Assembly: GCA_036520835.1 (NCBI GenBank) | Contig: DATDIX010000324.1 | Span: 17,332 to 81,331 of the forward strand | DNA length: 64,000 nt | Source of the DNA: Chitinophagaceae bacterium | Lineage (GTDB): Bacteria; Bacteroidota; Bacteroidia; Chitinophagales; Chitinophagaceae | Direction: 5' to 3' | In this document: piece after piece, positions 1 through 64,000 of the stretch | How the letters are laid out: each line of letters begins with the position of its first letter | How positions within the stretch are numbered: the first letter of the stretch is position 1 | Made by a program: the position numbers and the translations under genes | Notes under the pieces: generated by a model | What the model saw: only the letters and a program-made list of their open reading frames with translations | Database searches by the model: none | Told to the model about the DNA's origin: nothing

Positions 1-2001
1 ATAATAAGGTATCAGTTTAATTTTTACCGGCTTTGTTGTTCTACTCACTTCCTTATATAAGGTTTTTCCCCAGCTATTGCCCTGCAGCATCTTTGCTTCC
101 CCGGTTAAAGCCACCAGGTTTCCATTATCAATTTTCATTGGCACAGGTTGAAATTTTATGGAAGAAGCCACCATTACATTAAAAATACTCTGGCCAGGCA
201 AATCAGCAGACTCCAGGCAATAAACCACCGGGCCTTTTTTCACCGCTACCTGGTTCCTTGTTTCTTCCACCATGGGGTTTGACTCGATCAGTACAGCAGG
301 CATATCCAATATCAATTCGATCTTATCTCCCTTCTTCCAGTTTCGCTGAATGGTCTTGTATTGCCCCCCGCTTAATACGGCCTCTGCTGATTTTCCGTTT
401 ATCTTCAACACAGCTTTCTTACACCATCCCGGTATCCGCAGATTGACGGAAAACTGTTTTGCCGGAGCATCGGTAATAACAATATTTACATTCCCATCCC
501 AGGGATAATTCGCTTCCTGCCTCAATGCGATGGCGCTGCCATCCTTCAAATGTGTATGCAGATCGTTACCACCATACATATTAATATAAATGCCATCCTC
601 TCCCATGCTATACATATAATTACTAACCTCGGCGATAGTTCTTACTGTATTCGGCGGGCAGCAATTGGATTTGCTGATATAGGGAACCCTTCCGCCTTCC
701 CATCGTAAATGATAAGGATAATCAGCAGAAGCAGCCAGCGGGTTGGTATAGAAAAATTTTGTTCCATCCATGCTTACCCCGCTCAATACACTATTGTACA
801 AAGCCAGCTCAACTATATCTATATATTTCAATTCACCTGTGAGCAAAAACATCCGCCAGTTCCATAACACGTTCCCAATATTGGCGCAGGTTTCATTATG
901 TGCACTGAAATTTGGCAACTGGTAATCCCTTCCATAACTCTGATGTACTTTCTGCACTGTATCCGGCTTGTAAGAAGTACCATCGACCGATACACCATCA
1001 TATAATGCACCACATCCGCCCGTAACATACATTTTTGTGTTGATTACATTATCCCAGAGTTTATTCAATGTGTTCATCAAGCTTTCATCACCCGTCTCAG
1101 CATATACATCAGCCACTCCTGCAAACAAATAATTCGCCCTGACCGCATGACCCACTACTTTATCCATATCCCTGAACGGCTGCCTGTCACTGTTATCATC
1201 GGTTCCTTCCACCGTACCCCTGATATCAATAAGTTTATTCATTAGCTGCAGGTACTTTTTTTCATTCGTTGCCCGGTACAGTTCAATCAGCCCCATATAG
1301 TGTGAAGGGCAAATAGCATTGCGTGCCTGTTCAGGGCTGGCCGTATTATAAAATCCGATCAGGAAATCAGCCGCCTTCTTTGCTATATCCAGTAAAGTTG
1401 TTTTACCCGTAGCCCGGTAATGCACACAGGCTGCTGTCATCAAATGGCCGAAATTATAGGCTTCAAAGCTGAGTTTATCATCAAACATCTTTGCTTCGCC
1501 GCTTTTGCGTTGTTCAATGATGCTCTTTGTATAAATATATCCATCATCCTTTTGTGCTTTCCCGATCACAGCTATCGCCTCATCCATCCATGCATCCAGT
1601 TTTTTATCTTTTGTTGAAGCATACATAGCTGCCACTGCTTCCAGGGTTTTATAAAAATCACCGTCGTGAAAAGATGGCCCCCTGAACCTTCCTGTATCCA
1701 ATCCTGCGGCGACCCTGAAATTCTGGAAAGAATAACACATGTCTTTGCTGGTATAGGTTTGCCATAATTTCGGCACCATCGCATCCCGGCATACGGCAAA
1801 CCGCTCGGCCCAGAAACCTTTTGTCCATTGTACGTCATTCAACCCGATACTGGTAAGTTTTGCATAAGGGCTGTTAGCCGTATTCACCAAACTGTTTTGT
1901 GAGGCTGCGTTCAGCATCATCAAACTGATTATAACTACCAACACAAATTTGTTTGATCGCCTACCTACTCCGTTACCTGTATTTGTTATTGTTGTGTGCA
2001 T
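1..2001 (-). CDS. Glycoside hydrolase family 127 (DUF1680, HypBA1-like beta-L-arabinofuranosidase / aceric-acid hydrolase class); the 3' end runs off the window
   Basis: This CDS is not in the supplied ORF track because there is no stop codon inside the window. My own minus-strand translation from the ATG at 2001..1999 stays open for 667 codons down to position 1 (MHTTITNTGNGVGRRSNKF...IKLIPYY). It contains HDGDFYKTLEA, HNETCANIG and SNCCPPN, which correspond to the Glu/Cys zinc site and Cys nucleophile motifs of GH127. Confidence 0.85.
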   Translation of the reverse strand, partial: MHTTITNTGNGVGRRSNKFVLVVIISLMMLNAASQNSLVNTANSPYAKLTSIGLNDVQWTKGFWAERFAVCRDAMVPKLWQTYTSKDMCYSFQNFRVAAGLDTGRFRGPSFHDGDFYKTLEAVAAMYASTKDKKLDAWMDEAIAVIGKAQKDDGYIYTKSIIEQRKSGEAKMFDDKLSFEAYNFGHLMTAACVHYRATGKTTLLDIAKKAADFLIGFYNTASPEQARNAICPSHYMGLIELYRATNEKKYLQLMNKLIDIRGTVEGTDDNSDRQPFRDMDKVVGHAVRANYLFAGVADVYAETGDESLMNTLNKLWDNVINTKMYVTGGCGALYDGVSVDGTSYKPDTVQKVHQSYGRDYQLPNFSAHNETCANIGNVLWNWRMFLLTGELKYIDIVELALYNSVLSGVSMDGTKFFYTNPLAASADYPYHLRWEGGRVPYISKSNCCPPNTVRTIAEVSNYMYSMGEDGIYINMYGGNDLHTHLKDGSAIALRQEANYPWDGNVNIVITDAPAKQFSVNLRIPGWCKKAVLKINGKSAEAVLSGGQYKTIQRNWKKGDKIELILDMPAVLIESNPMVEETRNQVAVKKGPVVYCLESADLPGQSIFNVMVASSIKFQPVPMKIDNGNLVALTGEAKMLQGNSWGKTLYKEVSRTTKPVKIKLIPYY

Positions 2002-2008
2002 TTTTAAA

Positions 2009-4237
2009 TTATTTAACCGTCTGGTATTTTACCCTATAACTTTTATATGGCTGCATGGTTAACTCGTACAGGTTATTTCCTTTGCTTTGAATAGAAGCCT
2101 GTTCGCATTCGGGTACATTGGCACTTTTAAAACGCAATGTACCTGTACCTGCCGCACTGGTGATCAGTATTTCTTTTGTACTGCAGGTGACCCCGATAGC
2201 CCCGTTGGGTGTTGGTACCCTCCCTTCCATCCATTCCAGTCCGCCAAGACTGGGTTCTATCAAATAAGTAGCATACCCCGGCGACGTTGGCTTTACTCCA
2301 ATATAATACTTACCCAGCAAATAAATGGGGCTGGCACCCCAGGCATGACAAAGACTTTTACCAAACTCTCTTCCGTACATAGCCAGGTGCTCTGCTCCTT
2401 TTTTGGATGGATTATACTCCTCCCAGAAAGAGGTAGCACCAAGTTTCAGCATGCCACCCCAATAATCTTTCATCTCTTTTAATACATAGTCCTGTTCACC
2501 CATTGCACATAAAGCTTCCAACTCATAGAAGCGCATATACGGAGTGGTGATCTTCTGGATATTATCGTTCAGCAGCACTGATCTCTTTACTGCCTGTTTT
2601 TGGGTTTCATTAAAATAATCAAAGAAGATAGAAAACATGTTCGCATAGCGGGTCACATTCTCTGTCTGTTTTCCATCCACACGGCTGTGCACCAGCGCCT
2701 GTTTGTTTTCGTTCCAGTAAATATCAAATAATTTTTTCTTCAGGTCATCTGATAATTGTCTGTACTTACCTGCCCCTTCATTGTCATTCGCAAGACTGGC
2801 GCATAAGGCCATCGTTTCAAGACTGCGGCATAAAAGCAATTGTTCAAAACTCACTTCCCCTTTTTTGCTCAGCTTATCCGCCCAGTCAATAAAGATCCAG
2901 TCACCGGGCATACCTTCCATCAAACCATCTTTATTTCTTCTTCCAAGGCAATACTCCATCAGGCTTTGCATACGGGGATAGAACTGGGTAATAAAATTCT
3001 TATCGCCGGTATATAAATAGTAATCATAAATACCCAGGAACCAGTAAAAGGTATAATCCATGATAGTATTGATATGACCTGTCACCGGGTCTTTGCCACG
3101 CAATGCGAGCAGTGTTCTTGTAACCGTCTCATTGTCGAAATAGAGATAATAATTCATGAGATAGCTTTGCTGCGCATCACCGCTCCAAACCCAGCGGTCA
3201 CGTTTGATACCATCTATAAAAAATTCCCTCGTATTCAACCTGAATGTATATTTAGCAACCTCGTATATTTTATTGATCTCTGCATCAGAACATTTGAAAG
3301 AACCATTTTCTCTTACATCGGCATATTCGTATAACATGGAAACAGAATCAACCCTGATCCCCTCGTCCGTTACCATATTTACATAGCGAAAAGCTTTTGA
3401 TAAAGGCATTACAGAGTCTTTCTTCGTTACATTCTGAAAAGAAAGTCTGTCCAGCGTTACGGCGCCCTTTTCACTTAGTGCTTCTTCTTTGCTTTCCCCA
3501 TAATATAAAATGATATTCCCTTTCCCTTTAATGCCATGCAGTTTAATAAAGCCAAAAGTTTCTTTTCCGAAATCTATCAGTTGCGACCTGCCTGTTTTTG
3601 TAATAATGACTGCTCTTTGTGGTGTTACAGGCAACTTAAACGCAGATGGCGGCTTTGTTGGCTCATTGAAATTCCAACTACCCGCCTTCAGCCATTTAGT
3701 AGCAGAGATATCTGAGGTCTTGCCTGTTTCATCGATCCATTCCTTGTCTTCAAATGTTACCAGCCAGCTGGCATCAGAATAGATCGCTTCACCCGATACG
3801 TAGATGGCGGGCACATTGGCCTGGTTGAATACTTTAATATTTATTTTATGTTTACCGGCAGGGACGGTGATCTTTTTAGGCGTTCCTTCCAGGGGCTGTC
3901 CATCCAACTTTACATTATAAGTTCCCTCCGCATATATACTCACCTCTTCGGGTTTTGAAAGATAAAACTCTTTATGAAAATCAATTAACGGGTAATGGCT
4001 GTCAATTTTCCAGAAAACAGGAAAGAAAGTTCCCCTGTCAGTACGGCGGTTCTGCATTTGATTACTCAACCATATCTCGTAGTCACCGGGATACCATATC
4101 CAGGTTGTCGCTGGTCCATGTAGTCCCGACCTGGGATTATTGGGTTGCTGAGCATTCATTGCCTGGCACAAGGACAGAAAGATGCAAAGAAGAAATATTA
4201 TGCTATGAAACCGGGTTATAAAAGTTTTCCTGATCAT
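2009..4237 (-). CDS. GH78-related alpha-L-rhamnosidase-like six-hairpin glycosidase, secreted
   Basis: The ORF encodes 742 aa with an N-terminal signal peptide (IIFLLCIFLSLCQAMNAQ). The motif DGIKRDRWVWSGDAQQSYL is the RxRxxWxGD signature of the bacterial rhamnosidase six-hairpin domain, followed by a C-terminal beta-sandwich. Confidence 0.7.
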   Translation of the reverse strand: MIRKTFITRFHSIIFLLCIFLSLCQAMNAQQPNNPRSGLHGPATTWIWYPGDYEIWLSNQMQNRRTDRGTFFPVFWKIDSHYPLIDFHKEFYLSKPEEVSIYAEGTYNVKLDGQPLEGTPKKITVPAGKHKINIKVFNQANVPAIYVSGEAIYSDASWLVTFEDKEWIDETGKTSDISATKWLKAGSWNFNEPTKPPSAFKLPVTPQRAVIITKTGRSQLIDFGKETFGFIKLHGIKGKGNIILYYGESKEEALSEKGAVTLDRLSFQNVTKKDSVMPLSKAFRYVNMVTDEGIRVDSVSMLYEYADVRENGSFKCSDAEINKIYEVAKYTFRLNTREFFIDGIKRDRWVWSGDAQQSYLMNYYLYFDNETVTRTLLALRGKDPVTGHINTIMDYTFYWFLGIYDYYLYTGDKNFITQFYPRMQSLMEYCLGRRNKDGLMEGMPGDWIFIDWADKLSKKGEVSFEQLLLCRSLETMALCASLANDNEGAGKYRQLSDDLKKKLFDIYWNENKQALVHSRVDGKQTENVTRYANMFSIFFDYFNETQKQAVKRSVLLNDNIQKITTPYMRFYELEALCAMGEQDYVLKEMKDYWGGMLKLGATSFWEEYNPSKKGAEHLAMYGREFGKSLCHAWGASPIYLLGKYYIGVKPTSPGYATYLIEPSLGGLEWMEGRVPTPNGAIGVTCSTKEILITSAAGTGTLRFKSANVPECEQASIQSKGNNLYELTMQPYKSYRVKYQTVK

Positions 4238-4240
4238 AAA

Positions 4241-5824
4241 TTAATGTCCATTAAAGATGATGTATAAACCAAGTATGACAAGCCCCAGCAGGGCAAATAA
4301 AATTTTTACACGTTTGGTTGTCACGGGCATATCGGCGGCTTCAATAACCTGCGCATTTGTCTGCGGTGATCTGTCGGCCAATGATATAACTATCGCTGCC
4401 ACAAACAGGATCGCAAAAATGTAAAAAGACAATAATAAAAAATGCGGCCACCAGGGGTATTCGTCGGTAGGCAATATCCATAAATATAAAACGCCTGTCG
4501 CTAAACTGAACGCTGAGCCAAATGAAAGAATACCGTTCACCGCTTTTTTGGTGGTTCGCTTCCAGAATACTGATAACAAAAACACGACCGCTAATGAAGG
4601 AGCGAGGAAACCAAGCACCGCCTGGAAAATATTGAACAGGTTCTGTCCCTTAATATTATCAATGGCTATAGCCATCAGAACGGCAAAAACACAACCTACT
4701 GCAATAGTGATACGTCCTACTTTGATCTTTTGCTGTACTGTAGCAGACGGATTTATTTTCTTTACATAGAGATCGGTTGTAAATACGGTGCTTAAGGCAT
4801 TGAGTGATGAACCAATTGTCCCCACCAATACAGCTATCAGTACCACGATCACCAACCCATTCATACCCGGCGGAAAAAGATTTGTCACCATCGTCATATA
4901 TGCCAGGTCTGATTTTTCCAAATTGGGAAATAAAGCAAAACACAATATACCTGGCAAAATAAATAATGGCAGGGCAAGTACTTTCAACCAGCCAATAAAA
5001 TTCACGCCCAATTGCCCCTGTTCTAAATTCTTTGCCCCCAATACCGATTGCACCATTGCCTGGTCCGTACAGAAAAAGGCAACAGCAGCAACAGGATAGC
5101 CTAATAACATGGCGGGCCAGGGATAACTTGTGTCATTGGCGGGTCGTATCAAATTCCAAAAGTTAGAAGGCACTTTATCAATCAATGCCTGTATGCCGCC
5201 AACTTTTTGTAACCCGAGGTAAGATAAAGTGAGTGAAACAAGGATCAGTAAGATCATTTGAAACACATTTACTTTAGCGATAGCTTTTAGCCCCCCCGCA
5301 AAAGTGAAGATGCCTGCAAATACCACTAATACCATTACCGATTGCCACATGGGTATTCCTAAAATTTGCCGCACCAATAAGCCTCCTGAAAATAAACCCA
5401 GCGATAACCAGGAAATTAAAATTTTGATCAGCGCATACCAGGCTAAAATATTCTGCGTACTGTCGCCATAACGCTTGCCCATATATTCCGGCATGGTGGA
5501 TACTTTTGATGCAATATACCGTGGAGCAAACACCATTGCCAGCAAGAGCAGGAACATAAATGCATACCATTCAAAATTCCCGGCGACAATACCGGTGCTG
5601 TAACCAACGCTTGCAAAAGCCAGCAATGATGAGGGCCCGACATTGGTGCCCCACATGTTAAAACCGATATTATACCAGTTCAATGAATTACCTGCCAGGA
5701 AAAGTGTCTCATTCTTTTTCTTTTTCCCAAAACTGGCCCGGTAACCAATGTACAGCAATAGCAACAGGTACACTGCTACTATGATAAAGTCAACCGGCTG
5801 GAGTTTGCTGTATATATCATTCAT
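4241..5824 (-). CDS. Sodium:solute symporter (SSS/SGLT-type) inner-membrane transporter
   Basis: The 527-aa product is polytopic and hydrophobic with an SSS-like N-terminal region (FLAGNSLNWYNIGFNMWGTNVGPSS). It starts with ATG 4 nt after the upstream stop. Confidence 0.85.
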   Translation of the reverse strand: MNDIYSKLQPVDFIIVAVYLLLLLYIGYRASFGKKKKNETLFLAGNSLNWYNIGFNMWGTNVGPSSLLAFASVGYSTGIVAGNFEWYAFMFLLLLAMVFAPRYIASKVSTMPEYMGKRYGDSTQNILAWYALIKILISWLSLGLFSGGLLVRQILGIPMWQSVMVLVVFAGIFTFAGGLKAIAKVNVFQMILLILVSLTLSYLGLQKVGGIQALIDKVPSNFWNLIRPANDTSYPWPAMLLGYPVAAVAFFCTDQAMVQSVLGAKNLEQGQLGVNFIGWLKVLALPLFILPGILCFALFPNLEKSDLAYMTMVTNLFPPGMNGLVIVVLIAVLVGTIGSSLNALSTVFTTDLYVKKINPSATVQQKIKVGRITIAVGCVFAVLMAIAIDNIKGQNLFNIFQAVLGFLAPSLAVVFLLSVFWKRTTKKAVNGILSFGSAFSLATGVLYLWILPTDEYPWWPHFLLLSFYIFAILFVAAIVISLADRSPQTNAQVIEAADMPVTTKRVKILFALLGLVILGLYIIFNGH

Positions 5825-5828
5825 AGCG

Positions 5829-6920
5829 TCAGTGGTGAGTGGTGAGTGGTGAATCAGCCAGTCCGTATTGTTTCAAAATATCCGCCGGCTTGACCGGTTG
5901 TCCTGTTTGCAAACTTTTATCCATTGCCTGTAACAGGGCAATGGTTCCGACACCTTCTTTCAGATCAGGATAAGCTGTAAAATTTTGCTCAATGGAATCA
6001 ACAAAATATTCCAGGTAGTTCTGATATTCGCCGGCATGATGGCTTTGTCCTTCAAACCGGAAATAATATTTTAATGTGGCATCGCCCCAATTAATTATTT
6101 TCTCTTCCCCATTCTTTGTGGTGACGGCATAACGCAATTCATGATAGTCAGCCTGGCTGGCACCCTCTGTTCCTCTTAGTATGCAGGTCATGCCGCTATC
6201 TCTTTTAACTGGTTGTGTTGGCCCTGTATAGCTTCCGCTCACCCTTGCAACTCTTCCGTCAGTTGTCTTAAAAATAAAATGCATGGTATCTTCATTCTTC
6301 AACCCCGCCTTCCTTCCGTTTGCACTGATCATGCCATAGCCCATTACTTCCTCAATGTTTGGCAGGTACCATCTTATAAAATCAACAGGATGACTTAAGC
6401 CCCCGTATAACCATTTGAACGACCTCTCCAGTGCCCACTTTTTTTCGAGGAACCAGCGATGATCTGCATTGTAATGGCTTTCTACGGTGATCAGTTCCCC
6501 GATCAGGCTTTCTTCAAAATCCTTTCGCTGCTTTTTGTAGGGCTCGAAGAAACGGGAACTTTGTCCAACAAATACTTTCTTTCCTGTTTTCTTTTGCAAT
6601 TCTATAAGTTCATTTGCTTTGCTTAAATCATCAATAAATGGCTTAGTGCAGACAACATGCTTATTATGCATCAACGCCAGTTTTATGTGCTCAGCATGCA
6701 AATGATCGGGAGTATAGATAGCAATTATGTCAATGCTGCCATCATTCAGCATTTCCTGGTATTCGGTAGTGTACTCATATACTTTAAATTCATCCGCTCT
6801 TTTCCTGCACATATCGAGGTTCATATCGCAGATCATTTTAAGATGCAGCTTATTACTTTGCAACGCAGCCGAAATAGTGCTCCGGCCTTCCCCTAATCCA
6901 AGTATTCCAATATTTAACAT
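5829..6920 (-). CDS. Gfo/Idh/MocA-family NAD(P)-dependent oxidoreductase, cytoplasmic
   Basis: The 363-aa product has an N-terminal Rossmann motif (MLNIGILGLGEGRS) and a conserved xxKP motif (VVCTKPF). It has no signal peptide. Confidence 0.8.
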   Translation of the reverse strand: MLNIGILGLGEGRSTISAALQSNKLHLKMICDMNLDMCRKRADEFKVYEYTTEYQEMLNDGSIDIIAIYTPDHLHAEHIKLALMHNKHVVCTKPFIDDLSKANELIELQKKTGKKVFVGQSSRFFEPYKKQRKDFEESLIGELITVESHYNADHRWFLEKKWALERSFKWLYGGLSHPVDFIRWYLPNIEEVMGYGMISANGRKAGLKNEDTMHFIFKTTDGRVARVSGSYTGPTQPVKRDSGMTCILRGTEGASQADYHELRYAVTTKNGEEKIINWGDATLKYYFRFEGQSHHAGEYQNYLEYFVDSIEQNFTAYPDLKEGVGTIALLQAMDKSLQTGQPVKPADILKQYGLADSPLTTHH

Positions 6921-6927
6921 GTACCTC

Positions 6928-9453
6928 TTAGTTTTTTAAATTGCTGATTTGCTTAAGAAAAACCCAGGTTTCCCCTTTCTTCGTTCCTTTAATGCCTTCC
7001 TGGTATTTCGTCATTCGTTTATTCCATTCGATCATACGTGGATTATTTTCGGTTGTTTTTGGATTTAACATATCCAGGTTTTCCCCTTTCGGTATACTTA
7101 TTACCAGTACTAACTGCCTTCCATTTTTAAACAAGATTAACTGCTGAAAATTTGCATTACAAAACCCTTTTGCCACTTCCGGCCATTCTTCAAATTGGGT
7201 GGCATGATAATCCAAGTATTCCTGTTGCAGCTTTTTATCAGCAACGAGGTTGGCAGTTAGCAGGATGTGATCCCATTCACTTGCGACAGTCTTGCCGTTG
7301 CAATGCTTTTGCCTGTTATACTCATAAAACAGGTCGTGATATACTTTAACATCCACCCCTGGGAAATTATTTTTCAGCCGGCCCTGCATTACTCCAATAT
7401 CCTGTACTTTACCAAACAACACATAATGATTCTGCCATTGGTAGATAGCTGAGGTATCCATTTTGTTTTGGAACAGAATAGCTTTTAATTTATCCAGGTC
7501 AAGTATTTCGTTTTCCTTTACCACCAATTCGATCACTTCACTGTGTTCTTCATTAATTGACAGGCGGTGCAAGACTGGTGATCTTTCTTTTAACAAATAC
7601 TGATACTGCATTTTCAAACCGGCGTTAAGTTTTATGCTTTCACCTACCTGCGGCCCATTATTATTCCATTCATTACCGGGACCGTTGGCATTCTGTAAGT
7701 ATTTTGGGGAAGGCGTCCAGTTATCTTTTACGATGAAATAAGAAGATCCTTCGTCTGTATAAACATAAAACCAGTGAGAAGGCAGGTGAGCATAAGGAGC
7801 TTTGTAAATGCTGTCAATATAATTCTCACTGATAACAGAACCCGGCTGGGCACTCAATGTGTAAATGCCGGCGCAATCATAATTATGTTTGCCATAGTGG
7901 TGAATCTTATTCCGGGTAATTTTATTATTCCTCATGGCATTGGCAGTTGGTGACCACCCCCAGCCCATACTGATCCCTGTGTAAGACACATTCCCTATTT
8001 CATTCTCTTCGATCGTTGTATTTTTTGCATAGCCAATGCCAATACCCACGCAACTCCAATCTTCATTCGTCGCATCAGTAATTAGGTTATTGCTGATCGT
8101 CATTTTATTACAAACTTCTCTTTCGTCTTTGGGATTATAGGGTAAATGAATTTCGGTGGCCTCATCAGAATATACCCCGGCAAGAATGGCTGTACCGCCA
8201 ATATCTTTGAATAAATTTCCTTTGATCACATTATCATGTACTGCTTTGTTATAGTCCAGCCCGGTTGACGCCAGGTGTTCAAAGCGGCAATTTTCAAATC
8301 CTGTTTGATCCGCATAGGAAACTTCAACAGCCGCAGCAGGTCTGCCAACCCATGCCTGGTTATCCAATGTTGGTTTATCAGGCGTTCCGGCGGGTCTTAA
8401 TTTATAAGCTTCGAGCATATACATTCCCGCCTGGTGGAGAACATGACCATAATGCGATGGCCGCAGCCAACCAGTATGCTGAAATGAAATGCCGTTGAAA
8501 AAAATATTTGAAACTGGATGATCAATAGTTCCCTGTATGCTTACCAGTGTTTCTAAAAAAGGGGCAGTAACAGTAGCAGTCAACAAATTCTCATTATCGC
8601 GGGGCCAGTAATATAATTTCCTGTTTGCAATATCCAGCCACCATTCGCCGGGTTCATCCAGGAATTGAATAGCATTCGTTAAGTAAAAAGCTGAATTGCC
8701 TGTTTCATTGGATATCCATGGGGCGGGCCAGGGATGTTCGCTTTGTATCTTACTTTCAGGCTGATGAAAAAATAATTTAGCACTATCTCCCTGTACTTCC
8801 ATTTTCCTGATCCGCAATATCGCCACTGCCCACCATTGATGAATGAACATTTCCAACCCGGCCATATTTCTTCCCGCCAAAGATTTCGGGGCAGGTATCC
8901 AACAACTCTCTTCATTTTTATTCCAGCTTAATATCCTGTTCATGCTTTGGCCATTCATATCCTTTGCACGAACAGCTTTTTCATTATTGACCCATAATTG
9001 CCGGAACTCAAACAATTTTCCGCCTATTAACGGTACATCAGCTATCCAAACTTTTCCTTTTGACAAAGAAGGCAATCCGGCAATAGTTGTAACCGGCCTT
9101 TTCCAACCACTGATCCTGATACCGCCGCTAAGTACAGGTTGCTCACCCGGTGCTGCTTCGATGTATGTTGGGCTTGTCGTTGTTCCTGCATCTTCGGGAC
9201 GAATAAATAAAGGTTCGGATAATTGGTAAGTTCCACCTTTGAGGATAATATGAATACCATTGGTAAGGGATGCATCATTCAACCGGCGTAATTCTCTTGC
9301 CTTTCGTAAAGCAGCAGTAAGAGTAGCGAGTGGCTTATCTTTTGTTCCGGGATTGTTGTCAGATCCGTTAGGGGCTACATGTATATCAACAGCATTGCCG
9401 GTAAGAGCAACCAGCATTAAAAATGCAAAAAGGCATAGTGGCAATCGTTTCAT
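6928..9453 (-). CDS. Secreted right-handed parallel beta-helix protein fused to a C-terminal L-rhamnose mutarotase-like (RhaM/DUF718) domain
   Basis: The 841-aa product has a signal peptide (LCLFAFLMLVALTGNA). The N-terminus is typical of beta-helix proteins (VDIHVAPNGSDNNPGTKDKPLATLTAALRKA). The last ~105 aa (QQEYLDYHATQFEEWPEVAKGFCNANFQQLILFKNGRQLVLVISIP...) follow the RhaM pattern Y..H....WPE. Confidence 0.7.
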   Translation of the reverse strand: MKRLPLCLFAFLMLVALTGNAVDIHVAPNGSDNNPGTKDKPLATLTAALRKARELRRLNDASLTNGIHIILKGGTYQLSEPLFIRPEDAGTTTSPTYIEAAPGEQPVLSGGIRISGWKRPVTTIAGLPSLSKGKVWIADVPLIGGKLFEFRQLWVNNEKAVRAKDMNGQSMNRILSWNKNEESCWIPAPKSLAGRNMAGLEMFIHQWWAVAILRIRKMEVQGDSAKLFFHQPESKIQSEHPWPAPWISNETGNSAFYLTNAIQFLDEPGEWWLDIANRKLYYWPRDNENLLTATVTAPFLETLVSIQGTIDHPVSNIFFNGISFQHTGWLRPSHYGHVLHQAGMYMLEAYKLRPAGTPDKPTLDNQAWVGRPAAAVEVSYADQTGFENCRFEHLASTGLDYNKAVHDNVIKGNLFKDIGGTAILAGVYSDEATEIHLPYNPKDEREVCNKMTISNNLITDATNEDWSCVGIGIGYAKNTTIEENEIGNVSYTGISMGWGWSPTANAMRNNKITRNKIHHYGKHNYDCAGIYTLSAQPGSVISENYIDSIYKAPYAHLPSHWFYVYTDEGSSYFIVKDNWTPSPKYLQNANGPGNEWNNNGPQVGESIKLNAGLKMQYQYLLKERSPVLHRLSINEEHSEVIELVVKENEILDLDKLKAILFQNKMDTSAIYQWQNHYVLFGKVQDIGVMQGRLKNNFPGVDVKVYHDLFYEYNRQKHCNGKTVASEWDHILLTANLVADKKLQQEYLDYHATQFEEWPEVAKGFCNANFQQLILFKNGRQLVLVISIPKGENLDMLNPKTTENNPRMIEWNKRMTKYQEGIKGTKKGETWVFLKQISNLKN

Positions 9454-9504
9454 TTATCCTTTGTTGACGCTATTAAATATCCTTAATTAGCAGGCAATTA
9501 GCAA

Positions 9505-9573
9505 CTAAATGTACCCCTGCAAGACGCCCTGAAAAATGTAAGTATTTGCTATAATGATGGAGGATTTTACTAT
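9505..9573 (-). promoter_or_regulatory. Operator-promoter module, copy 1: a 25-nt direct-repeat operator, a -33-like WACATT element and a -7-like TACATTTAG box
   Basis: The minus strand reads ATAGTAAAATCCTCCATCATTATAG (9573..9549), then 35 nt, then TACATTTAG (9513..9505). The ATG at 9453 lies 52 nt downstream. The same architecture occurs at 14551-14619 and 59248-59316. Confidence 0.6.
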
Positions 9574-9715
9574 AAATAGGTGAGCAAAGCTTTTGGCTAT
9601 CAGTCTTTAACGCTTATTCCCACCCTATTTTACAGGATGTCATTATATACAATGACCTGGCCGCTCGCCCGGAGGATAAACATCAGGATCCGGAATTTAC
9701 CTCTCACAGCATCGC

Positions 9716-9742
9716 AAAGAAAAACCGGGGCCAAACCCCGGT
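9716..9742 (-). terminator. Rho-independent terminator following susD-like gene 1
   Basis: The minus-strand RNA reads ACCGGGG-UUUGG-CCCCGGU followed by UUUUCUUUG. It lies 56 nt after the stop at 9798. Confidence 0.75.
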
Positions 9743-9797
9743 CTTCTTGCTTTAAAAACTGCTATATGAATAAAACAATTGCCCTGTATTGAAAAAT

Positions 9798-11354
9798 TTA
9801 ATATCCATCATTCTGTATTAATTGCGGGTTATTGTCCAGTTCACTTTGCTGAAAAGGCAGCAGATAATTTTTCGTCTCGAACTTCAGCGGTATATTGGCA
9901 GGTGTACTAAGTGTAGGCAACTTGATGTGTGCAATATTCCATCTCTTCAGGTCATTATAGCGTTGTCCTTCCAACGCAAATTCTATTCTTCTTTCATGCC
10001 TTATATAATCTCTCAACTTTTCCTTCGTATCATATTTTACCTGGTCGGTCGGGGGCATCGCAATCCCGGCTCTGCCTCTTACCTGGTCTATTGCCGCATA
10101 GACTGAAGCATCAGGACCACTCACTTCATTTTTCGCCTCAGCAAGCATTAATATTATATCTGCGTAACGCAAATGAATATAGTCCTGGTCTGTTGACGTC
10201 GCTGTCGTTGTGGTAAATGGCGCCCGTGTAAGATCAACATACTTCTCAGTGATGAAACTTGTTGCCGGCACATAACTACCCGACCACACCACGTTTGTAT
10301 TAGGGTTCCTCCATACTTCACCGGGAAGTTTTACCGTAAGATCAAGACGCGGATCACGGTTTAGGTAGGGAGTTGTGGGATTATACAAGGGTGACTCAGT
10401 AATAGATCTTCCGTCGGTCATTTCATAATCATCTATAAGATTTTTGTAAGGCTGCATCAATGAATACCATCCAAGCTCGATATCCATCCCGGCCGCACCA
10501 GGGCTTGTTCTCTGCGGATTGGATGTGGTAAGGTACTGGGTAGAGAACATGATCTCGATATTAACCGCTGCATTTGTTTGGCCTGACGTTTTAAAGATGG
10601 ATGCATAGTTATTGGATAATCCAAATTTGCCTGCCGCATTGCTCATGATCTGCTGCAACAGGGTCACAGCATTTGTCCATTTTTGTTCGGTTATCAAAAC
10701 TCTTGCTTTAATTCCCTGTGCACTTCCCCTTACCGCATGACCATTATATTTTTCATCGGGCAAATTGGCAATTGCATAGTCAAGGTCTTCTTCAATAAAG
10801 GCATATACCTCTTCCTTTGTACTCTTGGGGATCTTTACAGCATCCAGCGTAGTCGGGTAATTTTTATATACCACAACGCCACCGTAACTCTGCACAAGGT
10901 CGAAATAACACAATGCCCTGATAAATCTTACCTCCGCTTTGTATAAATTCTTCTTTGCATCTGTCAGTGGTGCCTTGTCAACATTGTCAAGAAAAAAATT
11001 GCAGGAAGAAATAGCCCTGTAAGGCGAGCTATACATATTAGCCAACGCACCACCTAAAGTAGGAGATATCCCGCCGGTTGTCATCAATAACATATTTGGC
11101 TGGTTGGTATTACCATCGAGATAAGCATTGTCTGACAGACCGTCGAGGTATATTCTTTCGTAACCAAGAAAATTCTGCTGCAGCCTTGTATAAACACCGG
11201 CCAAAGCACTTTGCACATCCGTCTCCGATGCCCAGAATATCTGGGTCGATACGCTGTCAAGGGGTGCCTTATCCAAAAAGTTTTTCTTACATGATGTAAC
11301 ACCGGCTACCAGGCAAATGCAAATAAAGGTGACGATTTTATTTTTGATAGTCAT
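9798..11354 (-). CDS. SusD/RagB-family nutrient-binding outer-membrane lipoprotein (pair 1)
   Basis: The 518-aa product has a lipobox (LVAGVTSCKK) and lies immediately downstream of a SusC-like gene. It shows TPR-like SusD features and the typical C-terminal NPxLxQNxGY. Confidence 0.9.
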   Translation of the reverse strand: MTIKNKIVTFICICLVAGVTSCKKNFLDKAPLDSVSTQIFWASETDVQSALAGVYTRLQQNFLGYERIYLDGLSDNAYLDGNTNQPNMLLMTTGGISPTLGGALANMYSSPYRAISSCNFFLDNVDKAPLTDAKKNLYKAEVRFIRALCYFDLVQSYGGVVVYKNYPTTLDAVKIPKSTKEEVYAFIEEDLDYAIANLPDEKYNGHAVRGSAQGIKARVLITEQKWTNAVTLLQQIMSNAAGKFGLSNNYASIFKTSGQTNAAVNIEIMFSTQYLTTSNPQRTSPGAAGMDIELGWYSLMQPYKNLIDDYEMTDGRSITESPLYNPTTPYLNRDPRLDLTVKLPGEVWRNPNTNVVWSGSYVPATSFITEKYVDLTRAPFTTTTATSTDQDYIHLRYADIILMLAEAKNEVSGPDASVYAAIDQVRGRAGIAMPPTDQVKYDTKEKLRDYIRHERRIEFALEGQRYNDLKRWNIAHIKLPTLSTPANIPLKFETKNYLLPFQQSELDNNPQLIQNDGY

Positions 11355-11358
11355 TGTA

Positions 11359-14300
11359 TTAGAATTTAACGTTTAAGCCAAGATTAAGAATTCTAGCTTG
11401 CGGGTACTGAACATAATTACCCGTAGTACTTGCCCGTTCGGGGTCACTTCCTTCATACTGTGTAAACGTTGCAAGATTATCCGCAGAAAAATATACCATT
11501 AGACCTTTGGCTTTTATGCGGGAACAAATGGATGCGGGAAGTGTATAGGAAAGCATGATGTTTTTCAATCGTAAATACGATGCATCCATCAGGTAATAAG
11601 TGGAACCCGTGTAAGCAGCTACTCCTGTATACCCTGCTGTATAGATAGCCGGTAATGTATTACTCCGGTTCTGTGGCGTCCAGGCATCACGCCATTTTGT
11701 TGTGGGTGGTGTACCCTGCATAAAAGGATCAACACCCCAGTTATTTACCCGGTTCTTTAATCCTTCAACACCCTGGAAAAAGAAAGTCAACTCAAAATTT
11801 TTATACCCAACATGTCCGCCGAAAGAATAGATGAAATCAGGATAAGCGCCATCAACGGCCATACGGTCATTGGCGTTTACAATCTTATCACCATTTATAT
11901 CCTTCATTTTAAGATCGCCTGCTTTGGGTGAAGCATTCAAGGCATGTACCGGAACATTGGGATTACCGATATCTTCAACCTGGAAAATACCATCCCATAT
12001 GTACAGGTAATGTGCATCATAAGGATAACCCACCTGCCTGATCGATGTACCAAAAGAAGGTGTGATGATCTGGTCTACCTGATTTTTCGCGGTTGAAAAG
12101 AGACCATTAAGACCATATCTTACATCGCCGATCTTATTCTCGTGTCTTAACTCAAGCTCTATTCCCTGCGAATGCATCTTTCCATTGTTAGTTGTTGGAC
12201 CGGATAAACCCAGGCTTGCAGGCACAGGTATTGAAGAAAGAATATCAAACGTGTTTTTCCTGAACCAGTCAAATGTAACACCCAGCAATCCTTTGAAAAT
12301 ATCAAGGTCGAATCCAAAATCAGTGATCTTTGTTGTTTCCCATTTAATGCTCTGGTCCCTGAATGAATTTAATACAGCTCCGGAAACCGGGGTGCCATTG
12401 CCAAAAGGATAACTAACATTAAGAGACAGAACATCCTGGTAAGGATAATTACCAATATCCTGGTTTCCAAGTGTACCATAAGATGCCCGGATTTTAAAAT
12501 TATTTACCCAGTCAAGTTTATCCCTGAAAAAATCTTCACTTGACAGCAGCCATCCTGCCGATACGGAAGGAAACAATCCCCATCGGTAATCCTCTGAAAC
12601 CCTGGATGTGCCATCATATCTCAGGTTTGCTTCCAATAAATATTTGCCTTTATAATTATAGTTGACTCTTCCAAAAAATGATTGCAGTACGGCTTCAGAA
12701 GGTCCCGACAATCCCGGCAATCTCGGATATGTATTTAACAAGGCCTCGCCGGTTGATGAATACCCGGCAATCTCGGTCAGGGTAGATGACACGCCGTTAA
12801 ATCTTCTGCCACGCAATGTCTGGAACTTATTATAAACCTGTTCATATCCTGCCAGTGCTTTCACAGAGTGATCGCCGAACATATTGTCGTAGGAAACGGT
12901 CGTGTATATAGTGGGGGATAAGGTTTTTGAATACTGGTCAGTAACACCCACAAGGTCTGGTCCAAGAGTGAAAGCCTGGTAATCATTTGTTGCAGGATCT
13001 TTCACCTGTAAATAATAGGATTGATAAGGGTGCTGGTACATTTTGTAGTACTCGTCCGTGTAGTTCACTGCTACTTTGGACGACCAGGTAAATGATTTGA
13101 GGAATTTGACATCCATATATGCCTGTGCATTCAGGTTGTATTCTTTAAAATTCTGCCATCCCATGGCAAAAGCCTCCTGTGCATTCCGGTTCTTTCCTTC
13201 GTTAACGTAAGCCTTTGTAACAATCCTTCCGCTGCCATCAGGTAAGAAAGGCCCGATCAAAGGTCCGGCTGCATAAACCAGCAGCGAAACATTCTCGCTT
13301 GTAAAAGCTGGTTCCTGCCTGTCCTTATAGGTGCCGTTTAATATTGTACCTATCGTTACTGCTTTACTGACCTGGTTAGTGTAGTTCAGCAAAATATTAT
13401 ACCGTTTGAAACTATACTCAGGCAGCATGGCATCCTGGTCAAGATAACTTACAGAAAGATTATAGGCGCTTTTGTCACTGCCTCCTGAAAGCGATAAGTT
13501 ATGATTCATGACAAATGCAGGCTGGAAATAGTAATCTACCGGATCAAAATTGGGATACTGGTTGCGGTCTGTTGCATTCCTGTACTTGTCGATCTCAAGA
13601 GGGTCATATTTAAAAGCTACCCCGCTGCGGGTAGCAGCTGCATTATACATTTCCATGTATTCTGCTGAATTTGTGATGAAGTCCGGGAATGCTGTAGCAG
13701 CCTGTCTTGAAAAATTGACAGTATAGTTAACCAGCGTCGCTCCTTTTTTACCTTTTTTTGTTGTGATCAGAACTACACCATTGGCCGCTCTTGATCCGTA
13801 GATAGATGCGGAAGCTGCATCCTTTAATACTGTGATATTCTCTATATCATTTGGTGAAAGGTTATTGAAATTCCCGATCACACCATCTATTAATACTAAT
13901 GGAGCAGTGCTGGTAGAAAATGAGCTGCGGCCACGTATCAGAAGCGCCGGGTTATCACGGCCAGGCTCGGAAGAAGGTTGTGTTACCTGTAAGCCTGTTA
14001 CCCTGCCTTCGAGCAGGTTGGCAGAATTAGGAGCGGGTCTTCTTGTCAATACACTACCGGAAACAGTGGCAACAGAGCCGGTAAGATTTGCTTTCCGTTG
14101 TGAGCCATACCCGATCACTACAACATCAGACAATGTAGATTCTGCAACTTTCAATTGGATGGCAATCGTGCTTTTGCCACTTACATTCACTTCCTGTTCC
14201 TCATGACCGACATAAGAGAATACCAACCGGGTAGCACCCTGCGGCATTTGTATTGAAAAATCGCCGTTTGCATCGGTAACAACTGATACTTGTGTTCCTT

Positions 14301-14478
14301 TCGCTGTAATCGAAACTCCGGTCAATGGTTCACCATCCTGGTTGGTAACCTTACCAGTGATCGTTGCCTGGAATGGTGATCGGAAGTGATCAACGTGATT
14401 GTTGGAGAAACCGGGAGTGGCCAGTGCCGGGAAAGACAGGCAAAAAACTATCCCTACGGCAAGCAGTTGTCGTTTCAT
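11359..14478 (-). CDS. SusC/RagA-family TonB-dependent outer-membrane transporter (pair 1)
   Basis: The 1039-aa product has a signal peptide and a carboxypeptidase-regulatory-like domain (ITGKVTNQDGEPLTGVSI). It also has a plug region (VVVIGYGSQRKANLTGSV) and a C-terminal beta-barrel ending in F. No N-terminal STN extension is present. Confidence 0.9.
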   Translation of the reverse strand: MKRQLLAVGIVFCLSFPALATPGFSNNHVDHFRSPFQATITGKVTNQDGEPLTGVSITAKGTQVSVVTDANGDFSIQMPQGATRLVFSYVGHEEQEVNVSGKSTIAIQLKVAESTLSDVVVIGYGSQRKANLTGSVATVSGSVLTRRPAPNSANLLEGRVTGLQVTQPSSEPGRDNPALLIRGRSSFSTSTAPLVLIDGVIGNFNNLSPNDIENITVLKDAASASIYGSRAANGVVLITTKKGKKGATLVNYTVNFSRQAATAFPDFITNSAEYMEMYNAAATRSGVAFKYDPLEIDKYRNATDRNQYPNFDPVDYYFQPAFVMNHNLSLSGGSDKSAYNLSVSYLDQDAMLPEYSFKRYNILLNYTNQVSKAVTIGTILNGTYKDRQEPAFTSENVSLLVYAAGPLIGPFLPDGSGRIVTKAYVNEGKNRNAQEAFAMGWQNFKEYNLNAQAYMDVKFLKSFTWSSKVAVNYTDEYYKMYQHPYQSYYLQVKDPATNDYQAFTLGPDLVGVTDQYSKTLSPTIYTTVSYDNMFGDHSVKALAGYEQVYNKFQTLRGRRFNGVSSTLTEIAGYSSTGEALLNTYPRLPGLSGPSEAVLQSFFGRVNYNYKGKYLLEANLRYDGTSRVSEDYRWGLFPSVSAGWLLSSEDFFRDKLDWVNNFKIRASYGTLGNQDIGNYPYQDVLSLNVSYPFGNGTPVSGAVLNSFRDQSIKWETTKITDFGFDLDIFKGLLGVTFDWFRKNTFDILSSIPVPASLGLSGPTTNNGKMHSQGIELELRHENKIGDVRYGLNGLFSTAKNQVDQIITPSFGTSIRQVGYPYDAHYLYIWDGIFQVEDIGNPNVPVHALNASPKAGDLKMKDINGDKIVNANDRMAVDGAYPDFIYSFGGHVGYKNFELTFFFQGVEGLKNRVNNWGVDPFMQGTPPTTKWRDAWTPQNRSNTLPAIYTAGYTGVAAYTGSTYYLMDASYLRLKNIMLSYTLPASICSRIKAKGLMVYFSADNLATFTQYEGSDPERASTTGNYVQYPQARILNLGLNVKF

Positions 14479-14550
14479 AGCAAATCGTTAGTTTAATATT
14501 TAATTAATACAGGCTTTCTATAAGAAAAGTAACAAGAACTTTAACCTTTG

Positions 14551-14619
14551 CTAAAAGTAGATTCATGTAAAAGGGAAGACAATGTTATTATTAACTATAA
14601 TGATGGAAGATTTTACTAT
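14551..14619 (-). promoter_or_regulatory. Operator-promoter module, copy 2, upstream of susC-like gene 1
   Basis: The minus strand reads ATAGTAAAATCTTCCATCATTATAG (14619..14595), then exactly 35 nt, then TACTTTTAG (14559..14551). The ATG at 14478 lies 73 nt downstream. Confidence 0.6.
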
Positions 14620-14675
14620 TTTATTTTCCGGATATGATTCAATACATGCGGGGTGCAATAAAAAACGGGAAGTTA

Positions 14676-16967
14676 TTACTGGAATATTTTTTTCAGATAC
14701 ACCGTATTTGCTCCGTAATTATATTTTGTATCTGAGGCCTTTTTTGCATCGCGGCTTCGTTCGATCACCAGCCAGCCGCTCCAGCCCATTTCATCCAATG
14801 TCTTTTTCACTTTATACATGTCTATCTGCGGGTCCTTCTCCAGCCATACGCTGTCTTTGTTCGTGGCATGTATCATGCAGATACGGTCTTTCCCTAATAT
14901 TTTCAATTCTGATAATAGATCCCTGCCTTCTTTTAATGGATTGGAGAAATTGAAATAGATCTTAATGGCAGGCGAACCGATTTCCTTTAACAACTGTACT
15001 TCTTCTTTCGCACTCAGGGCGGTTTCAATACCAATCACTACATTGGCGGTTTCAGCCATCTTACCCGCTACTTTTAACCTGGCTACAACAGAATCCCTTA
15101 CAGAAGGATTTTTCTTTAAATCGCATTGCACACCCAATGGAAGAAATGCTGTCTTTACATTCATCAGCTTCATAGTAGTGATACAATCTTCAATAGATCT
15201 TTTATATTCCTCCCTGTTGCAGAATGACTGGGCATAATAACCCGTCATAGCTAAGGAAAATATTTCCACATTATTCTCTTTAGCGGTTTGCAAAAACTTA
15301 TTGCGTACTGAGTCAGTCAATAGCTGGTTATCAAATGTCGGTCGGGTGCCTAAACCTCCCATATCTACTTCTACCCCATCTGCTTTTAACTCGCCTGTAA
15401 GCGTGATAGCGCCTAATCGCTGTCTTTTTAATAACATCAGGTCGATCAAGCCAATTTTATACCGCTGGTTGTTCTTTGCTTTTTTTATTTCTTCGTCAAA
15501 AACCATTTCGAGGTTTTCAAACCCTTTAATGGCGTGTGCCGGTAGTCGTTCCCCTTTATCACCAAAAACATATAATGCCTGCTCAGGCTCAATAGTGATT
15601 TTTGATTCATCGATCTTACCAGCTACATCCTGTACAGCTTTTAAGTTCAATCCTAAATATTTCGCCATGAATTCGTACACTGCTGTTCTTTTATTGATAC
15701 CGAAATCATGTTTCTCATCCGGCAGGTGAACATTCACTACATTCTCCTTTTTACCATACCAGCTATACATCTTTTGTAAATAAGGAAAATCATGCTCTGG
15801 CATACGGTCCGTCCAATCACCGCCATCGCTTACTATTAATTGCGGGCGGGGCGCTGCCATCGCTGCAATCTCTACATTGTCTGTTCTTCCGCCACAACTA
15901 TGAATATCCATTCCGCTTTCACAGGGACAACCGCCATAGAAATAAGAAGAAAGCGAAACAACCGGGGCGGATACTTTGATGCGGTCATCCAGGGCTGTCA
16001 TCAACACGGTATGACTCCCTGCACCGGAACCACCGGTCATAGCTACACGATTGATATCTGCGTCCTTTAATGATAATAAATAATCAAGAATTCGGATACT
16101 GCCCAATGCCTGTATCGTCATCGACAAACTCCTGCGGTGGTCTTCAAGTTTAAATTGCAATAATGATTCGCCCCAGGCAAACAGATCGTAACTGAATGCC
16201 ATAGCTCCCATTTTTGCTAATGCCGCACAGCGATACTGGCAATCGGGGCGATACCGTTGTTTTTCCCAATGACCATCGGGATTAAGTATTACCGGTATCT
16301 TACCTTTATACTTTGCAGGTTTGTATAAAGATCCATTGATCCATACACCGGGTAATATTTCTAAGGCGATATTCTCAACTGTATATCCATCAAATTTTCT
16401 TTGCGCTGTGATGACAGGTTTGCCCTTGGGTGCGGCAGGCAAATGTGACAACTGCAACGCTTCAAGCAAACAGGGTTTTAATTCCATTTTCCGCTTTTCC
16501 CATTCTTCTGCTGTTTTGTATTGCGCAGCTATCCTGTCCAGTTCTGCCCAGCCTTCCTCCGGGTTCCAGCGATAATATTCATAATAACTCAGCTTATACA
16601 CTTTATCCTTTTCTTTTTTCACTTTCATGTCCAGCGGCTTCAGTATATTATCTAACGTAACTTCGACATCACTCCTGTATCTCCATTCAGCGTAGCTCAC
16701 TGTTTTATTGGCCACCATGCTATCGGGGTATTTGATGGTCACGCCATACTTCTTTTGAATATCTGTCAAAACCTGTTTTAAAGGTTTGCGGTACGCATTG
16801 TCAGCATTCAACTGGGCAAGAGTTGCATTAGCCCACAAAGACACCAGCACACAAAGAAGAAAGGTATATATCACGCAACGGCGCAAAGCCGTGACGTTTA
16901 GGTTTACTATTCCGGTGTTTCGTTGCCTCGTTGCACCTTTCCCGTAACCTTTAGTATTATTTCTCAT
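14676..16967 (-). CDS. Secreted tri-domain fusion: STN/DUF4974-like module, alpha/beta-hydrolase (esterase) domain and xylose-isomerase-like TIM-barrel domain
   Basis: The track ORF starts with TTG at 17018, so I use the ATG at 16967 (MRNNTKG...). It overlaps the upstream stop by 11 nt. The signal peptide is FLLCVLVSLWANATLAQ. The STN-like stretch reads PLKQVLTDIQKKYGVTIKYPDSMVANKTV...LDNILKPLDMKV. The hydrolase core reads VAMTGGSGAGSHT. The C-terminal ~270 aa (GVEVDMGG...VIGIETA...IYFNFSNP...CMIHATN...WLVIERS) resembles sugar-phosphate isomerase/epimerase TIM barrels. Confidence 0.65.
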   Translation of the reverse strand: MRNNTKGYGKGATRQRNTGIVNLNVTALRRCVIYTFLLCVLVSLWANATLAQLNADNAYRKPLKQVLTDIQKKYGVTIKYPDSMVANKTVSYAEWRYRSDVEVTLDNILKPLDMKVKKEKDKVYKLSYYEYYRWNPEEGWAELDRIAAQYKTAEEWEKRKMELKPCLLEALQLSHLPAAPKGKPVITAQRKFDGYTVENIALEILPGVWINGSLYKPAKYKGKIPVILNPDGHWEKQRYRPDCQYRCAALAKMGAMAFSYDLFAWGESLLQFKLEDHRRSLSMTIQALGSIRILDYLLSLKDADINRVAMTGGSGAGSHTVLMTALDDRIKVSAPVVSLSSYFYGGCPCESGMDIHSCGGRTDNVEIAAMAAPRPQLIVSDGGDWTDRMPEHDFPYLQKMYSWYGKKENVVNVHLPDEKHDFGINKRTAVYEFMAKYLGLNLKAVQDVAGKIDESKITIEPEQALYVFGDKGERLPAHAIKGFENLEMVFDEEIKKAKNNQRYKIGLIDLMLLKRQRLGAITLTGELKADGVEVDMGGLGTRPTFDNQLLTDSVRNKFLQTAKENNVEIFSLAMTGYYAQSFCNREEYKRSIEDCITTMKLMNVKTAFLPLGVQCDLKKNPSVRDSVVARLKVAGKMAETANVVIGIETALSAKEEVQLLKEIGSPAIKIYFNFSNPLKEGRDLLSELKILGKDRICMIHATNKDSVWLEKDPQIDMYKVKKTLDEMGWSGWLVIERSRDAKKASDTKYNYGANTVYLKKIFQ

Positions 16968-18510
16968 TCGTATTCCTTTTTTGCTGTCTCCAATTACTGT
17001 ATAATAAATTTCGGTCAATTACCGGTTTTGGAAAAAATAAACTGGCAATATATCCCACCACGATCACGATCAGGTGACTGTACACACCAAGCATCAGCTT
17101 ATGGTGTGTAAAATTATAGTCACCCAGATCCAGTAATACTTTTTTATTATGGACACCAACCGGTGTTGAGGTCAACAAAGCATAGGCCGTAAATAAAATA
17201 CAAACAATAATGCCGATATTAACTCCCTGCCGGTTGGCCCTTGCGCTCAGTATCCCCAGCAGGAAGATACCAACAATACCCCCGGAAAAGATCGCATATA
17301 AGGTAAAGACCACACCGAGTACCCCCTCGTTGCCTGTACGTAGATATAATGCCCCGATACCTGCGGAAATGATACCGGATAGCACAACGAGAATTTTCCC
17401 GGTGCGCAGGTATTGTTTGTCAGGTCTGCCGGGTTTTAGTTTTTTATAATAATCTTCCACTCCCACAGCAGCCAATGAATTCAGGTCAGCACTGAGGCTA
17501 CAGATAGCTGCGGATACCAATGCTGCTACAATGAAACCGACAATACCAGTCGGCAATTGCGTCATGATGAAATGAGGAAATGCGGCTTCGGCCTTCATCC
17601 CTTCCGGTAATCCTTGTTGCTTATAGAAAACAAATAAGGCTGTGCCAATAAACATAAACATGGTCCAGATTGGAACAGTAAGCGAGATACCCAGCAAGGA
17701 AGCCCTGATAGCTGATTTATCAGTCTTGGCGGTAAGATAACGCTGCACTACTGTTTGGTCAGTACCGTATTTCTGGATAGCATAGAAAGCACCGTTGATG
17801 ATCATAACGATGAGTGTCAACTGTGTAAGGTCTGTATTATAAGGCCCAAATCCTGCCCGATCATTTTCAGAAGCGATCTTTATGGCTTCGGGTACACCGC
17901 CTTTGATAGAGAACAATAATATGCCGAGGCAGATGATACCGCTGGCAAACAACATGAAACCCTGGAATACATCGAGCCAGATAACGGCCTGCATACCTCC
18001 TTTCAGGTTCACAATGATCAATACCAGGCTCACGATGGCAAGAATGGCAAATGCATTGATGCCGGTTATTTTGCTGATGGCTACAGCTATCAAAAAAAGA
18101 ACGGTCCCCATGCCCGCAAACTGGCGGAGAATAAAAGATGATGAGCTATAGTACCGGGCAAAAATCCCAAATCGCTTTTCAAAATACTCGTAAGTGCTTA
18201 ACCCGATCACTTTCCTGTAGAGTGGTACAATGAACCAGATAGTACCAAGCAGAACTATTGGAACCATCAATCCCTGCACTAATAAGATCCAGTTGCTGGT
18301 GAATCCCTGTGCAGGATAACCAAGAAAAGTAACACTGCTGATCAGGGTTGATAATAAGGAAAGCCCCAGTGCCCAGGAAGGAAAATTCCCTTTCGATAAA
18401 AAAAAGTTCTCCGTTGTGTTTTGCTTTTTAGAGAACCTGAAACCAAGATATAATGTGACCCCCATTACAAGCAGGATAATGCAATAATCTATAAAATGTA
18501 AGTGATTCAT
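16957..18510 (-). CDS. Sodium:solute symporter family transporter (SSS paralog 2)
   Basis: This is a polytopic membrane protein. The track start at 18525 is TTG, so I prefer the ATG at 18510 (MNHLHFIDYCIILLV...). Confidence 0.85.
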   Translation of the reverse strand: MNHLHFIDYCIILLVMGVTLYLGFRFSKKQNTTENFFLSKGNFPSWALGLSLLSTLISSVTFLGYPAQGFTSNWILLVQGLMVPIVLLGTIWFIVPLYRKVIGLSTYEYFEKRFGIFARYYSSSSFILRQFAGMGTVLFLIAVAISKITGINAFAILAIVSLVLIIVNLKGGMQAVIWLDVFQGFMLFASGIICLGILLFSIKGGVPEAIKIASENDRAGFGPYNTDLTQLTLIVMIINGAFYAIQKYGTDQTVVQRYLTAKTDKSAIRASLLGISLTVPIWTMFMFIGTALFVFYKQQGLPEGMKAEAAFPHFIMTQLPTGIVGFIVAALVSAAICSLSADLNSLAAVGVEDYYKKLKPGRPDKQYLRTGKILVVLSGIISAGIGALYLRTGNEGVLGVVFTLYAIFSGGIVGIFLLGILSARANRQGVNIGIIVCILFTAYALLTSTPVGVHNKKVLLDLGDYNFTHHKLMLGVYSHLIVIVVGYIASLFFPKPVIDRNLLYSNWRQQKRNTNEK

Positions 18511-18587
18511 TGGCGGCCTCCCCAAACCCCTCCTATGGAGAGGGTTAGAACCCTACTTTCGTAAAAGTTCAAACAGGTTCGTTAGTT

Positions 18588-19727
18588 TTATTTTATTAAA
18601 TACAATTTCACAATTTCTTCAGGCAGTTCATAACTACCCGGCTTTACAGTTATATATAAATCCTTTGCTTTCATCCGCACCACACCCCTTTCCAATTCAT
18701 TTACCAATGACAGCGTTTTAATATCCAGTTCGTTCAGAATGGACGCAGCGGTGGAACCACCTTCAATAAATAATTCTTTTACACTTCCTTTCTCCAGTAT
18801 CTTTTTAACAGCTGTAGCCATGATCGTCCGCAGGTACACGGGGGATGCATTCCATGGGTTTACATCCTCGTCATCGATCGCTATTACTGCCTTCTTATGT
18901 TTATCGAGCATTTCTGTTACCGTATTATACCAGGATTCATTATTGACATTACCTGTTTGCATCATGGCAGCCGGCATATAAGCTACACAGTTCAGTTCAT
19001 TTTTTATTCTTTTAATAAAATCACGGCTTTTCCCAAATGCTGTTCCGCTTACATACAAATGCGGTGATCCAACAGGGCTTACCGGTTTTACGGCAGCTTT
19101 GTATTTCCTGGCAAGTAATGCGTTGAAAAAATCACCGGCTCCGGCCAGCACCCAGTCATTATCTATTTTAGTTGCCCAGCCCGTAATATCCTTTTCAAAT
19201 ACCGCTTCACCGATAACAATACCCTTATCCGGCAAACTATCGGTATGTTTTAGAACCTTCACTTCACCGGTGCCGGCTCTTAACATCTGTACTACTGATG
19301 AATCCCTGATCGCAAACTCAGGATCAGTTTCAAAATCCGTTTCACTTATCGGGTCACCGTTGACAAAATAATTCCCGTTTTTAATTGTTCTGCCTAAAGA
19401 GGGGTTAGTTCCCAGGACCAGTGCCTTCGTTTTTCCTGACTGCTGCATCTGTATCTTCAATTCATCCAGTACATGACCACGAAAGACAGAATCAATTTTT
19501 TTATATATGAACTCCGGTTTTAATTTCAGCACTTCTTTCATCACCTCGTCTGTGATCCTTTTTGCATCAGTTTTATTCAAAGACCTGCTATCCGTGCAAA
19601 CAACAAACAGGTCTGCCCCGGTTTCCGGAATAACAGACGTAACTAACTCTACGGCCAGATCATACCGTAAACCTATCCCGGCAATTTCTGCGGCACCTGT
19701 AAGGTCATCTGCTATTACTGCAATCAT
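18588..19727 (-). CDS. DUF1537 four-carbon acid-sugar kinase family protein (D-threonate/D-erythronate kinase class)
   Basis: The 379-aa product begins MIAVIADDLTGAAEIAG, the characteristic ADDxTGA motif of DUF1537. Its start overlaps the PdxA-family stop in an ATGA arrangement. Confidence 0.8.
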   Translation of the reverse strand: MIAVIADDLTGAAEIAGIGLRYDLAVELVTSVIPETGADLFVVCTDSRSLNKTDAKRITDEVMKEVLKLKPEFIYKKIDSVFRGHVLDELKIQMQQSGKTKALVLGTNPSLGRTIKNGNYFVNGDPISETDFETDPEFAIRDSSVVQMLRAGTGEVKVLKHTDSLPDKGIVIGEAVFEKDITGWATKIDNDWVLAGAGDFFNALLARKYKAAVKPVSPVGSPHLYVSGTAFGKSRDFIKRIKNELNCVAYMPAAMMQTGNVNNESWYNTVTEMLDKHKKAVIAIDDEDVNPWNASPVYLRTIMATAVKKILEKGSVKELFIEGGSTAASILNELDIKTLSLVNELERGVVRMKAKDLYITVKPGSYELPEEIVKLYLIK

Positions 19728-20755
19728 TTCCTGTTCTTACTTAGTTGTACAGCGCTTTCGATCGCCAGTATCATGGCATCTGCGCTGGCAATACCTTTCC
19801 CTGCTATTTCAAAAGCAGTACCATGATCAACAGATGTGCGGATGATCGGCAAACCCATTGTTATATTCACTCCTTTCACACTATCCATTTGTTTCTTTTC
19901 TGCATTCCATTTGAAACCTGCGAGTTTAAAGGGGATATGCCCCTGGTCATGATACATAGCGACAACACCTCCATAAGCGCCGGTAGCTGCTTTTGCAAAT
20001 AAAGTGTCAGGAGGAACCGGGCCCTCCACATCAAAACCCATTTTCTTTGCTTCTTCCACTGCAGGTAATATCTCCAGGTCATCTTCCGTACCAAATAAGC
20101 CGCTATCACCGGCATGGGGGTTCAACCCCGCGATGCCAATTTTTAAATTTGTTTCACCCAGGCTGATCATACCATTATATAACAGCTGTGTCACTTCCAG
20201 TATGCGGTCTTTTTTTACCAGGTCGCAGGCCTGTCTTAATGATACATGCGTGGAAACATGGATCACTTTCATTTTGTCCTCCACCAGCAGCATGGCGTAT
20301 TTCTTTGTGCCCGTATAGTGAGCATAAATTTCTGTATGTCCCGCAAAATGATGCCCTGCTTCGTTGATCGATTTTTTATTGATAGGCCCGGTCACTGTTG
20401 CATCCACCTCTTTTGCCAATGCCAGTTCAATTGCTTTCTTCACTGCCTGGAAAGAGGCTTCCCCGCACATCGCAGCTATCTGGCCAAACACTAATTTGCT
20501 GGTATCAGTATTTTTCAAATCGTAGACATCAATAGTACCCAACTTAAATTTTGCATTGGCCACTTTATCAATGGCATTCACTTTTGCTTTTAATTTCAGC
20601 AGAGCAATGATCTGTTCAAACACGTCAGCGTCGCCCACCAAAACTGGTCTGCATATCTCATGAATCTTTTTTTCCAGCAATGCTTTTACGGCGATCTCCG
20701 GCCCGATACTCGCAGGGTCACCCATCGTTATTGCTATGATCGGTAATGAAGCCAT
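19724..20755 (-). CDS. pdxA2: PdxA-family NAD-dependent decarboxylating dehydrogenase (PdxA2-type, 4-phospho-tetronate dehydrogenase class)
   Basis: The 343-aa product carries the motifs IAITMGDPASIGPEI, HTEIYA and AMYHDQGHIPFK, which are typical of PdxA. Its position beside a DUF1537 kinase is the PdxA2 signature. Confidence 0.75.
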   Translation of the reverse strand: MASLPIIAITMGDPASIGPEIAVKALLEKKIHEICRPVLVGDADVFEQIIALLKLKAKVNAIDKVANAKFKLGTIDVYDLKNTDTSKLVFGQIAAMCGEASFQAVKKAIELALAKEVDATVTGPINKKSINEAGHHFAGHTEIYAHYTGTKKYAMLLVEDKMKVIHVSTHVSLRQACDLVKKDRILEVTQLLYNGMISLGETNLKIGIAGLNPHAGDSGLFGTEDDLEILPAVEEAKKMGFDVEGPVPPDTLFAKAATGAYGGVVAMYHDQGHIPFKLAGFKWNAEKKQMDSVKGVNITMGLPIIRTSVDHGTAFEIAGKGIASADAMILAIESAVQLSKNRK

Positions 20756-20757
20756 GA

Positions 20758-21660
20758 CTATCTCTCTATTTCTTTTAAAGATTGAACTAATTTTATTTTT
20801 TCTTCCTTTGATACTGGCTGCAAAGGAGGCATCACTGTCTCTTCACACAGGCCTTTTTCATTCATCAGTACTTTCAGCGCCCATAAACTCTCTCCTAAAG
20901 TTTTGTTGCTTTGGTACAGGTTACCATACGCATCAGACAATTGCTGCATTTCATAGGCTTTTTTATGATCAGCATTATCAACAGCTTTCAGCATTTCTGA
21001 ATAAATCTCCGGCACAAGGTTACCTGTACTCGGTACCAGGCCATCACTACCCCCGATAAGGGCAATAGCCGATTTGGCTGCCCAGCCCAGGAAATGCCCA
21101 AAATCCGTTCGTTCTTTCCATTTCTCCAAAGATTTCATCAACCGCTCTTCACTTCTTTCAGAATCCTTGGTCGCCACAATATGCGGATGATGACTCAATT
21201 CATCTATCAGTTCAACCGGGATACTCATATGTGTAGTAGCCGTGATATTATAAATGATCAACGGAGCAGCTATCGCATCCGCCAGGTCAATAAAATATTT
21301 TTTCATCTGGCTTTCTGACAAAGCGTAATAAGAAGGCAGGGTCGCAGCTACTGCATCCACGCCATTATCAAAACAAAACTTTGCAAAATCAACTGACTCA
21401 CTTAAACAATTGGAGGAGATGCCCGCATACAAAACCGTATCTTTCATTTTTACCTGTAACGCTTTTCTTACGTACGCCTCTTTTACCGGTAAGGACAATG
21501 AAGCTGATTCACCGGTGGTGCCTAAAATAAATGGTGATATATTCTGCTGATAAAACCTTGTAAATATTTTCTCAACAGCTCCCTCGTCCAGCTTGTAACC
21601 GGGGGTAAGCGGCGTAATTGCCGGCACAATAATTCCCTGGTATTTTTTATCCTTTCTCAT
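20758..21660 (-). CDS. DHDPS/NanA-family class I pyruvate aldolase (paralog 1)
   Basis: It contains the LGTTGESASLS motif and a Schiff-base lysine context (IVATKDS). The track start at 21663 is TTG. The ATG at 21660 overlaps the upstream TGA by 1 nt (TGATG). Confidence 0.8.
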   Translation of the reverse strand: MRKDKKYQGIIVPAITPLTPGYKLDEGAVEKIFTRFYQQNISPFILGTTGESASLSLPVKEAYVRKALQVKMKDTVLYAGISSNCLSESVDFAKFCFDNGVDAVAATLPSYYALSESQMKKYFIDLADAIAAPLIIYNITATTHMSIPVELIDELSHHPHIVATKDSERSEERLMKSLEKWKERTDFGHFLGWAAKSAIALIGGSDGLVPSTGNLVPEIYSEMLKAVDNADHKKAYEMQQLSDAYGNLYQSNKTLGESLWALKVLMNEKGLCEETVMPPLQPVSKEEKIKLVQSLKEIER

Positions 21661-22808
21661 CAATAAGCGGCTTTATAAATTTCAACGGCATCTTTTTCTT
21701 CGATCGGTCTCGGGTTATTTTTCAGCAGGCGTTGGATCTTCAAAGCGTCAACCGCCATTTGTGGGATAGCCGATTCAGGCACATTCACTTCTTTTAACGT
21801 GGCAGGAATACCACATGCTTTGATCAGGCTTTTTATTTTGCTGACACCGGCATAGGCTGTTGCTTCATCATTACTTTGTCTTTCACAACCCAGGGCAACA
21901 GCTACATCTGCATAGCGTTTCTCGGCAGCAGGAATATTATACTCCATTACATAAGGTAATAACAATGCATTGGACAAACCATGCGCCAGGTGAAACATAC
22001 TTCCGAGCGGATAAGATAAGGCATGAACCCCTGCTGTATTGACGGGGCCTAAACAAAATCCTCCGTACAAACTACCCATCGCTACCTGTGTACGTGCCTC
22101 AACATTGTTACCCTCTTTTACGGCTGTTTCAATATTTGCGGCGATCAAACGGATGCCTTCATAGGCATACATATCTATAAAAGGTAAAGCAAATTTGTTG
22201 GTATACGCTTCAAGGCAATGGGTCAACGCATCTATCCCTGTAGCCGCAGTTATAGCGGGAGGGACGGAGATCGTCAGCATCGGGTCAACATATACTATAT
22301 CCGGAACGAGATAAGGACTGATGATCCCTTTTTTTTGATTGTCTTCATCTACCAGTATCGCATTGGGTGATACTTCGCTGCCTGTACCGGATGTAGCAGG
22401 TACACAGATCAGTTTTTTCTTTCTTCCTTTCAATAACCCGATACCGACATATTCTTGTAACTGTTGTTCATTTTCTAATTGTGCAGCCACCAGTTTAGCG
22501 ATATCCAGTACACTGCCACCCCCAATACCGATCACTATGTCGGGATTGAATGGTGTTACTGTCTGCATGAGCTTTTCAAAATCACTGAATGTGGGCTCCT
22601 GCACAATAGAAGTATCGGTTAATATTGTAATCCGGCTTCTTTCAAGCAGGGCAATAAAATCAGCAATAGCTTCCTTTAAAGGGATGATGGTAGCAATAAA
22701 AACTTTAGCCGGTTTTAACTCCAGTACGTCATCTGCCAGCTGTACCAGGGTACCATTACCAAAAACTAATTTACCGGGAAAGAATATTTTGAGAGGATTG
22801 ACAGGCAT
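21660..22808 (-). CDS. Iron-containing (group III) alcohol dehydrogenase, FucO/lactaldehyde-reductase-like
   Basis: The 382-aa product has GIGGGSVLDIAKLVAA and a His-rich metal site (HALSYPLGSMFHLAHG). Confidence 0.8.
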   Translation of the reverse strand: MPVNPLKIFFPGKLVFGNGTLVQLADDVLELKPAKVFIATIIPLKEAIADFIALLERSRITILTDTSIVQEPTFSDFEKLMQTVTPFNPDIVIGIGGGSVLDIAKLVAAQLENEQQLQEYVGIGLLKGRKKKLICVPATSGTGSEVSPNAILVDEDNQKKGIISPYLVPDIVYVDPMLTISVPPAITAATGIDALTHCLEAYTNKFALPFIDMYAYEGIRLIAANIETAVKEGNNVEARTQVAMGSLYGGFCLGPVNTAGVHALSYPLGSMFHLAHGLSNALLLPYVMEYNIPAAEKRYADVAVALGCERQSNDEATAYAGVSKIKSLIKACGIPATLKEVNVPESAIPQMAVDALKIQRLLKNNPRPIEEKDAVEIYKAAY

Positions 22809-22821
22809 CTTTATTGATAAA

Positions 22822-23799
22822 TTATATAGCAGGATCCAAAGGCACTTTGGGTAGCATCAGGCTTTCAATATCAACCGGTTTTATTTTCAACCGCTCACAC
22901 CACAACCCGAAACTATCATGTATCTCATTCAGGGTTTGTTTCTGTTGGGGTGTCAACTCCAAAGCTGTTGCCCGGCTGATCGTTCGTATCGGCAATCCTC
23001 TTTTACGTAAAAAATATTTAGCACTCATGGGGTATGCCACATGTATCAGCGGGTCAACGCGGCTGATCTCCGATTGCAGCCATTTCACTTCTTCCTGCTT
23101 ATCCGGGTTAGTGGCATTGTTTACCATCCACACTAATATCTCGGGGTAAAAATTACCGGAAATAGATGACATCCCCTTTGCACCCATCTGCAAACTATAC
23201 ATTGCATTGGGTGAATGAGCATCGTAGAACTCCAGGCTATTCCCTGTATCTTTTAATATATCCAGCTTGGCCTTTACCCTTTCCAGTTCGATAGACGTGT
23301 CTTTATGATACACCAGCCGGTTAGCCGACAACAAGGTCTTGAATGTATCCGGCCCAATGATCCTTTTATACGGTGCCGGGCATTCATACATTCCCAAAGG
23401 AATATTGCCGGTAAGTTTGAACATCTTATCAAAATTGCGCAGCAGTATATCGTCACTGTCTTCAATATTGGCATAATGGCCGGTGATCAGTATCACCGCA
23501 CTAATTCCCGTATCATATATTTTCTTCGTAAACTCTGCTTTGTCTTCGATCGTCAGACCGAATGAACCGGTAGCCACTACCGGCACACGGCCATTGACAT
23601 ACTTCACAATATGCTGCGTCAGCTCCAGTCTTTCATCCTCTGTAATACTATACATTTCACTGCTCAGGCAATTAGCGAAAAAACCTTTGACACCCGCAGC
23701 TAAATAAAAATCAATGAGGTTACTCACCACATCCAGATCAACCTTTGCTTTGAGGTTGAAGGGGGTGATCATTACCGGAACAAATTTTCTGTCACTCAT
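22822..23799 (-). CDS. DHDPS/NanA-family class I aldolase (divergent paralog 2)
   Basis: The 325-aa product starts VPVMITPF and has a lysine context of VYHKDTS. The usual GxxGE motif is replaced by ANCLSSEMYS. Confidence 0.7.
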   Translation of the reverse strand: MSDRKFVPVMITPFNLKAKVDLDVVSNLIDFYLAAGVKGFFANCLSSEMYSITEDERLELTQHIVKYVNGRVPVVATGSFGLTIEDKAEFTKKIYDTGISAVILITGHYANIEDSDDILLRNFDKMFKLTGNIPLGMYECPAPYKRIIGPDTFKTLLSANRLVYHKDTSIELERVKAKLDILKDTGNSLEFYDAHSPNAMYSLQMGAKGMSSISGNFYPEILVWMVNNATNPDKQEEVKWLQSEISRVDPLIHVAYPMSAKYFLRKRGLPIRTISRATALELTPQQKQTLNEIHDSFGLWCERLKIKPVDIESLMLPKVPLDPAI

Positions 23800-23819
23800 A
23801 TCTCGCTTATTTAGAAGGT

Positions 23820-23887
23820 ATAAATATTCGATTTTTTAGCCCCAAAAAGATGTAGGATACTACTATTGTCCTGTATTATTTTACTTT
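23820..23887 (-). promoter_or_regulatory. Degenerate fourth copy of the operator-promoter module (candidate internal promoter)
   Basis: The minus strand reads AAAGTAAAATAATACAGGACAATAG (23887..23863). ATAG is retained at module position 22, TACATC (23854..23849) sits at module positions 34-39, and AATATTTAT (23828..23820) falls one nt short of the usual spacing. The ATG at 23799 follows. Confidence 0.35.
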
Positions 23888-23890
23888 TTA

Positions 23891-25459
23891 TCAGCTGGCA
23901 GCCACTATCTTACCGGTCCTGAACCTCGTTAGCAATAACCCCGCTAAAAAGATCGTCAGTGTTCCCACCACTATGATCATATTCTTGTGCAGCGGGCTCT
24001 TCAGAAAATTGTATTCCCCGCTGATCCTGTCGGAGAAGGTCATCCATAAAATAACGATAATACCAATGATCGTAGCCGTTAATGCTTCCGCATTCTTTGC
24101 CCTGCGGCTGATCAGTCCCAGCAAAAACAATCCCAGCATACCCCCTGCAAAAATACCTGACAACTCCCACCATATATCCAATAAACTTTTTGCACCGATC
24201 ATCGCCAGCCCGGTACCCAGCCCGATCAACCCGAATATGACTGTCGCCATATGCAGGATGAACAATTGCTGTTTATCGGTGATGCCCGGTCTGAAATGTC
24301 TTTTATAAATATCCATCGTGAAAACAGTAGCTGATGAATTCATATTAGAACTGATGGTACTCATAGCCGCAGACAAGATAGCAGAGACTATTAAACCCAC
24401 TAAGCCGGTTGGAACATTCGTCACCATGAAATGCGGTAACACTTTATCTCCGTAATCTGCGGCTTTAAATGACGCAGCCATTTCTGTTACCTGTTGTGAA
24501 GTAGCAACACTTCCCAACTTTTCTGCTGCCGCTTTTAATTTTACCGGTTCTATCATTTCCGGGTGCACCTGGTAAAATGCATATAAGGCAGCGCCGATGA
24601 TAAAAAATAATAAAGAAGCCGGCACATACATAGCTACACATAGCCACACAGATTTACTTGCTTGTTTTGCCGAGGTAGCGGTATGGTATCGTTGAATATA
24701 ATTCTGGTCCATACCAAAATTATTCAGGTTGATAAAGAAGCCATAGAACAGGATGACCCAGAATGTAGATTCGGTAAAATTGGGTGAAAGGCTTCCAAGA
24801 CTTAATTTATGATCCGCTTTAGCAATATCGATCACCTCCGAAAATCCACCCGGGATCTCTTTCACCACCAGGAACAATATTAAAACAGCACCCAATGTTT
24901 TAATAATACCCTGCACTACTTCCGTCCATATCACCGCTTCCATACCGCCGAGTACCGTATATATAATGATACAAATACCCATCACGATCATGATGGAAGC
25001 CATGGAGAAGCCTGTCAATGCCTGCAGGCTTAAAGCCATTCCAAAAAAAATAGAACCCATCCTCGCAAACTGTGTCAATAAAAAACAAACAACTGCATAG
25101 GTTCTTGCCCAGGAGCCAAAACGTTTTTCCAAATGTGTGTAGGCTGATATTTCCCCGGTGCTCCTGTAAAACGGGACAAAATATTTTGACGCAGCCCATG
25201 CAGCCAATGGCATAGAGATGCTGAATACAAAAGCATTCCAGTTACTGCCAAATGCCTTACCTGGTACGCCTAAAAAAGTATTGCTGCTTAAAAAGGTTGC
25301 ATAGATAGAAAGTCCGATGGCCCAGCCGGGGATCTTTCCAGATGCCCTGGTAAACTGCTCTGTATTCTTATTCCGCCGGGAAAAATAAAAGCCAATTGCT
25401 ACCATCGCAAGGAGGTACACAATGATTATGGCAATATCAAATACAGGCAGGCTATTCAT
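23891..25459 (-). CDS. Sodium:solute symporter family transporter (SSS paralog 3)
   Basis: The 522-aa product is polytopic. Its N-terminus is similar to that of the 16957-18510 paralog. Confidence 0.85.
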   Translation of the reverse strand: MNSLPVFDIAIIIVYLLAMVAIGFYFSRRNKNTEQFTRASGKIPGWAIGLSIYATFLSSNTFLGVPGKAFGSNWNAFVFSISMPLAAWAASKYFVPFYRSTGEISAYTHLEKRFGSWARTYAVVCFLLTQFARMGSIFFGMALSLQALTGFSMASIMIVMGICIIIYTVLGGMEAVIWTEVVQGIIKTLGAVLILFLVVKEIPGGFSEVIDIAKADHKLSLGSLSPNFTESTFWVILFYGFFINLNNFGMDQNYIQRYHTATSAKQASKSVWLCVAMYVPASLLFFIIGAALYAFYQVHPEMIEPVKLKAAAEKLGSVATSQQVTEMAASFKAADYGDKVLPHFMVTNVPTGLVGLIVSAILSAAMSTISSNMNSSATVFTMDIYKRHFRPGITDKQQLFILHMATVIFGLIGLGTGLAMIGAKSLLDIWWELSGIFAGGMLGLFLLGLISRRAKNAEALTATIIGIIVILWMTFSDRISGEYNFLKSPLHKNMIIVVGTLTIFLAGLLLTRFRTGKIVAAS

Positions 25460-25474
25460 CGTTAGTGTTAACCG

Positions 25475-26596
25475 TTAATCATCCGAAGGTTTTGTCACCG
25501 TGTTCACCACCCCCGGCCATTGCTCCTTTTTGATCTCTTTCAGCTGTAGTTTTTTGGGATCAACCACTACGTATTTGATCCTTTCCCTTCTCCATGTATA
25601 AACAATATGCACCAGCCCGTCTTTTGATTCTATCACTGATGGATAGGAATATTGACTGATGGGCGAATCTTCCAGGATCAAAGCGGCATACCATTTTTTC
25701 CCATCTGTTGATACAGCTACATTTAAAGGCGTTCTCGCTCCTTTGCCATTGGGCAAAGTATCATGTGGTTTTACATGATTATACACCAGTAACTGTTTTC
25801 CGTCCTCCAGGGTTACGGCATCTGTGCCGGAATTATTATTAGGCAATGATGAAGCAGTCATAGCGCTCCATGTTTTTCCGCCATCTTTGCTCCAGCTTTC
25901 ATTGATCGTTCTGTTCTTGCTCCTGCATAATACCTGCAGGCTCCCATCCTTATATTTTAAAATGGATGGTTGTATGGCACTGATGATCTTACCATCATTG
26001 ATGGGTTCTGATTTTGTCCATGTCCTGCCAAGGTCATTGGTGTATTCAAAATGCACTTTCCAACCGTTTTTCTCCGTACTCGAAGGACATATCAATGTGC
26101 CATTGATCAGTTCAGGCTTGTTTTTTATGGGGCCCAAAAACCCGGCGGGTAATGCTTCCCGCTGGCTCCAGGTATGGCCATTATCTTTTGAGCGTATCAT
26201 CCATCCTGTCCAGCCTCCTACATTAGGACCTATTTTATAGAACAATAACAATTCCCCGTTGGGTACCTGGAACAATACAGGATTGTAACAGGCATAACGG
26301 GTAGTATCATTGATGACCCCTTCAGCCACTTTAGCAGGCGCTGTCCATTTATTATTTACAAGATGGCTTGTCCATATACATACATCTTTATGTCCTTCCC
26401 TTGTACCACCAAACCAGGCAGCAATAATGCCTTCAGGAGTTTCTGCAATAGTGGATGCATGTGCCGACGGAAAAGAGGCTTCGGTATAGATGAATTCATC
26501 CACCAGGATGCCTTTTTTCCATTTGGTATCCTGTGCCTGCATACAATTGAATCCCGCAAGCAGGATAAATATGCCGGTTATAAATTGTTTCTTCAT
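25475..26596 (-). CDS. Secreted sialidase-fold (BNR/Asp-box) beta-propeller glycosidase; candidate ulosonic-acid (Kdo/Dha) hydrolase
   Basis: The 373-aa product has a signal peptide and four Asp-box-like motifs (SKDNGHTWS, TNDLGRTWT, SKDGGKTWS, STDGKKWY). Confidence 0.7.
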   Translation of the reverse strand: MKKQFITGIFILLAGFNCMQAQDTKWKKGILVDEFIYTEASFPSAHASTIAETPEGIIAAWFGGTREGHKDVCIWTSHLVNNKWTAPAKVAEGVINDTTRYACYNPVLFQVPNGELLLFYKIGPNVGGWTGWMIRSKDNGHTWSQREALPAGFLGPIKNKPELINGTLICPSSTEKNGWKVHFEYTNDLGRTWTKSEPINDGKIISAIQPSILKYKDGSLQVLCRSKNRTINESWSKDGGKTWSAMTASSLPNNNSGTDAVTLEDGKQLLVYNHVKPHDTLPNGKGARTPLNVAVSTDGKKWYAALILEDSPISQYSYPSVIESKDGLVHIVYTWRRERIKYVVVDPKKLQLKEIKKEQWPGVVNTVTKPSDD

Positions 26597-26597
26597 A

Positions 26598-27323
26598 CTA
26601 CTGATTCGTTTTTTGTTTTTCTGCTTCTTTTTGCGCTTTTACTTTATCAACATAAGCCTTGTACAACTGTCGCCAGTTACGGCCATTATTATTCAGGTAT
26701 TGCTCACATTTCGTTTTATAGATCTCGAAAATAGCAGAGATCTGTGTCATACTTTTATAATCAATCGCCTGCTCCCTTGCCTGCTTGAGGTGTTCAAGGA
26801 TCTTTGTCGCTTCTTCTTTTGTCAGATCAGGAACGATTGATTTGTACCCGGCCAGGGTAAATGCCACTTTACCTATTGTATACTTATCCAATATTAACTC
26901 TACCTGCTCAGGCGCCAGTTCTTTCTTTAATACACTCATGAGGTTCTCATGCACAGATGCAGGCTTTGCAGAATTAGCGATCACCTGCCGGTCAAGCTCT
27001 GACAATTTATTACCGGTGACGGGATTAATACCCGCAGGAACAGTGGTAAAAGGATGCTCGTTATTCCAGTCACGGACAGCCTTCAAATGCGTGGCAACAG
27101 CATCGGCAACTCTTTTCTCCTTTGCCGGATCATTTAACTGTAACCCTGCGACCCATTCAGTGGCTTTCGTTTCCAGTTCAGTATTTGCTTTAGCTACAGC
27201 TTCTTCCGCTGATAATTTTGTTGAAACTGTGCTTTGTGTTTCCTGCCCCTTCGCAGTTTGAAGAACGGTACCGGTAATGAACAACACAGTGCACAATAAA
27301 CAATTGGTAATTTTTTTCAGCAT
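26598..27323 (-). CDS. DUF3826-family secreted protein (paralog 1), function unknown
   Basis: The 241-aa product has a signal peptide and is helical and Lys/Glu-rich (LILDKYTIGKVAFTLAGYK...EQAIDYKS). It is recognisably paralogous to the product of 58399-59181. Confidence 0.65.
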   Translation of the reverse strand: MLKKITNCLLCTVLFITGTVLQTAKGQETQSTVSTKLSAEEAVAKANTELETKATEWVAGLQLNDPAKEKRVADAVATHLKAVRDWNNEHPFTTVPAGINPVTGNKLSELDRQVIANSAKPASVHENLMSVLKKELAPEQVELILDKYTIGKVAFTLAGYKSIVPDLTKEEATKILEHLKQAREQAIDYKSMTQISAIFEIYKTKCEQYLNNNGRNWRQLYKAYVDKVKAQKEAEKQKTNQ

Positions 27324-27330
27324 TGTTTAA

Positions 27331-30090
27331 TTATTTAATGGTGAAAGATTTACTGGTAAATGAATAATTGCCGCTCCCGATTTCCATTACCGCATTACCA
27401 TTTTCCATTCCAATAAAACGTATGCCTTCGGCTGTGGCAACAGTATTGCCATTATCCTGTACATCACCCGGCCCTGCAGCAGGTATATATATAATTGCTT
27501 TTGCATTAGCCGGCACATTAATATTCCAAACCAGCCCATTATCTCCTTTTGTCCAATGACTGATGATCGTTCCATAAAAAGACCGGTAAGAAGCATCCAC
27601 TTCGTTCAGACCTTTCACAAAAGATGGTTTCATGATGATCTCTTTGAAAGCAGTTGTATTCGTATTTGAACTGATCCCTGCTATATCTTCATACAGCCAG
27701 ATCAGGAAATCACCCAATAACATTACATGGTTCTGTGAATTCATTTGCGGGCTGGCCGTGTTGCCATTCCACAATTCCCAGATGGTAGTGGCTCCCTGCT
27801 CGGCCATATAGCCCCAGCTTGGATAAGTCTTATTGGAAGCCAGTGCATAGGCAATATCCGGATAGCCATAATCTGTTATTCCCCGCATCAGCCACTGCGT
27901 ACCGATAACACCCGTGCTGATATGCATCCCGTCTTTTACCGTGATCCTGTCATAAATATTATTGAATATGGTTTTCTTCAGGCTGTCGGGTGCCATACCG
28001 AAATACAGCGGGAGTAAATTTGCCGTGATCGTGTTATTGTCATAACATTTCCGCTGGTTATTATAAAATTTTTTATGAAAAGCGGACCTGATATTCTCAC
28101 CCAATACATCATAACTTTTCACATCCCCGTTATTACCACTCAGTACGGCAAACTTTTTCATCAGTTGCAGCAAGCGGTAATAATAAGCGGTAGAGATCAA
28201 CTCCCCGTTAGTTGTACGAAGGCTGTCTCTTGATCGTATGATCTCTAAGCTCTCGGGTGGCACGCACCAATCTCCGTATTTATCCTTTGTTACAATAAAG
28301 CCTTTCATATATTTAGTTTGCATGTACTGCATCCATTTCTTCATAGAGGCATAATGTTTACTAATAGGACGTTCATCCCCGAACTGACGGTGCAACATAT
28401 CAGCAACAAGGAGATAAGTACCTGGCCATGTCACATTATCCGTATAATAATTCCAGAATGCGGGTGCTACGTCAGGGATAGCGCCTGCCGTTGTTTGTGA
28501 TTCTTCTATATCATCCAGCCACTTTGCATACAATTTTGAATTATCAAACATAAAAGCTTCTCCACCCGATCCCGTAGCCCGGTCACCAAGCCAAGGTTGC
28601 CGTTCATTCCGTTGCGGACAATCTACGGGCATACCTTTATAATTGGAAGCAATTCCCCACCAGGCATTCCGGTATATTTTATTGATCACAGAGTCAGAAG
28701 AAACAAATGAACCGGTTGTTGACAGGTCATCATATATGAACTTCCCTTCAAAGTCGCTGATCGCAGGATTACCCGGGTATCCATTAATTTCCACGTAACG
28801 AAACCCGTGGTATACAAAAGATGGCTGCCACTCTTCTACGCCTTCTCCTTTCAATGTATAGATATCCGTCACTCTGGCGTCGCGGAGATTGGCAATATAT
28901 AATTCACCGTTTGATTGTAAACTTTCCGCGAAACGAAGTTTTACAGCTGTGCCGCGGTTCCCTTTTACTTTAATTTTCAGCCACCCGGAAAAATTCTGTC
29001 CCATATCGAGAATATGTTTCCCATTACCGGTATTTTTTATTCCCACAGGCATAACAGATCGCATTATCCGCATCGGCTCATTCATCTGGGCTTCCAGCTT
29101 TCCTGCAGGCGCCTGCACTAACTGTGGTTTTATCCATTTACTATCATCAAAACCAGCATCTGTCCATCCTTTCAATTCTTTAGTGGCATCATACTCTTCC
29201 CCATCATACTCATTGTTGGTCCGGATCGGGCCATCTACGTTCAATTTCCAGCTCCCATCACTGATCACTGTTTGTTTTGTGCCATCAGCATATTCTATTT
29301 CCAGTTGCAGCAACATTTTAGGATAACCAAATGTGTTGTGCTTTTGTGTCTTATAATTCTGCCGCATAGTAAAGAAGCGGCCATTTCCCAAAACGGTAGC
29401 CACTGCATTATTCCCTGCTATTATATCTTTTGTAACATCATAAGTATTGTACAAAACCGATTTCCGGTAATCTGTGGGTGCAGGCGCCAATACATGATCG
29501 CCAATCCTTTTTCCATTGAGATATAATTCATATAATCCAAGCCCGATAATATATACCGTTGCCCTTTTTACACCTGACTTCGATTCAAACTGTTTCCTGA
29601 AATACCGGGCCGACAGCCTTGACCATTGAGTAATGCTATCCCAGGGAGATGCTTTATCGTAACCGATCCATTTGCCCTGCCAGTCATTGCCTGACAGCAG
29701 GCCCATTGTCCAATATGACATCTCACTCCATGCTGATTCACCTTTATTTGTAAAGACTTTCACTTTCCAAAAAAATTGTTCCCTGCTCGCTGGTTTTTTC
29801 CCTTTATAAACAACATGTATGGATTGAGAAGAGTTTACTTTCCCGGAATTCCAGAGATCACCTTCGTTGTTTGCAGCTTTCTCCTTTGTAGAAGAGACAA
29901 TGATATGATACGCTGTTTGCTGAACGTTCCGTTGATTTGATTCTATTTGCCAGCTAAGCCGGGGATCTTTTACATCAATACCCAAAGGATCTACCAGCAT
30001 TTCACAACGCAGGTTACTACTATGCACCTGCGCCTTAGCTGCATACAGGCACAGGAGACAAAAAAGAAATATGACTAGTTTTCGTTTCAT
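27331..30090 (-). CDS. GH78 alpha-L-rhamnosidase
   Basis: The 919-aa product has a signal peptide. The N-terminal domain pattern is LRCEMLVDPLGID...PRLSWQ, and the catalytic-domain hallmark is PVDCPQRNERQPWLGDRA. Confidence 0.88.
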   Translation of the reverse strand: MKRKLVIFLFCLLCLYAAKAQVHSSNLRCEMLVDPLGIDVKDPRLSWQIESNQRNVQQTAYHIIVSSTKEKAANNEGDLWNSGKVNSSQSIHVVYKGKKPASREQFFWKVKVFTNKGESAWSEMSYWTMGLLSGNDWQGKWIGYDKASPWDSITQWSRLSARYFRKQFESKSGVKRATVYIIGLGLYELYLNGKRIGDHVLAPAPTDYRKSVLYNTYDVTKDIIAGNNAVATVLGNGRFFTMRQNYKTQKHNTFGYPKMLLQLEIEYADGTKQTVISDGSWKLNVDGPIRTNNEYDGEEYDATKELKGWTDAGFDDSKWIKPQLVQAPAGKLEAQMNEPMRIMRSVMPVGIKNTGNGKHILDMGQNFSGWLKIKVKGNRGTAVKLRFAESLQSNGELYIANLRDARVTDIYTLKGEGVEEWQPSFVYHGFRYVEINGYPGNPAISDFEGKFIYDDLSTTGSFVSSDSVINKIYRNAWWGIASNYKGMPVDCPQRNERQPWLGDRATGSGGEAFMFDNSKLYAKWLDDIEESQTTAGAIPDVAPAFWNYYTDNVTWPGTYLLVADMLHRQFGDERPISKHYASMKKWMQYMQTKYMKGFIVTKDKYGDWCVPPESLEIIRSRDSLRTTNGELISTAYYYRLLQLMKKFAVLSGNNGDVKSYDVLGENIRSAFHKKFYNNQRKCYDNNTITANLLPLYFGMAPDSLKKTIFNNIYDRITVKDGMHISTGVIGTQWLMRGITDYGYPDIAYALASNKTYPSWGYMAEQGATTIWELWNGNTASPQMNSQNHVMLLGDFLIWLYEDIAGISSNTNTTAFKEIIMKPSFVKGLNEVDASYRSFYGTIISHWTKGDNGLVWNINVPANAKAIIYIPAAGPGDVQDNGNTVATAEGIRFIGMENGNAVMEIGSGNYSFTSKSFTIK

Positions 30091-30095
30091 TATAA

Positions 30096-32912
30096 TTATT
30101 TACCTGAAAAATCAAAATACAATACCAGTTTCAAAGCCCTTGCCGGGTCTTTTTCATAATCATAAAAAATATTTTTTGACCCCATCGGGCCGGTGGTTTC
30201 ATTGCGTTGCGTCTTGGTGCCAATACTGCTGATACCCTGCATAAATGAAATATCGCCGGATGGAAAGATGGGTTCATAATTATGCCACTGGTCTGTTTTC
30301 CATGCAGGCGTGAACAATCGCAGGAATAAACCTTCTGTTTCCGTGACAACAGCAAAGCGGTTTTTCTTTGTAAAAAACAGTCCACCATAAAAATTGGAAT
30401 AATATCCTTTGAATTCAGGATACTCCCATGGATATTCCCCCGTCTCTGTATTATTGTAACTTTTTTCCCATGCCCCAAATTGATTGCCTTTCATCCTGTT
30501 TTTCCATACCCGGTATGGGCCATCACCCATATAAGCAATGGATTCGATCTCGTTTTCCGGGAAAGAAAAATTGATACCTGCGAAATTGCTGAAGTAAGCA
30601 CCGGGAAAATAGTTTACTTCAAGCTGTACCCATCCCGAAGGATAAATGGTCCACTTTAAGGTATTGTAGCTCTCCTTCTTTTCATAAGTTGATTCAACAA
30701 CATAATTATCCCCCTGCCGGTATTGCCTGATACCTTTAAAATTATCCAGTCCTTCCTGGATTATCGGGCCATTGTTAAATGGCAATTCACCATTTTTGTT
30801 TTTGACGGACACCAGCATGCCGTTAAATTGGTTAAACGCCAGTGAAACATCCTTCACATTCACATAAATAAGTGTCGTATCAGCAACGGGAACCGTGATT
30901 GAGTTACTACCTTTTTTTACCACCTCCCGCTCACTCATTGCTTGAGGGCTACTGATAGGGAAACTCCAGGTAAAAAGCTCCCTGCCGTAAGCATCCTTTG
31001 CTGTCACATACAATACATCATAATTTTTCCAGCCTGCAGGCAGCTTGATTTGCATGGTTCCTTTGCCTCCTGGTTTTATATCCGGGGCCGCTGCCACACC
31101 TTTTATCTCCTGCGATGTGATCTCTTCAAACCTTTTTAACTTCCAGCTAAAACTGCATCGGTTGATATTGGTAAAATGATACCGGTTTTCAATATTCAGT
31201 TTACCATCAAAAGCACTTGTAATTTCTTTTCGCTCAAAATAAACCGGGCTCCATATTTCTTTGATGGCATAATAACTCCCCTCCTTTTCAAGATGAGGTC
31301 CAAGAATACCATCAGCCCCGCGGTGCTTATCGGTATCCAATGAATCATTCTTATCCTTTCTTACCACTCCCTGGTCGGCAAAATCCCAAAGAAACCCACC
31401 TGCACTCAACGGATCATGCCACATTTTTTCCCAATAGTCTTCCAACCCGGCGCCATGGCCGCCATCAAATTGTCCGTGTAAAAATTCGGTGGGCATTACG
31501 ATCTCTCTTCCATTTTCATAATTACCGATACCGTAGTTGTATTCCCGGTAATGTTGTGTTTCAATACTCCCAAATAACTGCCATGGGTGAATAACCGGCC
31601 GCTTCTGTATGTCAAATTTTTTAAACAAAGTATCCAATTCCAGGTTATGACCTCCTTCATTTCCATTACACCAAACAATAATTGAAGGGTGATTCATATC
31701 GTGTACAATCATTTCTTCTACCAGCTTTGTACCAGTTGGCGTATCATAATGGCCATGCCAGCCAGCCAGTTCATCCAATACAAACAGCCCCAGAGAATCA
31801 CATACATCAAGAAAATGATCATCCGGGGGATAATGACTCATCCGGACTGCATTCATGTTCATGTCTTTCATGAGCAGTACATCCTCAATACTGATTTGCC
31901 TGCTTAATGTTCTGCCTGTTTCCGGTCTGAATGAATGCCGGTTAACGCCTTTCATTTTTATTTTGACTCCGTTTACATATATGCCATCTCTTTGTTTTAC
32001 TTCTACGGTTCTGAAACCAAATTTTTGTGATACGGTGTGAACAGGTTTTTTGTCTTTGTAGATCGTAAATATTGCTTTATACAAATAGGGAGATTCGGGA
32101 TTCCATAACCTGGGACGTGAGAAGTTCGTGTCAATTGAAAACACACCGGTGCGTCCTAGCAGAACAGCACCTGCTTTCGCAAACAATTTACCGGCAGCGT
32201 CAAAGATTTGAACCTGTGCTTTACCACGAAAATTGTCCGCATCGAAAAAAGCAAAAAAACCTCCATCGGCCGTTGCTTCGATTTCTATATTTTCAATATG
32301 CACCTGTGGCAATACTTCCAGGTATACCGGCCGGAAGATGCCACCAAATATCCAAAAGTCCGCACGTCTTTCAGCGGAATTCACCGATTCATTCGCCGAA
32401 TGCTTTGAAACAGTTACTTCCAAAAAATTCTTTCCCCCATAGTTAAGGAATTCTGTGATATCATATTTGAATGCATAAAAAGCCCCCTGGTGAATGTCAC
32501 CGGCTGATTGGCCATTGATCTTTACTTCGGTGTCTGTCATTGAGCCTTCAAAAACAATTTTTACAACTTTATTCTTCCAGCTTACAGGCACATCGAAAGA
32601 ATGTTTGTATAACCCCTTTTCTTTTCCCCTCACACTATCCTTCGCAAAACCATAATCATACTTTCCAAATCCCTGCAGTTCCCAGCAGGATGGAACAGGT
32701 ATAGTTGTCCATTTACCAGAGTTCATCCCGCCGGTACACATGAATTCCCAGTTCACAGTGTTATCACTTCCTGTGCCTGAGAGATAAACCTTTTCAGTTT
32801 GTTGGGAGAATATATTGTTTGATGTGAGTAATACAAAGAACACAACGAACCACGAAGAACACAACGTTGTGTACTTCGTGTAGATCTTTGTGTTCTTTGT
32901 GCTCCAATTCAT
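30096..32912 (-). CDS. GH2 glycosidase (beta-galactosidase/glucuronidase/arabinopyranosidase class)
   Basis: The 938-aa product has the GH2 TIM-barrel motif NAVRMSHYPPDDHFLDVCDSLGLFVLDE and the acid/base region WCNGNEGG. Its start overlaps the upstream stop in an ATGA arrangement. Confidence 0.85.
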   Translation of the reverse strand: MNWSTKNTKIYTKYTTLCSSWFVVFFVLLTSNNIFSQQTEKVYLSGTGSDNTVNWEFMCTGGMNSGKWTTIPVPSCWELQGFGKYDYGFAKDSVRGKEKGLYKHSFDVPVSWKNKVVKIVFEGSMTDTEVKINGQSAGDIHQGAFYAFKYDITEFLNYGGKNFLEVTVSKHSANESVNSAERRADFWIFGGIFRPVYLEVLPQVHIENIEIEATADGGFFAFFDADNFRGKAQVQIFDAAGKLFAKAGAVLLGRTGVFSIDTNFSRPRLWNPESPYLYKAIFTIYKDKKPVHTVSQKFGFRTVEVKQRDGIYVNGVKIKMKGVNRHSFRPETGRTLSRQISIEDVLLMKDMNMNAVRMSHYPPDDHFLDVCDSLGLFVLDELAGWHGHYDTPTGTKLVEEMIVHDMNHPSIIVWCNGNEGGHNLELDTLFKKFDIQKRPVIHPWQLFGSIETQHYREYNYGIGNYENGREIVMPTEFLHGQFDGGHGAGLEDYWEKMWHDPLSAGGFLWDFADQGVVRKDKNDSLDTDKHRGADGILGPHLEKEGSYYAIKEIWSPVYFERKEITSAFDGKLNIENRYHFTNINRCSFSWKLKRFEEITSQEIKGVAAAPDIKPGGKGTMQIKLPAGWKNYDVLYVTAKDAYGRELFTWSFPISSPQAMSEREVVKKGSNSITVPVADTTLIYVNVKDVSLAFNQFNGMLVSVKNKNGELPFNNGPIIQEGLDNFKGIRQYRQGDNYVVESTYEKKESYNTLKWTIYPSGWVQLEVNYFPGAYFSNFAGINFSFPENEIESIAYMGDGPYRVWKNRMKGNQFGAWEKSYNNTETGEYPWEYPEFKGYYSNFYGGLFFTKKNRFAVVTETEGLFLRLFTPAWKTDQWHNYEPIFPSGDISFMQGISSIGTKTQRNETTGPMGSKNIFYDYEKDPARALKLVLYFDFSGK
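32834..32899. repeat. 66-nt nested imperfect palindrome inside codons 5-26 of the GH2 gene
   Basis: The outer arms caaagaacacaa (32834-32845) and ttgtgttctttg (32888-32899) are perfectly complementary over 12 bp. The inner arms cacgaagaacacaa (32851-32864) and ttgtgtacttcgtg (32867-32880) pair over 14 bp with one mismatch. Confidence 0.8.
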
Positions 32913-34441
32913 AATTTACCAGTTACCTTTTGCAATACAGCAGATGAGGCTGTTTTTTTCCCATTTACCCATACACTCAGCCCCTTTCCTTTTTTATACT
33001 TCATCCCGGTTTTATCCCAGATGATGGTAATGATCTTTCCATGATATAAAACGTTGTCCAGGCAAAACCAATCCCATTTATTATCCGGCAATAATGGATT
33101 TACTTCGATCACATCATCTGCCCGGGGTCTTAAACCAACAAGTCCCGTTATAATAAGATCATTAAATGTTGAGTGATTGTAATAACGGCTTCTTTCTTCA
33201 TCACCTTTCAACCAATAACCTGTTTTTTCATCCAGGTATTCACCTATATAAGGACGGCCACGGTAATATTGTGACTCCACATAGGTTTCCAGCAGGTCAA
33301 AATAATTACTGTCGGCTACATAGTCCTGTTTATAATTATTCAGCAGGTTGGCCATAGCAGTCAGCGTTTGCGATGTGGCAAATGGCCACACAGCGCCATC
33401 CCATTCACATTTGCAGCAGCCATGTGTACGAAATTTCGGATGGCTCCTGTCAGCAGTAGTAATACCAAAGGGCGCACAAAATGTTTTGGTATCTGTCAAA
33501 CTTTTCCACGCATCATTGTAATTGTTATCCGGCATACTAAAATACCAGGGGATAAAACCAATCTCCTCCTTTACATTCGCCGATGTATCACCCTGTTCTT
33601 TCAGCACTTCAAAAAAATCATGTCCGTTGTTCCAGAGTTTCGATTGGGTCAATTGTTTTACAGTATCCGCTTTACGGTTGTATACTGCGGCAACATCTGA
33701 CCTGCCTGCCATCGTTGCAATAGATCCAAGCCCTTTTGCATTGCCATACATGTACCCGTTAATAGAGGGTCTTGCATTCTTCTCCCTTCTTCCCCCGCTG
33801 ATCGTTTCCTCCATTGCATCTCTCACATCAAACTGCCAGTACAAACCATTCAATGATCTTTTCTCATTTTCCCAGGCTGCATAATCTGCTTCCAGGTCAG
33901 GTAATAAGTCAAGAACAAACTTTTTATCGCTGTTCACCAGGTAACGGTTATAAACAGCATCCATATTCCAGCCGCTGTAAAAGCGGAGTTTGCTCATGGG
34001 TTTCCCGCCATTCCCACGGTACCACACATGCAGGTTGTTATCCATGTATCGCTTATCATGTAGCCACCTTGACTCATAAATATGATGCCCCAGCGCACTG
34101 CTGATCAGGTTGTATTTATCAGCATAACTTCTTTGTACCAGGAATTCCGTAAACACAAAGCCCTGGTCTGTTTTTTTGATATGCTTCCGCAATGTCCACC
34201 AGCGGTAATAGAATATCTCTTCAAAATTCTGCTGCGGGCATTCAAACAGGGGAATATTCTTTTTCATCCATCCCCATGCACTGTCATTCGGAATGGCCTG
34301 CCTGATATTCTCATCTTCCATTTTGTTGAAGTAATCAACATAATGCCTGAATGACTCCGCTTTCAACAGCATCGGTTTGATTTGTGCTGAAAGGCATGTC
34401 ATCCATAGTAACACAAGCGATATGACAATTATTCTTTTCAC
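32909..34441 (-). CDS. Secreted (alpha/alpha)6-barrel glycoside hydrolase (GH63/GH37/MGH1-like; family uncertain)
   Basis: The 510-aa product has a signal peptide. Motifs seen are LFECPQQNFEEIFYYRWWTLRKH, CEWDGAVWPFATSQTLTAM and GLRPRADDVIEVNPLLP, which are typical of six-hairpin glycosidases. Confidence 0.55.
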   Translation of the reverse strand: MKRIIVISLVLLWMTCLSAQIKPMLLKAESFRHYVDYFNKMEDENIRQAIPNDSAWGWMKKNIPLFECPQQNFEEIFYYRWWTLRKHIKKTDQGFVFTEFLVQRSYADKYNLISSALGHHIYESRWLHDKRYMDNNLHVWYRGNGGKPMSKLRFYSGWNMDAVYNRYLVNSDKKFVLDLLPDLEADYAAWENEKRSLNGLYWQFDVRDAMEETISGGRREKNARPSINGYMYGNAKGLGSIATMAGRSDVAAVYNRKADTVKQLTQSKLWNNGHDFFEVLKEQGDTSANVKEEIGFIPWYFSMPDNNYNDAWKSLTDTKTFCAPFGITTADRSHPKFRTHGCCKCEWDGAVWPFATSQTLTAMANLLNNYKQDYVADSNYFDLLETYVESQYYRGRPYIGEYLDEKTGYWLKGDEERSRYYNHSTFNDLIITGLVGLRPRADDVIEVNPLLPDNKWDWFCLDNVLYHGKIITIIWDKTGMKYKKGKGLSVWVNGKKTASSAVLQKVTGKL

Positions 34442-34450
34442 TTTCTTTTT

Positions 34451-35986
34451 TTAGTCACGACCGATAATTTCTGTCCACCTCTTGTAACCTTTACCGGCCA
34501 AACCATTGCTCCTGCCGGCCCTGTAAACTTTCTTTTCGCCACTCAACTGCTTTAATGCTCCGATACCAGCAAATATGCCGGCCTTTAATCCGGCCATATA
34601 CGCAGCACCCATGGCCGAAACATCAGGCATGCCGGTACAAACAACACTCTTATTTAAAAGATCGGCCAGGAACTGCAAAACAAATTGATTGGCCGTCATT
34701 CCCCCGTTTACCATCAGCTCTTTTAATGACAACCCTGCATCTTTTTCCATCGCGGTCACTACATCCATCACCTGGTAGGGAATGGATTCGAGTGCAGCAC
34801 GGACAATATGATTTTTATTTGTCCCGAAACTCATCCCGGATAGAGTGGCCCGTCTTTCCATTTGCCAATGAGGTGAACCTAACCCGCTAAATGCCGGCAC
34901 CAGGTAAACGCCTCCATTATCACTTACCGCATTCGCCATCGTTTCCGTTTCACGGCTATCTTTAAAAAGGGCTAATTCATTTTTCAGCCATTCGATAGTA
35001 GCGCCGCAGGAAACAATGACCCCTTCCAATGCATAATCAATTTTTTCTTCAGTACTCCAGCAGATCGTCGTCACCATTCCATGGTTTGACTGAACCGGCT
35101 TATCTCCAATATTCATCAATAGGCTGCAACCGGTTCCCAATGTGGCTTTTGCTGTACCCGGTTCAAAACAACCTTCTCCAAATGCAGCAGCGTGGGAGTC
35201 ACCGATCATCGCTGTAACAGGAATTGATCTTGGAAGAAGCCCGTTTAACGAAGTCTCCCCGTAAAAAGCAGAAGATGATTTTAATTCAGGCAGCCGGATT
35301 CCTTTCAACCCGTAAGCTTCGATCAATTCATTATCCCAACCGAGTGTATGAAGATTGAAAAAAAGTGTTCGGGACGCATTGGTATAGTCGGTTGCATACT
35401 TTTCCCCGTTGGTGAGTTTATACAGTAACCATGTATCTATGGTTCCAAAAAATGCATCGCCATTCTTTACCGCTTCCCCTACTGAACTATTATTTTGAAA
35501 AAGCCAGGTCAGTTTCGTAGCCGAAAAATACGGATCTATCACTAATCCCGTCTTTTCCCTGATTATACCTGAGAGACCTTTCTGCCTGAGCTGTTCGCAA
35601 ACACCGATAGACCGTTTGCATTGCCACACTACGGCATTATACAAAGGCTTACCCTTTTTATCCCATACCACGAATGTTTCCCGCTGGTTGGAAATTCCGA
35701 TCGCCTCTATTTCAGTTTCGTCGTATCCTTTTTCCCGGAACTGCAATAAGCATTTCTTTACAGAGGCAAGCACATTGGTATAGATCTCTTGCGGGTCCTG
35801 CTCCACAAAACCATTATCAATATAGTTTGTATGCAACGGCTCCGATCCTTTGGCAACAGCCTGCCCCTTCTCATCAAAGATCAATGATTTGGTAGAGCTG
35901 GTGCCCTGGTCAATGGCCAATATGTACCTGTTCTTATTCAATATTGAAAATTCTTTAGTCCTTTTTATCTCCTGCTTTATCAACAA
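34451..35986 (-). CDS. FGGY-family carbohydrate kinase, glycerol-kinase-like but with an altered substrate pocket
   Basis: The product aligns by eye along its whole length with E. coli GlpK (YILAIDQGTSS, NQRETF, DPYFSATK, LEGV..., PAFSGLGSPHW). The GlpK motif GDQQAA is replaced by GDSHAA. There is no ATG start; candidates are TTG at 35986 (32-nt overlap with the permease gene) or TTG at 35941. Confidence 0.8.
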   Translation of the reverse strand: MLIKQEIKRTKEFSILNKNRYILAIDQGTSSTKSLIFDEKGQAVAKGSEPLHTNYIDNGFVEQDPQEIYTNVLASVKKCLLQFREKGYDETEIEAIGISNQRETFVVWDKKGKPLYNAVVWQCKRSIGVCEQLRQKGLSGIIREKTGLVIDPYFSATKLTWLFQNNSSVGEAVKNGDAFFGTIDTWLLYKLTNGEKYATDYTNASRTLFFNLHTLGWDNELIEAYGLKGIRLPELKSSSAFYGETSLNGLLPRSIPVTAMIGDSHAAAFGEGCFEPGTAKATLGTGCSLLMNIGDKPVQSNHGMVTTICWSTEEKIDYALEGVIVSCGATIEWLKNELALFKDSRETETMANAVSDNGGVYLVPAFSGLGSPHWQMERRATLSGMSFGTNKNHIVRAALESIPYQVMDVVTAMEKDAGLSLKELMVNGGMTANQFVLQFLADLLNKSVVCTGMPDVSAMGAAYMAGLKAGIFAGIGALKQLSGEKKVYRAGRSNGLAGKGYKRWTEIIGRD

Positions 35987-36932
35987 TCACTGCCAGCAGG
36001 ATCACTCCTCCTTTCACTACCTGTTGCCAGAATGGTGAAACATTCAGCAGTACAAGACCGTTGTTCAGTACGCCGATAATAATGGCCCCGATCACGGTTC
36101 CCCATACACTTCCTTTTCCCCCATTGAGTGATGTGCCGCCGATCACTACTGCCGCTATTGCATCCAGTTCATAACTGATCCCGGCATTGGGTTGTGCTGA
36201 ATCCAACCTGGATGTAACGATCACTCCCCCTAATGCGGCCAGTGCAGCACCCATGCTGTAGACGATCAGTTTTACTCTATTGATACGGATACCGGAAAGC
36301 TTTGCGGCTGTTTCATTTCCGCCAATAGCATAAATATATCTTCCCAACCTTGTTTTTCGGGTAATAAACACGGCCAGCATCACCACCAATGCTGCTATCC
36401 ATACCGGGACCGGTATCCCTATCAGGGAGCCGGTTCCGATATAAGTAAAACTTTCTCCGAGATTGCTGACGGGATGCCCGCCTGTATATAACATGGTAAG
36501 CCCTCTTGCGATAGTCAGCATGGCCAGTGTAGCCACAAATGGTGGCACTTTGAAAGAAGTGATCGCAAACCCATTGAACAATCCGAGCAGTGCACCGGCA
36601 ATAATAGCCGCCAGCACCGCACCCAGAATAGTAAATCCAACAAACAGGTCAGCCGATGGGAATTGCAACCCGTTTTTTAATAGCCCGGCTGTGATAGCTC
36701 CGCAAAGTGCCAATACTGATCCAACAGACAGATCAATGCCCCCGGTCAGAACGATCAATGTCATTCCTGTGGCAATACAAATATTTACGGCTACCTGCCG
36801 GAGAACATTCAGTCCATTTGCCGTAGTAAAGAATTTATCAGTCAGCAGGCTCAGCGTGATGCATAAGATCAACAAAGCGATCACTGATTGAAACCTGCCG
36901 ATATTTTTATTATATGAAACAGAAGCAAGCAT
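35955..36932 (-). CDS. Sugar ABC transporter permease (RbsC-type)
   Basis: The 325-aa product is polytopic and resembles ribose/monosaccharide ABC permeases (GGIDLSVGSVLAL, TRLGRYIYAIGGNE). Confidence 0.85.
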   Translation of the reverse strand: MLASVSYNKNIGRFQSVIALLILCITLSLLTDKFFTTANGLNVLRQVAVNICIATGMTLIVLTGGIDLSVGSVLALCGAITAGLLKNGLQFPSADLFVGFTILGAVLAAIIAGALLGLFNGFAITSFKVPPFVATLAMLTIARGLTMLYTGGHPVSNLGESFTYIGTGSLIGIPVPVWIAALVVMLAVFITRKTRLGRYIYAIGGNETAAKLSGIRINRVKLIVYSMGAALAALGGVIVTSRLDSAQPNAGISYELDAIAAVVIGGTSLNGGKGSVWGTVIGAIIIGVLNNGLVLLNVSPFWQQVVKGGVILLAVIVDKAGDKKD

Positions 36933-36939
36933 TCCTATA

Positions 36940-38445
36940 TTAGTTTTTATGGATGGCGCATTTTAATATTTCCGTCTCTGTTGCATTTTCAATAGGTATG
37001 TTTGCGGTTAATTCACCCTCGCACATGACGAGCACACGGTCGGACACTGCCAGTATCTCAGGCAACTCTGATGACACCATCATAATACCCATACCCTCTG
37101 CGGCAAGTGATTTCATCAGTTTGTATATCTCTGCCTTAGCATTTATATCAACACCACGGGTGGGTTCATCCAGCAATAATATTTTTGGATGAGTAGCCAG
37201 CCATTTAGCCAGCACGATCTTTTGCTGGTTGCCACCGCTCAGGTTCTTTGCCGCATTATTACCTGATGAAGTTTTAATAGCGAGACCTGCAATATAATTT
37301 GCGGTTAGCTCCTTCTCTTTTTTTGCATTCAGCATAAAGCCCAAGCGCTGTAGTTTCTGAAGAACAGCGATACTGATATTAGCCCTGACTGTTTGCGACA
37401 GGATAAGTCCCTGTAGTTTCCGGTCTTCAGGTACCAATGCAATTCCGGCTCCAATAGCCTGCGCCGGAGACTTTATTTTCCTGTCCTTCCCGTTCACTGT
37501 AATCTCCCCGGAAGAATTTTTGGGATGCAAGCCAAAAATAGTTTCCATCAGTTCGGTCCGCCCCGCCCCCATTAGTCCATAAAGACCCAGGATCTCTCCT
37601 TTAGATAATGTAAAGGAAATATTATTCAGCAATTTTGTGATCCGCAATAACGGGTGCTTTAAGCTGATGTTCTTAACCGATAATAACTCCTGCTTATCTT
37701 TCAGGGTGCAACCTGTCTTTTCAAAACTTAATTTCCTTCCCGTCATTTTTTGAATAAGCTCATCCGATGTGATGACGTCCAAATTGCCTGAGCTGATCGT
37801 CATCCCGTCTCTCAGCACTACGTAGCGGTCGGCGATAGCAAAAAGCTCTTTCAGTTTATGAGAAATATAAACAACGGTCTTACCCTCTTCCTTTAATTTC
37901 CGGATAATCGAAAACAGGTTCTCCACTTCCTTATCACTGATCGCTGAAGTGGGCTCATCCATGATGATAACGGAAGCATTCGAATACAATGCCCTTGCGA
38001 TCTCCACGAGCTGCTGTTGCCCGACTTTCAGTTCAGCGATCTTTGTACCGGGATCTACTGCAAGATTTAACTGCTTCAGTAATTCTGCTGATCTTTCTTT
38101 CATCATTTTTTTGTCCAATATCCCCAGGCTATTAGTGATTTCTCTCCCCAGGAAAATATTTTCAGCTACAGATAAATAAGGAACAAGATTGAGCTCCTGG
38201 TGAATGATGGCGATGCCGGCTTGTTCAGCGCTTTTTGTACTGGTAAACTTTACCGGCTGCCCGTTGTAAATGATCTCGCCGTCATACTGTGTATGCACAC
38301 CCGAGAAAATCTTCATCAGGGTGGATTTACCGGCTCCATTCTCCCCGATAATGGCGTTGACCTTACCGGGATGCAGCTCCAGGTTAACCCCGTTCAACGC
38401 GGTGACCCCGGAAAATCTTTTCGATATGTTCTTTGCAACCAGCAT
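36940..38445 (-). CDS. Sugar ABC transporter ATP-binding protein with duplicated ABC domains (RbsA-type)
   Basis: The 501-aa product has two Walker A motifs (GENGAGKST and GLMGAGRTE) and two signature motifs (LKVGQQQ and LSGGNQQK). Confidence 0.9.
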   Translation of the reverse strand: MLVAKNISKRFSGVTALNGVNLELHPGKVNAIIGENGAGKSTLMKIFSGVHTQYDGEIIYNGQPVKFTSTKSAEQAGIAIIHQELNLVPYLSVAENIFLGREITNSLGILDKKMMKERSAELLKQLNLAVDPGTKIAELKVGQQQLVEIARALYSNASVIIMDEPTSAISDKEVENLFSIIRKLKEEGKTVVYISHKLKELFAIADRYVVLRDGMTISSGNLDVITSDELIQKMTGRKLSFEKTGCTLKDKQELLSVKNISLKHPLLRITKLLNNISFTLSKGEILGLYGLMGAGRTELMETIFGLHPKNSSGEITVNGKDRKIKSPAQAIGAGIALVPEDRKLQGLILSQTVRANISIAVLQKLQRLGFMLNAKKEKELTANYIAGLAIKTSSGNNAAKNLSGGNQQKIVLAKWLATHPKILLLDEPTRGVDINAKAEIYKLMKSLAAEGMGIMMVSSELPEILAVSDRVLVMCEGELTANIPIENATETEILKCAIHKN

Positions 38446-39074
38446 TAGTGTACGATCTTCAGCCTGACCGGGATCAATTCGATGTTTCTAAAATCAATAT
38501 GCTCTTTATTGAATTCCACCGCAGCTACTACTTCTATTGTATCTCCCTGTTTTACTTCTTTCTTAAATACGGGCAGTATGGAATTCCTCACCGTTTTGTT
38601 CAATTCCTCCGAAATACCATTAAGGTCAGCTGTATTGGTAAAGTCTTTTATATCTACCAGTTTCGATGCGTCGCGTATTGCATTGCCGTAGATGAACTCC
38701 GTAGCAAGCCTTGTGATCAGCAGGGAATCTGCATGGTTTATTTGCAAAACAATTTCGTCTTCATTAATAACAGCAGCGGTGGCCTTTGTTTTAACCAGGC
38801 TATACCGGTAGTTGCCGATGCCAAGAACATTCGAGTGCTTTGCAAATGCATTTTCCGGGTCAGTTTCAATTGAGCGGATCAGGTCTGTCAGTGCAATAGC
38901 GCTATCAAGTTTTGAAGGCAATTGCTCTTCCCATATCTTTTTTGAAAAACTGGCAGCGTCAAATTTTCCGGTGGCTGCAGCTTTTACTTCACCCAGCTTT
39001 TTAAAATAAACTGATTTATACCCAGCCAGTGCAATGACAAGTGCCAGTATGAGATATTTTATCAATTTCTTCAT
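38445..39074 (-). CDS. DUF2291-family periplasmic/membrane-anchored protein associated with sugar ABC transporters
   Basis: The 209-aa product has an N-terminal anchor and the motif IYGNAIRDASKLVDIKDFTNTADLNGISEELN, as I remember it for DUF2291. It is coupled to its neighbours through TAATG overlaps. Confidence 0.6.
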   Translation of the reverse strand: MKKLIKYLILALVIALAGYKSVYFKKLGEVKAAATGKFDAASFSKKIWEEQLPSKLDSAIALTDLIRSIETDPENAFAKHSNVLGIGNYRYSLVKTKATAAVINEDEIVLQINHADSLLITRLATEFIYGNAIRDASKLVDIKDFTNTADLNGISEELNKTVRNSILPVFKKEVKQGDTIEVVAAVEFNKEHIDFRNIELIPVRLKIVH

Positions 39075-39083
39075 TTGCGTGGT

Positions 39084-40022
39084 TTATTTTTTTCCATAAG
39101 CAATATAATCGCTGATATTCCCGGCAGTCACCAACTCCACGGCCACGGGTATCTTTTTCGGAAAATCCCGTTTGCCTTTGATATACTCGTTGGCAAACTG
39201 TGCCGCTGTTTCTGCCATTACTTTGGGAAACTGCATACCGGTAGCGGCCACTTTGTTTTCACTGATCGCCGTGATCACATCCTCGGCGCCGTCAAAGCCA
39301 AACACTTTTACATTACTGGCCTTACCTGCTGATACCAATGCCTGGTATGCACCCATTGCCATGGCATCATTGCCGCAAAAAACACCATCGATATCCGGGT
39401 GTGCCTGCAAAATGGTTTCCATTACTTCCATCGCCTTGTTGCGATCGAAATCTGCACTCTGTTGCGCTACCATTTTCAACCCACTGTAATTGTCCGCAAC
39501 ACTATGAAAGCCTTTTGACCTTGCCCAGGTATTATTATCGCCAACGAGGCCAAGCAATTCAACATAATTTCCTTTTTTATTCAGTTGCCTGACAAAATAC
39601 TTTCCAATAGAAACAGCCCCCGAATAGCTGTCAGATAATATTTGCGAGGTGGCCCCGTCCGCAGAGTTGATCTCCCTGTCCATACAAAAAACAGGTATGC
39701 CCGCAGCTTTGGCTTTTAAAACATTCGCTACTGATCCATTCGCATCAGTGGGGTTAAATAGTATTGCTCCAAAACCCGCCACAATTATATTTTCGAAATG
39801 GTCGCTTTCCAGCGCAGTGTTATTTTGTGAATCGAATATCCTGGCATCGTATCCCAATGCCTTTGCTTTGGCAGCAGCTGTTTCGGCGAGAAAAACAAAC
39901 CAGGGATTATTAAGTGTGGACACAACTACTGCTATTTTGTTTGAGGTTTGCTTGTCCTGGTTTTTACACTGGACAAAAAACAATGCACCAAACAATGGCA
40001 ATAACAACAATTGTTTTATCAT
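39084..40022 (-). CDS. Periplasmic monosaccharide-binding protein (RbsB-type SBP), lipoprotein
   Basis: The 312-aa product has a lipobox-like sequence (ALFFVQC). It shows a type I periplasmic-binding fold pattern ([36 protein letters not shown]). Confidence 0.85.
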
Positions 40023-40024
40023 CT

Positions 40025-40987
40025 TTATCGTTTTAACAATGACAAAGCAGTATCGGCGATCCCCTTTTCACTGATACCATAATGGTTAAATATATCCTGT
40101 TGTGAACCCGTTACCGTGTACTCATCCGGAATACCGACGATCTTAAAAGGCTTTACAAGTCCCAGTTGAAGAAGGAACGATGCACAGGCTTCACCTAGTC
40201 CGCCATATACACTGTGCTCTTCCACAGTTATAACAGCTTTGCATTTTTCAGCCAGTCTTTTCACCAGGTCCGTATCCAATGGTTTTATCGTATGCATACT
40301 CACAACAGTAGCTTTGATATTTTGTCCGCTTAATTTTTTTGCAGCCTGCAATGCAGGATATACCGTTTCGCCTGTAGCTATGATGGCAATATCATCACCT
40401 TCCATGATTACTCTCCCTTTGCCAAAAGCAAAGCCGTCATCATTTTTTTCTTTCAACAGCGGCATTGGTTTTTTACCAAAGCGCATATATACCGGGTGAT
40501 CGGTCTCCGACGCCAATTCAACCGCCTTTTCCGTTTCGTAATTATCTGCCGGCGCTACAATAGTGATATTATTAATAGCCCGGAGCACTGCGAAATCATG
40601 AAGGCTGTGATGGGTGGAACCCAATGGACCATAACTAACCCCGGCGCTGATGCCGATCACGTTGACAGGATTATCGCTGTAGGCTACATCATTCTTTATC
40701 TGCTCCAATGCCCTGGCTGTTAAAAAACAGGCAGGCGATACTGCAAACACTTTCTTTCCACAGGATGCAAGTCCCGCTGCCACGCCAACAAGGTTTTGTT
40801 CAGCGATGCCTACCTCGATAATTTGCTTAGGAAATCTTTTCCCAAACGGAACCAATTTACCTGACCCTCTCGAATCGCTGGTTACGGTAATAATGTCTTT
40901 ATCATTCTCCGCCAACCGCTGGACTGTTTCAGAAAAAACATCCTGGTTAGGTTTATAGCCGTTATTGGATACAACTGTTTCCGCCAT
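40025..40987 (-). CDS. Transketolase, C-terminal (pyrimidine-binding) subunit of a split transketolase
   Basis: The 320-aa product contains [16 protein letters not shown] and [14 protein letters not shown]. Its ATG overlaps the stop of the N-terminal subunit gene (TAATG). Confidence 0.88.
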
Positions 40988-41811
40988 TATATTGCCGTTA
41001 AAGCTTGATTTAATTCTTCTACTGCCTGTTCGTATTGCTCTTTACTGGGTACGCCATGATGCCATTTTACTTCGTTCTCCATAAAACTTACTCCTTTCCC
41101 TTTTACTGTATTGGCAATAACAAGAGATGGCTTTCCTTTTTCGAACGGTAAACTGTCAAATACTTTTTTCAATTCGCCGGGATCATTACCATCAATACTT
41201 CTTACAACCCAGCCGAAACTTTCGAATTTTTTATCAAGGGGATCGGTATTGCAAACATCCGCAGTGGATCCCGTTATCTGCAGTGTATTTTTATCCACGA
41301 TAGCGCAGAGATTATCCAGTTTATAATGTGCCGCGGTCAAAGCAGCCTCCCAATTTGAGCCTTCAGGTAATTCCCCATCACCCATTAAAGTAAACACCCT
41401 GAAACTCTTCTCATCCAGTTTTGCAGCCAGCGCTGTTCCGGTTGCAATAGGCAATCCATGACCCAGTGCACCTGTATTCTGTTCGATACCGTTCACCTTC
41501 TTCGTAGGATGGCCGATATAATGTGACCGATATTGGCAAAGAGTGTTCAGGTCTTCCTCAGGAAAAAATCCTTTATCCGCCAATACCACATACAATGCTT
41601 CCACGCTATGTCCTTTACTTTGAATGTAGCGGTCACGATCAGGTGAAGAAAAGTTTTGAGGCGATACATTCATCACCTGGTTATATAAAACATTCAATAT
41701 ATCCACACAGGACAAACTGCCCCCGGTATGTCCGGCCTTTGCCTGCAGGATATATTGCAATATCTTTTTACGGTATTGTATTGATTTCTGTTTAAGTTCC
41801 TTTGTTGTCAT
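40987..41811 (-). CDS. Transketolase, N-terminal (TPP-binding) subunit of a split transketolase
   Basis: It contains AGHTGGSLSCVDIL and GDGELPEGSNWEA. The track start at 41892 is TTG and would overlap the upstream gene, so I prefer the ATG at 41811 (MTTKELKQK...). Confidence 0.85.
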   Translation of the reverse strand: MTTKELKQKSIQYRKKILQYILQAKAGHTGGSLSCVDILNVLYNQVMNVSPQNFSSPDRDRYIQSKGHSVEALYVVLADKGFFPEEDLNTLCQYRSHYIGHPTKKVNGIEQNTGALGHGLPIATGTALAAKLDEKSFRVFTLMGDGELPEGSNWEAALTAAHYKLDNLCAIVDKNTLQITGSTADVCNTDPLDKKFESFGWVVRSIDGNDPGELKKVFDSLPFEKGKPSLVIANTVKGKGVSFMENEVKWHHGVPSKEQYEQAVEELNQALTAI

Positions 41812-41851
41812 TTGCTTTAAACTTCCTGGACCTTTTAAACTTGTTAAATCT

Positions 41852-43267
41852 TTAATTGTGCTGGTAAGTTTCCCAGCCGAGGTAATTATCAAACGCCTCT
41901 TTCAATATCCCTGCTGTTTTACTTGCATTCATCACTACGTGGTGCTCAAAACCACTGCGGCATACATACTGCATCAACCCCTGCAGGTTGTTGATCTGTG
42001 CAACTGCCCGGGTACCAAATGTATTCAATGCATCATTTGTCAACTCACCCTCGCCAACGTAGGCTTTGATAACACCTTTGCAATCATCCGTGCTGATACG
42101 GCCATAAGTCAACGGCATGGCAGGAGTACGCCCATCCAACGCACCATAAGTATTCTCAGTTCCTACACTGGTGCCAAGAATAGGTGCAGTGCTAATAGTT
42201 ATATCGGGCAGAAATGATTTGGCCCAGTTTCCGCAATGAAACAACACGCATTTGGTATCATCATCAGCATAATTATTATTCCAGTCCACCAGTGCAGAAG
42301 GGGAACCGCTTGCCAACTGCATGGCATACATGCTCAGCGTGCCGGTCACATCCACTTCACAGGCAGAAGGCAACATGTTCTCACTCATCATACTCATGCT
42401 GGTACACACATTACAGCCATAATTTTTTTGGATCGATGTCCAGCACTGAATAGCCGTTGCATCCAAAGCATTCTCAGTCATAAAATCAGCCAGCACTACG
42501 TCCAGCTTTGCAATTTGTACTAATCTATCAGGCGGTGTTGATCCTGTATTGGTGTAAGCGTGAATTTTTTCCAGCTTTTCCTTTACTGATTTGTCATCAG
42601 CCGTTAACTTATTGGCATTACCTAATATTTCTGATAAGTCAACTGTCGTTACGGAAATACCATTGCGCTGCAATAATTTTTCGCTGTAACGTACGGTATT
42701 AAAAGCGGTGGGTCTTGCACCAACCGCACCAATGCGAACTTTGCGTAAACCATTAACCACGCGGCAAATGGCAGTAAAATTTTTTAAATCCCTGGTAAAC
42801 GATTCGTCTTTCGGGCTTACCACATGTTTTGTAGTAAGTGAATATTTTATTCCATACTGGTACAAATTGTTGCAAACAGATATCTTACCGCACCAGGCAT
42901 CTCTCCGGTTCACCACATCCATCTTTCCTAAATCATCAGGATAGCCCTGTACCAGTACCGGTACATTTAACCCGGATAACTTGATCGTTTCTGCAACGCC
43001 CTTCTCATCTCCAAAATTGGGCAGCACCACCAGGATACCTTCAATGGCATCAGCATGTTGCTTAAACAATGCTGCACATTTCCGGGCTTCCGCAAAAGTC
43101 TCCACACCTCCAAGTTTGGTATCAGCATCACTAAGTAAGACCGGCGTTATATTGAGTTTTTTGAAAACACTGATCACTTCTGACCTGGCTTCAGCTACCA
43201 GCTTATCGGGAAAAAAATCCCGGTTACCGATAATGACACCCATGGTACTATTTCTTTGAACTGCCAT
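41852..43267 (-). CDS. L-fucose/L-arabinose isomerase superfamily protein (short, 471 aa)
   Basis: The N-terminus reads MGVIIGNRDFFPDKLVAEARSE...VLPNFGDEKG, typical of FucI-like proteins. It is cytoplasmic, with no signal peptide. Confidence 0.7.
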   Translation of the reverse strand: MAVQRNSTMGVIIGNRDFFPDKLVAEARSEVISVFKKLNITPVLLSDADTKLGGVETFAEARKCAALFKQHADAIEGILVVLPNFGDEKGVAETIKLSGLNVPVLVQGYPDDLGKMDVVNRRDAWCGKISVCNNLYQYGIKYSLTTKHVVSPKDESFTRDLKNFTAICRVVNGLRKVRIGAVGARPTAFNTVRYSEKLLQRNGISVTTVDLSEILGNANKLTADDKSVKEKLEKIHAYTNTGSTPPDRLVQIAKLDVVLADFMTENALDATAIQCWTSIQKNYGCNVCTSMSMMSENMLPSACEVDVTGTLSMYAMQLASGSPSALVDWNNNYADDDTKCVLFHCGNWAKSFLPDITISTAPILGTSVGTENTYGALDGRTPAMPLTYGRISTDDCKGVIKAYVGEGELTNDALNTFGTRAVAQINNLQGLMQYVCRSGFEHHVVMNASKTAGILKEAFDNYLGWETYQHN

Positions 43268-43279
43268 AATATATTACAG

Positions 43280-45106
43280 TTATTGGGTTTTTAAATACGA
43301 TATATAGTAAACAGCCTCTTTATCTTTTTTATCTGCTCCCGGCAGATCATAATCCTGGTCGGTCGGTGTATCTGCATCAGGGAAACGGCGCACTGTTCCT
43401 GTCCTGAAGGCGATCCGTTCCACTGATTGCACCGGGGCAAAACATAAGTTGTTATTTGGCCTGCCATCATTGATACTTACCGTATAGAACCTTGTTCCCA
43501 CATTCAGTTCAATTTTTATGGCCAGTGTTTCCCCGGCTTTGTATTTGCCAAGACTTTTATTACGGTATCCCTGTTTTGTCAGCACATTAGCTGCTGAATC
43601 AAGCATTACCCGAAGGCAAGCCGTTCCCTTTGCATCCAGCATTTCAATTTCAAGGTTACCAAATTGATCTTGTACAGGCGTAACAGAAAATTCTATTGTG
43701 ATTTTTTTTGACTCCGGGAATACCCGCTCTGCTTTTGCATAATCAAAAGGATCACTATCATGCAATGCCAGTACTTTTTGCCCTTTAAAATTTTCAATGC
43801 CGGTTCTGCACCAGAGCGGGCTATATAAATTCCATTCGTTCAGTTCGGCTCTATACTGCTTTGAATTGAATACATCATTCACATGAGTTGTTACTTTATC
43901 CCGGACCGGAACAGGTATCCTGCTCACCCACATATCTTCCTTATTCATGCTGTACGTCACCCACATATTACCATCAGCAGGCTTTCCATCCATCTCCTGG
44001 ATACCGCGGACATACTGCGGACCATAACTTTTATAAGCACCGCCATAGCGCATGGAAGTGATCTCCCCGTTCACCAGCAGGAGGTTTTTATATTTCAATC
44101 CGTCATCACTCACACTTACAGCCAGCGGCCAGCGAAATTCAGAAGGATTATATACTGTGGCATATTTCCTGTCATTGGTTCTTTGTCCCCATATTTTTGC
44201 ATTAGCATTCACAAACCCGGGCGCCCTCGTTGGACTATACTGCCATGTTTTTCCTTCATCTTTGCTGATACTGGTCAAAGCGTATTTCCATAGTGCCACT
44301 GCCCGGCCATCCGGTAAATGATAATAATTAAACGCTTTGAAATCTTTTTGTAATGGGATCAGCGGATCATTCCTGTCACCCTCCTCTACGGTTTGCATCA
44401 TTAATAAAGGTGTAGTGAGTATTTCATCACCGGCTGCTACCAGCCCTTTATCATTTGAGGATTTGTAAAACGGGTAAGAAGTGTTCTTTTCATTAAAGGA
44501 ATGATTATACCTCAAAAAGTAAATGGACCCGAAACTTCCGTCCGCTTTTATCTCCCGTATCACACGGCCAATACCATTCCCATCATTAGGATCATCTTTT
44601 TGACCTAATGCAATTCCATAAAAAGCCAGCGCAAATAATCGTTTTGATTTTGAAGTATAAAAACCAAAACGCTGATGCATCACCGCATAGCTGTTCTTTG
44701 CTGTATCGGTCTTTCCTTCTTTTGCAAACCCATCGGGAATTTTATATGGCGGAAAGACCACTACAGGATAAGACCAGTTGTAACCATCTTTCGAGGTCTG
44801 CAACAATGTTTGACCGGGAGGGATATGCTCGCCAACAGGATCACTTAAATACTCAAGATAAAATGTATTGTTCCAGTACGCCAGCATCGGCGCATGGTTG
44901 TAGGTCCATGAAGCAGCGCCTGTGTCAGCCCGGTTGGCCCTCATGGTTTGGATATTATGTACACCAACAGCAGGTGATAACTGCCCGTGATGATAATCAA
45001 CATTGGATAAGGTACTTCCAATATAGCGAACTGTATCCTGTGCATCCGATGCAAGAAATAATAAGTGCAGTGTGACAACACCCATTATATGATAAAGCAG
45101 CTTCAT
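43280..45106 (-). CDS. Secreted sialidase-fold propeller plus C-terminal beta-sandwich; candidate Dha/Kdo hydrolase (GH143/GH33-like)
   Basis: The 608-aa product has a signal peptide and Asp-box-like motifs (TSKDGYNWS, SKDEGKTWQ, VSDDGLKY). A C-terminal module of ~170 aa has a lectin/beta-sandwich-like composition. Confidence 0.55.
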   Translation of the reverse strand: MKLLYHIMGVVTLHLLFLASDAQDTVRYIGSTLSNVDYHHGQLSPAVGVHNIQTMRANRADTGAASWTYNHAPMLAYWNNTFYLEYLSDPVGEHIPPGQTLLQTSKDGYNWSYPVVVFPPYKIPDGFAKEGKTDTAKNSYAVMHQRFGFYTSKSKRLFALAFYGIALGQKDDPNDGNGIGRVIREIKADGSFGSIYFLRYNHSFNEKNTSYPFYKSSNDKGLVAAGDEILTTPLLMMQTVEEGDRNDPLIPLQKDFKAFNYYHLPDGRAVALWKYALTSISKDEGKTWQYSPTRAPGFVNANAKIWGQRTNDRKYATVYNPSEFRWPLAVSVSDDGLKYKNLLLVNGEITSMRYGGAYKSYGPQYVRGIQEMDGKPADGNMWVTYSMNKEDMWVSRIPVPVRDKVTTHVNDVFNSKQYRAELNEWNLYSPLWCRTGIENFKGQKVLALHDSDPFDYAKAERVFPESKKITIEFSVTPVQDQFGNLEIEMLDAKGTACLRVMLDSAANVLTKQGYRNKSLGKYKAGETLAIKIELNVGTRFYTVSINDGRPNNNLCFAPVQSVERIAFRTGTVRRFPDADTPTDQDYDLPGADKKDKEAVYYISYLKTQ

Positions 45107-46029
45107 TGTTTATTAAAATGTGTCAATAGTTTTTTAACCGTTTTTCGCTTCACCAGTACGATCGTTCCGTGTTTATGTCCTTCCGGCAGTTTTACTTTGG
45201 TTGTTATCGTGTCAAAATGAACAAAATCCTTTGTCGCCGAAGCATCATATATCTTTTTCCTGTATGAATCATAATAGATCAGCCATTCATCTTTCACTTT
45301 TACCACGGATGGCCCTTCTGTAAAATTCTCCGTGAAGGCTTTTGAAACATTCTTCCATGGCCCTAACGGGGAATCACTGAATGCAACTTTAATGTCCCTC
45401 TCCGGTCTCGTGTTATCTTTTAATACAAGCACATAATCCTTAGCTGCCTTTTTTACGATTACCGCATCGATCACACTAAAGCCCGGATCAAGAAATAGCT
45501 TTGCCGGGGAAAAGGTTTTAAAATCTCTTGACGTTGTCACATACATCCGGTGGTTATTACTGTCTTCTTCTATGCCCCTTTCAAATCTCCCGGGGATACA
45601 GGAAGCCCAGATAATGATAAATTGTTTTTCATCCTCATCATAAAACAATTCCGGCGCCCATACATTCACCGTCGTTGGCTCATGCGCCATAACCGGTATG
45701 AATTGCTGTTCGCTCCAGTGAACAAGGTCATTTGATGAAGCATAACCAAAACCTTTATCACCTTTCCAGCTGCTCGTCCACACCAAATGAAAAGTGCCAT
45801 CCGGCGCCTGCACCATCGATGGGTCACGCATCACTTTCTGGTTACCCACTTTTGGTTGTAAAAGAACTGTATCAAAATCGCTCCAATTCTTGCCATCGAA
45901 ACTGTACAACATTCGTAAACCTTCATTCGCCGGCTCATGAAATGAAGTGAAGAGATATGCTTTACCCGTACATGCAACAGATCCAATTATCACAAAACAC
46001 AAAATGATATATTGTATGACCCTCCTCAC
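45103..46029 (-). CDS. GH43 five-bladed beta-propeller glycosidase, lipoprotein
   Basis: The 308-aa product carries the GH43 catalytic contexts VMRDPSMVQAPDG, VWAPELFYD and FTEGPSVVK. It uses a GTG start that overlaps the upstream TGA, and has the lipobox IIGSVAC. Confidence 0.85.
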   Translation of the reverse strand: MRRVIQYIILCFVIIGSVACTGKAYLFTSFHEPANEGLRMLYSFDGKNWSDFDTVLLQPKVGNQKVMRDPSMVQAPDGTFHLVWTSSWKGDKGFGYASSNDLVHWSEQQFIPVMAHEPTTVNVWAPELFYDEDEKQFIIIWASCIPGRFERGIEEDSNNHRMYVTTSRDFKTFSPAKLFLDPGFSVIDAVIVKKAAKDYVLVLKDNTRPERDIKVAFSDSPLGPWKNVSKAFTENFTEGPSVVKVKDEWLIYYDSYRKKIYDASATKDFVHFDTITTKVKLPEGHKHGTIVLVKRKTVKKLLTHFNKQ

Positions 46030-47426
46030 TGCTTGCTGGTTGCTTTTGATTTTTCAATGACCAATACCCAATCATTACCATCCTGTTTCTCTCCCGGCGG
46101 GTTAAATCCTTTTATATCATTCAGCCTTGCTTTATATACAACCTGTATACTACCATCTTTCGGATTGAACCAGTAAGCATCCGTTAAACCAAAACCTAAT
46201 TTTTCAGTAGCCACTTTAAAGTTTCTCCCGTTATACACATAAAACATCGCATAGCTTTTTCCCCTTGTAGCAGCAACTCTTTCATAGCGTTCACCATTAT
46301 CTGTTACCAGGTCCTGTGCAGGTACACGATCGAAATAAGATCTACTATAAATGAGTTTCTTTAAATGGATCATCTGGGTGGCGCCTTCTGCTTTGATGGT
46401 TTCCTTCCAGCCTGAAGTAACACCATAATTCGCTGTCCAGTCACCCATTTTGTTGAACTGCATTACTGCATTTTCACCATAGGTAAACCCTGCACCACCT
46501 GCAAACACATTCCAATAAGCATAACGACGCAGATCAGCACCTTTCCAACGTAGTTGTAAACTATCATGCAATCCATGCGGAATGTTTTCATACGAAGGCT
46601 CCCCGTCCAATGTTGGTTTAACGGGTTTTAACTTGTAATCCATGTTGACATATTTCCAGTTGTCTTCCCCGTAATGATTCGTTTCGTTACTGCTGGTATC
46701 CTGTGCATAATTTTTATGACCGCTTTGAAACATATTGAAATCAAGCCATGCTTCGTTATGAAACCAATCGCTGGAAGAAGTTCTGCCACGCGGATGATAG
46801 GTCATTAAATGTTTTGCGTCATTTTTCTTAATAGATGTGCCGATGATTTTCCATACTTCCATCCCATCTGTTCCTTTTACATCGCCACCGTTAAGCCAGA
46901 TGATATTGCTCCTGCTCTTGTAACGTGTTGCCAAAAATTTCGCATAAGCTTCAGCCTGCTGCACATTTACTTTTCCTCCTTTTACATTGCTGCCCCATAC
47001 CGGCACCATGGCCATGTAGATACCTCGTTTGGCTGCTTCGTTCACAATAAAATCAACATGGTCCCAGTAATCGTATGCAGTTTCATTTTTATAATCGCTA
47101 CCAGGCGTAACATTCGGTTGTGATACATCTTCGTTGATCAATGCGCTATCGCCATACACATTTTTTGTATTGTTCATATCGTGCAGCACCATTACCTGCA
47201 CCACGTTGAAACCCTGCTGTTTTCTTGTTTCGAGATAATGCACCGCATCTTCCCTGTTGCATTTTACAAACAACAACCAACCCGTATCGCCCAGCCAGAA
47301 GAATGGTTTGCCATCTCCAGTTTGAAAGAATCTTCCGTTGGATGACACTTTCAGCCGGGGCAGATTTGTCTGCGCCTGCACTAACGAAAACATCATCATC
47401 AGTACTATGGTAAATATCTTTTTCAT
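46026..47426 (-). CDS. GH140 (DUF4038) glycosidase, the family of the RG-II apiosidase
   Basis: The 466-aa product has a signal peptide and the DUF4038 hallmark GRFFQTGDGKPFFWLGDTGWLLF. Its start overlaps the upstream stop in an ATGA arrangement. Confidence 0.8.
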   Translation of the reverse strand: MKKIFTIVLMMMFSLVQAQTNLPRLKVSSNGRFFQTGDGKPFFWLGDTGWLLFVKCNREDAVHYLETRKQQGFNVVQVMVLHDMNNTKNVYGDSALINEDVSQPNVTPGSDYKNETAYDYWDHVDFIVNEAAKRGIYMAMVPVWGSNVKGGKVNVQQAEAYAKFLATRYKSRSNIIWLNGGDVKGTDGMEVWKIIGTSIKKNDAKHLMTYHPRGRTSSSDWFHNEAWLDFNMFQSGHKNYAQDTSSNETNHYGEDNWKYVNMDYKLKPVKPTLDGEPSYENIPHGLHDSLQLRWKGADLRRYAYWNVFAGGAGFTYGENAVMQFNKMGDWTANYGVTSGWKETIKAEGATQMIHLKKLIYSRSYFDRVPAQDLVTDNGERYERVAATRGKSYAMFYVYNGRNFKVATEKLGFGLTDAYWFNPKDGSIQVVYKARLNDIKGFNPPGEKQDGNDWVLVIEKSKATSKQ

Positions 47427-50400
47427 CTTTTTGCTGTTGCCGGCGTTTTCTCCAGTCTCTTTGTTTCCCTGTTATAAATAATGCTGGTCTTACCGTTGCT
47501 CAGTATATATTCATCGCTATTTTTCGAAGTGACGGGTTTCATTGTCGCTGCAGCCTTCAACAGGTCTTTATCTATACTATCCGGCAATACCGGCAAACTG
47601 CCTCCCGCCATAAACGCTGCCATACCGAACTCCGGGTAGCTGTCGCCTGAATAGATAACTGCTTTTGAAGGGTACTTATCTCTGTACTCTTTCACGGCGC
47701 GGTATACCTGTTCAAAACTTGTTTTCTTTGGCTTTAGCAATCTCGCATGCTGGCGGGGAGCCAGGTTTTGTCCTCCTTTTGGTTCATAGGCGGTCCCATC
47801 AGCCTGGTAATGCCAGTAACGAATATCGATCAAATCAACTATAACCGCATAGGCCGGATCACTTAATATAGCATCCTGAACATCTTTAGTAGTGCTCAAC
47901 CCTATGATCTGTTTTTTGCCTGTTTCCTTTTCCCAGTCTTTAATTACATCCAGCCAGAATTTTACAAAATGAACCGGGCCGGTGAATTCTTCTCCTATCA
48001 GTTGTATGACGCCATTGTTGTCTTTGAAGTTATTTAAGCACTGCCGGATATACTTTCGATGCAGTTCCTTCCTGAAAGGATTTGAAATATCATAAAACTG
48101 TTCTGCATAGAATATACGTTTGTCCCCGGCGTAATTTACAGGCTCCACAAAACCTGTATTATTGATATTGTTAGCTGTGCGCCAGGGAAAATCGGCATAA
48201 TGCGCCCCGGCTTCTATAATATTATGCTGGAAATAATTCTGGTGAACAAGCAATAAACCTTTCTGATCTGCCAGGTCAGCAAATTGTTTCAAGCGACTCC
48301 AGTAAAAAGCATTGTATTTGGTCAGGTCATACTTGCTTAAACCGTCCCAGGCTGTTTCTTTGCCGCTCCTGGCAAAAGGCAATTCATAAAATGGCGGCCA
48401 AACTTCTCCATCCATTCTTCTTATACGTTCATGATCATCGCGTCTTCTATCGTACCACAAACCATAATTATGTTCTATTGCAGCAGTATTGGTAGCTTTC
48501 ATTTCATCGGTCACTTCATCCAGGTTATCTGTCAGGCCCCGGCCATCCCTTCCCGGGACAAAACGGGTGATATGCGGTTTTGCATTTTGCAGATCTTTTC
48601 CCTGTGTGCCACCGCTCCACCACTGCACACCCTGTCGTTTACCAATTATCAACTGATCAGCTCTAACGAGTAAACCGTTTTTTATTTGCATTGACGGAGC
48701 TAAAGCTACCCCGATTATTTTTTTAATTCCAACCTGGTCTATCGTTTTTATACCTTCTGCATTTACTGAAACCGGGTTTCGCCTGGATGACTGGTCGATC
48801 CATTCCTTTAATTGCATGCGTGGCATAGCAGCCTGCTTTGTCAATTCATTGGCTGTTTCTGCAGAAGGACTGCTGGATGCTTCAGTGGGGATATATAATA
48901 TCTGCGAAAGATGATCAACATTTTTATTCAGCCGCTCTGCTAATTGCGCATAATAAAGGCTTCGGGGGCTGATCGTATTGTTGGATTCACCCCAGTAGCC
49001 GTCACCGGCAAACTGGCTCCAGTTACCAAATGCCCAGTTTTGTGCTGTAGGCGGTTTATAACAATCGATCCTCGCTGCTGTACAATTCCAGAACACGCTG
49101 TTTGCAGCAGCCCAACCTGCGCCGTTTGCATCCTGTCCCCGGTTACTAAACCGCAACGCATTGCCATCCACATTCACCACGTCAAATAAAACACCAGAAG
49201 CCCAGCTGTCAATGGTCCCGCTGAAACTGTATGGCAAAACAGATTCACATTGCACGAATGCATTGGGACCCGGAGCGCAATAACCTGTTGCAAAATCATG
49301 GTACCCATTTTCAGCATAACAACGCTGAAATAATGTTTGCTGCCCGGTAGTTAAAAATGTATAGCGTCTTTGTCCGCCGATCTCTGAAACAGGGTGAAGG
49401 GATTTACAATCTTCAACCGTTATACGCTTGGAGGTTTCCAGTACACTTACCGCCGAACCGGCAAAGTTTTCAAAAATTACCTGGCGCACCCATGCATCTT
49501 CTGCATGCTCAATATTAATGGCATTCCAGCGATGGTCCTCATCTTTCAGGTTGCTTTTATTATAAGCAGAAACACAACGCAGGTTTTCAATGCCTGCATT
49601 ATTAATTCTTCCATTCCCCTGGTAAAAATAAACCGAGCCGCCACCATAAGCTGAATCAATAGCAGTGGTAAGCGGGGCATCAATAGTAATGATGGTGCCT
49701 TCTATTTTTGTAATGGTCCTGTCGAAGAACAGGTCACGGTCACCGGGTTTCCAGCCTAAGGCGCTGATACCTCCGCCAAATATTTCAGTACCCAGCGCTG
49801 CAATCCACTCCTTAGTTGAAGGCCGGCGGATAATAATTTTATTTGAATACTGTTTGATTAAAATGGAACTGTCAACATGAAAACTGGTTGCATTAACGGG
49901 CACATACCTATCAGTAATTTTTAACCCGGCCAGGTCTTTGGGTATATCATTCTTACCAAGAATTTTTATCAACGTTTGCCTTCCTGTTCCAGTCCCCGTA
50001 ATTGTTGTACCGTTTGTACCCATGCCGCTTCCACGAAGCACCACCCCGCTTGCCGTTATACGTAACTGCCCGGCTACTTCGTAAATTCCTTTCTGTAATA
50101 AAACCGCTCCGCGAAAACCTTTTGCATCAACCGGTAAGCCCGCCACGTAATCCAGGGCGGATTGAATACGTAGTGTAGCATCGCCTTTTGTAACAGGAAC
50201 AACAATTTTGACAGGAACATCAGGTATCGGCTTTTCAGAAGCCATATACCCGCAATAAGAAAAATCCGGGATGCGGTTACCCAGTGAATCTGCTGAATAA
50301 TTCAATCTCCCTTTTACAAAAGAAATAGGTGGCGCAGGTTTTACTTCTTTTTGTGCAAGTACCTGATTGGAGACAGCAACAATACCTATACATACCAATG

Positions 50401-50455
50401 TGGCATGAATCGCACACTTATTAAAAAAACCCTTTGTTGTTGCTGACCCGTTCAA
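47423..50455 (-). CDS. Large secreted two-module protein: N-terminal pectate-lyase-3/tailspike-like beta-helix plus a C-terminal ~430-aa domain of unknown function (DUF6298-like)
   Basis: The 1010-aa product has the N-terminal sequence GDATLRIQSALDYVAG...GAVLLQKGIYEVAGQLRI. The C-terminal half (IEHNYGLWYDRRRDDHERIRR...LLVHQNYFQHNIIEAGAHYADFPWR) carries no catalytic motif I can name. The start is TTG at 50455, with no nearby ATG. Confidence 0.6.
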   Translation of the reverse strand: MNGSATTKGFFNKCAIHATLVCIGIVAVSNQVLAQKEVKPAPPISFVKGRLNYSADSLGNRIPDFSYCGYMASEKPIPDVPVKIVVPVTKGDATLRIQSALDYVAGLPVDAKGFRGAVLLQKGIYEVAGQLRITASGVVLRGSGMGTNGTTITGTGTGRQTLIKILGKNDIPKDLAGLKITDRYVPVNATSFHVDSSILIKQYSNKIIIRRPSTKEWIAALGTEIFGGGISALGWKPGDRDLFFDRTITKIEGTIITIDAPLTTAIDSAYGGGSVYFYQGNGRINNAGIENLRCVSAYNKSNLKDEDHRWNAINIEHAEDAWVRQVIFENFAGSAVSVLETSKRITVEDCKSLHPVSEIGGQRRYTFLTTGQQTLFQRCYAENGYHDFATGYCAPGPNAFVQCESVLPYSFSGTIDSWASGVLFDVVNVDGNALRFSNRGQDANGAGWAAANSVFWNCTAARIDCYKPPTAQNWAFGNWSQFAGDGYWGESNNTISPRSLYYAQLAERLNKNVDHLSQILYIPTEASSSPSAETANELTKQAAMPRMQLKEWIDQSSRRNPVSVNAEGIKTIDQVGIKKIIGVALAPSMQIKNGLLVRADQLIIGKRQGVQWWSGGTQGKDLQNAKPHITRFVPGRDGRGLTDNLDEVTDEMKATNTAAIEHNYGLWYDRRRDDHERIRRMDGEVWPPFYELPFARSGKETAWDGLSKYDLTKYNAFYWSRLKQFADLADQKGLLLVHQNYFQHNIIEAGAHYADFPWRTANNINNTGFVEPVNYAGDKRIFYAEQFYDISNPFRKELHRKYIRQCLNNFKDNNGVIQLIGEEFTGPVHFVKFWLDVIKDWEKETGKKQIIGLSTTKDVQDAILSDPAYAVIVDLIDIRYWHYQADGTAYEPKGGQNLAPRQHARLLKPKKTSFEQVYRAVKEYRDKYPSKAVIYSGDSYPEFGMAAFMAGGSLPVLPDSIDKDLLKAAATMKPVTSKNSDEYILSNGKTSIIYNRETKRLEKTPATAKR

Positions 50456-50504
50456 AACTGCTGGTTTTAATGCCTGCTAATATCATTATAAATCTACTGT
50501 TTAT

Positions 50505-52163
50505 TTAAAAACCTTTTGCGGCTGCAGGCCTTACATTCTGCAGAGGCACCACACTGTTCAGGTATTCTTCAATATTAGTATAGCCACTTTTGCTTTTGGC
50601 CGCCTGTGCAGCATCTGCTGCATTAGCCGGATTTAATCCATTCTTTTTTTCCCAGTCATCCGGCATGCCATCACTATCGCTGTCTTTATAGGGTGTGCCT
50701 TTGTATTCAGGATAACCACCCACCTGGCTTACATCAGTAATAATTCCCTGCTTATAGCTATCCAATGGTGCACGACGATGCTTGAATTGTGTTGTTGGTG
50801 GCACTATATCCGGCGATACAACTATTTTTCCTGTACGAACCTGCTCTGTAATTCTTTTATCGACAGCATCACGTTTTGGTAATGTAGCTCCTGCATTTTC
50901 GAGTACATAATCCTTTGCCAGCTCTGCGGGCATAATACTCAGCGCCGGCATCGGCAATGGTTTGTTCCATTTTATATTGTCGGTATGTTTTCCTGCATTC
51001 GGCATTTCTTCGACCTGTACGCCGCCATTCCAGTTATCCTTTGTCACTTCCGGGAAACCTTCCATGATATTTCCATTTACATAAGCCCGTCCGTACGTGT
51101 GGTTTTTTATTTTGCTTCTGCCGCTTTCAGGTTTTAAGATACGATGGCCAACATTATTATTCTTCGGAGTAGCGGGACCGGGTTTGAAATAATTGTTGAT
51201 GATATTATATTGTGCCCGGTAGTCTCCGCCGTCAATAGAACGATGAACCCAGTTGAACACTACATTATTTACAAAATTGAAAACGCCATGCCAGCCGATT
51301 GAAGGATTACGACCCGTATTATTAGCCCAGAGATTCCGCATGAATGAACAGTTTTCGCCGCCTAATGTGCTGCCAAATGAATGGTTCCAGGTATCCAATG
51401 CTTCAGCAAAAATTGAATTCTGAATGGTAATATTAACGGTGCCCAATTTTTCTTCCTGTGGTTTACCGGTACTATCATTATACATGTGGCGATACATACT
51501 CATGTTTTCGTCCAATCCCCAGCTCGCACTTACATGATCGATCATAATATTACCAACAGGGTTACCACCGATCGCATCATCTCTTCTTCCCACCCATGTT
51601 TCGCCACGACGAAAACGCATAAACCGGATAATGACATCATGTGTATTAATCCATACGCTTTCACCAGCTACACATACGCCATCACCAGGGGCTGTTTGCC
51701 CTGCAATAGTTATATAGGGTGCCCGGATTATCAATGGAGATTTTAACCGGATGATGCCGGCAACATTGAATACAATAGTTCTTGCTCCACCCTGCTCACA
51801 TGCCCAGCGAAAGCTGCCGGGACCATCATCGTTCAGATTAGTGACAACCAGTATTTTTCCGCCACGGCCACCAAAGCTGAATTTACCACCACCTTCTGCA
51901 CCAGGAAATGCCGGTATTTCTGCCTGCGGCAAATCTGTCGGACGATTTGCAAAATCAATAAAAGGTTTTCCTCTTTTTGCTTCTTCCTGTATGATCGGAT
52001 AGGCGATATTCCATGCAGAATCCGAATGTCTTCGTGCGGCCTTTAATAATGAATCAGAAGACCGCTGCACGTCGTCCGGAATATCGGGATATTGAGCATT
52101 GGCTGATACTGCAAATGTCAGAAATAAAAACCCGGGTAATAATTTTTTCAATTGCTTATTCAT
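50505..52163 (-). CDS. PL1-family pectate lyase
   Basis: The 552-aa product has a signal peptide and the sequence PAFPGAEGGGKFSFGGRGGKILVVTNLNDDGPGSFRWA...ITIAGQTAPGDG. It ends with a C-terminal DSDSDGMPDDWE repeat. Confidence 0.88.
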   Translation of the reverse strand: MNKQLKKLLPGFLFLTFAVSANAQYPDIPDDVQRSSDSLLKAARRHSDSAWNIAYPIIQEEAKRGKPFIDFANRPTDLPQAEIPAFPGAEGGGKFSFGGRGGKILVVTNLNDDGPGSFRWACEQGGARTIVFNVAGIIRLKSPLIIRAPYITIAGQTAPGDGVCVAGESVWINTHDVIIRFMRFRRGETWVGRRDDAIGGNPVGNIMIDHVSASWGLDENMSMYRHMYNDSTGKPQEEKLGTVNITIQNSIFAEALDTWNHSFGSTLGGENCSFMRNLWANNTGRNPSIGWHGVFNFVNNVVFNWVHRSIDGGDYRAQYNIINNYFKPGPATPKNNNVGHRILKPESGRSKIKNHTYGRAYVNGNIMEGFPEVTKDNWNGGVQVEEMPNAGKHTDNIKWNKPLPMPALSIMPAELAKDYVLENAGATLPKRDAVDKRITEQVRTGKIVVSPDIVPPTTQFKHRRAPLDSYKQGIITDVSQVGGYPEYKGTPYKDSDSDGMPDDWEKKNGLNPANAADAAQAAKSKSGYTNIEEYLNSVVPLQNVRPAAAKGF

Positions 52164-52257
52164 TTTTACACTGATTGAATTTTATTAGACGGTTTAACCG
52201 GAAATAAACTGCGGCTAATTCAAAATTTTTTCTTTCAAACCCTGTTTACTTTATCCG

Positions 52258-52288
52258 TATAAAAAAGAGAAAGCACTACACTTTCTCT
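52258..52288 (-). terminator. Rho-independent terminator after the susCD-2/lipoprotein operon
   Basis: The minus-strand RNA reads AGAGAAAG-UGUAGUG-CUUUCUCU followed by UUUUUAUA. It lies 25 nt after the stop at 52313. Confidence 0.75.
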
Positions 52289-52312
52289 TCTTTAAAATAT
52301 TATTGAGAAAGT

Positions 52313-53242
52313 TTATTTCTGCACCTTAACGTCCACTTCAATTTGCGTTTCTTTATTTGGTGAATCACCATTTACAAAACGGATAAGTATTGCCCCGAAC
52401 TTGCCCGCTGCAGTTTTAAATCCAATAACATTGCTGCCGGCGGCCGTACTCACTGTAGTCACCTTGGAAGAAGTACCAGAGTTCATGTTTCCGCCAATTA
52501 AAGTTTGGAGTGCACCTCCCGAAGTTAAACCACTGACAAAATTTACTGATGCAGGCATCTTCTTCAACAAAGTCACATTTTTTGTCCATGTACTGATATC
52601 ATAATAGCCCAGCTGTGGTTGTGCCGCACTCAGTGAATAAATAGTGTGCTTTAAATCATCAGAAGCACTTGCAGTTCCTCTTCCTGTAGTGTCCCAATAG
52701 TAACCAAAATCGATCTTGGCAGAATTGGCTCCACCATCAGTATAACTATAGGTTTTTCCTTCGGTACTTGAGTAGTACGTCTTATTTGTTTTATCGACAG
52801 TATCAGGTACCTGCTGTATTCTGTAACTCCAGAAATAAAAATCTGGTGTAATGGTAACAGTAAACATTTTTCCACCATCTCCCATAAAAATTCCCCTTGC
52901 ATCTCTTGCTACCACCCTGTAGGTATAATCTCCGGCAGCGCTATCAACCCGGTATCCTTTTATTAAGGAAAAAGACCGGTTATTGGTATTATTTAATCTG
53001 AACGTATCTAGCCTTCCACCATTTTTCTGAATTTCGATATAGGACATATCAGTAGGAGAAGAAATCGTAAAATCGAAATAGATACTGTCTTTGGGATTTA
53101 GTGTTACATCGCCCACAACGAACTTGGCGCCACTGCTACGATATTCAACGGTGACATCAAAAGATCCCACGTCTTCAACTTTCTTTTCACAGGCTGAAAG
53201 GAATAAACCTAACACCAATGATCCTAAAATTATTTTTTTCAT
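52313..53242 (-). CDS. PUL-encoded surface lipoprotein, a SusE/F positional analogue (putative glycan-binding protein)
   Basis: I prefer the ATG at 53242 (MKKIILGSLVLGLFLSACEKK, with a lipobox). The product is rich in beta-strand residues and the gene lies directly downstream of the susD-like gene. Confidence 0.55.
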   Translation of the reverse strand: MKKIILGSLVLGLFLSACEKKVEDVGSFDVTVEYRSSGAKFVVGDVTLNPKDSIYFDFTISSPTDMSYIEIQKNGGRLDTFRLNNTNNRSFSLIKGYRVDSAAGDYTYRVVARDARGIFMGDGGKMFTVTITPDFYFWSYRIQQVPDTVDKTNKTYYSSTEGKTYSYTDGGANSAKIDFGYYWDTTGRGTASASDDLKHTIYSLSAAQPQLGYYDISTWTKNVTLLKKMPASVNFVSGLTSGGALQTLIGGNMNSGTSSKVTTVSTAAGSNVIGFKTAAGKFGAILIRFVNGDSPNKETQIEVDVKVQK

Positions 53243-53262
53243 ATACAAGTTCAATTTTATAA

Positions 53263-55107
53263 TTATTGTAATGGGTCAAAAGTTCCATTTATCCAGCCTG
53301 CTGTTTGCTCAATAAAAAAGTTTTGGCTGAAAAAATTGGGCAATGCGTAGAAATAGTATTTCGCCGGTATGTTAATCGAATTTGAACCTTCGAGTGAAGC
53401 AATAGTGCCAGGCGTTGTATAAATAGATGTATAAACTGATTGGTTATTAAGGTTAGCTGTATCTCTCGGTCTTACACCAAAAGCATTAGGTGCATCAATG
53501 TATATTCTGCCAGCAACCGGGGGATTCGGAGGATTACCGGCTACGTAGGGTAGCTTAGCAGCCAGTTTGTACGATTGACGTGCAGAAATAAGACCATAGT
53601 TCCTGGTCCTTCTCAAATCCCAATAACGTTTTCCTTCGATGGCAAATTCGATCATACGTTCATTTAATATCAAACTTCTCATGGATGCTATGTCAACAGC
53701 AACATCTAAACCATAATCAAATGAGCCGGCTACTATTCCTGCCCTCTGGCGGATACGGCGTACATTATCTTTTGCTTCTGCCATCCTGTTTGTTTCATTG
53801 GCGCATTCCGCAAGGTTCAACACTACTTCTGCAAATCTCATCTCTATCCAATCCATACCGCTACCCCCACCCGAATTAGAATTATATACGGATTGAGCAG
53901 GAGTTAATGTGTTATTAGTAAATCGTTTGAAATAAAAGCCTGTTACGATTGTTCCAGCCGCTTCATCAGGAACTCCCGTATGTGACCATTGTTTGCGTGT
54001 AGCTTTCCCACTTAAAGGCCAGGGACCTCCATTATAAGCAATGGAAGCTTCAAAACGAGCATCTCTGTTTTGCCAGAACATAATAGGATCATATTTAACT
54101 ACTGTATCAGCGGCTACTGAGTTTGTTACAGGCATGCCGTTGGATTTTAAATACGCCTGTACTAAGTTCCAGGTCGGTTGATTTGATCCACTGGGTCCAT
54201 CTGTTTCAGAATCAGGCCTGGTAATAGCTTCGGTGTTGGTACCTACATCCCTTGCGGCACTGTATTTCCTTACCAACAGCACCTCAGCATTGTCCTCTGT
54301 TGTAAAAATATTTGCGTACGTTGGAAATAACGAATACCCGTCTCCAACGCATTGGTTATAAGCGTCAAGATTTGCCTGGTATGCATCTTCCCAACGTGAT
54401 GCAATATTCGTAGGATTAAACTGCGGGCTTGCCCAATACATTAGCACTTTTCCTTTCATAGCTGACGAAGCAGCCCTGGTTATTCTTCCTTTATCAGCAG
54501 CGCCCCATGTAGCCGGAAGGTATGCTATAGCAGAGTCCAGGTCTTTTACAATTGCTGCAATACATTCGCTTGTTTTGGCACGGGGAACATTCAACTCTTC
54601 CTCGAGAGTCTGAGATTGTAATACCAATGGTACGCCGCCATATAAGCTAACTAACCTGAAGTAAACAAAGGCCCGCAAAAAGAAAAACTGGCCTTTCAGA
54701 ACCATCCTCGTTGCTTCCGGCAAAGTACTGTTAGAATTAAGACCTTCAATCGCAATATTACAACGACGGATATCAAAATAGCGATTGGTGGTAATGCCAT
54801 TCCCTGTTCCTATATCAGTAACAGAGTTTTCTACTAATGTACCATATAAGAATGCCGTGTTAGCATTGTTGAGCTCATCAGAAGTATTGTGAATACCACC
54901 GAGAGCTGGCCACTGGGGTATAATTAATCCATATGTTCTGTTTAGAAACAATCCTACTGCACCCTGATCGTTCCAAATTCTGGAATCAATTCCCTGCGGG
55001 TCTTCAATATCGAAAAATTCTGAATCTTTTTTACAGGCAGAAAAAACCATACATAGAGCCAGGGCTGCTATAACCATTTTTTTTCCTGTATTGCTTATAT
55101 ATCTCAT
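53263..55107 (-). CDS. SusD/RagB-family nutrient-binding outer-membrane lipoprotein (pair 2)
   Basis: The 614-aa product has the lipobox CMVFSACKKD and SusD-like features (RAFVYFRLVSLYGGVPL, IEFAIEGKRYWDLRR). Confidence 0.9.
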   Translation of the reverse strand: MRYISNTGKKMVIAALALCMVFSACKKDSEFFDIEDPQGIDSRIWNDQGAVGLFLNRTYGLIIPQWPALGGIHNTSDELNNANTAFLYGTLVENSVTDIGTGNGITTNRYFDIRRCNIAIEGLNSNSTLPEATRMVLKGQFFFLRAFVYFRLVSLYGGVPLVLQSQTLEEELNVPRAKTSECIAAIVKDLDSAIAYLPATWGAADKGRITRAASSAMKGKVLMYWASPQFNPTNIASRWEDAYQANLDAYNQCVGDGYSLFPTYANIFTTEDNAEVLLVRKYSAARDVGTNTEAITRPDSETDGPSGSNQPTWNLVQAYLKSNGMPVTNSVAADTVVKYDPIMFWQNRDARFEASIAYNGGPWPLSGKATRKQWSHTGVPDEAAGTIVTGFYFKRFTNNTLTPAQSVYNSNSGGGSGMDWIEMRFAEVVLNLAECANETNRMAEAKDNVRRIRQRAGIVAGSFDYGLDVAVDIASMRSLILNERMIEFAIEGKRYWDLRRTRNYGLISARQSYKLAAKLPYVAGNPPNPPVAGRIYIDAPNAFGVRPRDTANLNNQSVYTSIYTTPGTIASLEGSNSINIPAKYYFYALPNFFSQNFFIEQTAGWINGTFDPLQ

Positions 55108-55131
55108 AATATTTTTTTTAGAAATTTCTAC

Positions 55132-58100
55132 TTATAAACTTACATTGATACCAAAAGAAATAGTCCTTAATGTTGGATAAAAACCAAAGTTAGATGTATA
55201 AGGATCTTTATATTTTAATGGGTTTGCTATATTCCAAAGGTTAGTACCAGTGATCATAAATCTTATATCAGGAATACCTATTTTGGCCGAAATGTCTTTA
55301 GGCAACTGGTAAGAAAGAACCATATTATTTATCCTGCTTTGTGTACCATTAACAGCCCAAAAAGTTGAATTGGCGGTTACAAGCGGAGCATCTGCCCTCG
55401 GGAATTTTCCATTAGGATTTTCAGGCGACCAATGATCTGCCCAGAATTTAGCTGCGTTCCGCACAGTAGTGGGAGCAAGTCTTGCGTCGGAATCATAGAA
55501 ACGTTTACCACCTATTGAAAGGTTGATATTCATTGACAACCTGAAAGTCTTATAGCTGGCACCGATTGTAAATCCAGAGGCAACAACAGGTGTAGTCTTG
55601 TCGAACATCAAAGTAGCATCTCCTGCTTCAGTAATTTGGCCGTCGCCGTTTATGTCTTCAAAATCCATGAATCCAACTTGTGGTTTTACTCCACCTATCA
55701 GGTAATTCGGGTTCTTTGCAAGAATGGCATCAACCTCTGCCTGTGTTCTCAAAATTCCCTTTGCTTTGTAGCCAATGTTGTTGCTGTTGTACGTACGTGG
55801 GTCACGGCCGACCAGAATGCCTAATTGATCATTACCAAACTGACCCAAAAGACTTTCATTATAATATGATTGCGTTAACTGGCTATTTGTAAGTGCGAAG
55901 TTGACATCCACATTGAAGCCCCAATCTTTTCCAAATCTTGTACGATACCCGAGTCCAAACTCGGCACCCCAGCTTAATTGTTTATAGTAATTAACAACCG
56001 GTGGTGTAGTACCTACAGTTGGCGGGAAAACCTGGGCTGAATAAGTATCATATCCGTCGTAAGTATAACGCTGATAAAAATCTGCTGTTATAGTGAACTT
56101 GTTCTTTAAAATAGTGGCATCAAATCCCAGATTAAGGCTTCTTGCCTTTTCCCATGTAATTAAGGGGTTTGGATAAATACTTGGATCCAGTCCACTGGTG
56201 GCAGTATTACCAAACAGAATACCTGTTGTTTGCGAAAAACGTGACTCCCACAAACGGGCACCTAACCTGTCTTCCCCGACTAATCCATAAGTTGCTCTAA
56301 GTTTAAGGCTGTTTACAAAATTTATATTATTGAAGAAGTCCTCATCACTTATTTTCCAGCCTATGCCTATTGATGGGAAAAAGCCCCATCTCTCTTCAGG
56401 CAAAAAATTCACAGACGCATCAGCCCGGCCAATAAACTCGAAGAAATACTTTCCCTGAAAAGAATAGTTGGCACGGGTAATATAAGAACGTTTTGCAGTG
56501 ATGAATGCCTGCGTTGGCCTTACCACTTCGTTTATACTGCCAATAGCAGTAGGATCATTACTGAATGCCCAAAACTCATCTACACCGGCAACTATTTGTG
56601 TAACTTTATTCAAAAGAACATTTCGACTTTCCGATTCGCTTTGATCAAAACCTGCCATTACATCAAACTCATGTTCACGAATTTTTCTTCCGTATGATAG
56701 TGTACCAAAAAATTGATAGTTATTTGAAATAGTGTTTCCTTCCTGTATCTGGTCATTGTTGGCAATTCTTACAGTAGGACTTGCTGGTGGTGGCACCAAT
56801 TGATCGGAATACAATAAACTATTTTGACCTCTGCGCTGTAGATTTGCTACATTATAAGATGCAAAATATCCTTTGGCGATGGCATTCCTGTTGTTCTGGC
56901 CAAATTGTACTCTTGCAGTCAAGCCCTTTACAAATTTCGGCTTCCATTCTAAAGAGGCATTCACAGCAAGTCCTTGAGATCTGCTATCCCTGTAAGACCC
57001 GGACCTTTGCACTCCCAGGAAACTCCAGTTTTGATTTTGCGGAGATGAATTATTTGCACCCTGGAACCCAACCAATTTGTCGCCTAATATTACAGGCACC
57101 CATTTAGGGGTCAGGTATAATGGTCGTATCGTGGCGTCATCGTTGTCCGTCTGTGCACTTGAATGATTATTACTATATTCCTTATTGAAATCAGTGGCAA
57201 AAGTGACATCAGCAGTAAGGCCGTCAATAATTTTCGCATTCATGCCTGCACGAAGACTATATTTATTGACCTCAATTTTGCCATAATTACCTTTCTCGTT
57301 ATAATAATTTCCTCCGGCAAAAAATGTAATCTTATCGGTACCGCCGGAAACGGTTACTGTGTGCCTTTGCACTTTACCATTCTTCCAGAAATAATCAAAC
57401 CATGATTCGTCTTCGATTCCTTTTAATGAATCCAGATCAGCCTGGGAAAAACGTTGATTCAATGGGGCACCAGTTAACTCAAAGCCATTATTTAAAAATT
57501 TGGCATGTTCATAAGCTGTCAGTGTTTGAGGATCTACAGTTGGAGTAGATACCCCGTAATACCCGGAATAGGAAATTTTAGGTTTGCCTACTTTACCTCT
57601 TTTTGTAGTGATCAACACCACCCCTTTTGCACCGGCCGCGCCATAAATTGCTGCGGATGCATCCTTCAGAAATACAATATCTTCTATCTGGCTTGCATCC
57701 AGGTTTTCGAAGAAATCCGCATTTGACGATTGAGCCCATTGTGCAGGGTTGGAAATGATCCCATCAATAACAATTAAAGGCTGGCTGGTAACCCCACCAG
57801 CGTTACCTGGAAAACTAGCCGGAGCAGTAGTTGAATTACGAAGATTAAGTGTTGTAGTAGAGCCTGGTTTACCTGAGCTAAAGTTTACTGTCACTCCCGG
57901 TACCCTGTTGACCAAAGCCGAAGGCAAATTAGCAACATTTATATCTTCAATCTCTGATGCTTTTAAGGTAGAAACAGCGCCTTGTACATTCACTCTCTTT
58001 TTTGTACCGTACCCTACTACCACCACATCTTCCATTTTATTATCCAGTTTAAAAAGGGAGATAGACATAGCAGAACCTGATCCCACTTTTACTTCGTAAA

Positions 58101-58350
58101 CGCCAAAGCCAACATATGAAAAGGTAAGCACCGATTCAGCTGATGGGACATTGATGGTAAAATCACCTGTCGCATTGGTAGTGGTTATATTTTGTGTATT
58201 CTTAACCTTTACCGTCACCCCTTCGAGAGGCGACTTTGTTTCCTCGTCAATTACTTTACCGGTAATTGTTTTTTCCTGCGCAAAAGCGGTGAGGGAACTG
58301 CCGGCAATCAATAGTAATAGCAGCAGCTTGGGTAGTCGCAGTCGATTCAT
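55132..58350 (-). CDS. SusC/RagA-family TonB-dependent outer-membrane transporter (pair 2)
   Basis: The 1072-aa product has a signal peptide, a carboxypeptidase-regulatory-like domain (ITGKVIDEETKSPLEGVTV) and a plug (VVVVGYGTKKRVNVQGAVS). No STN domain is present. Confidence 0.9.
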   Translation of the reverse strand: MNRLRLPKLLLLLLIAGSSLTAFAQEKTITGKVIDEETKSPLEGVTVKVKNTQNITTTNATGDFTINVPSAESVLTFSYVGFGVYEVKVGSGSAMSISLFKLDNKMEDVVVVGYGTKKRVNVQGAVSTLKASEIEDINVANLPSALVNRVPGVTVNFSSGKPGSTTTLNLRNSTTAPASFPGNAGGVTSQPLIVIDGIISNPAQWAQSSNADFFENLDASQIEDIVFLKDASAAIYGAAGAKGVVLITTKRGKVGKPKISYSGYYGVSTPTVDPQTLTAYEHAKFLNNGFELTGAPLNQRFSQADLDSLKGIEDESWFDYFWKNGKVQRHTVTVSGGTDKITFFAGGNYYNEKGNYGKIEVNKYSLRAGMNAKIIDGLTADVTFATDFNKEYSNNHSSAQTDNDDATIRPLYLTPKWVPVILGDKLVGFQGANNSSPQNQNWSFLGVQRSGSYRDSRSQGLAVNASLEWKPKFVKGLTARVQFGQNNRNAIAKGYFASYNVANLQRRGQNSLLYSDQLVPPPASPTVRIANNDQIQEGNTISNNYQFFGTLSYGRKIREHEFDVMAGFDQSESESRNVLLNKVTQIVAGVDEFWAFSNDPTAIGSINEVVRPTQAFITAKRSYITRANYSFQGKYFFEFIGRADASVNFLPEERWGFFPSIGIGWKISDEDFFNNINFVNSLKLRATYGLVGEDRLGARLWESRFSQTTGILFGNTATSGLDPSIYPNPLITWEKARSLNLGFDATILKNKFTITADFYQRYTYDGYDTYSAQVFPPTVGTTPPVVNYYKQLSWGAEFGLGYRTRFGKDWGFNVDVNFALTNSQLTQSYYNESLLGQFGNDQLGILVGRDPRTYNSNNIGYKAKGILRTQAEVDAILAKNPNYLIGGVKPQVGFMDFEDINGDGQITEAGDATLMFDKTTPVVASGFTIGASYKTFRLSMNINLSIGGKRFYDSDARLAPTTVRNAAKFWADHWSPENPNGKFPRADAPLVTANSTFWAVNGTQSRINNMVLSYQLPKDISAKIGIPDIRFMITGTNLWNIANPLKYKDPYTSNFGFYPTLRTISFGINVSL

Positions 58351-58398
58351 ATAGCATTTAGTTTTTATGATGTAGAGAAATTAAAGCAATCAGTTAGT

Positions 58399-59181
58399 TT
58401 ACTGCATTGATCGTTTCTTTGCAGCTTCCCGTTCCTTTATTCTTTTCTGCCATTCTTCTCCTTCCTTTTTCATATCGTAGCCGGCAGCAGAAAGGTAATT
58501 ATTGATCTTCCCTTTATATTTTCCAAAAACCTTGTGTTTATCATCAGATGAGCCTTCGTCCATCGCAAGTTCCCTTGCTTCCTTCAGCCAATTGTATATC
58601 TTATCTTTTTGTTCGGGGCTCAGGTTGGGCAGCATATCCAGGTATGCGCCGTAGGTAATGGGGAAAACCCTGTAGGTCATTCCATCTTTTACTTTTTCCA
58701 ACTGGTCTTCCGTCAGGCTTTCCTTTAAATGAGCAATAAAGCCACTGTGAAGCTGCAATAGCTGTGAAGATTTTTTTTCCTCCAGTCTTTTTATTGATGC
58801 TGCTCTCTCCTCGCCGGATACTGATTGTGTACTTATTTCCGCCATGGCCGCCTTACTTTGTTCATGCACAGCATTAAGCCGGGCATACTGACCAACCAGT
58901 TCATTCAGCACTTTATCATACTTACCCGAGTCCGTCAAACCCAGTGTGCTCACGATCTTAGCCGCCCTTTCTGTGATAACTTTTTTGTATTCTGCTTCCT
59001 TTTGCATCGCATCAACCGGCTGCGCATATACCTGCAAACAAAAAATTGCAGCAGCGGTCAGCAGTAGTATTCTTAAAAAAGAGGATAAAGTAAAAAAGAA
59101 GGATGGAAAAGAAATGCTTGTTTCGGCTATAAAAGCCTTTTTGTACGAAATATCATTATTGGCAAGCAGAACCTGTTTCAT
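58399..59181 (-). CDS. DUF3826-family secreted protein (paralog 2); first gene of the susCD-2 operon
   Basis: The track start at 59223 is TTG, so I prefer the ATG at 59181 (MKQVLL...). The hydrophobic leader is ILLLTAAAIFCLQVYAQ. The product shares the pattern KDGMTYRVFPITYGAYLDMLP.../AREL with the 26598-27323 protein. Confidence 0.6.
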   Translation of the reverse strand: MKQVLLANNDISYKKAFIAETSISFPSFFFTLSSFLRILLLTAAAIFCLQVYAQPVDAMQKEAEYKKVITERAAKIVSTLGLTDSGKYDKVLNELVGQYARLNAVHEQSKAAMAEISTQSVSGEERAASIKRLEEKKSSQLLQLHSGFIAHLKESLTEDQLEKVKDGMTYRVFPITYGAYLDMLPNLSPEQKDKIYNWLKEARELAMDEGSSDDKHKVFGKYKGKINNYLSAAGYDMKKEGEEWQKRIKEREAAKKRSMQ

Positions 59182-59247
59182 CCGGAAAGTTTTTATCGTT
59201 AGGAAAAATGAATGATCGTCCAACTAATACCATTTTCATTCATCCAC

Positions 59248-59316
59248 CTAAAGGTACATGGACACTAAACCCTTAAAAATGTAAGGTTTCGCTATAAAGA
59301 TGGAAGATTTTACTAT
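59248..59316 (-). promoter_or_regulatory. Operator-promoter module, copy 3, upstream of the DUF3826-susC-susD operon
   Basis: The minus strand reads ATAGTAAAATCTTCCATCTTTATAG (59316..59292), then exactly 35 nt, then TACCTTTAG (59256..59248). Confidence 0.6.
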
Positions 59317-59362
59317 TTAATTCAGGAAATAGCTTCCGGGAACGATTGCGTAAATCCCGGCC

Positions 59363-61804
59363 TCAGTCGCTCGTTTTCAGGGATAAAAAGACGGGCAACA
59401 ATCCTGTACTGTCTGCCCTTAATGTAATATTTCCCTTTTTTCCACTGGATTGAATAATGACCAATGCCATTCCTTTCCAGCATTTCCTATTATGACTCTT
59501 TAAAGAGAGGGTGTCTGCCTGGTAACCGTTGTCAGTTCCGGCGATAATGCCTGCTCCTGAAACAGAGAATTTGATAAGATTGTCCGCATCCGGAACCAGG
59601 TTGCCATTTTTATCCAAAACTCTTACAGCGACGAACGAAAGATCTTTTCCATCTGCTTTTATTGCTTTTCTGTCTGCAACTAATTCGATCTTTGCAGGTT
59701 TGCCGGCAGTTTTGATCTGCCTGGTCAAAACGATTTTCCCATTTTTACGGGAAACAGCTTTTAATACACCTGGCTCAAATGGTACACGCCACACTACATG
59801 CAGTTCGTCATTCTCTTTCTTTCTGATACCTAATGATCTTCCGTTTAAAAATAATTCCACCTCATCCGCATTATTATAATAAGCCCATACATCTACGACC
59901 TGCCCCACCTGCCAGTTCCAATGAGGGAAAATATGCAGGACAGGTTTAGTTATCCATTTACTTTGATACATATAATACACATCTTTGGGAAAACCCGCCA
60001 GGTCAATGATGCCATAATACGAACTGCGGGCAGGCCAGGGATAAGGTACAGGCTCACCGAGGAAATCAAAACCGCTCCATACAAAACATCCGGCAATGAA
60101 ATCATGTTTGTTGACTGCCTGTAATGCTTGTTCATGCGTAGCTCCCCAATAAGCATATGCATGGTCGTAAGCGGAAACCGTCATATCCGGGTTGCCCTTT
60201 ACAAAGGGCTGCTTTGAGTCAGGCGGCCAGATGCGCATACTGTCAGAAGGCTGGTCATACACTCCACGGGTAGCCAATGCTGAAACGGTTTCGCTGGCCA
60301 GTATCTTTTGCCCGGGAAAACGGGATGGCAGGTCTTTATAATCATAGAGTTTATAGTTAAACCCCAGTACATCCAATACTCCCGATCGGTAAATAAAATT
60401 TTTATCCGGAAAATTTTCTGTCAGCGCATTGGTCACAGGTCTTGTCGTATCCAAAGCTTTTACTATCGCCGTTAACTCTTTTGTAAGAGCAATGCCTGTA
60501 CTGTCAAACTGTTCCCTGATCTCGTTACCAATACTCCACATAAATACAGAGGGATGGTTCCTGTCACGCAATACCATCGCTTCAATATCCCTTTTATACC
60601 ATTCTTTGAAGTCGAGGTGGTAATCATACCTGTTCTTTCGCTTCTGCCACATATCAAATGCTTCATCCATGACCAGGAAACCCATTTCGTCACAGAGATC
60701 AAGAAACTCAGCAGCGGGAGGATTATGTGCCGTTCGGATGGCATTGCACCCCATTTCTTTTAATATTTTCAATTGTCTTTTTGCTGCGGCTTTATTAAAA
60801 GCTGCCCCCAATGCACCTAAGTCATGGTGCATGCAAACGCCTTTTATTTTTAGTGGCTTGCCGTTGATAAAAAAACCTTTTTGAGCATCGAAGTTGAAAA
60901 AACGAATTCCGAAGCTGGTGGTAACATTATCCAGCAGTTCATTCCTGGTGCTTAATAGCTCAAGTTTTAATTTGTATAAATAGGGGCTTGTTGTACTCCA
61001 TAAAACCGGGTGAGGGATTTTAATACTATAGTTTATCCCTCCGATCTCATTCACACTGCCAGCATTATATGTTTGAGCAAAGATCGTTTTACCCTCTGCA
61101 GACAAAACTGAAACCCTGGCTTTATGCGCTAAGTAATGAGCTGAAACGGTTTCAATAACCCCGGAAACGTTAACAATAGCGGAGTCTTTACTTATAAAAG
61201 GAGTAGTAATAAATAATGATCCGTCATTAATATGATTTGCACCGGTGGCGATCAGCTTCACATTCCGATAGATTCCCGAGCCACTATACCATCGTGAATT
61301 GGGCTGCTGGCTATTATCCACTTTTACAACAATAATATTCTTCACCGGAGCCTGTTTTATATACTCAGTAATATCATACTGAAATGAAATATACCCGTTA
61401 GGTCGTTTACCGAGGTAATGCCCGTTTATCCATACTTCACTGTTACGATATACACCGTCAAATTCGATGCTTATATTTTTATTCTCCGATGATGCGGGCA
61501 CTACAAATGTCTTGCGGTACCAACCGATCCCTCCCGGTAAGGCACCACCCTGGTTAGTGGCTGGATATTCTTTTGAAAAATCACTTTCAATACTCCAATC
61601 ATGCGGAAGATTCAGTGCCCGCCACTTTGCATCATCATAATCAGCCTTAATCGCAGTACTGTCATTGCCCAAAAAGAATTTCCAGTTCTTATTGAAATCA
61701 ATAACACTCCTCGGGGAGGATTGCGCATACGAAAGTTGTACAACTGCCAGCAAAAAAAGCGAGATAAAGTATTTGAGCTGTTTCAAATTATAAAAGAGTT
61801 TCAT
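59363..61804 (-). CDS. GH2 beta-galactosidase-like glycosidase
   Basis: The 813-aa product has a signal peptide, the motif NAIRTAHNPPAAEFLDLCDEMGFLVMDE and the acid/base region WSIGNEI. Its start overlaps the upstream stop in an ATGA arrangement. Confidence 0.88.
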   Translation of the reverse strand: MKLFYNLKQLKYFISLFLLAVVQLSYAQSSPRSVIDFNKNWKFFLGNDSTAIKADYDDAKWRALNLPHDWSIESDFSKEYPATNQGGALPGGIGWYRKTFVVPASSENKNISIEFDGVYRNSEVWINGHYLGKRPNGYISFQYDITEYIKQAPVKNIIVVKVDNSQQPNSRWYSGSGIYRNVKLIATGANHINDGSLFITTPFISKDSAIVNVSGVIETVSAHYLAHKARVSVLSAEGKTIFAQTYNAGSVNEIGGINYSIKIPHPVLWSTTSPYLYKLKLELLSTRNELLDNVTTSFGIRFFNFDAQKGFFINGKPLKIKGVCMHHDLGALGAAFNKAAAKRQLKILKEMGCNAIRTAHNPPAAEFLDLCDEMGFLVMDEAFDMWQKRKNRYDYHLDFKEWYKRDIEAMVLRDRNHPSVFMWSIGNEIREQFDSTGIALTKELTAIVKALDTTRPVTNALTENFPDKNFIYRSGVLDVLGFNYKLYDYKDLPSRFPGQKILASETVSALATRGVYDQPSDSMRIWPPDSKQPFVKGNPDMTVSAYDHAYAYWGATHEQALQAVNKHDFIAGCFVWSGFDFLGEPVPYPWPARSSYYGIIDLAGFPKDVYYMYQSKWITKPVLHIFPHWNWQVGQVVDVWAYYNNADEVELFLNGRSLGIRKKENDELHVVWRVPFEPGVLKAVSRKNGKIVLTRQIKTAGKPAKIELVADRKAIKADGKDLSFVAVRVLDKNGNLVPDADNLIKFSVSGAGIIAGTDNGYQADTLSLKSHNRKCWKGMALVIIQSSGKKGNITLRADSTGLLPVFLSLKTSD

Positions 61805-64000
61805 TTCAACTTTACAATATACTGGTAATTCCCCGACCCGGTCTTTACCGGTTTCTTACCGCCAGGTAAATAAATTTCTGCTGTTGTATTCGCCGGTATG
61901 GTCACATTCAGCACAAATGAGTCATTCGTTTTCGTCCAGCCTGTTTGTATTTTACCATAGGGAGAATGGTAACCGGCGTTTGCATAAGTGATATCCCCAA
62001 CCAGTTGCGGCCTGATCTCAATTTTTTTATAGGCCACTCCATCTTTCGCTTGTTTGATACCACAAAGCCCGGCATAGAACCATTCCATCAGGTGACCAAG
62101 CATAAAATGATTATTGGAAACAATCGTTAAACCCTGCCAGCTCTCTGTTAATGCGGTAGCCCCGTTTTTTAACTGGTACCCATAGCCAGGAACATCATCG
62201 CGGTTGTTCATATCAAATATCACATCGCTGCGGCCGGCATCTTCCAGTGCCCGCAACACATAACGGTAACCAATATCACCTGCCGTCAATGCATTGTTCC
62301 GGCCGCGGATATCTTTTATCAATGCGTTTGTCACTGCAGTTCTGTATTGTGGCTCCACCAAACCCATGAACAGCGCCATAGCATTGGCTGCCTGGCTGGC
62401 AGAATCATACTGCAATTTTTGTTGATCAAAAAAATGCTGGTTGAATGATCTTTTAACATCAGCAGCCTGTTGCGTAAATATGCTTACATCACCAGGCTTG
62501 TTCAGCAATTTTGCTACCTGCATCATGATCGTAAGGTCATAATAATAAGTGGCGGTGCCGGTAATGCCCATCTTCGTCATTTGGGAAACACCGGGACGTG
62601 TAGGCCCGATATCATACCAGTCGCCCAGCCCATGTGATAAAATATTATCCTTCGCTCTATTCTTTAAATACATGATATAGCCCTTCATCATGCTATACGA
62701 TTCCATCAGTGTTTGTTTATCACCATACCATTGATAATTATACCAGGGCAAAATGATAGCAGCACTTCCCCATTCCGGCGATTCATCAAAGGGTGCGGTG
62801 AAGCTGGTGAACTCCGGTGCTATCTCCGGTATCTTACCATCAGGATATTGTGCATGCATCATGTCAATGATCATCTTCCTGTTGAGGAGTGCAATATCAT
62901 AACCATAATGAACAGAACTACCCATCAGGTATAATTGTTCCAGCCAGCCCAATTTTTCACGATGCGGACAATCTGTGAACAAACTAACCGTATTACTTTT
63001 AATGGCCCAGTCGATCAGCCTGTTGGTTTTATTGAACAGCTCATTCGAGCAATTGAAGGAACCCATGGTCTGTGCCGCATTACGTATATGCAAACCTTCA
63101 ATATTCAGCACTTCAGGCTTTTTTTGCAGGCTGTCCTTGGGGATACAGTTCACCTGCAGATAGCGAAACCCATAATAAGTAAACTGTGGTTGCCATGTTT
63201 CATTTCCCTCTCCTTTTAATATATAAGTAAAATAAGAAGGACTGCCCGTAGCTCTTTGATTAGCGCTGCCATCATCATTAATTAATTCTGCAGGGAATAT
63301 CCTGACAGTATCCCCTTTGCTTCCTTTCACAGTGACAGAAGGAATACCGGAAAAATTCTGACCGAGGTCATAAACCCATGACCCGGAAGATAGTTGTGAT
63401 TTTTTTGCGACACTGAACTTCTCCATCACTTTGACCGGGTCGGCCATCTGGGAGTTGAGAATGGCAGGGCCGTCGGTAATAATAACGTTCCTCCATTTAC
63501 TATCATCAAAAGATGAGGTATTCCATCCTGACTGTTCCAGGTTAGCGTCATAATCTTCCCCCCCGAATATGCTGGAATAGATAATGGGTGACGATACGGT
63601 CTTCCAGCTTTCATCGCTGATAATACTTTCCGTGGTACCATCCGTATATTCAATGATCGTACGCAATATCATTTTGGGCATTCCGTAAGCTCCTGTCATC
63701 TTTCGATAGCGCTGGCCGGGTATATAATAAAACCCGTTGCCGAGCATTACGCCAATGGTATTGTTGCCCTGTTTCAATTTATCCGTTATATCAAATGTTA
63801 TATATAATGCATGCTTGCTGTAGTTCGTCCACCCGGGATCGAGGAAATGATCACCAACTTTATTACCATTTATACTCAGCTCAAATTGTCCCAAGCCACA
63901 GACAAAGGCTGTAGCATTTTTGATCTCCTTACGAACCGAAAAATTCTTTCGCAACATTGGCAACAGATTTCTTCTTGTCCCCCATGCTCTTTTCCCGTTC
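61801..64000 (-). CDS. GH78-type alpha-L-rhamnosidase; the 5' end lies beyond the window
   Basis: The track ORF starts at a TTG (63963), but the frame stays open to position 64000 (...NGKRAWGTRRNLLPMLRKNF...). It has the N-domain pattern FVCGLGQFELSINGNKVGD and the catalytic hallmark FTDCPHREKLGWLEQ. Confidence 0.8.
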   Translation of the reverse strand, partial: NGKRAWGTRRNLLPMLRKNFSVRKEIKNATAFVCGLGQFELSINGNKVGDHFLDPGWTNYSKHALYITFDITDKLKQGNNTIGVMLGNGFYYIPGQRYRKMTGAYGMPKMILRTIIEYTDGTTESIISDESWKTVSSPIIYSSIFGGEDYDANLEQSGWNTSSFDDSKWRNVIITDGPAILNSQMADPVKVMEKFSVAKKSQLSSGSWVYDLGQNFSGIPSVTVKGSKGDTVRIFPAELINDDGSANQRATGSPSYFTYILKGEGNETWQPQFTYYGFRYLQVNCIPKDSLQKKPEVLNIEGLHIRNAAQTMGSFNCSNELFNKTNRLIDWAIKSNTVSLFTDCPHREKLGWLEQLYLMGSSVHYGYDIALLNRKMIIDMMHAQYPDGKIPEIAPEFTSFTAPFDESPEWGSAAIILPWYNYQWYGDKQTLMESYSMMKGYIMYLKNRAKDNILSHGLGDWYDIGPTRPGVSQMTKMGITGTATYYYDLTIMMQVAKLLNKPGDVSIFTQQAADVKRSFNQHFFDQQKLQYDSASQAANAMALFMGLVEPQYRTAVTNALIKDIRGRNNALTAGDIGYRYVLRALEDAGRSDVIFDMNNRDDVPGYGYQLKNGATALTESWQGLTIVSNNHFMLGHLMEWFYAGLCGIKQAKDGVAYKKIEIRPQLVGDITYANAGYHSPYGKIQTGWTKTNDSFVLNVTIPANTTAEIYLPGGKKPVKTGSGNYQYIVKLK

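Follow-up and report, generated by a model that had tools for sequence, protein, structure and literature searches.

The 64-kb stretch of Chitinophagaceae DNA analysed here, referred to as the window, carries a conserved 69-nt module in front of three operons of a locus for rhamnogalacturonan II (RG-II), a plant pectin. We are highly confident that this module is a regulated promoter of one kind or another, and with moderate confidence we read it as an activator-dependent promoter in which a tandem site for an AraC-type regulator joins a Bacteroidota sigma-A promoter. The switch would be of an ordinary type, although this example of it, in a soil bacterium, has not previously been described; no description of either the motif or an AraC regulator for RG-II was found in the literature, and the module reveals no new regulatory principle.

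Among known plant polysaccharides RG-II is the most complex, and the switching-on of its degradation genes is poorly understood; two of the RG-II polysaccharide utilization loci (PULs) of B. thetaiotaomicron are without any regulator (PMC3243724). The module provides a precise cis-element for the RG-II loci of soil Chitinophagaceae together with a named candidate regulator family, and a related motif in sister lineages extends this coverage to Sphingobacteriaceae and Cytophagales. Possible uses are the genome-wide delimiting of the regulon, a search for the inducing sugar and the design of inducible promoters for environmental Bacteroidota.

Sequence and Layout of the Module

The three copies reported in the earlier note were all recovered by direct matching (Table 1). 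Each consists of a 25-mer, 8 nt, T/AACATT, 21 nt and TACNTTTAG, and the distance from the 25-mer to the TAC of TACNTTTAG is exactly 35 nt in all three. The 25-mer, ATAGTAAAATCYTCCATCWTTATAG, is invariant at 23 of its 25 positions and varies only at positions 12 and 19. It has three matches with 0 mismatches in the window, and no match with up to three mismatches was obtained in 100 dinucleotide-preserving shuffles. An unguided repeat search of the window led to the same element, as the largest family of direct repeats (D1) comprises three 72-nt stretches that coincide with the module copies. No further diverged copies were found in the other intergenic gaps of the window: the gap at 52164–52312 contains a terminator and no module, and positions 23866–23846 hold only a weak look-alike of a single unit.

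On closer alignment the module resolves into two tandem 21-bp units, an 18-nt variable spacer and TAcnTTTA. Unit 1 reads ATAGTAAAAT-nn-TCCATC-nnn and unit 2 reads ATAGyrAAAC-C-TTACATTG-TT. At offset 21 the two units are identical at 14/21, 12/21 and 16/21 positions in copies 1, 2 and 3, respectively. This is the best of all offsets from 8 to 29 in copies 1 and 3, whereas copy 2 reaches 13 at offset 28. Adjacent random 21-mers of the window have 14 or more identities with a probability of 7e-4. The direct repeat of ATAG at 21 bp that had been noted earlier is thus real and stronger than claimed, since the whole 21-mer repeats, and the module has the periodicity of AraC/XylS-type tandem sites.

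We propose that each unit is a half-site in which an A-box (ATAGTAAAAT) is followed, one helical turn on, by a B-box (TCCATC or TTACATTG). The 25-mer of the earlier note accordingly stands as a sequence but not as a functional unit, which would instead be two full 21-bp bipartite half-sites. Similarly, the WACATT to which that note had assigned the −33 position would still be the presumed −33 element, but because the tandem duplication spans the full 21-bp unit it is the B-box of unit 2 as well.

Table 1. Position of the module copies, of their parts and of the neighbouring features in the window. Parts of features on the minus strand are given in the direction of reading.
Feature	Position	Strand	Sequence or description
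First gene after copy 1	6928..9453	(−)	GH141 insertion domain, beta-helix and C-terminal RhaM (L-rhamnose mutarotase), by Pfam
Module copy 1	9505..9573	(−)
Copy 1, unit 1	9573-9553	(−)	ATAGTAAAATCCTCCATCATT
Copy 1, unit 2	9552-9532	(−)	ATAGCAAATACTTACATTTTT
Copy 1, spacer	9531-9514	(−)
Copy 1, −7 box	9513-9505	(−)	TACATTTAG; predicted TSS near 9501
SusD, downstream of copy 2	9798-11354	(−)
SusC, downstream of copy 2	11359-14478	(−)
Leader box, copy 2	14490-14484	(−)	TAACGAT
Module copy 2	14551..14619	(−)
Copy 2, unit 1	14619-14599	(−)
Copy 2, unit 2	14598-14578	(−)	ATAGTTAATAATAACATTGTC
Copy 2, −7 box	14559-14551	(−)	TACTTTTAG; predicted TSS near 14547
SusD, downstream of copy 3	53263-55107	(−)	followed by a 313-aa gene
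SusC, downstream of copy 3	55132-58350	(−)	downstream of DUF3826
DUF3826 gene, first gene after copy 3	58399..59223	(−)	mechanical ORF start, TTG at 59223
Leader box, copy 3	59201-59195	(−)	TAACGAT, 13 nt before ATG at 59181
Transcript leader, copy 3	59195..59244	(−)	5'-terminal hairpin GATGAATGA...TCATTCAT (59244-59208)
Module copy 3	59248..59316	(−)
Copy 3, unit 1	59316-59296	(−)	ATAGTAAAATCTTCCATCTTT
Copy 3, unit 2	59295-59275	(−)	ATAGCGAAACCTTACATTTTT
Copy 3, −7 box	59256-59248	(−)	TACCTTTAG; predicted TSS near 59244
LacI/PurR-type imperfect palindrome	59337..59351	(−)	ACGCAATCGTTCCCG; sole exact match in the window

Gene Context in the Window

All genes of the window lie on the minus strand, and according to Pfam their content is that of a very large RG-II-type PUL, only part of which is inside the window; a GH78 ORF is cut off by the window end. 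The DNA is not from Bacteroides: one GH78 protein of the window has 100% identity to a protein from an NCBI MAG labelled 'Chitinophagaceae bacterium'. The glycoside hydrolases comprise four GH78 rhamnosidases, GH2, GH43, a GH140 apiosidase and GH141, and they are accompanied by BT_1020-like, DUF6298 and GH127-like proteins, two DUF3826 proteins and two SusC/SusD pairs. Transport is represented by three SSF symporters and one ABC system, and catabolism by a split transketolase, an FGGY kinase, aldolases and dehydrogenases.

The Pfam analysis agreed with the contexts previously ascribed to the three copies, namely beta-helix/RhaM, susC-1 and DUF3826-susC-2. Further downstream of copy 1, the GH141/beta-helix-RhaM gene is followed by genes for a GFO/IDH oxidoreductase, an SSF symporter, and GH78-like and GH127-like proteins. 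For the DUF3826 gene behind copy 3, the conserved ATG at 59181 is the probable start. None of the ORFs of at least 100 aa in the window has a DNA-binding domain according to Pfam, so the absence of a regulator gene from the window, also reported earlier, holds.

Control by an ECF sigma/anti-sigma pair was considered and rejected. In both SusC proteins the only domains are CarboxypepD_reg and Plug, with no STN domain, and there are no sigma or anti-sigma genes; a single FecR_C match lies below the cut-off (21.5 vs 24.4 bits), inside a 780-aa enzyme-like protein.

Conservation in Other Genomes and Metagenomes

One genome per species from 185,579 species (596 Gb) was scanned for the 22-mer GTAAAATCNTCCATCNTTATAG, which has 20 specified bases and is therefore expected to give about one chance match in a sample of this size. 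The scan returned 32 matches, with one or two per contig. The complete layout with divergent spacers was present in 29 of them, nearly all from Chitinophagaceae (Terrimonas, Lacibacter, Segetibacter, Flavihumibacter and others). In these 29, unit 2, ACATTG and TAcnTTTA are equally distanced and the spacers are free; the spacing between the boxes varies by at most 1 nt among the relatives. The other three matches have nothing of the layout downstream and look like chance.

The genes behind the 29 modules are of the three classes that the window also has, i.e., DUF3826-SusC-SusD, SusC-SusD and GH141-type, and pectate-lyase-like genes and a MaoC-like gene with a solute-binding protein are also found behind modules of this sample. 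Orthologous copies precede GH141-type genes at five loci and the genes for a 1036-aa SusC and a 518-aa SusD at two. With 29 of the 32 matches at pectin/RG-II-type genes, the suggestion that the module is a promoter and tandem site specific to a PUL regulon is supported. A generic repeat, as the earlier note had pointed out, would occur many times genome-wide regardless of gene context, whereas the scan shows a rare and context-bound motif.

The conservation of unit 1 in this first sample is partly forced by the search pattern. Because the pattern fixes unit 1 by construction, we collected a second sample of 80 metagenomic loci that were found via the DUF3826 protein alone (39–86% identity), and classified their modules with a core regular expression. 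A module with 0–7 mismatches to the 25-mer lies upstream of DUF3826 at 33 of the 80 loci; 10 have a related Sphingobacteriaceae-type site, 28 have neither, and at the remaining 9 the upstream sequence is too short. The order GH2, module, DUF3826, SusC, SusD, 313 aa, 55x aa is also kept. Altogether the module precedes DUF3826-SusC-SusD at about 14 genome loci and 33 metagenome loci.

In the 33 protein-ascertained modules the conserved stretches are ATAGTAAaAT at positions 1–10 and TcCATC at positions 13–18, with positions 11–12 and 19–21 variable, followed by AAAA..TtACATTgTT (27–42) and TACcTTta. The half-sites of these modules are thus bipartite. The two boxes of each unit, spaced by about 11 bp or one helical turn, would suit a DNA-binding domain with two helix-turn-helix motifs.

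Predicted Core Promoter

Sigma-A promoters of Bacteroidota have a −7 box, TAnnTTTG, at −12..−5 and a TTTG near −33 (PMC9723704, PMC7366714). The boxes TACATTTAG, TACTTTTAG and TACCTTTAG agree with this −7 box at seven of the eight consensus positions (TAnnTTTA, then G), the difference being that the box of the module ends A-G and the consensus ends G. In the protein-ascertained relatives the box starts at offset 60 in 30 of 33 modules and at offset 59 in the other three. The relatives have the consensus ACATTG, the TTG of which ends 20 nt before the TA of the box; in the window, copy 2 has ACATTG and copies 1 and 3 have ACATTT, and the same bases are part of repeat unit 2.

When the TA is set at −12, the TTG of unit 2 would fall at −35..−33, with unit 2 at about −51..−31 and unit 1 at about −72..−52. 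Judged by position, the proximal half-site would therefore overlap the −35/−33 element. The −7-like box and the −33-like position occur at fixed spacing in about 60 independent promoters, which supports the earlier assignment of the last box of the module as a Bacteroidota −7 box and is in line with that of WACATT(T/G) to the expected place of the −33 element. The transcription start sites given in Table 1 are predicted from the position of the boxes. An E. coli-type promoter scan is uninformative for Bacteroidota promoters.

Related Sites in Sister Lineages

At 11 DUF3826 loci without the window-type motif, a divergent gene for a protein of 290–300 aa with cupin and HTH_18 domains is found directly upstream, and likewise at five more loci (L113–L117). 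The gene lies between GH2 (or SSF) and DUF3826, which is the slot where the window has the module. Among the best 120 homologues listed for this cupin-AraC protein, the names are Sphingobacterium, Pedobacter, Mucilaginibacter, Arcicella, Spirosoma and Siphonobacter. In the contexts of two homologues, the gene is flanked on one side by GH2 or by an SSF transporter gene and on the other by DUF3826-SusC-SusD-55x aa-DUF6298.

The intergenic site there reads ATGATAAGATGATACAATAAG TTGATAAATATGGGTAGTAAT, 18 nt, ATATTTGTT. Its geometry, 21+21+18+(−7 box), is identical to that of the window module, and the two have the core AT..TAAnAT..T.CA in common. Fifteen loci of this kind were collected from RG-II PULs of Sphingobacteriaceae and Cytophagales. 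Their sites resemble the module in geometry, in core, in position between GH2 and DUF3826-SusC-SusD and in being present in several copies per PUL; one locus (L116) has four, including one before an SSF transporter gene and one before the gene for a LacI-like protein. They differ from it in sequence, with about 11 of 21 positions identical (ATGATAAGATnATACAATAAG vs ATAGTAAAATCTTCCATCTTT), and in that a divergent AraC gene adjoins the site in the sister lineages, whereas in the window's lineage the corresponding slot has the module and a LacI-type palindrome only.

Intermediate forms of the site, in L094 (...TTGATAATGTTACATTGTT) and in the L058/L077/L112 group (ATAGTAAGATAGTCCATCTTT TTGCGAAAAGATGACATTGTT), link the two families. 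It is chiefly their geometry and position that speak for a homology of the Chitinophagaceae-type and Sphingobacteriaceae-type sites.

Search for the Regulator

Neither the window nor the 8–17 kb upstream of the related loci examined in Chitinophagaceae yielded an AraC-family gene. The upstream 15–17 kb in Terrimonas pollutisoli and Lacibacter sediminis contain only glycoside hydrolases and dehydrogenases and no regulator, and none was seen within about 8 kb around the genome-scan matches examined. Both searches with the Sphingobacteriaceae AraC protein lacked a Chitinophagaceae name among the best 120 homologues, so an orthologue in Chitinophagaceae is not demonstrated, and neither an exhaustive representative search nor a cluster look-up, both with a protein of the same type, gave a Chitinophagaceae member among the best 120–150 matches listed. 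For the window's lineage the cupin-AraC proteins are consequently put forward as a candidate family only.

Several other ORFs were considered as regulators and rejected on the basis of their sequence. Four ORFs of about 290 aa beside modules, taken as possible AraC proteins because of their size, appear to be secreted and have no helix-turn-helix region. An ORF of at least 1138 aa at another locus (L027) reads as a secreted protein of the esterase/fibronectin-repeat type, and a 958-aa ORF at L018 reads as a hybrid kinase without a helix-turn-helix.

Proposed Mechanism and Alternatives

We propose that each 69-nt module is an activator-dependent promoter for the housekeeping sigma factor (sigma-A, Bacteroidota type), and that a dimer with AraC/XylS-type DNA-binding domains binds its two half-sites head-to-tail. 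The promoter-proximal half-site would end on the −33 element, with the TTG at −35..−33, an 18-nt free spacer and TAcnTTTA at −12..−5, so that the proximal monomer would be placed to contact sigma and RNA polymerase. This would be class II activation, as by AraC at araBAD or XylS at Pm. One regulator would turn on at least three RG-II operons together, i.e., DUF3826-SusC/D, the second SusC/D, and GH141-RhaM with transporter and catabolic genes. It would be encoded outside the window and would most likely be a one-component cupin-AraC protein of the cytoplasm that senses a sugar derived from RG-II and is related to the AraC protein encoded beside the homologous site in the RG-II loci of Sphingobacteriaceae and Cytophagales. 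Protein binding, activation rather than repression and the identity of the regulator in the window's lineage are all predicted here from sequence.

To our knowledge, the box sequences of the module are unrelated to any published motif. Its architecture is familiar. Like the I1-I2 site of AraC at araBAD and the sites of XylS at Pm and of RhaR, it has two direct-repeat half-sites at 21 bp, each of them made up of two boxes separated by roughly a helical turn; the proximal one reaches up to or into the −35/−33 element, and the targets are sugar-catabolic. The AraC-type RhaR motifs of Bacteroides also show direct repeats with a 21-bp periodicity (PMC3870299). Unlike the AraC and XylS sites, the module has a promoter of the Bacteroidota −33/−7 type and no linked regulator gene, and its binding is a prediction. 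In periodicity, bipartite half-sites, position relative to −33 and −7 box, the module thus has the sequence features of a class II AraC/XylS-type activator site, apparently fused to a Bacteroidota sigma-A promoter and resembling the HTCS and RhaR sites of Bacteroides.

The linkage of AraC gene and site in the sister lineages, together with the published 21-bp periodicity of Bacteroidota AraC-type motifs, is the reason for favouring an AraC-type dimer. The earlier note had suggested either an AraC-type or a winged-helix activator; the former fits the published site architecture (PMC3878776, PMC3870299, PMC13292587), and no support was found for the latter.

The note had also named a PUL hybrid two-component regulator (HTCS). 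Such proteins carry an AraC-type output domain (PMC3878776, PMC13292587), and after periplasmic sensing of an RG-II oligosaccharide these domains, joined by the kinase dimer, might bind the half-sites of the module. Since neither the DNA-binding domain nor the geometry of the site would differ, the layout of the module fits an HTCS equally well. Predicted HTCS sites of Bacteroides consist of direct repeats with a mean distance of 21 bp (PMC3878776), the DNase footprints of BT4124 are tandem half-sites about 21 bp apart (PMC13292587), and such sites (HTCS_Rgu, HTCS_Man, BT4124) stand, like the module, before several operons of one PUL. Furthermore, the RG-II PUL BT0977-1030 of B. thetaiotaomicron includes an HTCS, BT0981 (PMC3243724). 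Its motif could not be predicted in this species (PMC3878776), so no direct comparison with the site of BT0981 can be made.

Against an HTCS, the largest ORF of the window has 1072 aa and is a SusC, and the 64 kb contain no HTH, HisKA or REC domain; no gene of about 1300 aa with sensor, HisKA, HATPase, REC and HTH_18 was present in the window or in the flanks examined (8–17 kb around related loci). The gene adjoining the homologous site in the sister lineages codes for a one-component AraC protein. The regulon includes inner-membrane transporters and cytoplasmic catabolic enzymes, which is unusual for HTCS regulons (PMC3878776) and also fits a one-component AraC protein, and on RG-II a BT0981 mutant still reaches 78% of the growth of the wild type (PMC3243724). 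We therefore favour a one-component AraC protein and regard control by an HTCS, for which gene position offers no support, as unlikely.

It is quite unlikely, in our estimate, that the module forms the centre of three layers of control, with a LacI-type operator at a favoured upstream distance, the tandem activator site, and a conserved leader element made up of a 5' hairpin and the box yTAACGATwaaa shortly ahead of the start codon. In this arrangement, undescribed for any PUL, an unlinked regulator would control an RG-II 'super-PUL' exceeding 80 kb. As an orthologue was not demonstrated in Chitinophagaceae, that regulator might belong to another family than AraC.

The tandem units might alternatively be bound by a regulator of another kind, such as a LytTR-type response regulator, a SusR-like protein or a member of an undescribed family. 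LytTR sites are 9-bp direct repeats with 12–13 bp spacers, which results in 21-bp phasing, and those of AgrA, ComE and AlgR, with repeats 12 bp apart, are located upstream of the −35 region. The arrangement ATAGTAAAA-N12-ATAGyrAAA of the module agrees with this repeat spacing, no AraC gene is linked to the module in the window's lineage, and the hybrid kinase without a helix-turn-helix at L018 lies upstream of the module there. Unlike the spacer of LytTR boxes, however, the 12-nt interval between the ATAG repeats is conserved, as it holds the second box, TcCATC or TTACATTG, in the protein-ascertained sample. Moreover, geometrically identical sites adjoin AraC genes in the sister lineages, and neither a LytTR nor a SusR-like gene was seen at any locus, all of which makes a regulator outside the AraC family improbable.

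Repression in place of activation was judged more improbable still. The 42-bp region would then be an operator that occludes the −33 element of otherwise constitutive promoters, which is compatible with the overlap of unit 2 and this element and with the LacI-type operator beside many copies; an active variant of BT4124 did repress genes in vivo (PMC13292587). The sites nevertheless reach to about −72 and leave the −7 box and the start uncovered, which is the usual place of an activator. The −33 and −7 elements are off consensus (ATTT/ATTG and TAnnTTTA), as in activator-dependent promoters, and AraC-family proteins with cupin sensors are typically activators.

A dispersed repeat of the REP or MITE kind or a structured RNA without regulatory role, which three near-identical 25-mers in 64 kb might have suggested, is effectively refuted, as the exact matches in 596 Gb are few and have one orientation, the copies number one to three per contig and always lie upstream of carbohydrate genes, similarity ends at the module ends while the spacers diverge, terminal inverted repeats are lacking, folding is weaker than in shuffled sequences (z = +0.6 to +1.3) and the module has no Rfam match.

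Elements Adjoining the Module

The palindrome ACGCAATCGTTCCCG precedes unit 1 of copy 3 by 21 nt, just past the stop codon of the upstream GH2 gene, and is probably the operator for a second regulator, of the LacI family. Of 46 DUF3826-type modules, 28 have a palindrome of this type in the 90 nt preceding them, in most cases 31–33 nt before unit 1, and 29 of the 31 palindromes in 1.09 Mb of collected loci adjoin a module. In L077 the palindrome is perfect (CGCAAACGTTTGCG). One sister locus encodes a LacI-like protein, the gene of which is preceded by an AraC-type site.

Downstream of the module, the sequence yTAACGATwaaa is present in 45 of 58 module-driven leaders, 10–24 nt before the ATG, where 0.07 per leader would be expected. 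Many DUF3826 leaders start with a hairpin, the arms of which change together between loci; the folding z-scores are modest.

Promoter and leader elements accompanying the module

The 21-bp tandem-unit module preceding the DUF3826-SusC-SusD-313 aa operon (copy 3) is accompanied by a LacI/PurR-type palindrome. This palindrome is found in both orientations, usually 31–33 nt 5′ of unit 1 (related loci L033–L112, DUF3826-type modules), and takes the perfect form CGCAAACGTTTGCG in locus L077. It is kept at 28 of the 46 DUF3826-type modules and nearly missing elsewhere in the 1.09 Mb of loci, a distribution which suggests that a second, LacI-family regulator acts on the same promoter as the module.

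Leaders of the module-driven transcripts share the box yTAACGATwaaa, located 10–24 nt 5′ of the start ATG and present in 45/58 leaders compared with an expectation of about 0.07 per leader. The box is not palindromic, and it is not a Shine-Dalgarno sequence either. The DUF3826 leader also contains a hairpin whose complementarity is kept between loci though its arms change (e.g., TTAAGTGAA/TTCACTTAA and GATAAATGAG/CTCATTT), and its folding z-scores are modest (mean -0.7).

Sequence features in and around the module-driven operons
Feature	Position	Strand	Remarks
LacI/PurR-type palindrome ACGCAATCGTTCCCG	59337–59351	minus	
Leader box yTAACGATwaaa	59195–59201 and 14484–14490	minus	Conserved in leaders of L001–L120
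Leader hairpin GATGAATGA...TCATTCAT	59208–59244	minus	Inferred 5′ end of DUF3826 transcript
Terminator-like hairpin AGAGAAAG...CTTTCTCT, then TTTTTT	about 52262–52292	minus	Immediately 3′ of 313-aa gene
GH78 ORF	61801–64000	minus	Listed start TTG at 63963; actually interrupted by window end
780-aa ORF	14676–17018	minus	Just upstream of module copy 2
Weak look-alike of one unit, ATAGTAGTATCCTACATCTTT	23846–23866	minus	92-nt gap 5′ of DHDPS-like gene (22822–23799)

Related sites in sister lineages

In RG-II-type PULs of the Sphingobacteriaceae/Cytophagales-like lineages, a divergent gene for a one-component cupin-AraC regulator adjoins DUF3826 (loci L113–L117, L055, L057, L068, L072, L073, L083, L084, L094, L096, L100, and L109). 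The same PULs contain several sites with the consensus ATGmTAAkATnnTAyAATAAr TkGAkAAA.., followed by 18 nt and AyATTTG. One such AraC-type site in L116 sits 5′ of a LacI-like regulator gene.

Operon and PUL boundaries

The terminator-like hairpin immediately 3′ of the 313-aa gene is a possible end point for the DUF3826-SusC-SusD-313 aa unit. In the window genome no separate module precedes the downstream 552-aa/DUF6298 genes, whereas in L116, a sister locus, a site lies 5′ of the equivalent gene. At the other end, the full-length GH78 protein is 893 aa (P0380, a 100% identical homolog on a 105-kb contig of the NCBI MAG 'Chitinophagaceae bacterium'). Because the locus in relatives continues at least 15 kb farther upstream, with GH2-malectin, GH95 and other genes, the PUL is >80 kb.

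The single-unit look-alike, which lacks both a second unit and a correctly spaced -7 box, may represent an internal promoter or a chance match.

The 780-aa ORF is an uncommon domain fusion, combining a xylose-isomerase-like TIM barrel with a weak glucuronoyl-esterase match and a FecR_C match. The latter falls below the cut-off; judged by Pfam thresholds, the protein does not count as an anti-sigma factor.

What the first reader, a model, noticed from the sequence alone, without database searches (positions are those of the whole stretch)
14676..16967. Secreted STN-like + esterase + xylose-isomerase-like TIM-barrel fusion protein
Three modules that are normally separate are joined behind a signal peptide.
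1. A ~70-aa stretch matches the secretin/TonB N-terminal (STN) or FecR C-terminal (DUF4974) pattern. That pattern is normally used for TonB-transducer/anti-sigma contacts and is not found in either SusC encoded here.
2. An alpha/beta-hydrolase carries an atypical GGSGAG nucleophile elbow. It is plausibly an acetyl or methyl esterase, since RG-II carries both ester types.
3. A xylose-isomerase-like TIM barrel forms the C-terminus.
TIM barrels of this fold partner with Gfo/Idh/MocA oxidoreductases in oxidative-eliminative cleavage of glycosides. Examples are C-glycoside lyases and the 3-keto-glycoside pathway described in Bacteroides. The fusion could therefore deacylate and then non-hydrolytically cleave a recalcitrant linkage. 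One caveat is that the only Gfo/Idh/MocA gene in the window (5829-6920) lacks a signal peptide.
Basis: partly seen in the sequence, partly recalled or inferred. Interest (0 to 1): 0.6.

Follow-up and report, generated by a model that had tools for sequence, protein, structure and literature searches.

The report
RG-II methylesterase fused to unknown TIM barrel
This gene encodes a secreted pectin methylesterase of a known family (CE19, like BT1017 of Bacteroides thetaiotaomicron) fused to its neighbour gene, a secreted TIM-barrel protein of unknown function that is found almost only in gene clusters for the plant pectin rhamnogalacturonan-II.

Summary
The three modules are real. The ORF at 14676-16967 (-) encodes 763 aa. 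It has a signal peptide, an STN/FecR_C-fold domain, an alpha/beta-hydrolase and a xylose-isomerase-like TIM barrel.

The first two modules are not an unusual pairing. Residues 56-494 match the crystallised catalytic module of BT1017 (PDB 6GOC, CE19 RG-II pectin methylesterase) at E 2.6e-128 and 49.5% identity. The catalytic triad (S314/D384/H420) and the Zn ligands (H233, H277, C347, C349) are conserved. The STN-like piece is the family's own "cap" domain. GGSGAG is one substitution away from the family motif GxSxGG.

The TIM barrel (501-763) folds with pLDDT 95.5. It belongs to a small secreted subfamily found in RG-II loci, either alone or fused to other RG-II enzymes. In 37 of 69 related loci the esterase and the barrel are adjacent separate genes, each barrel gene with room for its own leader; in 32 they share one ORF. 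The fusion therefore joins neighbours.

The subfamily never keeps the canonical metal-binding Asp (Asn673 here). It has an invariant Lys/Arg cluster instead. No periplasmic Gfo/Idh/MocA partner is present. The 3-keto-glycoside lyase reading is therefore unsupported. The barrel's reaction is unknown; I favour proton-abstraction chemistry on an acidic RG-II sugar.

The parts
14676..16967 (-). Whole ORF, 763 aa plus stop: signal peptide, CE19 catalytic module, linker, TIM barrel.
   Evidence: The frame is open, and 32 related loci carry the same single-ORF arrangement.
16815..16967 (-). Predicted Sec signal peptide, residues 1-51. The n-region is long, the h-region reads CVIYTFLLCVLVSLWA, and the likely cleavage is ATLA|Q. 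The ATG overlaps the end of the upstream SSF transporter gene by 11 nt.
   Evidence: Sequence. Homologues share a hydrophobic leader before (A/S)AQ-x-N-T/A-D-N. Inferred; no predictor was run.
16518..16802 (-). CE19 domain 1 (the 'cap'), STN/FecR_C fold, residues 56-150.
   Evidence: Pfam FecR_C scores 25.8 bits on the isolated domain, and 30 of 31 orthologues hit it. The AF2 model has pLDDT 84. Foldseek finds 6GOC first, then the PupB, FecA, FoxA and FpvA signalling domains at about 2 A rmsd. It aligns to BT1017 residues 29-129 at 36% identity.
15558..16517 (-). CE19 alpha/beta-hydrolase domain, residues 151-470. Nucleophile S314 (16026-16028) sits in GGSGAG. D384 is at 15816-15818 and H420 at 15708-15710. 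Zn ligands are H233, H277, C347 and C349.
   Evidence: phmmer against 6GOC gives E 2.6e-128, with 53% identity in this part. Residues were mapped against S282/D352/H388 and C315/C317/H201/H244 of BT1017.
15468..15557 (-). Helical linker, residues 471-500. It corresponds to the BT1017 linker that leads to DUF3826. Here it replaces the signal peptide that the free-standing TIM gene carries.
   Evidence: The alignment to 6GOC runs to residue 494. The linker is described. Free-standing TIM proteins start MKK...LAQ-x-QRYKIG.
14679..15467 (-). Xylose-isomerase-like TIM barrel of the RG-II-locus subfamily ('group A'), residues 501-763. The metal-site positions read E648-N673-H700-E736, where the canonical set is E-D-H-E. 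Subfamily signature residues are D509, K514-R515-Q516, E533, D535, Y578, Q580, R682, D705, R737-S738-R739, N750 and N754.
   Evidence: Pfam scores 69.2 bits. AF2 gives pLDDT 95.5 with eight strands and eight helices. The site table covers 52 family representatives.

Best explanation
The gene encodes a periplasmic two-enzyme fusion that serves rhamnogalacturonan-II (RG-II) breakdown.

Part 1, residues 56-494, is an orthologue of the catalytic module of BT1017 (CAZy family CE19).
- A small STN-fold cap domain sits on a Zn-containing alpha/beta-hydrolase.
- The Ser314-His420-Asp384 triad should hydrolyse the 6-O-methyl esters of galacturonic acid in RG-II backbone and chain-A fragments.
- This de-esterification unblocks the glycosidases that follow.
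- Homology and conserved catalytic residues are shown here. The activity is inferred from BT1017.

Part 2, residues 501-763, is the product of the neighbouring gene, joined on by loss of the intergenic region and of the barrel's own signal peptide.
- In about half of the related loci the two remain separate secreted proteins.
- The barrel belongs to a small secreted xylose-isomerase-like subfamily that occurs in RG-II loci.
- It keeps Glu648, His700 and Glu736 at the catalytic face. It always has Asn or Ser (one Lys) where the family's metal-binding Asp sits.
- It has gained an invariant basic cluster: K514, R515, R737 and R739, with R682 in most members.

My inference for part 2 is that it is an active enzyme. 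I propose that it binds a carboxylate-bearing RG-II sugar (GalA, GlcA, Kdo, Dha or aceric acid) through the basic cluster. It would then abstract a proton alpha to a carbonyl or carboxylate, giving isomerisation, epimerisation or beta-elimination. This would be a separate step, not one mechanistically coupled to the esterase. The exact reaction is unknown.
For: CE19 part:
- phmmer against PDB 6GOC gives E 2.6e-128 over residues 56-494, with 49.5% identity.
- The triad and all four Zn ligands are conserved.
- BT1017 biochemistry is described.

Context:
- The window is an RG-II locus with orthologues of B. thetaiotaomicron enzymes. It carries GH141 (BT1002), GH127, GH78, a BT_1020-like protein, GH140 apiosidase, GH43, GH2, DUF3826 and two SusC/D pairs.

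Fusion of neighbours:
- In GCA_000390105.1 the same operon has a 514-aa CE19 gene followed by a 291-aa TIM gene with its own Sec leader.
- Of 69 loci with both genes, 32 have one ORF and 37 have two ORFs 79-420 nt apart.

TIM subfamily:
- Only 659 of 1.84 billion cluster representatives match it at E<=0.001.
- It occurs alone with Sec or Tat leaders.
- It also occurs fused to BNR_2 sialidase-like, GH78+BNR_2, DUF3826 and BD-FAE esterase domains.
- Its neighbours are RG-II genes in nearly all of 80 genome loci and in four distant metagenome loci.
- Among 301 Bacteroidota genomes it is found in 9. These are exactly the 9 that have full-length CE19 and GH141.

Signs that the barrel is functional:
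- It is more conserved than CE19 in 57 of 69 loci, with mean identity 78.8% against 72.2%.
- All invariant polar residues lie at or just after the C-terminal ends of the beta-strands.
- The best fold match is UlaE, a sugar-phosphate epimerase crystallised with bound sulfate. This fits an anion-binding pocket.
Against: - No activity of either domain was measured.
- The reaction proposed for the barrel is inference from residue chemistry and context only.
- Some subfamily members lack Glu648 (Arg, Ser or Asp instead). One lacks His700 and two lack Glu736. The conserved catalytic core, if there is one, may therefore not be these residues.
- A non-catalytic binding or scaffolding role is not excluded.
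- BT1017 itself carries DUF3826 in this position, and that domain showed no RG-II binding. Accessory domains of this esterase can therefore lack an obvious function.
- I could not obtain model coordinates, so I could not confirm that the basic residues line one pocket.
- The co-occurrence data cannot separate a link to CE19 from a link to any other RG-II gene. Every RG-II locus in the sample had all of them.
Confidence: 0.6

Rival explanations
1. The TIM barrel is a 3-keto-glycoside or C-glycoside-type lyase. It would act after a Gfo/Idh/MocA oxidoreductase, so the fusion de-esterifies and then cleaves a recalcitrant RG-II linkage by oxidation and elimination.
For: - The barrel is in the same superfamily as the 3-keto-beta-glucoside 1,2-lyase AL1 (8TCD, E 5.5e-11) and as DgpB-C.
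- That pathway uses secreted TIM-barrel lyases once annotated as sugar phosphate isomerases.
- A more distant relative (36% identity in the alignment) is fused to a DUF1080 3-keto-disaccharide-hydrolase domain.
- A Gfo/Idh/MocA gene is conserved three genes downstream in most loci. Its best PDB relative is the C-glycoside 3-oxidase DgpA.
Against: - Identity to AL1 is 13% and TM is 0.69, no better than to epimerases and IolE.
- The relatives with DUF1080 belong to the other subgroup, which keeps the canonical E-D-H-E set.
- In this subgroup the Asp ligand is never present, whereas AL1/BT1 bind Co2+ through His/Asp/His.
- The Gfo/Idh/MocA protein has no signal peptide, whereas the known pathway's enzymes work in the periplasm and three of the AL proteins carry signal peptides.
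- The match to DgpA covers only the Rossmann domain.
- No DUF1080 gene lies in the window.
Confidence: 0.1
2. The barrel works with the downstream GH141-RhaM enzyme on the disaccharide 2-O-Me-Xyl-alpha1,3-L-Fuc, the one RG-II product that B. thetaiotaomicron leaves uncut.
- GH141 releases the disaccharide.
- The RhaM extension of GH141 equilibrates the anomers of the reducing fucose.
- The barrel isomerises that reducing end, or eliminates its 3-O substituent.
For: - The gene order TIM then GH141-RhaM is conserved in most of the 80 loci.
- GH141 here carries a roughly 220-aa C-terminal extension with an L-rhamnose-mutarotase domain. BT1002 (624 aa) lacks it and aligns only to residues 21-620.
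- All nine GH141 ORFs found in the genome sample are 840-872 aa.
- B. thetaiotaomicron accumulates the disaccharide.
- An earlier scan note (e1-5245479) raised the same idea; it is a lead, not evidence.
Against: - The disaccharide is neutral, whereas the barrel's signature is a Lys/Arg cluster.
- In one genus the barrel lies 65-72 kb from GH141, and in Dyadobacter loci it sits next to the BNR_2 gene.
- None of the fused forms I examined joins the barrel to GH141.
- I could not check whether B. thetaiotaomicron truly lacks the barrel.
Confidence: 0.12
3. The barrel is a catalytically dead accessory module, for glycan binding, docking or stabilisation. It would take the place that DUF3826 holds in BT1017.
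For: - The canonical Asp ligand is lost throughout the subfamily, and other ligand positions are lost in some members.
- The barrel occupies the same C-terminal position as DUF3826 in BT1017.
- It is fused to many different RG-II enzymes, as carbohydrate-binding modules are.
Against: - About half of the loci encode it as a free secreted protein.
- It is more conserved than the esterase.
- The invariant residues are charged or polar and lie at the catalytic face. They are not the aromatic platform typical of binding modules.
- Some members carry Tat leaders, which are typical of cofactor-containing enzymes, though not exclusive to them.
Confidence: 0.15
4. The STN/FecR_C-like N-terminal domain mediates trans-envelope signalling or docking to a TonB-dependent transporter or anti-sigma factor.
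For: The fold and the Pfam match are real.
Against: - In the BT1017 crystal structure the domain is part of the catalytic module and caps the hydrolase.
- It is present in every full-length CE19 orthologue examined.
- Neither SusC in the window has an STN domain, and no sigma or anti-sigma gene is present.
Confidence: 0.05

Closest known systems
BT1017 of Bacteroides thetaiotaomicron, founding member of carbohydrate esterase family CE19 (PDB 6GOC; Duan et al. 2020/21, PMC7939467)
   Same: - Signal peptide, a small alpha/beta cap domain and a Zn-containing alpha/beta-hydrolase.
- 49.5% identity over 430 aligned residues.
- Identical Ser/Asp/His triad and Cys2His2 Zn site.
- Encoded in an RG-II utilisation locus.
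   Different: - The C-terminal accessory domain is a xylose-isomerase-like TIM barrel, not DUF3826. DUF3826 is encoded separately, twice, in the window (26598-27323 and 58399-59223).
- The nucleophile elbow reads GGSGAG, not GGSGGG.
- The host is a Chitinophagaceae-type bacterium by closest homologues, not a gut Bacteroides.
L-xylulose-5-phosphate 3-epimerase UlaE and ketose 3-epimerases (PDB 3CQI/3CQJ, 5H1W, 3VNJ), xylose-isomerase-like TIM barrels
   Same: - Best structural matches: TM 0.72-0.78, Foldseek E 1e-12 to 1e-9.
- The positions of the two catalytic/ligand Glu and of the His are kept (E648, E736, H700).
   Different: - Only 12-18% identity.
- No sequence-level hit to any PDB entry.
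- The Asp ligand is replaced by Asn.
- The protein is secreted, not cytoplasmic.
- It has its own KRQ and RSR motifs.
3-keto-beta-glucopyranoside 1,2-lyase AL1/BT1 (PDB 8TCD; bioRxiv 10.1101/2024.03.25.586180)
   Same: A secreted TIM barrel of the same superfamily, encoded in glycan loci and formerly annotated 'sugar phosphate isomerase'.
   Different: - 13% identity.
- AL1 binds Co2+ through His/Asp/His and works with a periplasmic Gfo/Idh/MocA oxidase and a DUF1080 hydratase. None of these features is present here.
STN signalling domains of TonB-dependent transducers (FecA 1ZZV/2D1U, PupB 6OVK/9CUV, FpvA, FoxA) and Pfam FecR_C (PF16344)
   Same: Same small fold at about 2 A rmsd over 70-77 aligned columns, and a Pfam FecR_C hit.
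   Different: - 13-20% identity.
- It is attached to an esterase as its cap, not to a transporter plug or an anti-sigma factor.
- There is no signalling context in the locus.

Membership tests
CE19 (BT1017-type RG-II pectin methylesterase) | Homology over the whole catalytic module (domain 1 plus alpha/beta-hydrolase) to BT1017-CM | tested here: met
   phmmer against 6GOC: E 2.6e-128, query 56-494 against chain 29-461; 49.5% identity.
CE19 (BT1017-type RG-II pectin methylesterase) | Ser-Asp-His triad (BT1017 S282, D352, H388; each Ala mutant is inactive) | tested here: met
   S314, D384 and H420 align to the BT1017 residues.
CE19 (BT1017-type RG-II pectin methylesterase) | [quoted passage not shown] | tested here: met
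   The window reads G-G-S-G-A-G, with Ala at the fifth position. Close orthologues read either GGSGAG or GGSGGG.
CE19 (BT1017-type RG-II pectin methylesterase) | Tetrahedral Zn site (BT1017 C315, C317, H201, H244) | tested here: met
   C347, C349, H233 and H277 are conserved in the alignment. Metal content itself cannot be tested here.
CE19 (BT1017-type RG-II pectin methylesterase) | Methylesterase activity on RG-II | not testable with these tools
   This needs an enzyme assay. The RG-II locus context is consistent with it.
STN / FecR_C cell-surface-signalling domains | The small alpha/beta fold and a profile match | tested here: met
   FecR_C scores 25.8 bits (cut-off 24.4) on the isolated domain, and 30 of 31 orthologues hit it. 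Foldseek matches the PupB, FecA and FpvA signalling domains.
STN / FecR_C cell-surface-signalling domains | Attachment to a TonB-dependent transducer or an anti-sigma factor, with a cognate ECF sigma system | tested here: not met
   The domain is the N-terminal cap of an esterase. The SusC proteins in the window lack STN, and none of the 39 gene-sized ORFs scanned of the 43 ORFs of 150 aa or more is a sigma or anti-sigma protein.
Xylose-isomerase-like TIM barrel (PF01261) | Profile match above the curated cut-off and a (beta/alpha)8 fold | tested here: met
   69.2 bits against 31.1. AF2 pLDDT 95.5 with eight strands and eight helices. Foldseek TM up to 0.78.
Xylose-isomerase-like TIM barrel (PF01261) | Canonical Glu-Asp-His-Glu metal-binding set | tested here: not met
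   The window reads E648-N673-H700-E736. The Asp position is Asn or Ser (one Lys) in all subgroup-A members and Asp in subgroup B.
3-keto-glycoside 1,2-lyase (AL1/BT1) and C-glycoside deglycosidase systems | Specific sequence relationship to the characterised lyases | tested here: not met
   No PDB hit by phmmer at E<=0.9. Foldseek gives 13% identity and TM 0.69, no better than to epimerases.
3-keto-glycoside 1,2-lyase (AL1/BT1) and C-glycoside deglycosidase systems | Periplasmic Gfo/Idh/MocA oxidase (and DUF1080 hydratase) encoded alongside | tested here: not met
   The only Gfo/Idh/MocA protein starts with its Rossmann motif and has no leader. No DUF1080 was found in the window.
3-keto-glycoside 1,2-lyase (AL1/BT1) and C-glycoside deglycosidase systems | Metal-dependent elimination on 3-keto sugars | not testable with these tools
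   This needs synthetic 3-keto substrates and an assay.

The most novel reading that the evidence does not exclude
The group-A TIM barrel could be a new kind of RG-II-degrading enzyme that is absent from the B. thetaiotaomicron paradigm. It would be a secreted xylose-isomerase-fold enzyme that needs no canonical metal site. It would use a Lys/Arg cluster to activate an acidic sugar, or a reducing-end sugar, for isomerisation or non-hydrolytic (beta-eliminative) cleavage. One possible target is the 2-O-Me-Xyl-Fuc linkage that B. thetaiotaomicron cannot cut. If it cleaves a glycosidic bond, it would found a new TIM-barrel lyase family.
Probability: 0.25. Interest if true: 0.75.

Novelty: new variant of a known kind. 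Interest (0 to 1): 0.45.

Why it matters
RG-II is often called the most complex plant glycan. Its breakdown has been worked out enzyme by enzyme in only one organism, B. thetaiotaomicron.

This analysis shows that soil and freshwater Bacteroidota carry a conserved secreted TIM-barrel protein inside their RG-II loci. The groups include Chitinophagaceae, Dyadobacter, Arcicella and Mucilaginibacter. The barrel is sometimes fused to the essential CE19 methylesterase. No member of the subfamily has been characterised, and its active site departs from the family norm.

The barrel is a defined, clonable candidate for a missing or alternative step in RG-II catabolism.

The work also shows that the cap domain of CE19 has the STN/FecR_C fold. 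The structural paper on BT1017 did not note this.

If the barrel proves inactive, the result is still useful. The finding then reduces to an ordinary orthologue of a known esterase with an accessory domain.

Tried and rejected
- phmmer of the TIM domain against all PDB sequences found nothing below E 0.9.
- NCBIfam gave only sub-threshold hits to UlaE/SgbU and IolE models.
- I looked for papers that characterise an RG-II-linked TIM barrel. The only mention is one line in the BT1017 paper listing the architecture.
- I tried to separate the barrel's link to CE19 from its link to GH141 by presence and absence in 301 Bacteroidota genomes. This failed because the same nine genomes carry all three genes.
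- I tried to find out whether B. thetaiotaomicron has a group-A barrel. The control genomes report only Pfam-level presence and cannot be queried with a protein, so this stays open.
- I tried to get organism names for the distant and fused family members. None is on record.
- Model coordinates are not exposed, so I could not measure whether the Lys/Arg residues line one pocket.
- An assembly or frameshift artefact for the fusion is rejected. The single ORF recurs in 32 independent loci.
- The trans-envelope signalling idea for the STN-like domain is rejected as above.


Full report
**Observation.** The minus-strand ORF 14676-16967 is open and encodes 763 residues.
- Pfam finds a xylose-isomerase-like TIM barrel (AP_endonuc_2, residues 526-741, 69.2 bits against a cut-off of 31.1).
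- It also finds esterase-type hits around residues 282-338 (GCE_fung, AXE1) and a FecR_C hit at 61-124 (21.5 bits, just under the 24.4 cut-off).
- The N-terminus has a hydrophobic segment ending ATLA|Q. Homologues share the pattern.

**The first two modules are one known unit.**
- A search of all PDB sequences matched residues 56-494 to chain 6GOC_A at E 2.6e-128.
- 6GOC is the catalytic module of BT1017 of Bacteroides thetaiotaomicron. BT1017 is the founding and only characterised member of carbohydrate esterase family CE19, an RG-II pectin methylesterase.
- Identity is 49.5% over 430 aligned residues: 36% in the small N-terminal domain and 53% in the hydrolase.
- The paper describes BT1017-CM as two domains. 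Domain 1 is a small alpha/beta "flexible cap". Domain 2 is a canonical alpha/beta-hydrolase.
- The BT1017 triad is S282/D352/H388, and each Ala mutant is inactive. The Zn ion is held by C315, C317, H201 and H244. [quoted passage not shown]
- In the window protein the aligned residues are S314, D384 and H420, and H233, H277, C347 and C349. All are conserved.
- The elbow GGSGAG differs from BT1017's GGSGGG at one position. Close orthologues carry either form. It is therefore the family's normal motif, not an atypical one.

**The STN-like stretch.**
- The excised domain (residues 53-150) scores 25.8 bits on Pfam FecR_C, above the cut-off. Of 31 orthologous domains down to 39% identity, 30 hit the same model.
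- An AlphaFold model built from that alignment has pLDDT 84.
- Foldseek matches it to BT1017 domain 1 first. It then matches the STN signalling domains of PupB, FecA, FoxA and FpvA at about 2 A rmsd over 70-77 columns.
- The functional inference does not follow. In the crystal structure this domain is part of the esterase's catalytic module.
- The domain is present in every full-length orthologue.
- The two SusC proteins in the window have no STN domain. No sigma or anti-sigma gene was found among the gene-sized ORFs scanned.

**Context.** The window is an RG-II utilisation locus.
- It holds orthologues of the B. thetaiotaomicron enzymes GH141 (BT1002; E 1e-212 to 5MQP) and GH127, two GH78 genes, and a BT_1020-like propeller.
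- It also holds GH140 apiosidase, GH43, two GH2 genes, DUF6298, two DUF3826 genes and two SusC/D pairs.
- It further holds an apiose-type catabolic cluster and a DHDPS/Fe-ADH/PdxA/DUF1537-kinase block.
- A methylesterase role for the CE19 part fits this context.

**The TIM barrel.**
- Residues 496-763 have no sequence-detectable relative in the PDB.
- With an alignment of relatives the domain folds at pLDDT 95.5 into eight strands and eight helices.
- Foldseek places it in the xylose-isomerase-like superfamily without a close neighbour. UlaE gives TM 0.78 at 17% identity. The 3-keto-beta-glucoside lyase AL1 gives TM 0.69 at 13%. Ketose 3-epimerases, IolE and DgpB-C also match.
- An exhaustive HMMER search of 1.84 billion cluster representatives found only 659 relatives at E<=0.001.
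- The relatives fall into two groups.
- Group B (36% identity or less) mostly carries Tat leaders and keeps the canonical Glu-Asp-His-Glu metal set.
- Group A (39% identity or more, including this protein) never has the Asp. It reads Asn or Ser, and once Lys. It mostly keeps the two Glu and the His.
- In a few group-A members the first Glu is Arg, Ser or Asp. One member lacks the His and two lack the last Glu.
- Group A carries its own nearly invariant residues: D509, K514-R515-Q516, E533, D535, Y578, Q580, D705, R737-S738-R739, N750 and N754, with R682 in most members.
- By the model's secondary structure, these residues lie at or just after the C-terminal ends of the strands, the catalytic face of a TIM barrel.

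**Where the barrel occurs.** Group A is tied to RG-II loci.
- In 80 genome loci the usual order is CE19 or BNR_2, then TIM, then GH141-RhaM, Gfo/Idh/MocA, SSF, a rhamnosidase-like gene and GH127. The taxa include Chitinophagaceae, Arcicella, Dyadobacter, Mucilaginibacter, Niastella and Pontibacter.
- Distant members from metagenomes sit next to GH140, GH2, DUF3826, DUF6298, GH95, GH106 and GH78-BNR_2 genes.
- The barrel also occurs fused to BNR_2, to GH78+BNR_2 (1537 aa), to DUF3826 and to a BD-FAE esterase.
- In a sample of 301 Bacteroidota genomes, group A is in nine. These are the same nine that carry full-length CE19 and GH141.

**The fusion.**
- In GCA_000390105.1 the same operon encodes a 514-aa CE19 protein. 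A 291-aa TIM protein follows, 85% identical to the domain here, with its own Sec leader.
- Of 69 loci with both genes, 32 have a single ORF. The other 37 have two ORFs 79-420 nt apart, each with room for a leader.
- The fusion joins two neighbouring genes, and the barrel's leader is replaced by the CE19 C-terminal linker.
- It is real, since it recurs in independent assemblies. By itself it is weak evidence for coupled chemistry.
- The architecture is not new to the literature. The BT1017 paper lists "xylose isomerase-like TIM barrel" among the domain partners of BT1017-CM, without further study.

**What the barrel does.** This is inference.
- The barrel is under stronger constraint than the esterase. 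It is more conserved in 57 of 69 loci, with mean identity 78.8% against 72.2%.
- It is secreted, and its conserved residues are charged and sit at the catalytic face. I therefore take it to be an enzyme.
- Reactions in this superfamily start with abstraction of a proton next to a carbonyl or carboxylate. The exception I know of is endonuclease IV. This is established knowledge of the family.
- The gained Lys/Arg cluster, the variable metal ligands and the RG-II setting point to a carboxylate-bearing sugar as substrate: GalA, GlcA, Kdo, Dha or aceric acid.
- The outcome could be isomerisation, epimerisation or beta-elimination. I cannot choose between these.

- Similarity to AL1 is only at superfamily level.
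- AL1/BT1 bind Co2+ through His/Asp/His, and the Asp equivalent is missing here.
- The locus's only Gfo/Idh/MocA protein begins MLNIGILGLGEG, with no leader, while the known pathway is periplasmic.
- No DUF1080 partner is present.
- The mechanism is not excluded.

**A second specific idea.**
- It was raised independently in an earlier scan note and is compatible with what I saw.
- The barrel would act on the 2-O-Me-Xyl-alpha1,3-Fuc disaccharide that GH141 releases and that B. thetaiotaomicron cannot cleave.
- For it: TIM then GH141 adjacency is conserved. GH141 here carries a RhaM mutarotase extension that BT1002 lacks. This suggests that a following periplasmic step cares about a reducing-end anomer.
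- Against it: the disaccharide is neutral. In some genomes the barrel lies 65-72 kb from GH141.

**Verdict.**
- It is wrong or unsupported on novelty of the STN+esterase pairing, the atypical elbow, the signalling role and the oxidative-eliminative mechanism.
- The esterase half is a new member of a known family. The barrel half belongs to an uncharacterised RG-II-specific subfamily and is the part worth an experiment.

Noticed in passing
window 16957-26596 (-): A co-directional block: BNR_2 sialidase-like hydrolase, SSF transporter, DHDPS-type aldolase, Fe-ADH, a second DHDPS-type aldolase, PdxA-family dehydrogenase, DUF1537 kinase and a second SSF transporter. It looks like a catabolic route for the RG-II ulosonic acids (Dha/Kdo) that ends in the four-carbon acid-sugar kinase and PdxA2 steps. 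The DHDPS-to-SSF part of the block is conserved upstream of CE19-TIM in about 24 related loci. An earlier scan note had already flagged it.
   Followed up: partly
window 6928-9453 (-): The GH141 orthologue of BT1002 has a roughly 220-aa C-terminal extension that contains an L-rhamnose-mutarotase (RhaM) domain (Pfam 740-836). BT1002 (PDB 5MQP, 624 aa) aligns only to residues 21-620. All nine GH141 ORFs found in 301 Bacteroidota genomes are 840-872 aa.
   Followed up: partly
window 34451-43267 (-): An apiose-type catabolic cluster: FGGY kinase, ABC transporter (permease, ATPase, DUF2291, periplasmic binding protein), split transketolase and a FucI-like isomerase. The same transketolase and FucI-like genes lie near a distant TIM-barrel relative in L086.
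   Followed up: no
window 50505-52163 and 52313-53254 (-): Two proteins (552 and 313 aa) have no Pfam hit at E<0.01. The 552-aa protein is 73-74% identical to proteins in the loci L070 (Dyadobacter) and L082 (MAG labelled Janthinobacterium lividum), again next to DUF6298. It is therefore a conserved unknown component of RG-II loci.
   Followed up: partly
L055, L087; proteins P0122, P0124, P0129, P0135: The same TIM-barrel subfamily is fused elsewhere to BNR_2 (636 aa), to GH78+BNR_2 (1537 aa), to DUF3826 (490 aa) and to a BD-FAE esterase (588 aa). RG-II enzymes in these lineages appear to be joined in many combinations.
   Followed up: partly
L088 8001-11477 (protein P0125): A 1158-aa protein carries the TIM barrel at its C-terminus. 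The roughly 890-aa N-terminal region has no Pfam hit. It lies beside GH106, GH2, a GH43-like gene and a URO-D-like gene.
   Followed up: no
window 5829-6920 (-): A cytoplasmic Gfo/Idh/MocA oxidoreductase with no leader. Its best PDB relatives are the C-glycoside 3-oxidase DgpA and YjhC; for DgpA the match covers only the N-terminal domain. It is conserved next to an SSF transporter downstream of GH141 in most related loci. Its substrate is unknown.
   Followed up: partly
window 16957-16967: The ATG of the CE19-TIM gene overlaps the last 11 nt of the upstream SSF transporter gene. An in-frame TTG lies 51 nt further upstream, at 17018. Homologue N-termini vary in length, so the true start is not settled.
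   Followed up: no

Follow-up and report, generated by a model that had tools for sequence, protein, structure and literature searches.

Gene content of the locus

The window, i.e., the whole 64,000-nucleotide stretch of Chitinophagaceae DNA that was analysed, holds an RG-II utilisation locus (PUL). It encodes three GH78 proteins and a fourth rhamnosidase-like protein, two GH2 proteins, a GH140 apiosidase domain, GH141, a BT_1020-like (GH143-like) propeller, two DUF3826 proteins and two SusC/SusD pairs, which bears out the RG-II setting originally proposed; a RhaM domain and a transketolase-type sugar cluster, which fits apiose, are likewise present. Eight ORFs between 16957 and 26596 had been described as closely packed and co-directional, and their coordinates, families, dense packing and single direction (minus) were all verified against the ORF list and Pfam. 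For two of them the ORF list begins at an upstream TTG (20758-21663 and 16957-18525), and the ATG starts of the original prediction (21660 and 18510) lie inside. These ORFs and three associated genes are as follows.

43280..45106, minus strand: BT_1020-like (GH143-type) propeller, predicted periplasmic Dha hydrolase (PF24067 Beta-prop_BT_1020, 385 bits; Sialidase-like_CBM, 206 bits)
27331..30090, minus strand: GH78 alpha-L-rhamnosidase (five of five GH78 Pfam domains matched)
26598..27323, minus strand: DUF3826 protein (PF12875, 237 bits)
25475..26596, minus strand: sialidase-fold hydrolase (GH33-like, BNR_2, 311 bits) with an N-terminal signal peptide, predicted Kdo hydrolase
23891..25459, minus strand: SSS1, SiaT-like Na+/ulosonic-acid symporter (Pfam SSF; SiaT best PDB match), predicted Kdo importer
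22822..23799, minus strand: aldolase B, DHDPS/NAL-family class I lyase (PF00701), predicted Kdo aldolase (to pyruvate and D-arabinose)
21660..22808, minus strand: group III Fe-dependent alcohol dehydrogenase, Fe-ADH (Fe-ADH and ADH_Fe_C domains), predicted 2,3-dihydroxy-4-oxobutanoate reductase (to D-threonate)
20758..21660, minus strand: aldolase A, DHDPS/NAL-family class I lyase (PF00701, 132 bits), predicted Dha aldolase (to pyruvate and a C4 aldehydo-acid)
19724..20755, minus strand: PdxA2-type dehydrogenase (PF04166, 344 bits), predicted 4-phospho-D-threonate oxidative decarboxylase (to DHAP and CO2)
18588..19727, minus strand: DUF1537 four-carbon acid-sugar kinase (SBD_N and NBD_C domains), predicted D-threonate 4-kinase
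16957..18510, minus strand: SSS2, SiaT-like Na+ symporter (Pfam SSF; SiaT best PDB match), predicted Dha (dicarboxylate) importer

From the GH33-like/SSS1 junction down to SSS2 the intergenic gaps are 15, 91, 13, -1, 2, -4 and 77 nt. The values of -1, +2 and -4 nt belong to the run of Fe-ADH, aldolase A, PdxA2 and kinase, so that two of its three junctions overlap: the Fe-ADH stop with the start of aldolase A, and the PdxA2 stop with the kinase start, by 4 nt.

Hydrolases, carriers and enzymes

The original prediction had placed the breakdown of both Kdo and Dha at this locus, and homologues of both RG-II ulosonic-acid hydrolases are indeed encoded, one of the BT1013 (GH33-like, Kdo) type and the other of the BT_1020 (Dha) type. 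GH33-like relatives with 50-64% identity were found as C-terminal fusions to GH78; among seven long representatives akin to the window protein, five were such GH78-BNR_2 fusions. Since BT1013 of B. thetaiotaomicron is itself a rhamnosidase (GH78) joined to a Kdo hydrolase, this shared architecture supports the predicted Kdo hydrolase function. The GH78 protein at 27331..30090 probably takes the Rha cap off Kdo in RG-II chain C ahead of the GH33-like enzyme. In many related loci the DUF3826 gene sits between GH78 and GH33, accompanying that pair. For Dha, the validated hydrolase is the N-terminal domain of BT1020 (GH143).

Both importers proved to be of the sialic-acid carrier type, SiaT leading the other structures by ~100 bits. 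The best PDB match of SSS1 was SiaT (5NV9; 249 bits, the runner-up scoring 155), and it keeps the SiaT carboxylate triad S60/T63/R135, invariant among 61 orthologues. SSS2 also matched SiaT best (249 bits, runner-up 127); in its pocket S60 and T63 are invariant, as is a Lys at the position of SiaT Q250, while the TM3 arginine is shifted to position 131 in 39 of 41 sequences, the remaining two having K135. The two conserved basic pocket residues of SSS2 (R131 and K250) thus fit a dicarboxylate substrate. SSS0, the third, sugar-type SSS protein of the window, served as a control; it is not SiaT-like and has none of these pocket residues.

Aldolase B, which is 76-94% identical across Chitinophagaceae, retains the equivalents of NanA Tyr137 and Lys165. 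In aldolase A the same two equivalents, together with GTTGE, His144 and Arg169, are invariant (18-44 orthologues). Because both proteins have conserved basic residues, active-site mapping of A against B did not single out the diacid-binding aldolase. Kdo is a documented substrate of NAL-family enzymes, being cleaved by E. coli NanA (weakly) and by human NPL.

The PdxA homologue was confirmed to be of the PdxA2/D-threonate-4-phosphate dehydrogenase type, and a DUF1537 kinase lies alongside it in 54 of 54 loci. In the PDB it matched Salmonella PdxA2 (2hi1), Klebsiella D-threonate-4-P dehydrogenase (6e85) and 4jqp at 277-280 bits and E. coli PdxA at 175 bits, i.e., ~100 bits lower. It shares the motif YHDQGHIP with PdxA2, and also keeps RTSVDHGTA, by which PdxA binds the phosphate of its substrate. 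Among NCBIfam models it passed TIGR00557 'pdxA' and scored 322 against the equivalog cut-off of 583 for D-threonate-4-P dehydrogenase. The best NCBIfam model for the kinase was D-threonate kinase (DtnK), at 113 bits far under the equivalog cut-off of 450, and JGI annotates its orthologues as D-threonate/D-erythronate kinase. The Fe-ADH fell under all NCBIfam equivalog cut-offs, the nearest models being ErcA, lactaldehyde reductase and 4-hydroxybutyrate dehydrogenase.

Linkage and modularity of the cassettes

Modularity was counted in 65 related loci with anchors on both sides, each lying either in a Chitinophagaceae-like genome or on an unclassified metagenome contig. Both cassettes described below are present in, for example, Lacibacter luteus TTM-7 and Ferruginibacter sp. 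SUN106. The same seven-gene order from SSS1 to SSS2 recurred in 41 of the 65, which indicates that the arrangement is not due to chance, and recognisable sub-sets were found in the other 24. SSS1 with aldolase B but without the rest of the set occurred in seven loci, the Fe-ADH-aldolase A-PdxA2-DUF1537-SSS2 block alone in five (with six more stand-alone copies in another locus comparison), and two carrier-plus-lyase pairs, SSS1-aldolase B-aldolase A-SSS2, in three. Among the anchored loci SSS1 never occurred without aldolase B, SSS2 accompanied every aldolase A or kinase/PdxA2 pair, and Fe-ADH was confined to loci with aldolase A. With the stand-alone copies of the other comparison included, at least 11 loci had aldolase A and lacked aldolase B. 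Outside RG-II loci, the partners of aldolase B are again an SSS carrier and either a BNR_2 or a propeller protein, these aldolase B copies being orthologous rather than deep paralogues.

This distribution shows two separable cassettes: SSS1 with aldolase B, adjoining the GH33-like gene (cassette 1), and Fe-ADH, aldolase A, PdxA2, DUF1537 and SSS2 (cassette 2). The split is blurred by one locus (L013) in which aldolase B, PdxA2, kinase and SSS2 are present and aldolase A and Fe-ADH are absent, by seven loci with aldolase B but no SSS1, and by five in which cassette 2 directly follows the GH33-like gene. The original prediction had implied that the lyase at 22822-23799 acts on Dha and the one at 20758-21660 on Kdo. 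Since aldolase A co-varies with Fe-ADH, PdxA2, kinase and SSS2, and aldolase B with SSS1 and the sialidase-fold hydrolases, that assignment is probably reversed. Its broader outline, an RG-II locus with importers and aldolases for Kdo and Dha and a kinase/PdxA2 pair for D-threonate derived from Dha, was supported computationally.

Proposed routes for Kdo and Dha, and their alternatives

The reading that we favour, with a probability of roughly 0.55, is that of two parallel cassettes that release, import and split the 3-deoxy-2-ulosonic acids of RG-II in the manner of sialic acid utilisation; its substrates and products, and the pairing of each aldolase with an acid, are those that we infer. 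In the periplasm, GH78 would remove the rhamnose cap, upon which the GH33-like hydrolase would free Kdo, and Dha would be freed by the GH143-like enzyme, whose gene lies 17 kb upstream. Kdo would then enter through SSS1, with its single carboxylate-binding arginine, and be split by aldolase B into pyruvate and D-arabinose; no D-arabinose route was evident beside aldolase B within the window. The dicarboxylate Dha would enter through SSS2, with its two basic residues, and be split by aldolase A into pyruvate and 2,3-dihydroxy-4-oxobutanoate, an aldehyde that the Fe-ADH would reduce to D-threonate. Phosphorylation by the DUF1537 kinase would give 4-phospho-D-threonate, and oxidative decarboxylation by the PdxA2 enzyme DHAP and CO2, the predicted net being redox-neutral: Dha + ATP to pyruvate + DHAP + CO2. 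This scheme leaves no step missing and assigns a role to each of the four cytoplasmic enzymes in cassette 2. Re-derivation of the Fischer projection reproduced the stereochemical argument made earlier, in that retro-aldol cleavage of D-lyxo Dha followed by reduction yields D-threonate. Among the points against the reading, in Parafilimonas terrae (L077) a GH143-like gene is present and cassette 2 is absent within 10 kb.

It is unlikely that the same pathway runs with the aldolases exchanged, B cleaving Dha to feed Fe-ADH, kinase and PdxA2, and A cleaving Kdo. The gene content of L013, the position of the aldolase B gene directly upstream of Fe-ADH (13 nt gap) and a conserved Lys-Arg pair in aldolase B right after the YxxP motif would suit it; the pair lies near the position of DapA Arg138, which binds the carboxylate of the aldehyde substrate. 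Against the exchange stand at least 11 loci in which the cassette 2 block is present and aldolase B absent, aldolase B and SSS1 without cassette 2 genes in seven RG-II and several non-RG-II loci, and the single-carboxylate SiaT triad of SSS1, which is constantly paired with aldolase B.

It is improbable that Kdo and/or Dha are the aldolase substrates while Fe-ADH, kinase and PdxA2 serve aceric acid, through C1 reduction, phosphorylation of the new primary alcohol and oxidative decarboxylation of the beta-hydroxy acid to a 5-deoxypentulose 1-phosphate. On chemical grounds, reduction and phosphorylation would turn aceric acid into an alpha-substituted analogue of 4-phospho-D-threonate; RG-II aceric acid is O-acetylated, and SASA-type esterases adjoin cassette 2 in two loci (L137 and L139). 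We know of no catabolic route for aceric acid. Such a route would give no function to aldolase A, which belongs to the same translationally coupled operon, and would require a DHAP-dependent aldolase, which is absent; moreover, SSS2 resembles an ulosonic-acid carrier, and aldolase A-SSS2 pairs occur without Fe-ADH, kinase and PdxA2.

Very improbable, too, is a non-phosphorylative 6-deoxyhexose route, in which the aldolase(s) would split 2-keto-3-deoxy-L-fuconate or -rhamnonate into pyruvate and L-lactaldehyde, with Fe-ADH as a FucO-type lactaldehyde reductase. Rha and Fuc are abundant in RG-II, the window has several GH78, GH141 and the RhaM domain, and aldolase B is flanked by FAH-family and ALDH genes in L055 and L059. 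The lactaldehyde reductase model gave the Fe-ADH 238 bits, short of its equivalog cut-off of 523; the sugar dehydrogenase, lactonase and dehydratase are all missing from the cassette, the route offers no part for PdxA2 and the kinase, the SiaT-like SSS1 and SSS2 have carboxylate-binding residues, unlike SSS0, and L137 has, next to cassette 2, a distinct SDR-FAH-SDR set for fucose. Finally, an oxidative D-apiose route is highly improbable: apiose is an RG-II sugar, and D-apionate oxidoisomerase (ApnO) and 3-oxo-isoapionate kinase (OiaK) reportedly also form a PdxA-family/DUF1537 pair, but the RuBisCO-like OiaC/OiaX, apiose dehydrogenase and lactonase are all missing from the cassette, the transketolase-type cluster already fits apiose, the dehydrogenase is closest to PdxA2 with RTSVDHGTA kept, and aldolase A and Fe-ADH would have no role.

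The two-cassette reading has parallels in known systems. The nan system of sialic acid utilisation (NanH, SiaT/NanT, NanA) similarly combines a sialidase-fold hydrolase, a SiaT-like SSS carrier and a DHDPS/NAL class I lyase. It differs in its host-glycan rather than plant RG-II context and in being single where the window has two parallel copies; here, NanK, NanE and the ManNAc steps are absent, the carriers lack two SiaT residues, Gln82 and Thr58, that bind Neu5Ac by its glycerol tail and anomeric hydroxyl, and the lyases score at most ~60 bits against NanA in the PDB. The E. coli glucarate/galactarate route (GarL aldolase, GarR tartronate-semialdehyde reductase, GarK kinase) follows the same logic, a 2-keto-3-deoxy-aldaric acid being cleaved to pyruvate and an aldehydo-acid that is reduced and phosphorylated, with different families (HpcH-type aldolase, beta-hydroxyacid dehydrogenase, glycerate kinase). 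The substrate here would be one carbon longer, and hence the extra oxidative decarboxylation by PdxA2 would be needed. The B. thetaiotaomicron RG-II PUL has the homologous hydrolase families (BT1013, BT1020), but Kdo is secreted, not consumed, by that organism and by most of the Flavobacterium strains tested, and the window adds cytoplasmic catabolic cassettes undescribed for them. As the original prediction had maintained, no published route for Dha catabolism was found in the searchable literature.

In D-threonate catabolism by DtnK and PdxA2 (Zhang et al. 2016, PNAS), a DUF1537 kinase likewise adjoins a PdxA2-type dehydrogenase, and it is D-threonate kinase and D-threonate-4-P dehydrogenase that the window proteins matched best. 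At 379 aa the window kinase is short, and it has diverged strongly; the dehydrogenase has an 11-residue insertion, and both are under the equivalog cut-offs; moreover, the pair here would be fed by an aldolase and Fe-ADH within a glycan locus. It is probable that the two "import and split" gene sets of this soil bacterium degrade Kdo and Dha, both rare sugars of plants, and, if the route is true, the aldolase and Fe-ADH of a glycan locus would constitute a natural source of D-threonate.

Gene layout and division into cassettes

All eight genes of the original prediction were found in the window, all of them on the minus strand, and their family assignments were confirmed by Pfam, as follows.

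25475-26596, minus strand, BNR_2 protein of sialidase fold (311 bits)
23891-25459, minus strand, SSF-family carrier (SSS1)
22822-23799, minus strand, DHDPS-family aldolase B (PF00701, 100.1 bits)
21660-22808, minus strand, iron-containing alcohol dehydrogenase, Fe-ADH (Fe-ADH and ADH_Fe_C domains)
20758-21663 (version from an upstream TTG), minus strand, DHDPS-family aldolase A (PF00701, 131.7 bits)
19724-20755, minus strand, PdxA homologue (PF04166, 343.8 bits)
18588-19727, minus strand, DUF1537 kinase (SBD_N and NBD_C domains)
16957-18525 (version from an upstream TTG), minus strand, SSF-family carrier (SSS2)

The intergenic gaps along this run are 15, 91, 13, -1, 2, -4 and 77 nt, and the Fe-ADH, aldolase A, PdxA2 and kinase genes are spaced by no more than 2 nt, with overlap at two of their three junctions. 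A signal peptide was predicted on the BNR_2 protein and on none of the five enzymes. A promoter and terminator scan of the 14-31 kb part of the window was uninformative, the counts being equal to the shuffled expectation.

For comparison, 80 genome loci were collected through aldolase B and 80 metagenome loci through alignment of aldolase A, and the window proteins were mapped onto them; the loci nearest to the window are Ferruginibacter-like. Architectures were counted in the 65 loci that could be anchored on both sides, between the GH33-like (BNR_2) gene and the downstream esterase, and eight of them were distinguished.

Table. Gene architectures in the 65 anchored loci (AldA and AldB, aldolases A and B; the five-gene block is FeADH-AldA-PdxA2-DUF1537-SSS2)
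SSS1-AldB-FeADH-AldA-PdxA2-DUF1537-SSS2: 41
SSS1-AldB: 7
AldB and five-gene block, without SSS1: 6
Five-gene block alone: 5
SSS1-AldB-AldA-SSS2: 3
SusC-SSS1-AldB: 1
SSS1-AldB-PdxA2-DUF1537-SSS2: 1
AldB-AldA-PdxA2-DUF1537-SSS2: 1

In six more metagenome loci, the five-gene block (complete in five, truncated by the contig end in one) has no GH33 gene nearby and adjoins an MGH1-like hydrolase, a DUF3826 protein and a SASA-type esterase. Throughout the loci compared, PdxA2 and the kinase always occur together, Fe-ADH was seen only where aldolase A is present, SSS2 is present wherever aldolase A or the kinase/PdxA2 pair is, and SSS1 never occurs without aldolase B; the main exception is L013, in which aldolase B is joined by PdxA2, kinase and SSS2 in the absence of aldolase A and Fe-ADH. 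Because these loci show separable gene sets, the unit is two cassettes and not one linear pathway: cassette 1 consists of SSS1 and aldolase B (the proposed Kdo route), and cassette 2 is the five-gene block (the proposed Dha route). Among cultured strains, Lacibacter luteus TTM-7 and Ferruginibacter sp. SUN106 have both, whereas Parafilimonas terrae DSM 28286 and Segetibacter sp. 3557_3 have cassette 1 alone. A single pathway had been proposed originally; its genes stand, but by locus comparison the threonate enzymes are linked to aldolase A and not to aldolase B.

Two further observations were made on these loci. The members of the run diverge at different rates, aldolase B being 76-94% identical whereas the DUF1537 kinase of the same loci is only 33-64% identical. 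Behind one stand-alone cassette 2 (L137:7291-11147) lie an esterase of the SASA type (sialate O-acetylesterase-like) and three genes in the order SDR-FAH-SDR, a trio typical of non-phosphorylative L-fucose/L-rhamnose catabolism.

Predicted release and uptake of the ulosonic acids

RG-II is called the most complex glycan known, and its depolymerisation has been mapped; to our knowledge, the fate of its odd sugars has not. The entire 64 kb window is a single co-directional polysaccharide utilisation locus, containing two SusC/SusD pairs, two GH2 and two DUF3826 proteins, three GH78 proteins and one rhamnosidase-like protein, a GH140-type apiosidase domain, and a GH141 protein fused to a RhaM domain. 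It also encodes a BT_1020-like N-terminal propeller at 43280-45106 (PF24067, 384.8 bits; Sialidase-like_CBM, 205.6 bits), a GH143-like gene that lies 17 kb from cassette 2 in the window, the loci having been compared through flanks of 10 kb. The N-terminal GH143 domain of BT1020 is a validated Dha hydrolase, and BT1013 joins a GH78 rhamnosidase to a Kdo hydrolase (review PMC13501991).

The latter architecture recurs among relatives of the BNR_2 protein; 684 of these were retrieved at E<=1e-30 when 1.8 billion representative proteins were searched exhaustively. In five of the seven long representatives checked, a GH78 protein carries the BNR_2 domain at its C-terminus (identity 50-64%), which is the architecture of BT1013; one representative is a GH2 with BNR_2, and one additionally has a xylose-isomerase-like TIM barrel. 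In the window, a GH78 gene lies two genes upstream of the BNR_2 gene. In its fold, its export and its linkage or fusion to GH78, the BNR_2 protein thus has the features of a BT1013-type Kdo hydrolase, and this activity is predicted for it.

Further downstream, the product of 14676-17018 (minus strand) is an exported protein in which a glucuronoyl-esterase-like domain is fused to a xylose-isomerase-like TIM barrel (AP_endonuc_2); L013, L077 and L126 encode these two parts as separate genes. The representative protein P0244 has the TIM barrel fused to GH78 and BNR_2, which ties the barrel to the Kdo-releasing step. A place for this gene in the cytoplasmic pathway was rejected, since the product has a signal peptide and the gene is kept in loci without cassette 2.

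For both SSS1 and SSS2, the best solved relative is the sialic acid transporter SiaT of Proteus mirabilis (5NV9), at 249 bits each, with the next at 155 and 127 bits, respectively. SiaT binds the carboxylate of Neu5Ac through Ser60, Thr63 and an Arg135 salt bridge; the tail and the anomeric hydroxyl are contacted by Gln82 and Thr58, and the Gln250 contact is water-mediated (PMC5931594). The equivalent positions are compared below with those of SSS0, a third SSS carrier of the window.

Table. SiaT-equivalent positions in the three SSS carriers
SSS1 (61 orthologues): S60/T63 invariant; TM3 R135 invariant; Asn at position 250
SSS2 (41 orthologues): S60/T63 invariant; R131 in 39, K135 in the other 2, position 135 otherwise being Gly/Ala; invariant Lys at position 250
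SSS0 (4241-5824, window copy only): S60/T63 absent; TM3 basic residue absent; Phe at position 250

With SiaT as its closest solved relative and S60, T63 and R135 conserved, SSS1 qualifies by sequence as a SiaT-type carrier. SSS1 has one basic pocket residue and SSS2 has two, which, as judged from these alignments, would suit Kdo, a monocarboxylate, and Dha, a dicarboxylate, respectively.

Several other parts of the locus deserve mention. Within 4241-6920 and 6928-9453 (minus strand), SSS0, a carrier of the sugar type, and a GFO/IDH/MocA oxidoreductase form a pair downstream of the GH141-RhaM protein, of which the RhaM mutarotase domain forms the C-terminal part; SSS0 and the oxidoreductase may serve to take up and oxidise a neutral sugar of RG-II. 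A second catabolic cluster, at 34451-43267 (minus strand), has a GlpK-like FGGY kinase, an RbsB-like ABC transporter with DUF2291, a split transketolase (40025-41892) and a FucI-C-domain isomerase (41852-43267), and its proteins received only generic NCBIfam names. This cluster fits the non-oxidative route for D-apiose through transketolase, reportedly described by Carter et al. in 2018. Lastly, three genes at 47423-50455, 50505-52163 and 52313-53254 (minus strand) encode one large DUF6298 protein (846 bits) and two proteins without a Pfam match, which are candidates for still-unassigned RG-II activities.

Aldolases and the proposed branch from Dha to D-threonate

Both aldolases pass the PF00701 cut-off of 22.1. 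The equivalents of the Schiff-base lysine (NanA K165) and the catalytic tyrosine (NanA Y137) show no variation among 44 orthologues of aldolase A and 80 of aldolase B, as mapped on a NanA reference sequence whose numbering reproduced nine landmark residues. At the carboxylate-binding motif (GxTGE/GSTGE), aldolase A has the canonical GTTGE and aldolase B has CLSSE, in which Ser/Ser and Glu are kept and the glycines are gone. In the NanA alignment both have conserved basic residues, namely invariant His144 and Arg169 in aldolase A and Lys144 and Arg145 in aldolase B, a pattern that does not single out the diacid binder. PDB sequence searches with either aldolase retrieved only distant DapA, NanA and YagE relatives; since all of these matches were at or below 105 bits, neither enzyme has a characterised close homologue there. 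The best 120 homologues of aldolase B, and likewise of the kinase, are all Chitinophagaceae-like. Weak cleavage of Kdo by NanA and NPL is the only precedent for a Kdo/Dha aldolase activity; Kdo aldolase activity (EC 4.1.2.23) was described in 1966, and none of the papers found on it names a gene.

Pairs of aldolase B and an SSS carrier are found outside RG-II loci as well, and their aldolase B copies are orthologues, not a separate paralogue, since a neighbor-joining tree intermixes them with the RG-II-linked ones. Three such pairs (L066:8630-12536, L075:1961-5974 and L051:6894-10963) stand beside a different BNR_2 protein (396 aa, divergently transcribed, in L066 and L075) or a DUF3748 beta-propeller (L051), and because of these neighbors the pair is suggested to be a general ulosonic-acid scavenging cassette of the Chitinophagaceae beyond RG-II. 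In two others (L055:7264-10963 and L059:7511-12536), the order is AraC, SSS, a divergent FAH-family protein and aldolase B (80-83% identical), plus an aldehyde dehydrogenase in L059. Here the FAH protein bears a weak resemblance to GguC/AraD1 and to the 2-keto-3-deoxy-pentonate dehydratase type, and the aldehyde dehydrogenase is weakly 2,5-dioxovalerate-dehydrogenase-like; it is speculated that they form a lower oxidative pentose route downstream of D-arabinose. Beside aldolase B, no D-arabinose route was obvious.

The PdxA homologue scores 277-280 bits to Salmonella PdxA2 (2hi1), Klebsiella D-threonate-4-phosphate dehydrogenase (6e85) and 4jqp, and 172-178 bits to housekeeping PdxA of E. coli, Salmonella and others, which places it closer to PdxA2 by sequence. 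The metal-binding and active-site motifs GHTE, NPHAG, YHDQG and RTSVDHGTA are present in alignments to 2hi1, 6e85 and 1ps7, and YHDQGHIP is common only to this protein and the PdxA2 group. Since the general pdxA model TIGR00557 is passed (337 bits, cut-off 290) and the D-threonate-4-phosphate dehydrogenase equivalog NF002891 is not reached (321.8 bits, cut-off 583), sequence alone does not fix the substrate. An 11-residue insertion (WNAEKKQMDSV, residues about 284-294), between YHDQGHIPFK and GVNIT, is missing from all five solved PdxA/PdxA2 proteins aligned. A role as housekeeping PdxA was rejected: 11 of the 65 loci lack the gene at this position, and where it is present the kinase invariably accompanies it.

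The kinase, a short and divergent protein, has SBD_N at 116 bits, NBD_C at 34.3 bits (cut-off 28.3) and an N-terminal DDxTG motif (sequence start MIAVIADDLTGA). Its best NCBIfam model is D-threonate kinase NF047819 (113.3 bits, below the equivalog cut-off of 450), followed by 3-oxo-tetronate kinase (59.6 bits); its orthologues are labelled D-threonate/D-erythronate kinase by JGI, and an identical copy is recorded in a Chitinophagaceae MAG. Fe-ADH falls below every NCBIfam equivalog cut-off, and its nearest models include 4-hydroxybutyrate dehydrogenase and the lactaldehyde reductase FucO (TIGR02638, 237.8 bits, cut-off 523). Accommodating a lactaldehyde reductase, a deoxyhexose route was considered for the run, as were a D-apionate ApnO/OiaK pair, an aceric-acid role for Fe-ADH, kinase and PdxA2, and an exchange of roles between the two aldolases; none of the four accounts for every gene of the coupled operon without calling on genes that are missing.

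The preferred reading, from Dha to D-threonate, rests on stereochemistry that was derived again in Fischer projection and gave the product originally predicted. In D-lyxo Dha, the hydroxyls of C4 and C5 point left and that of C6 points right. Retro-aldol cleavage at C3-C4 would yield OHC-C5-C6-COOH, and renumbering from the carboxyl, with the projection turned by 180 degrees, would place C2-OH on the left and C3-OH on the right; reduction of such an acid would therefore give D-threonate. Kinase and PdxA2 would then convert D-threonate to DHAP and CO2, PdxA2 regenerating the reducing equivalent consumed by Fe-ADH. Kdo and Dha share the same configuration at C4-C6, and therefore one carrier or lyase could accept both acids; such dual acceptance may explain the loci with only one carrier or one lyase.

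Novelty and implications

Full-text searches, with most subscription journals outside their coverage, returned no Dha catabolic pathway, in agreement with the original prediction. Excretion of Kdo is reported for B. thetaiotaomicron and most of the Flavobacterium strains tested, and Kdo pathways in other gut microbes are unconfirmed (2026 preprint). We consider it slightly less than an even chance (about 0.45) that, with these two cassettes, catabolic routes for both ulosonic acids of RG-II are genetically defined for the first time, as predicted here. The enzyme families are known, as are the two halves of the logic, nan-type harvesting and the DtnK/PdxA2 pathway, the latter here proposed to be fed from Dha; what would be new is their combination, and the aldolase/Fe-ADH bridge from Dha to D-threonate.

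If the prediction holds, genes would be assigned to the Kdo aldolase activity, with aldolase B as a dedicated Kdo aldolase gene, and a Dha pathway would be defined, in which aldolase A and Fe-ADH provide a new two-step entry to D-threonate and SSS2 is a carrier of the SiaT type that has been adapted to a dicarboxylic ulosaric acid. This entry would be a natural dietary and soil source of the DtnK/PdxA2 substrate, explaining environmental D-threonate. The cassettes would also serve as markers for RG-II degraders that keep Kdo and Dha versus those that leak them, which would bear on cross-feeding in soil and gut.
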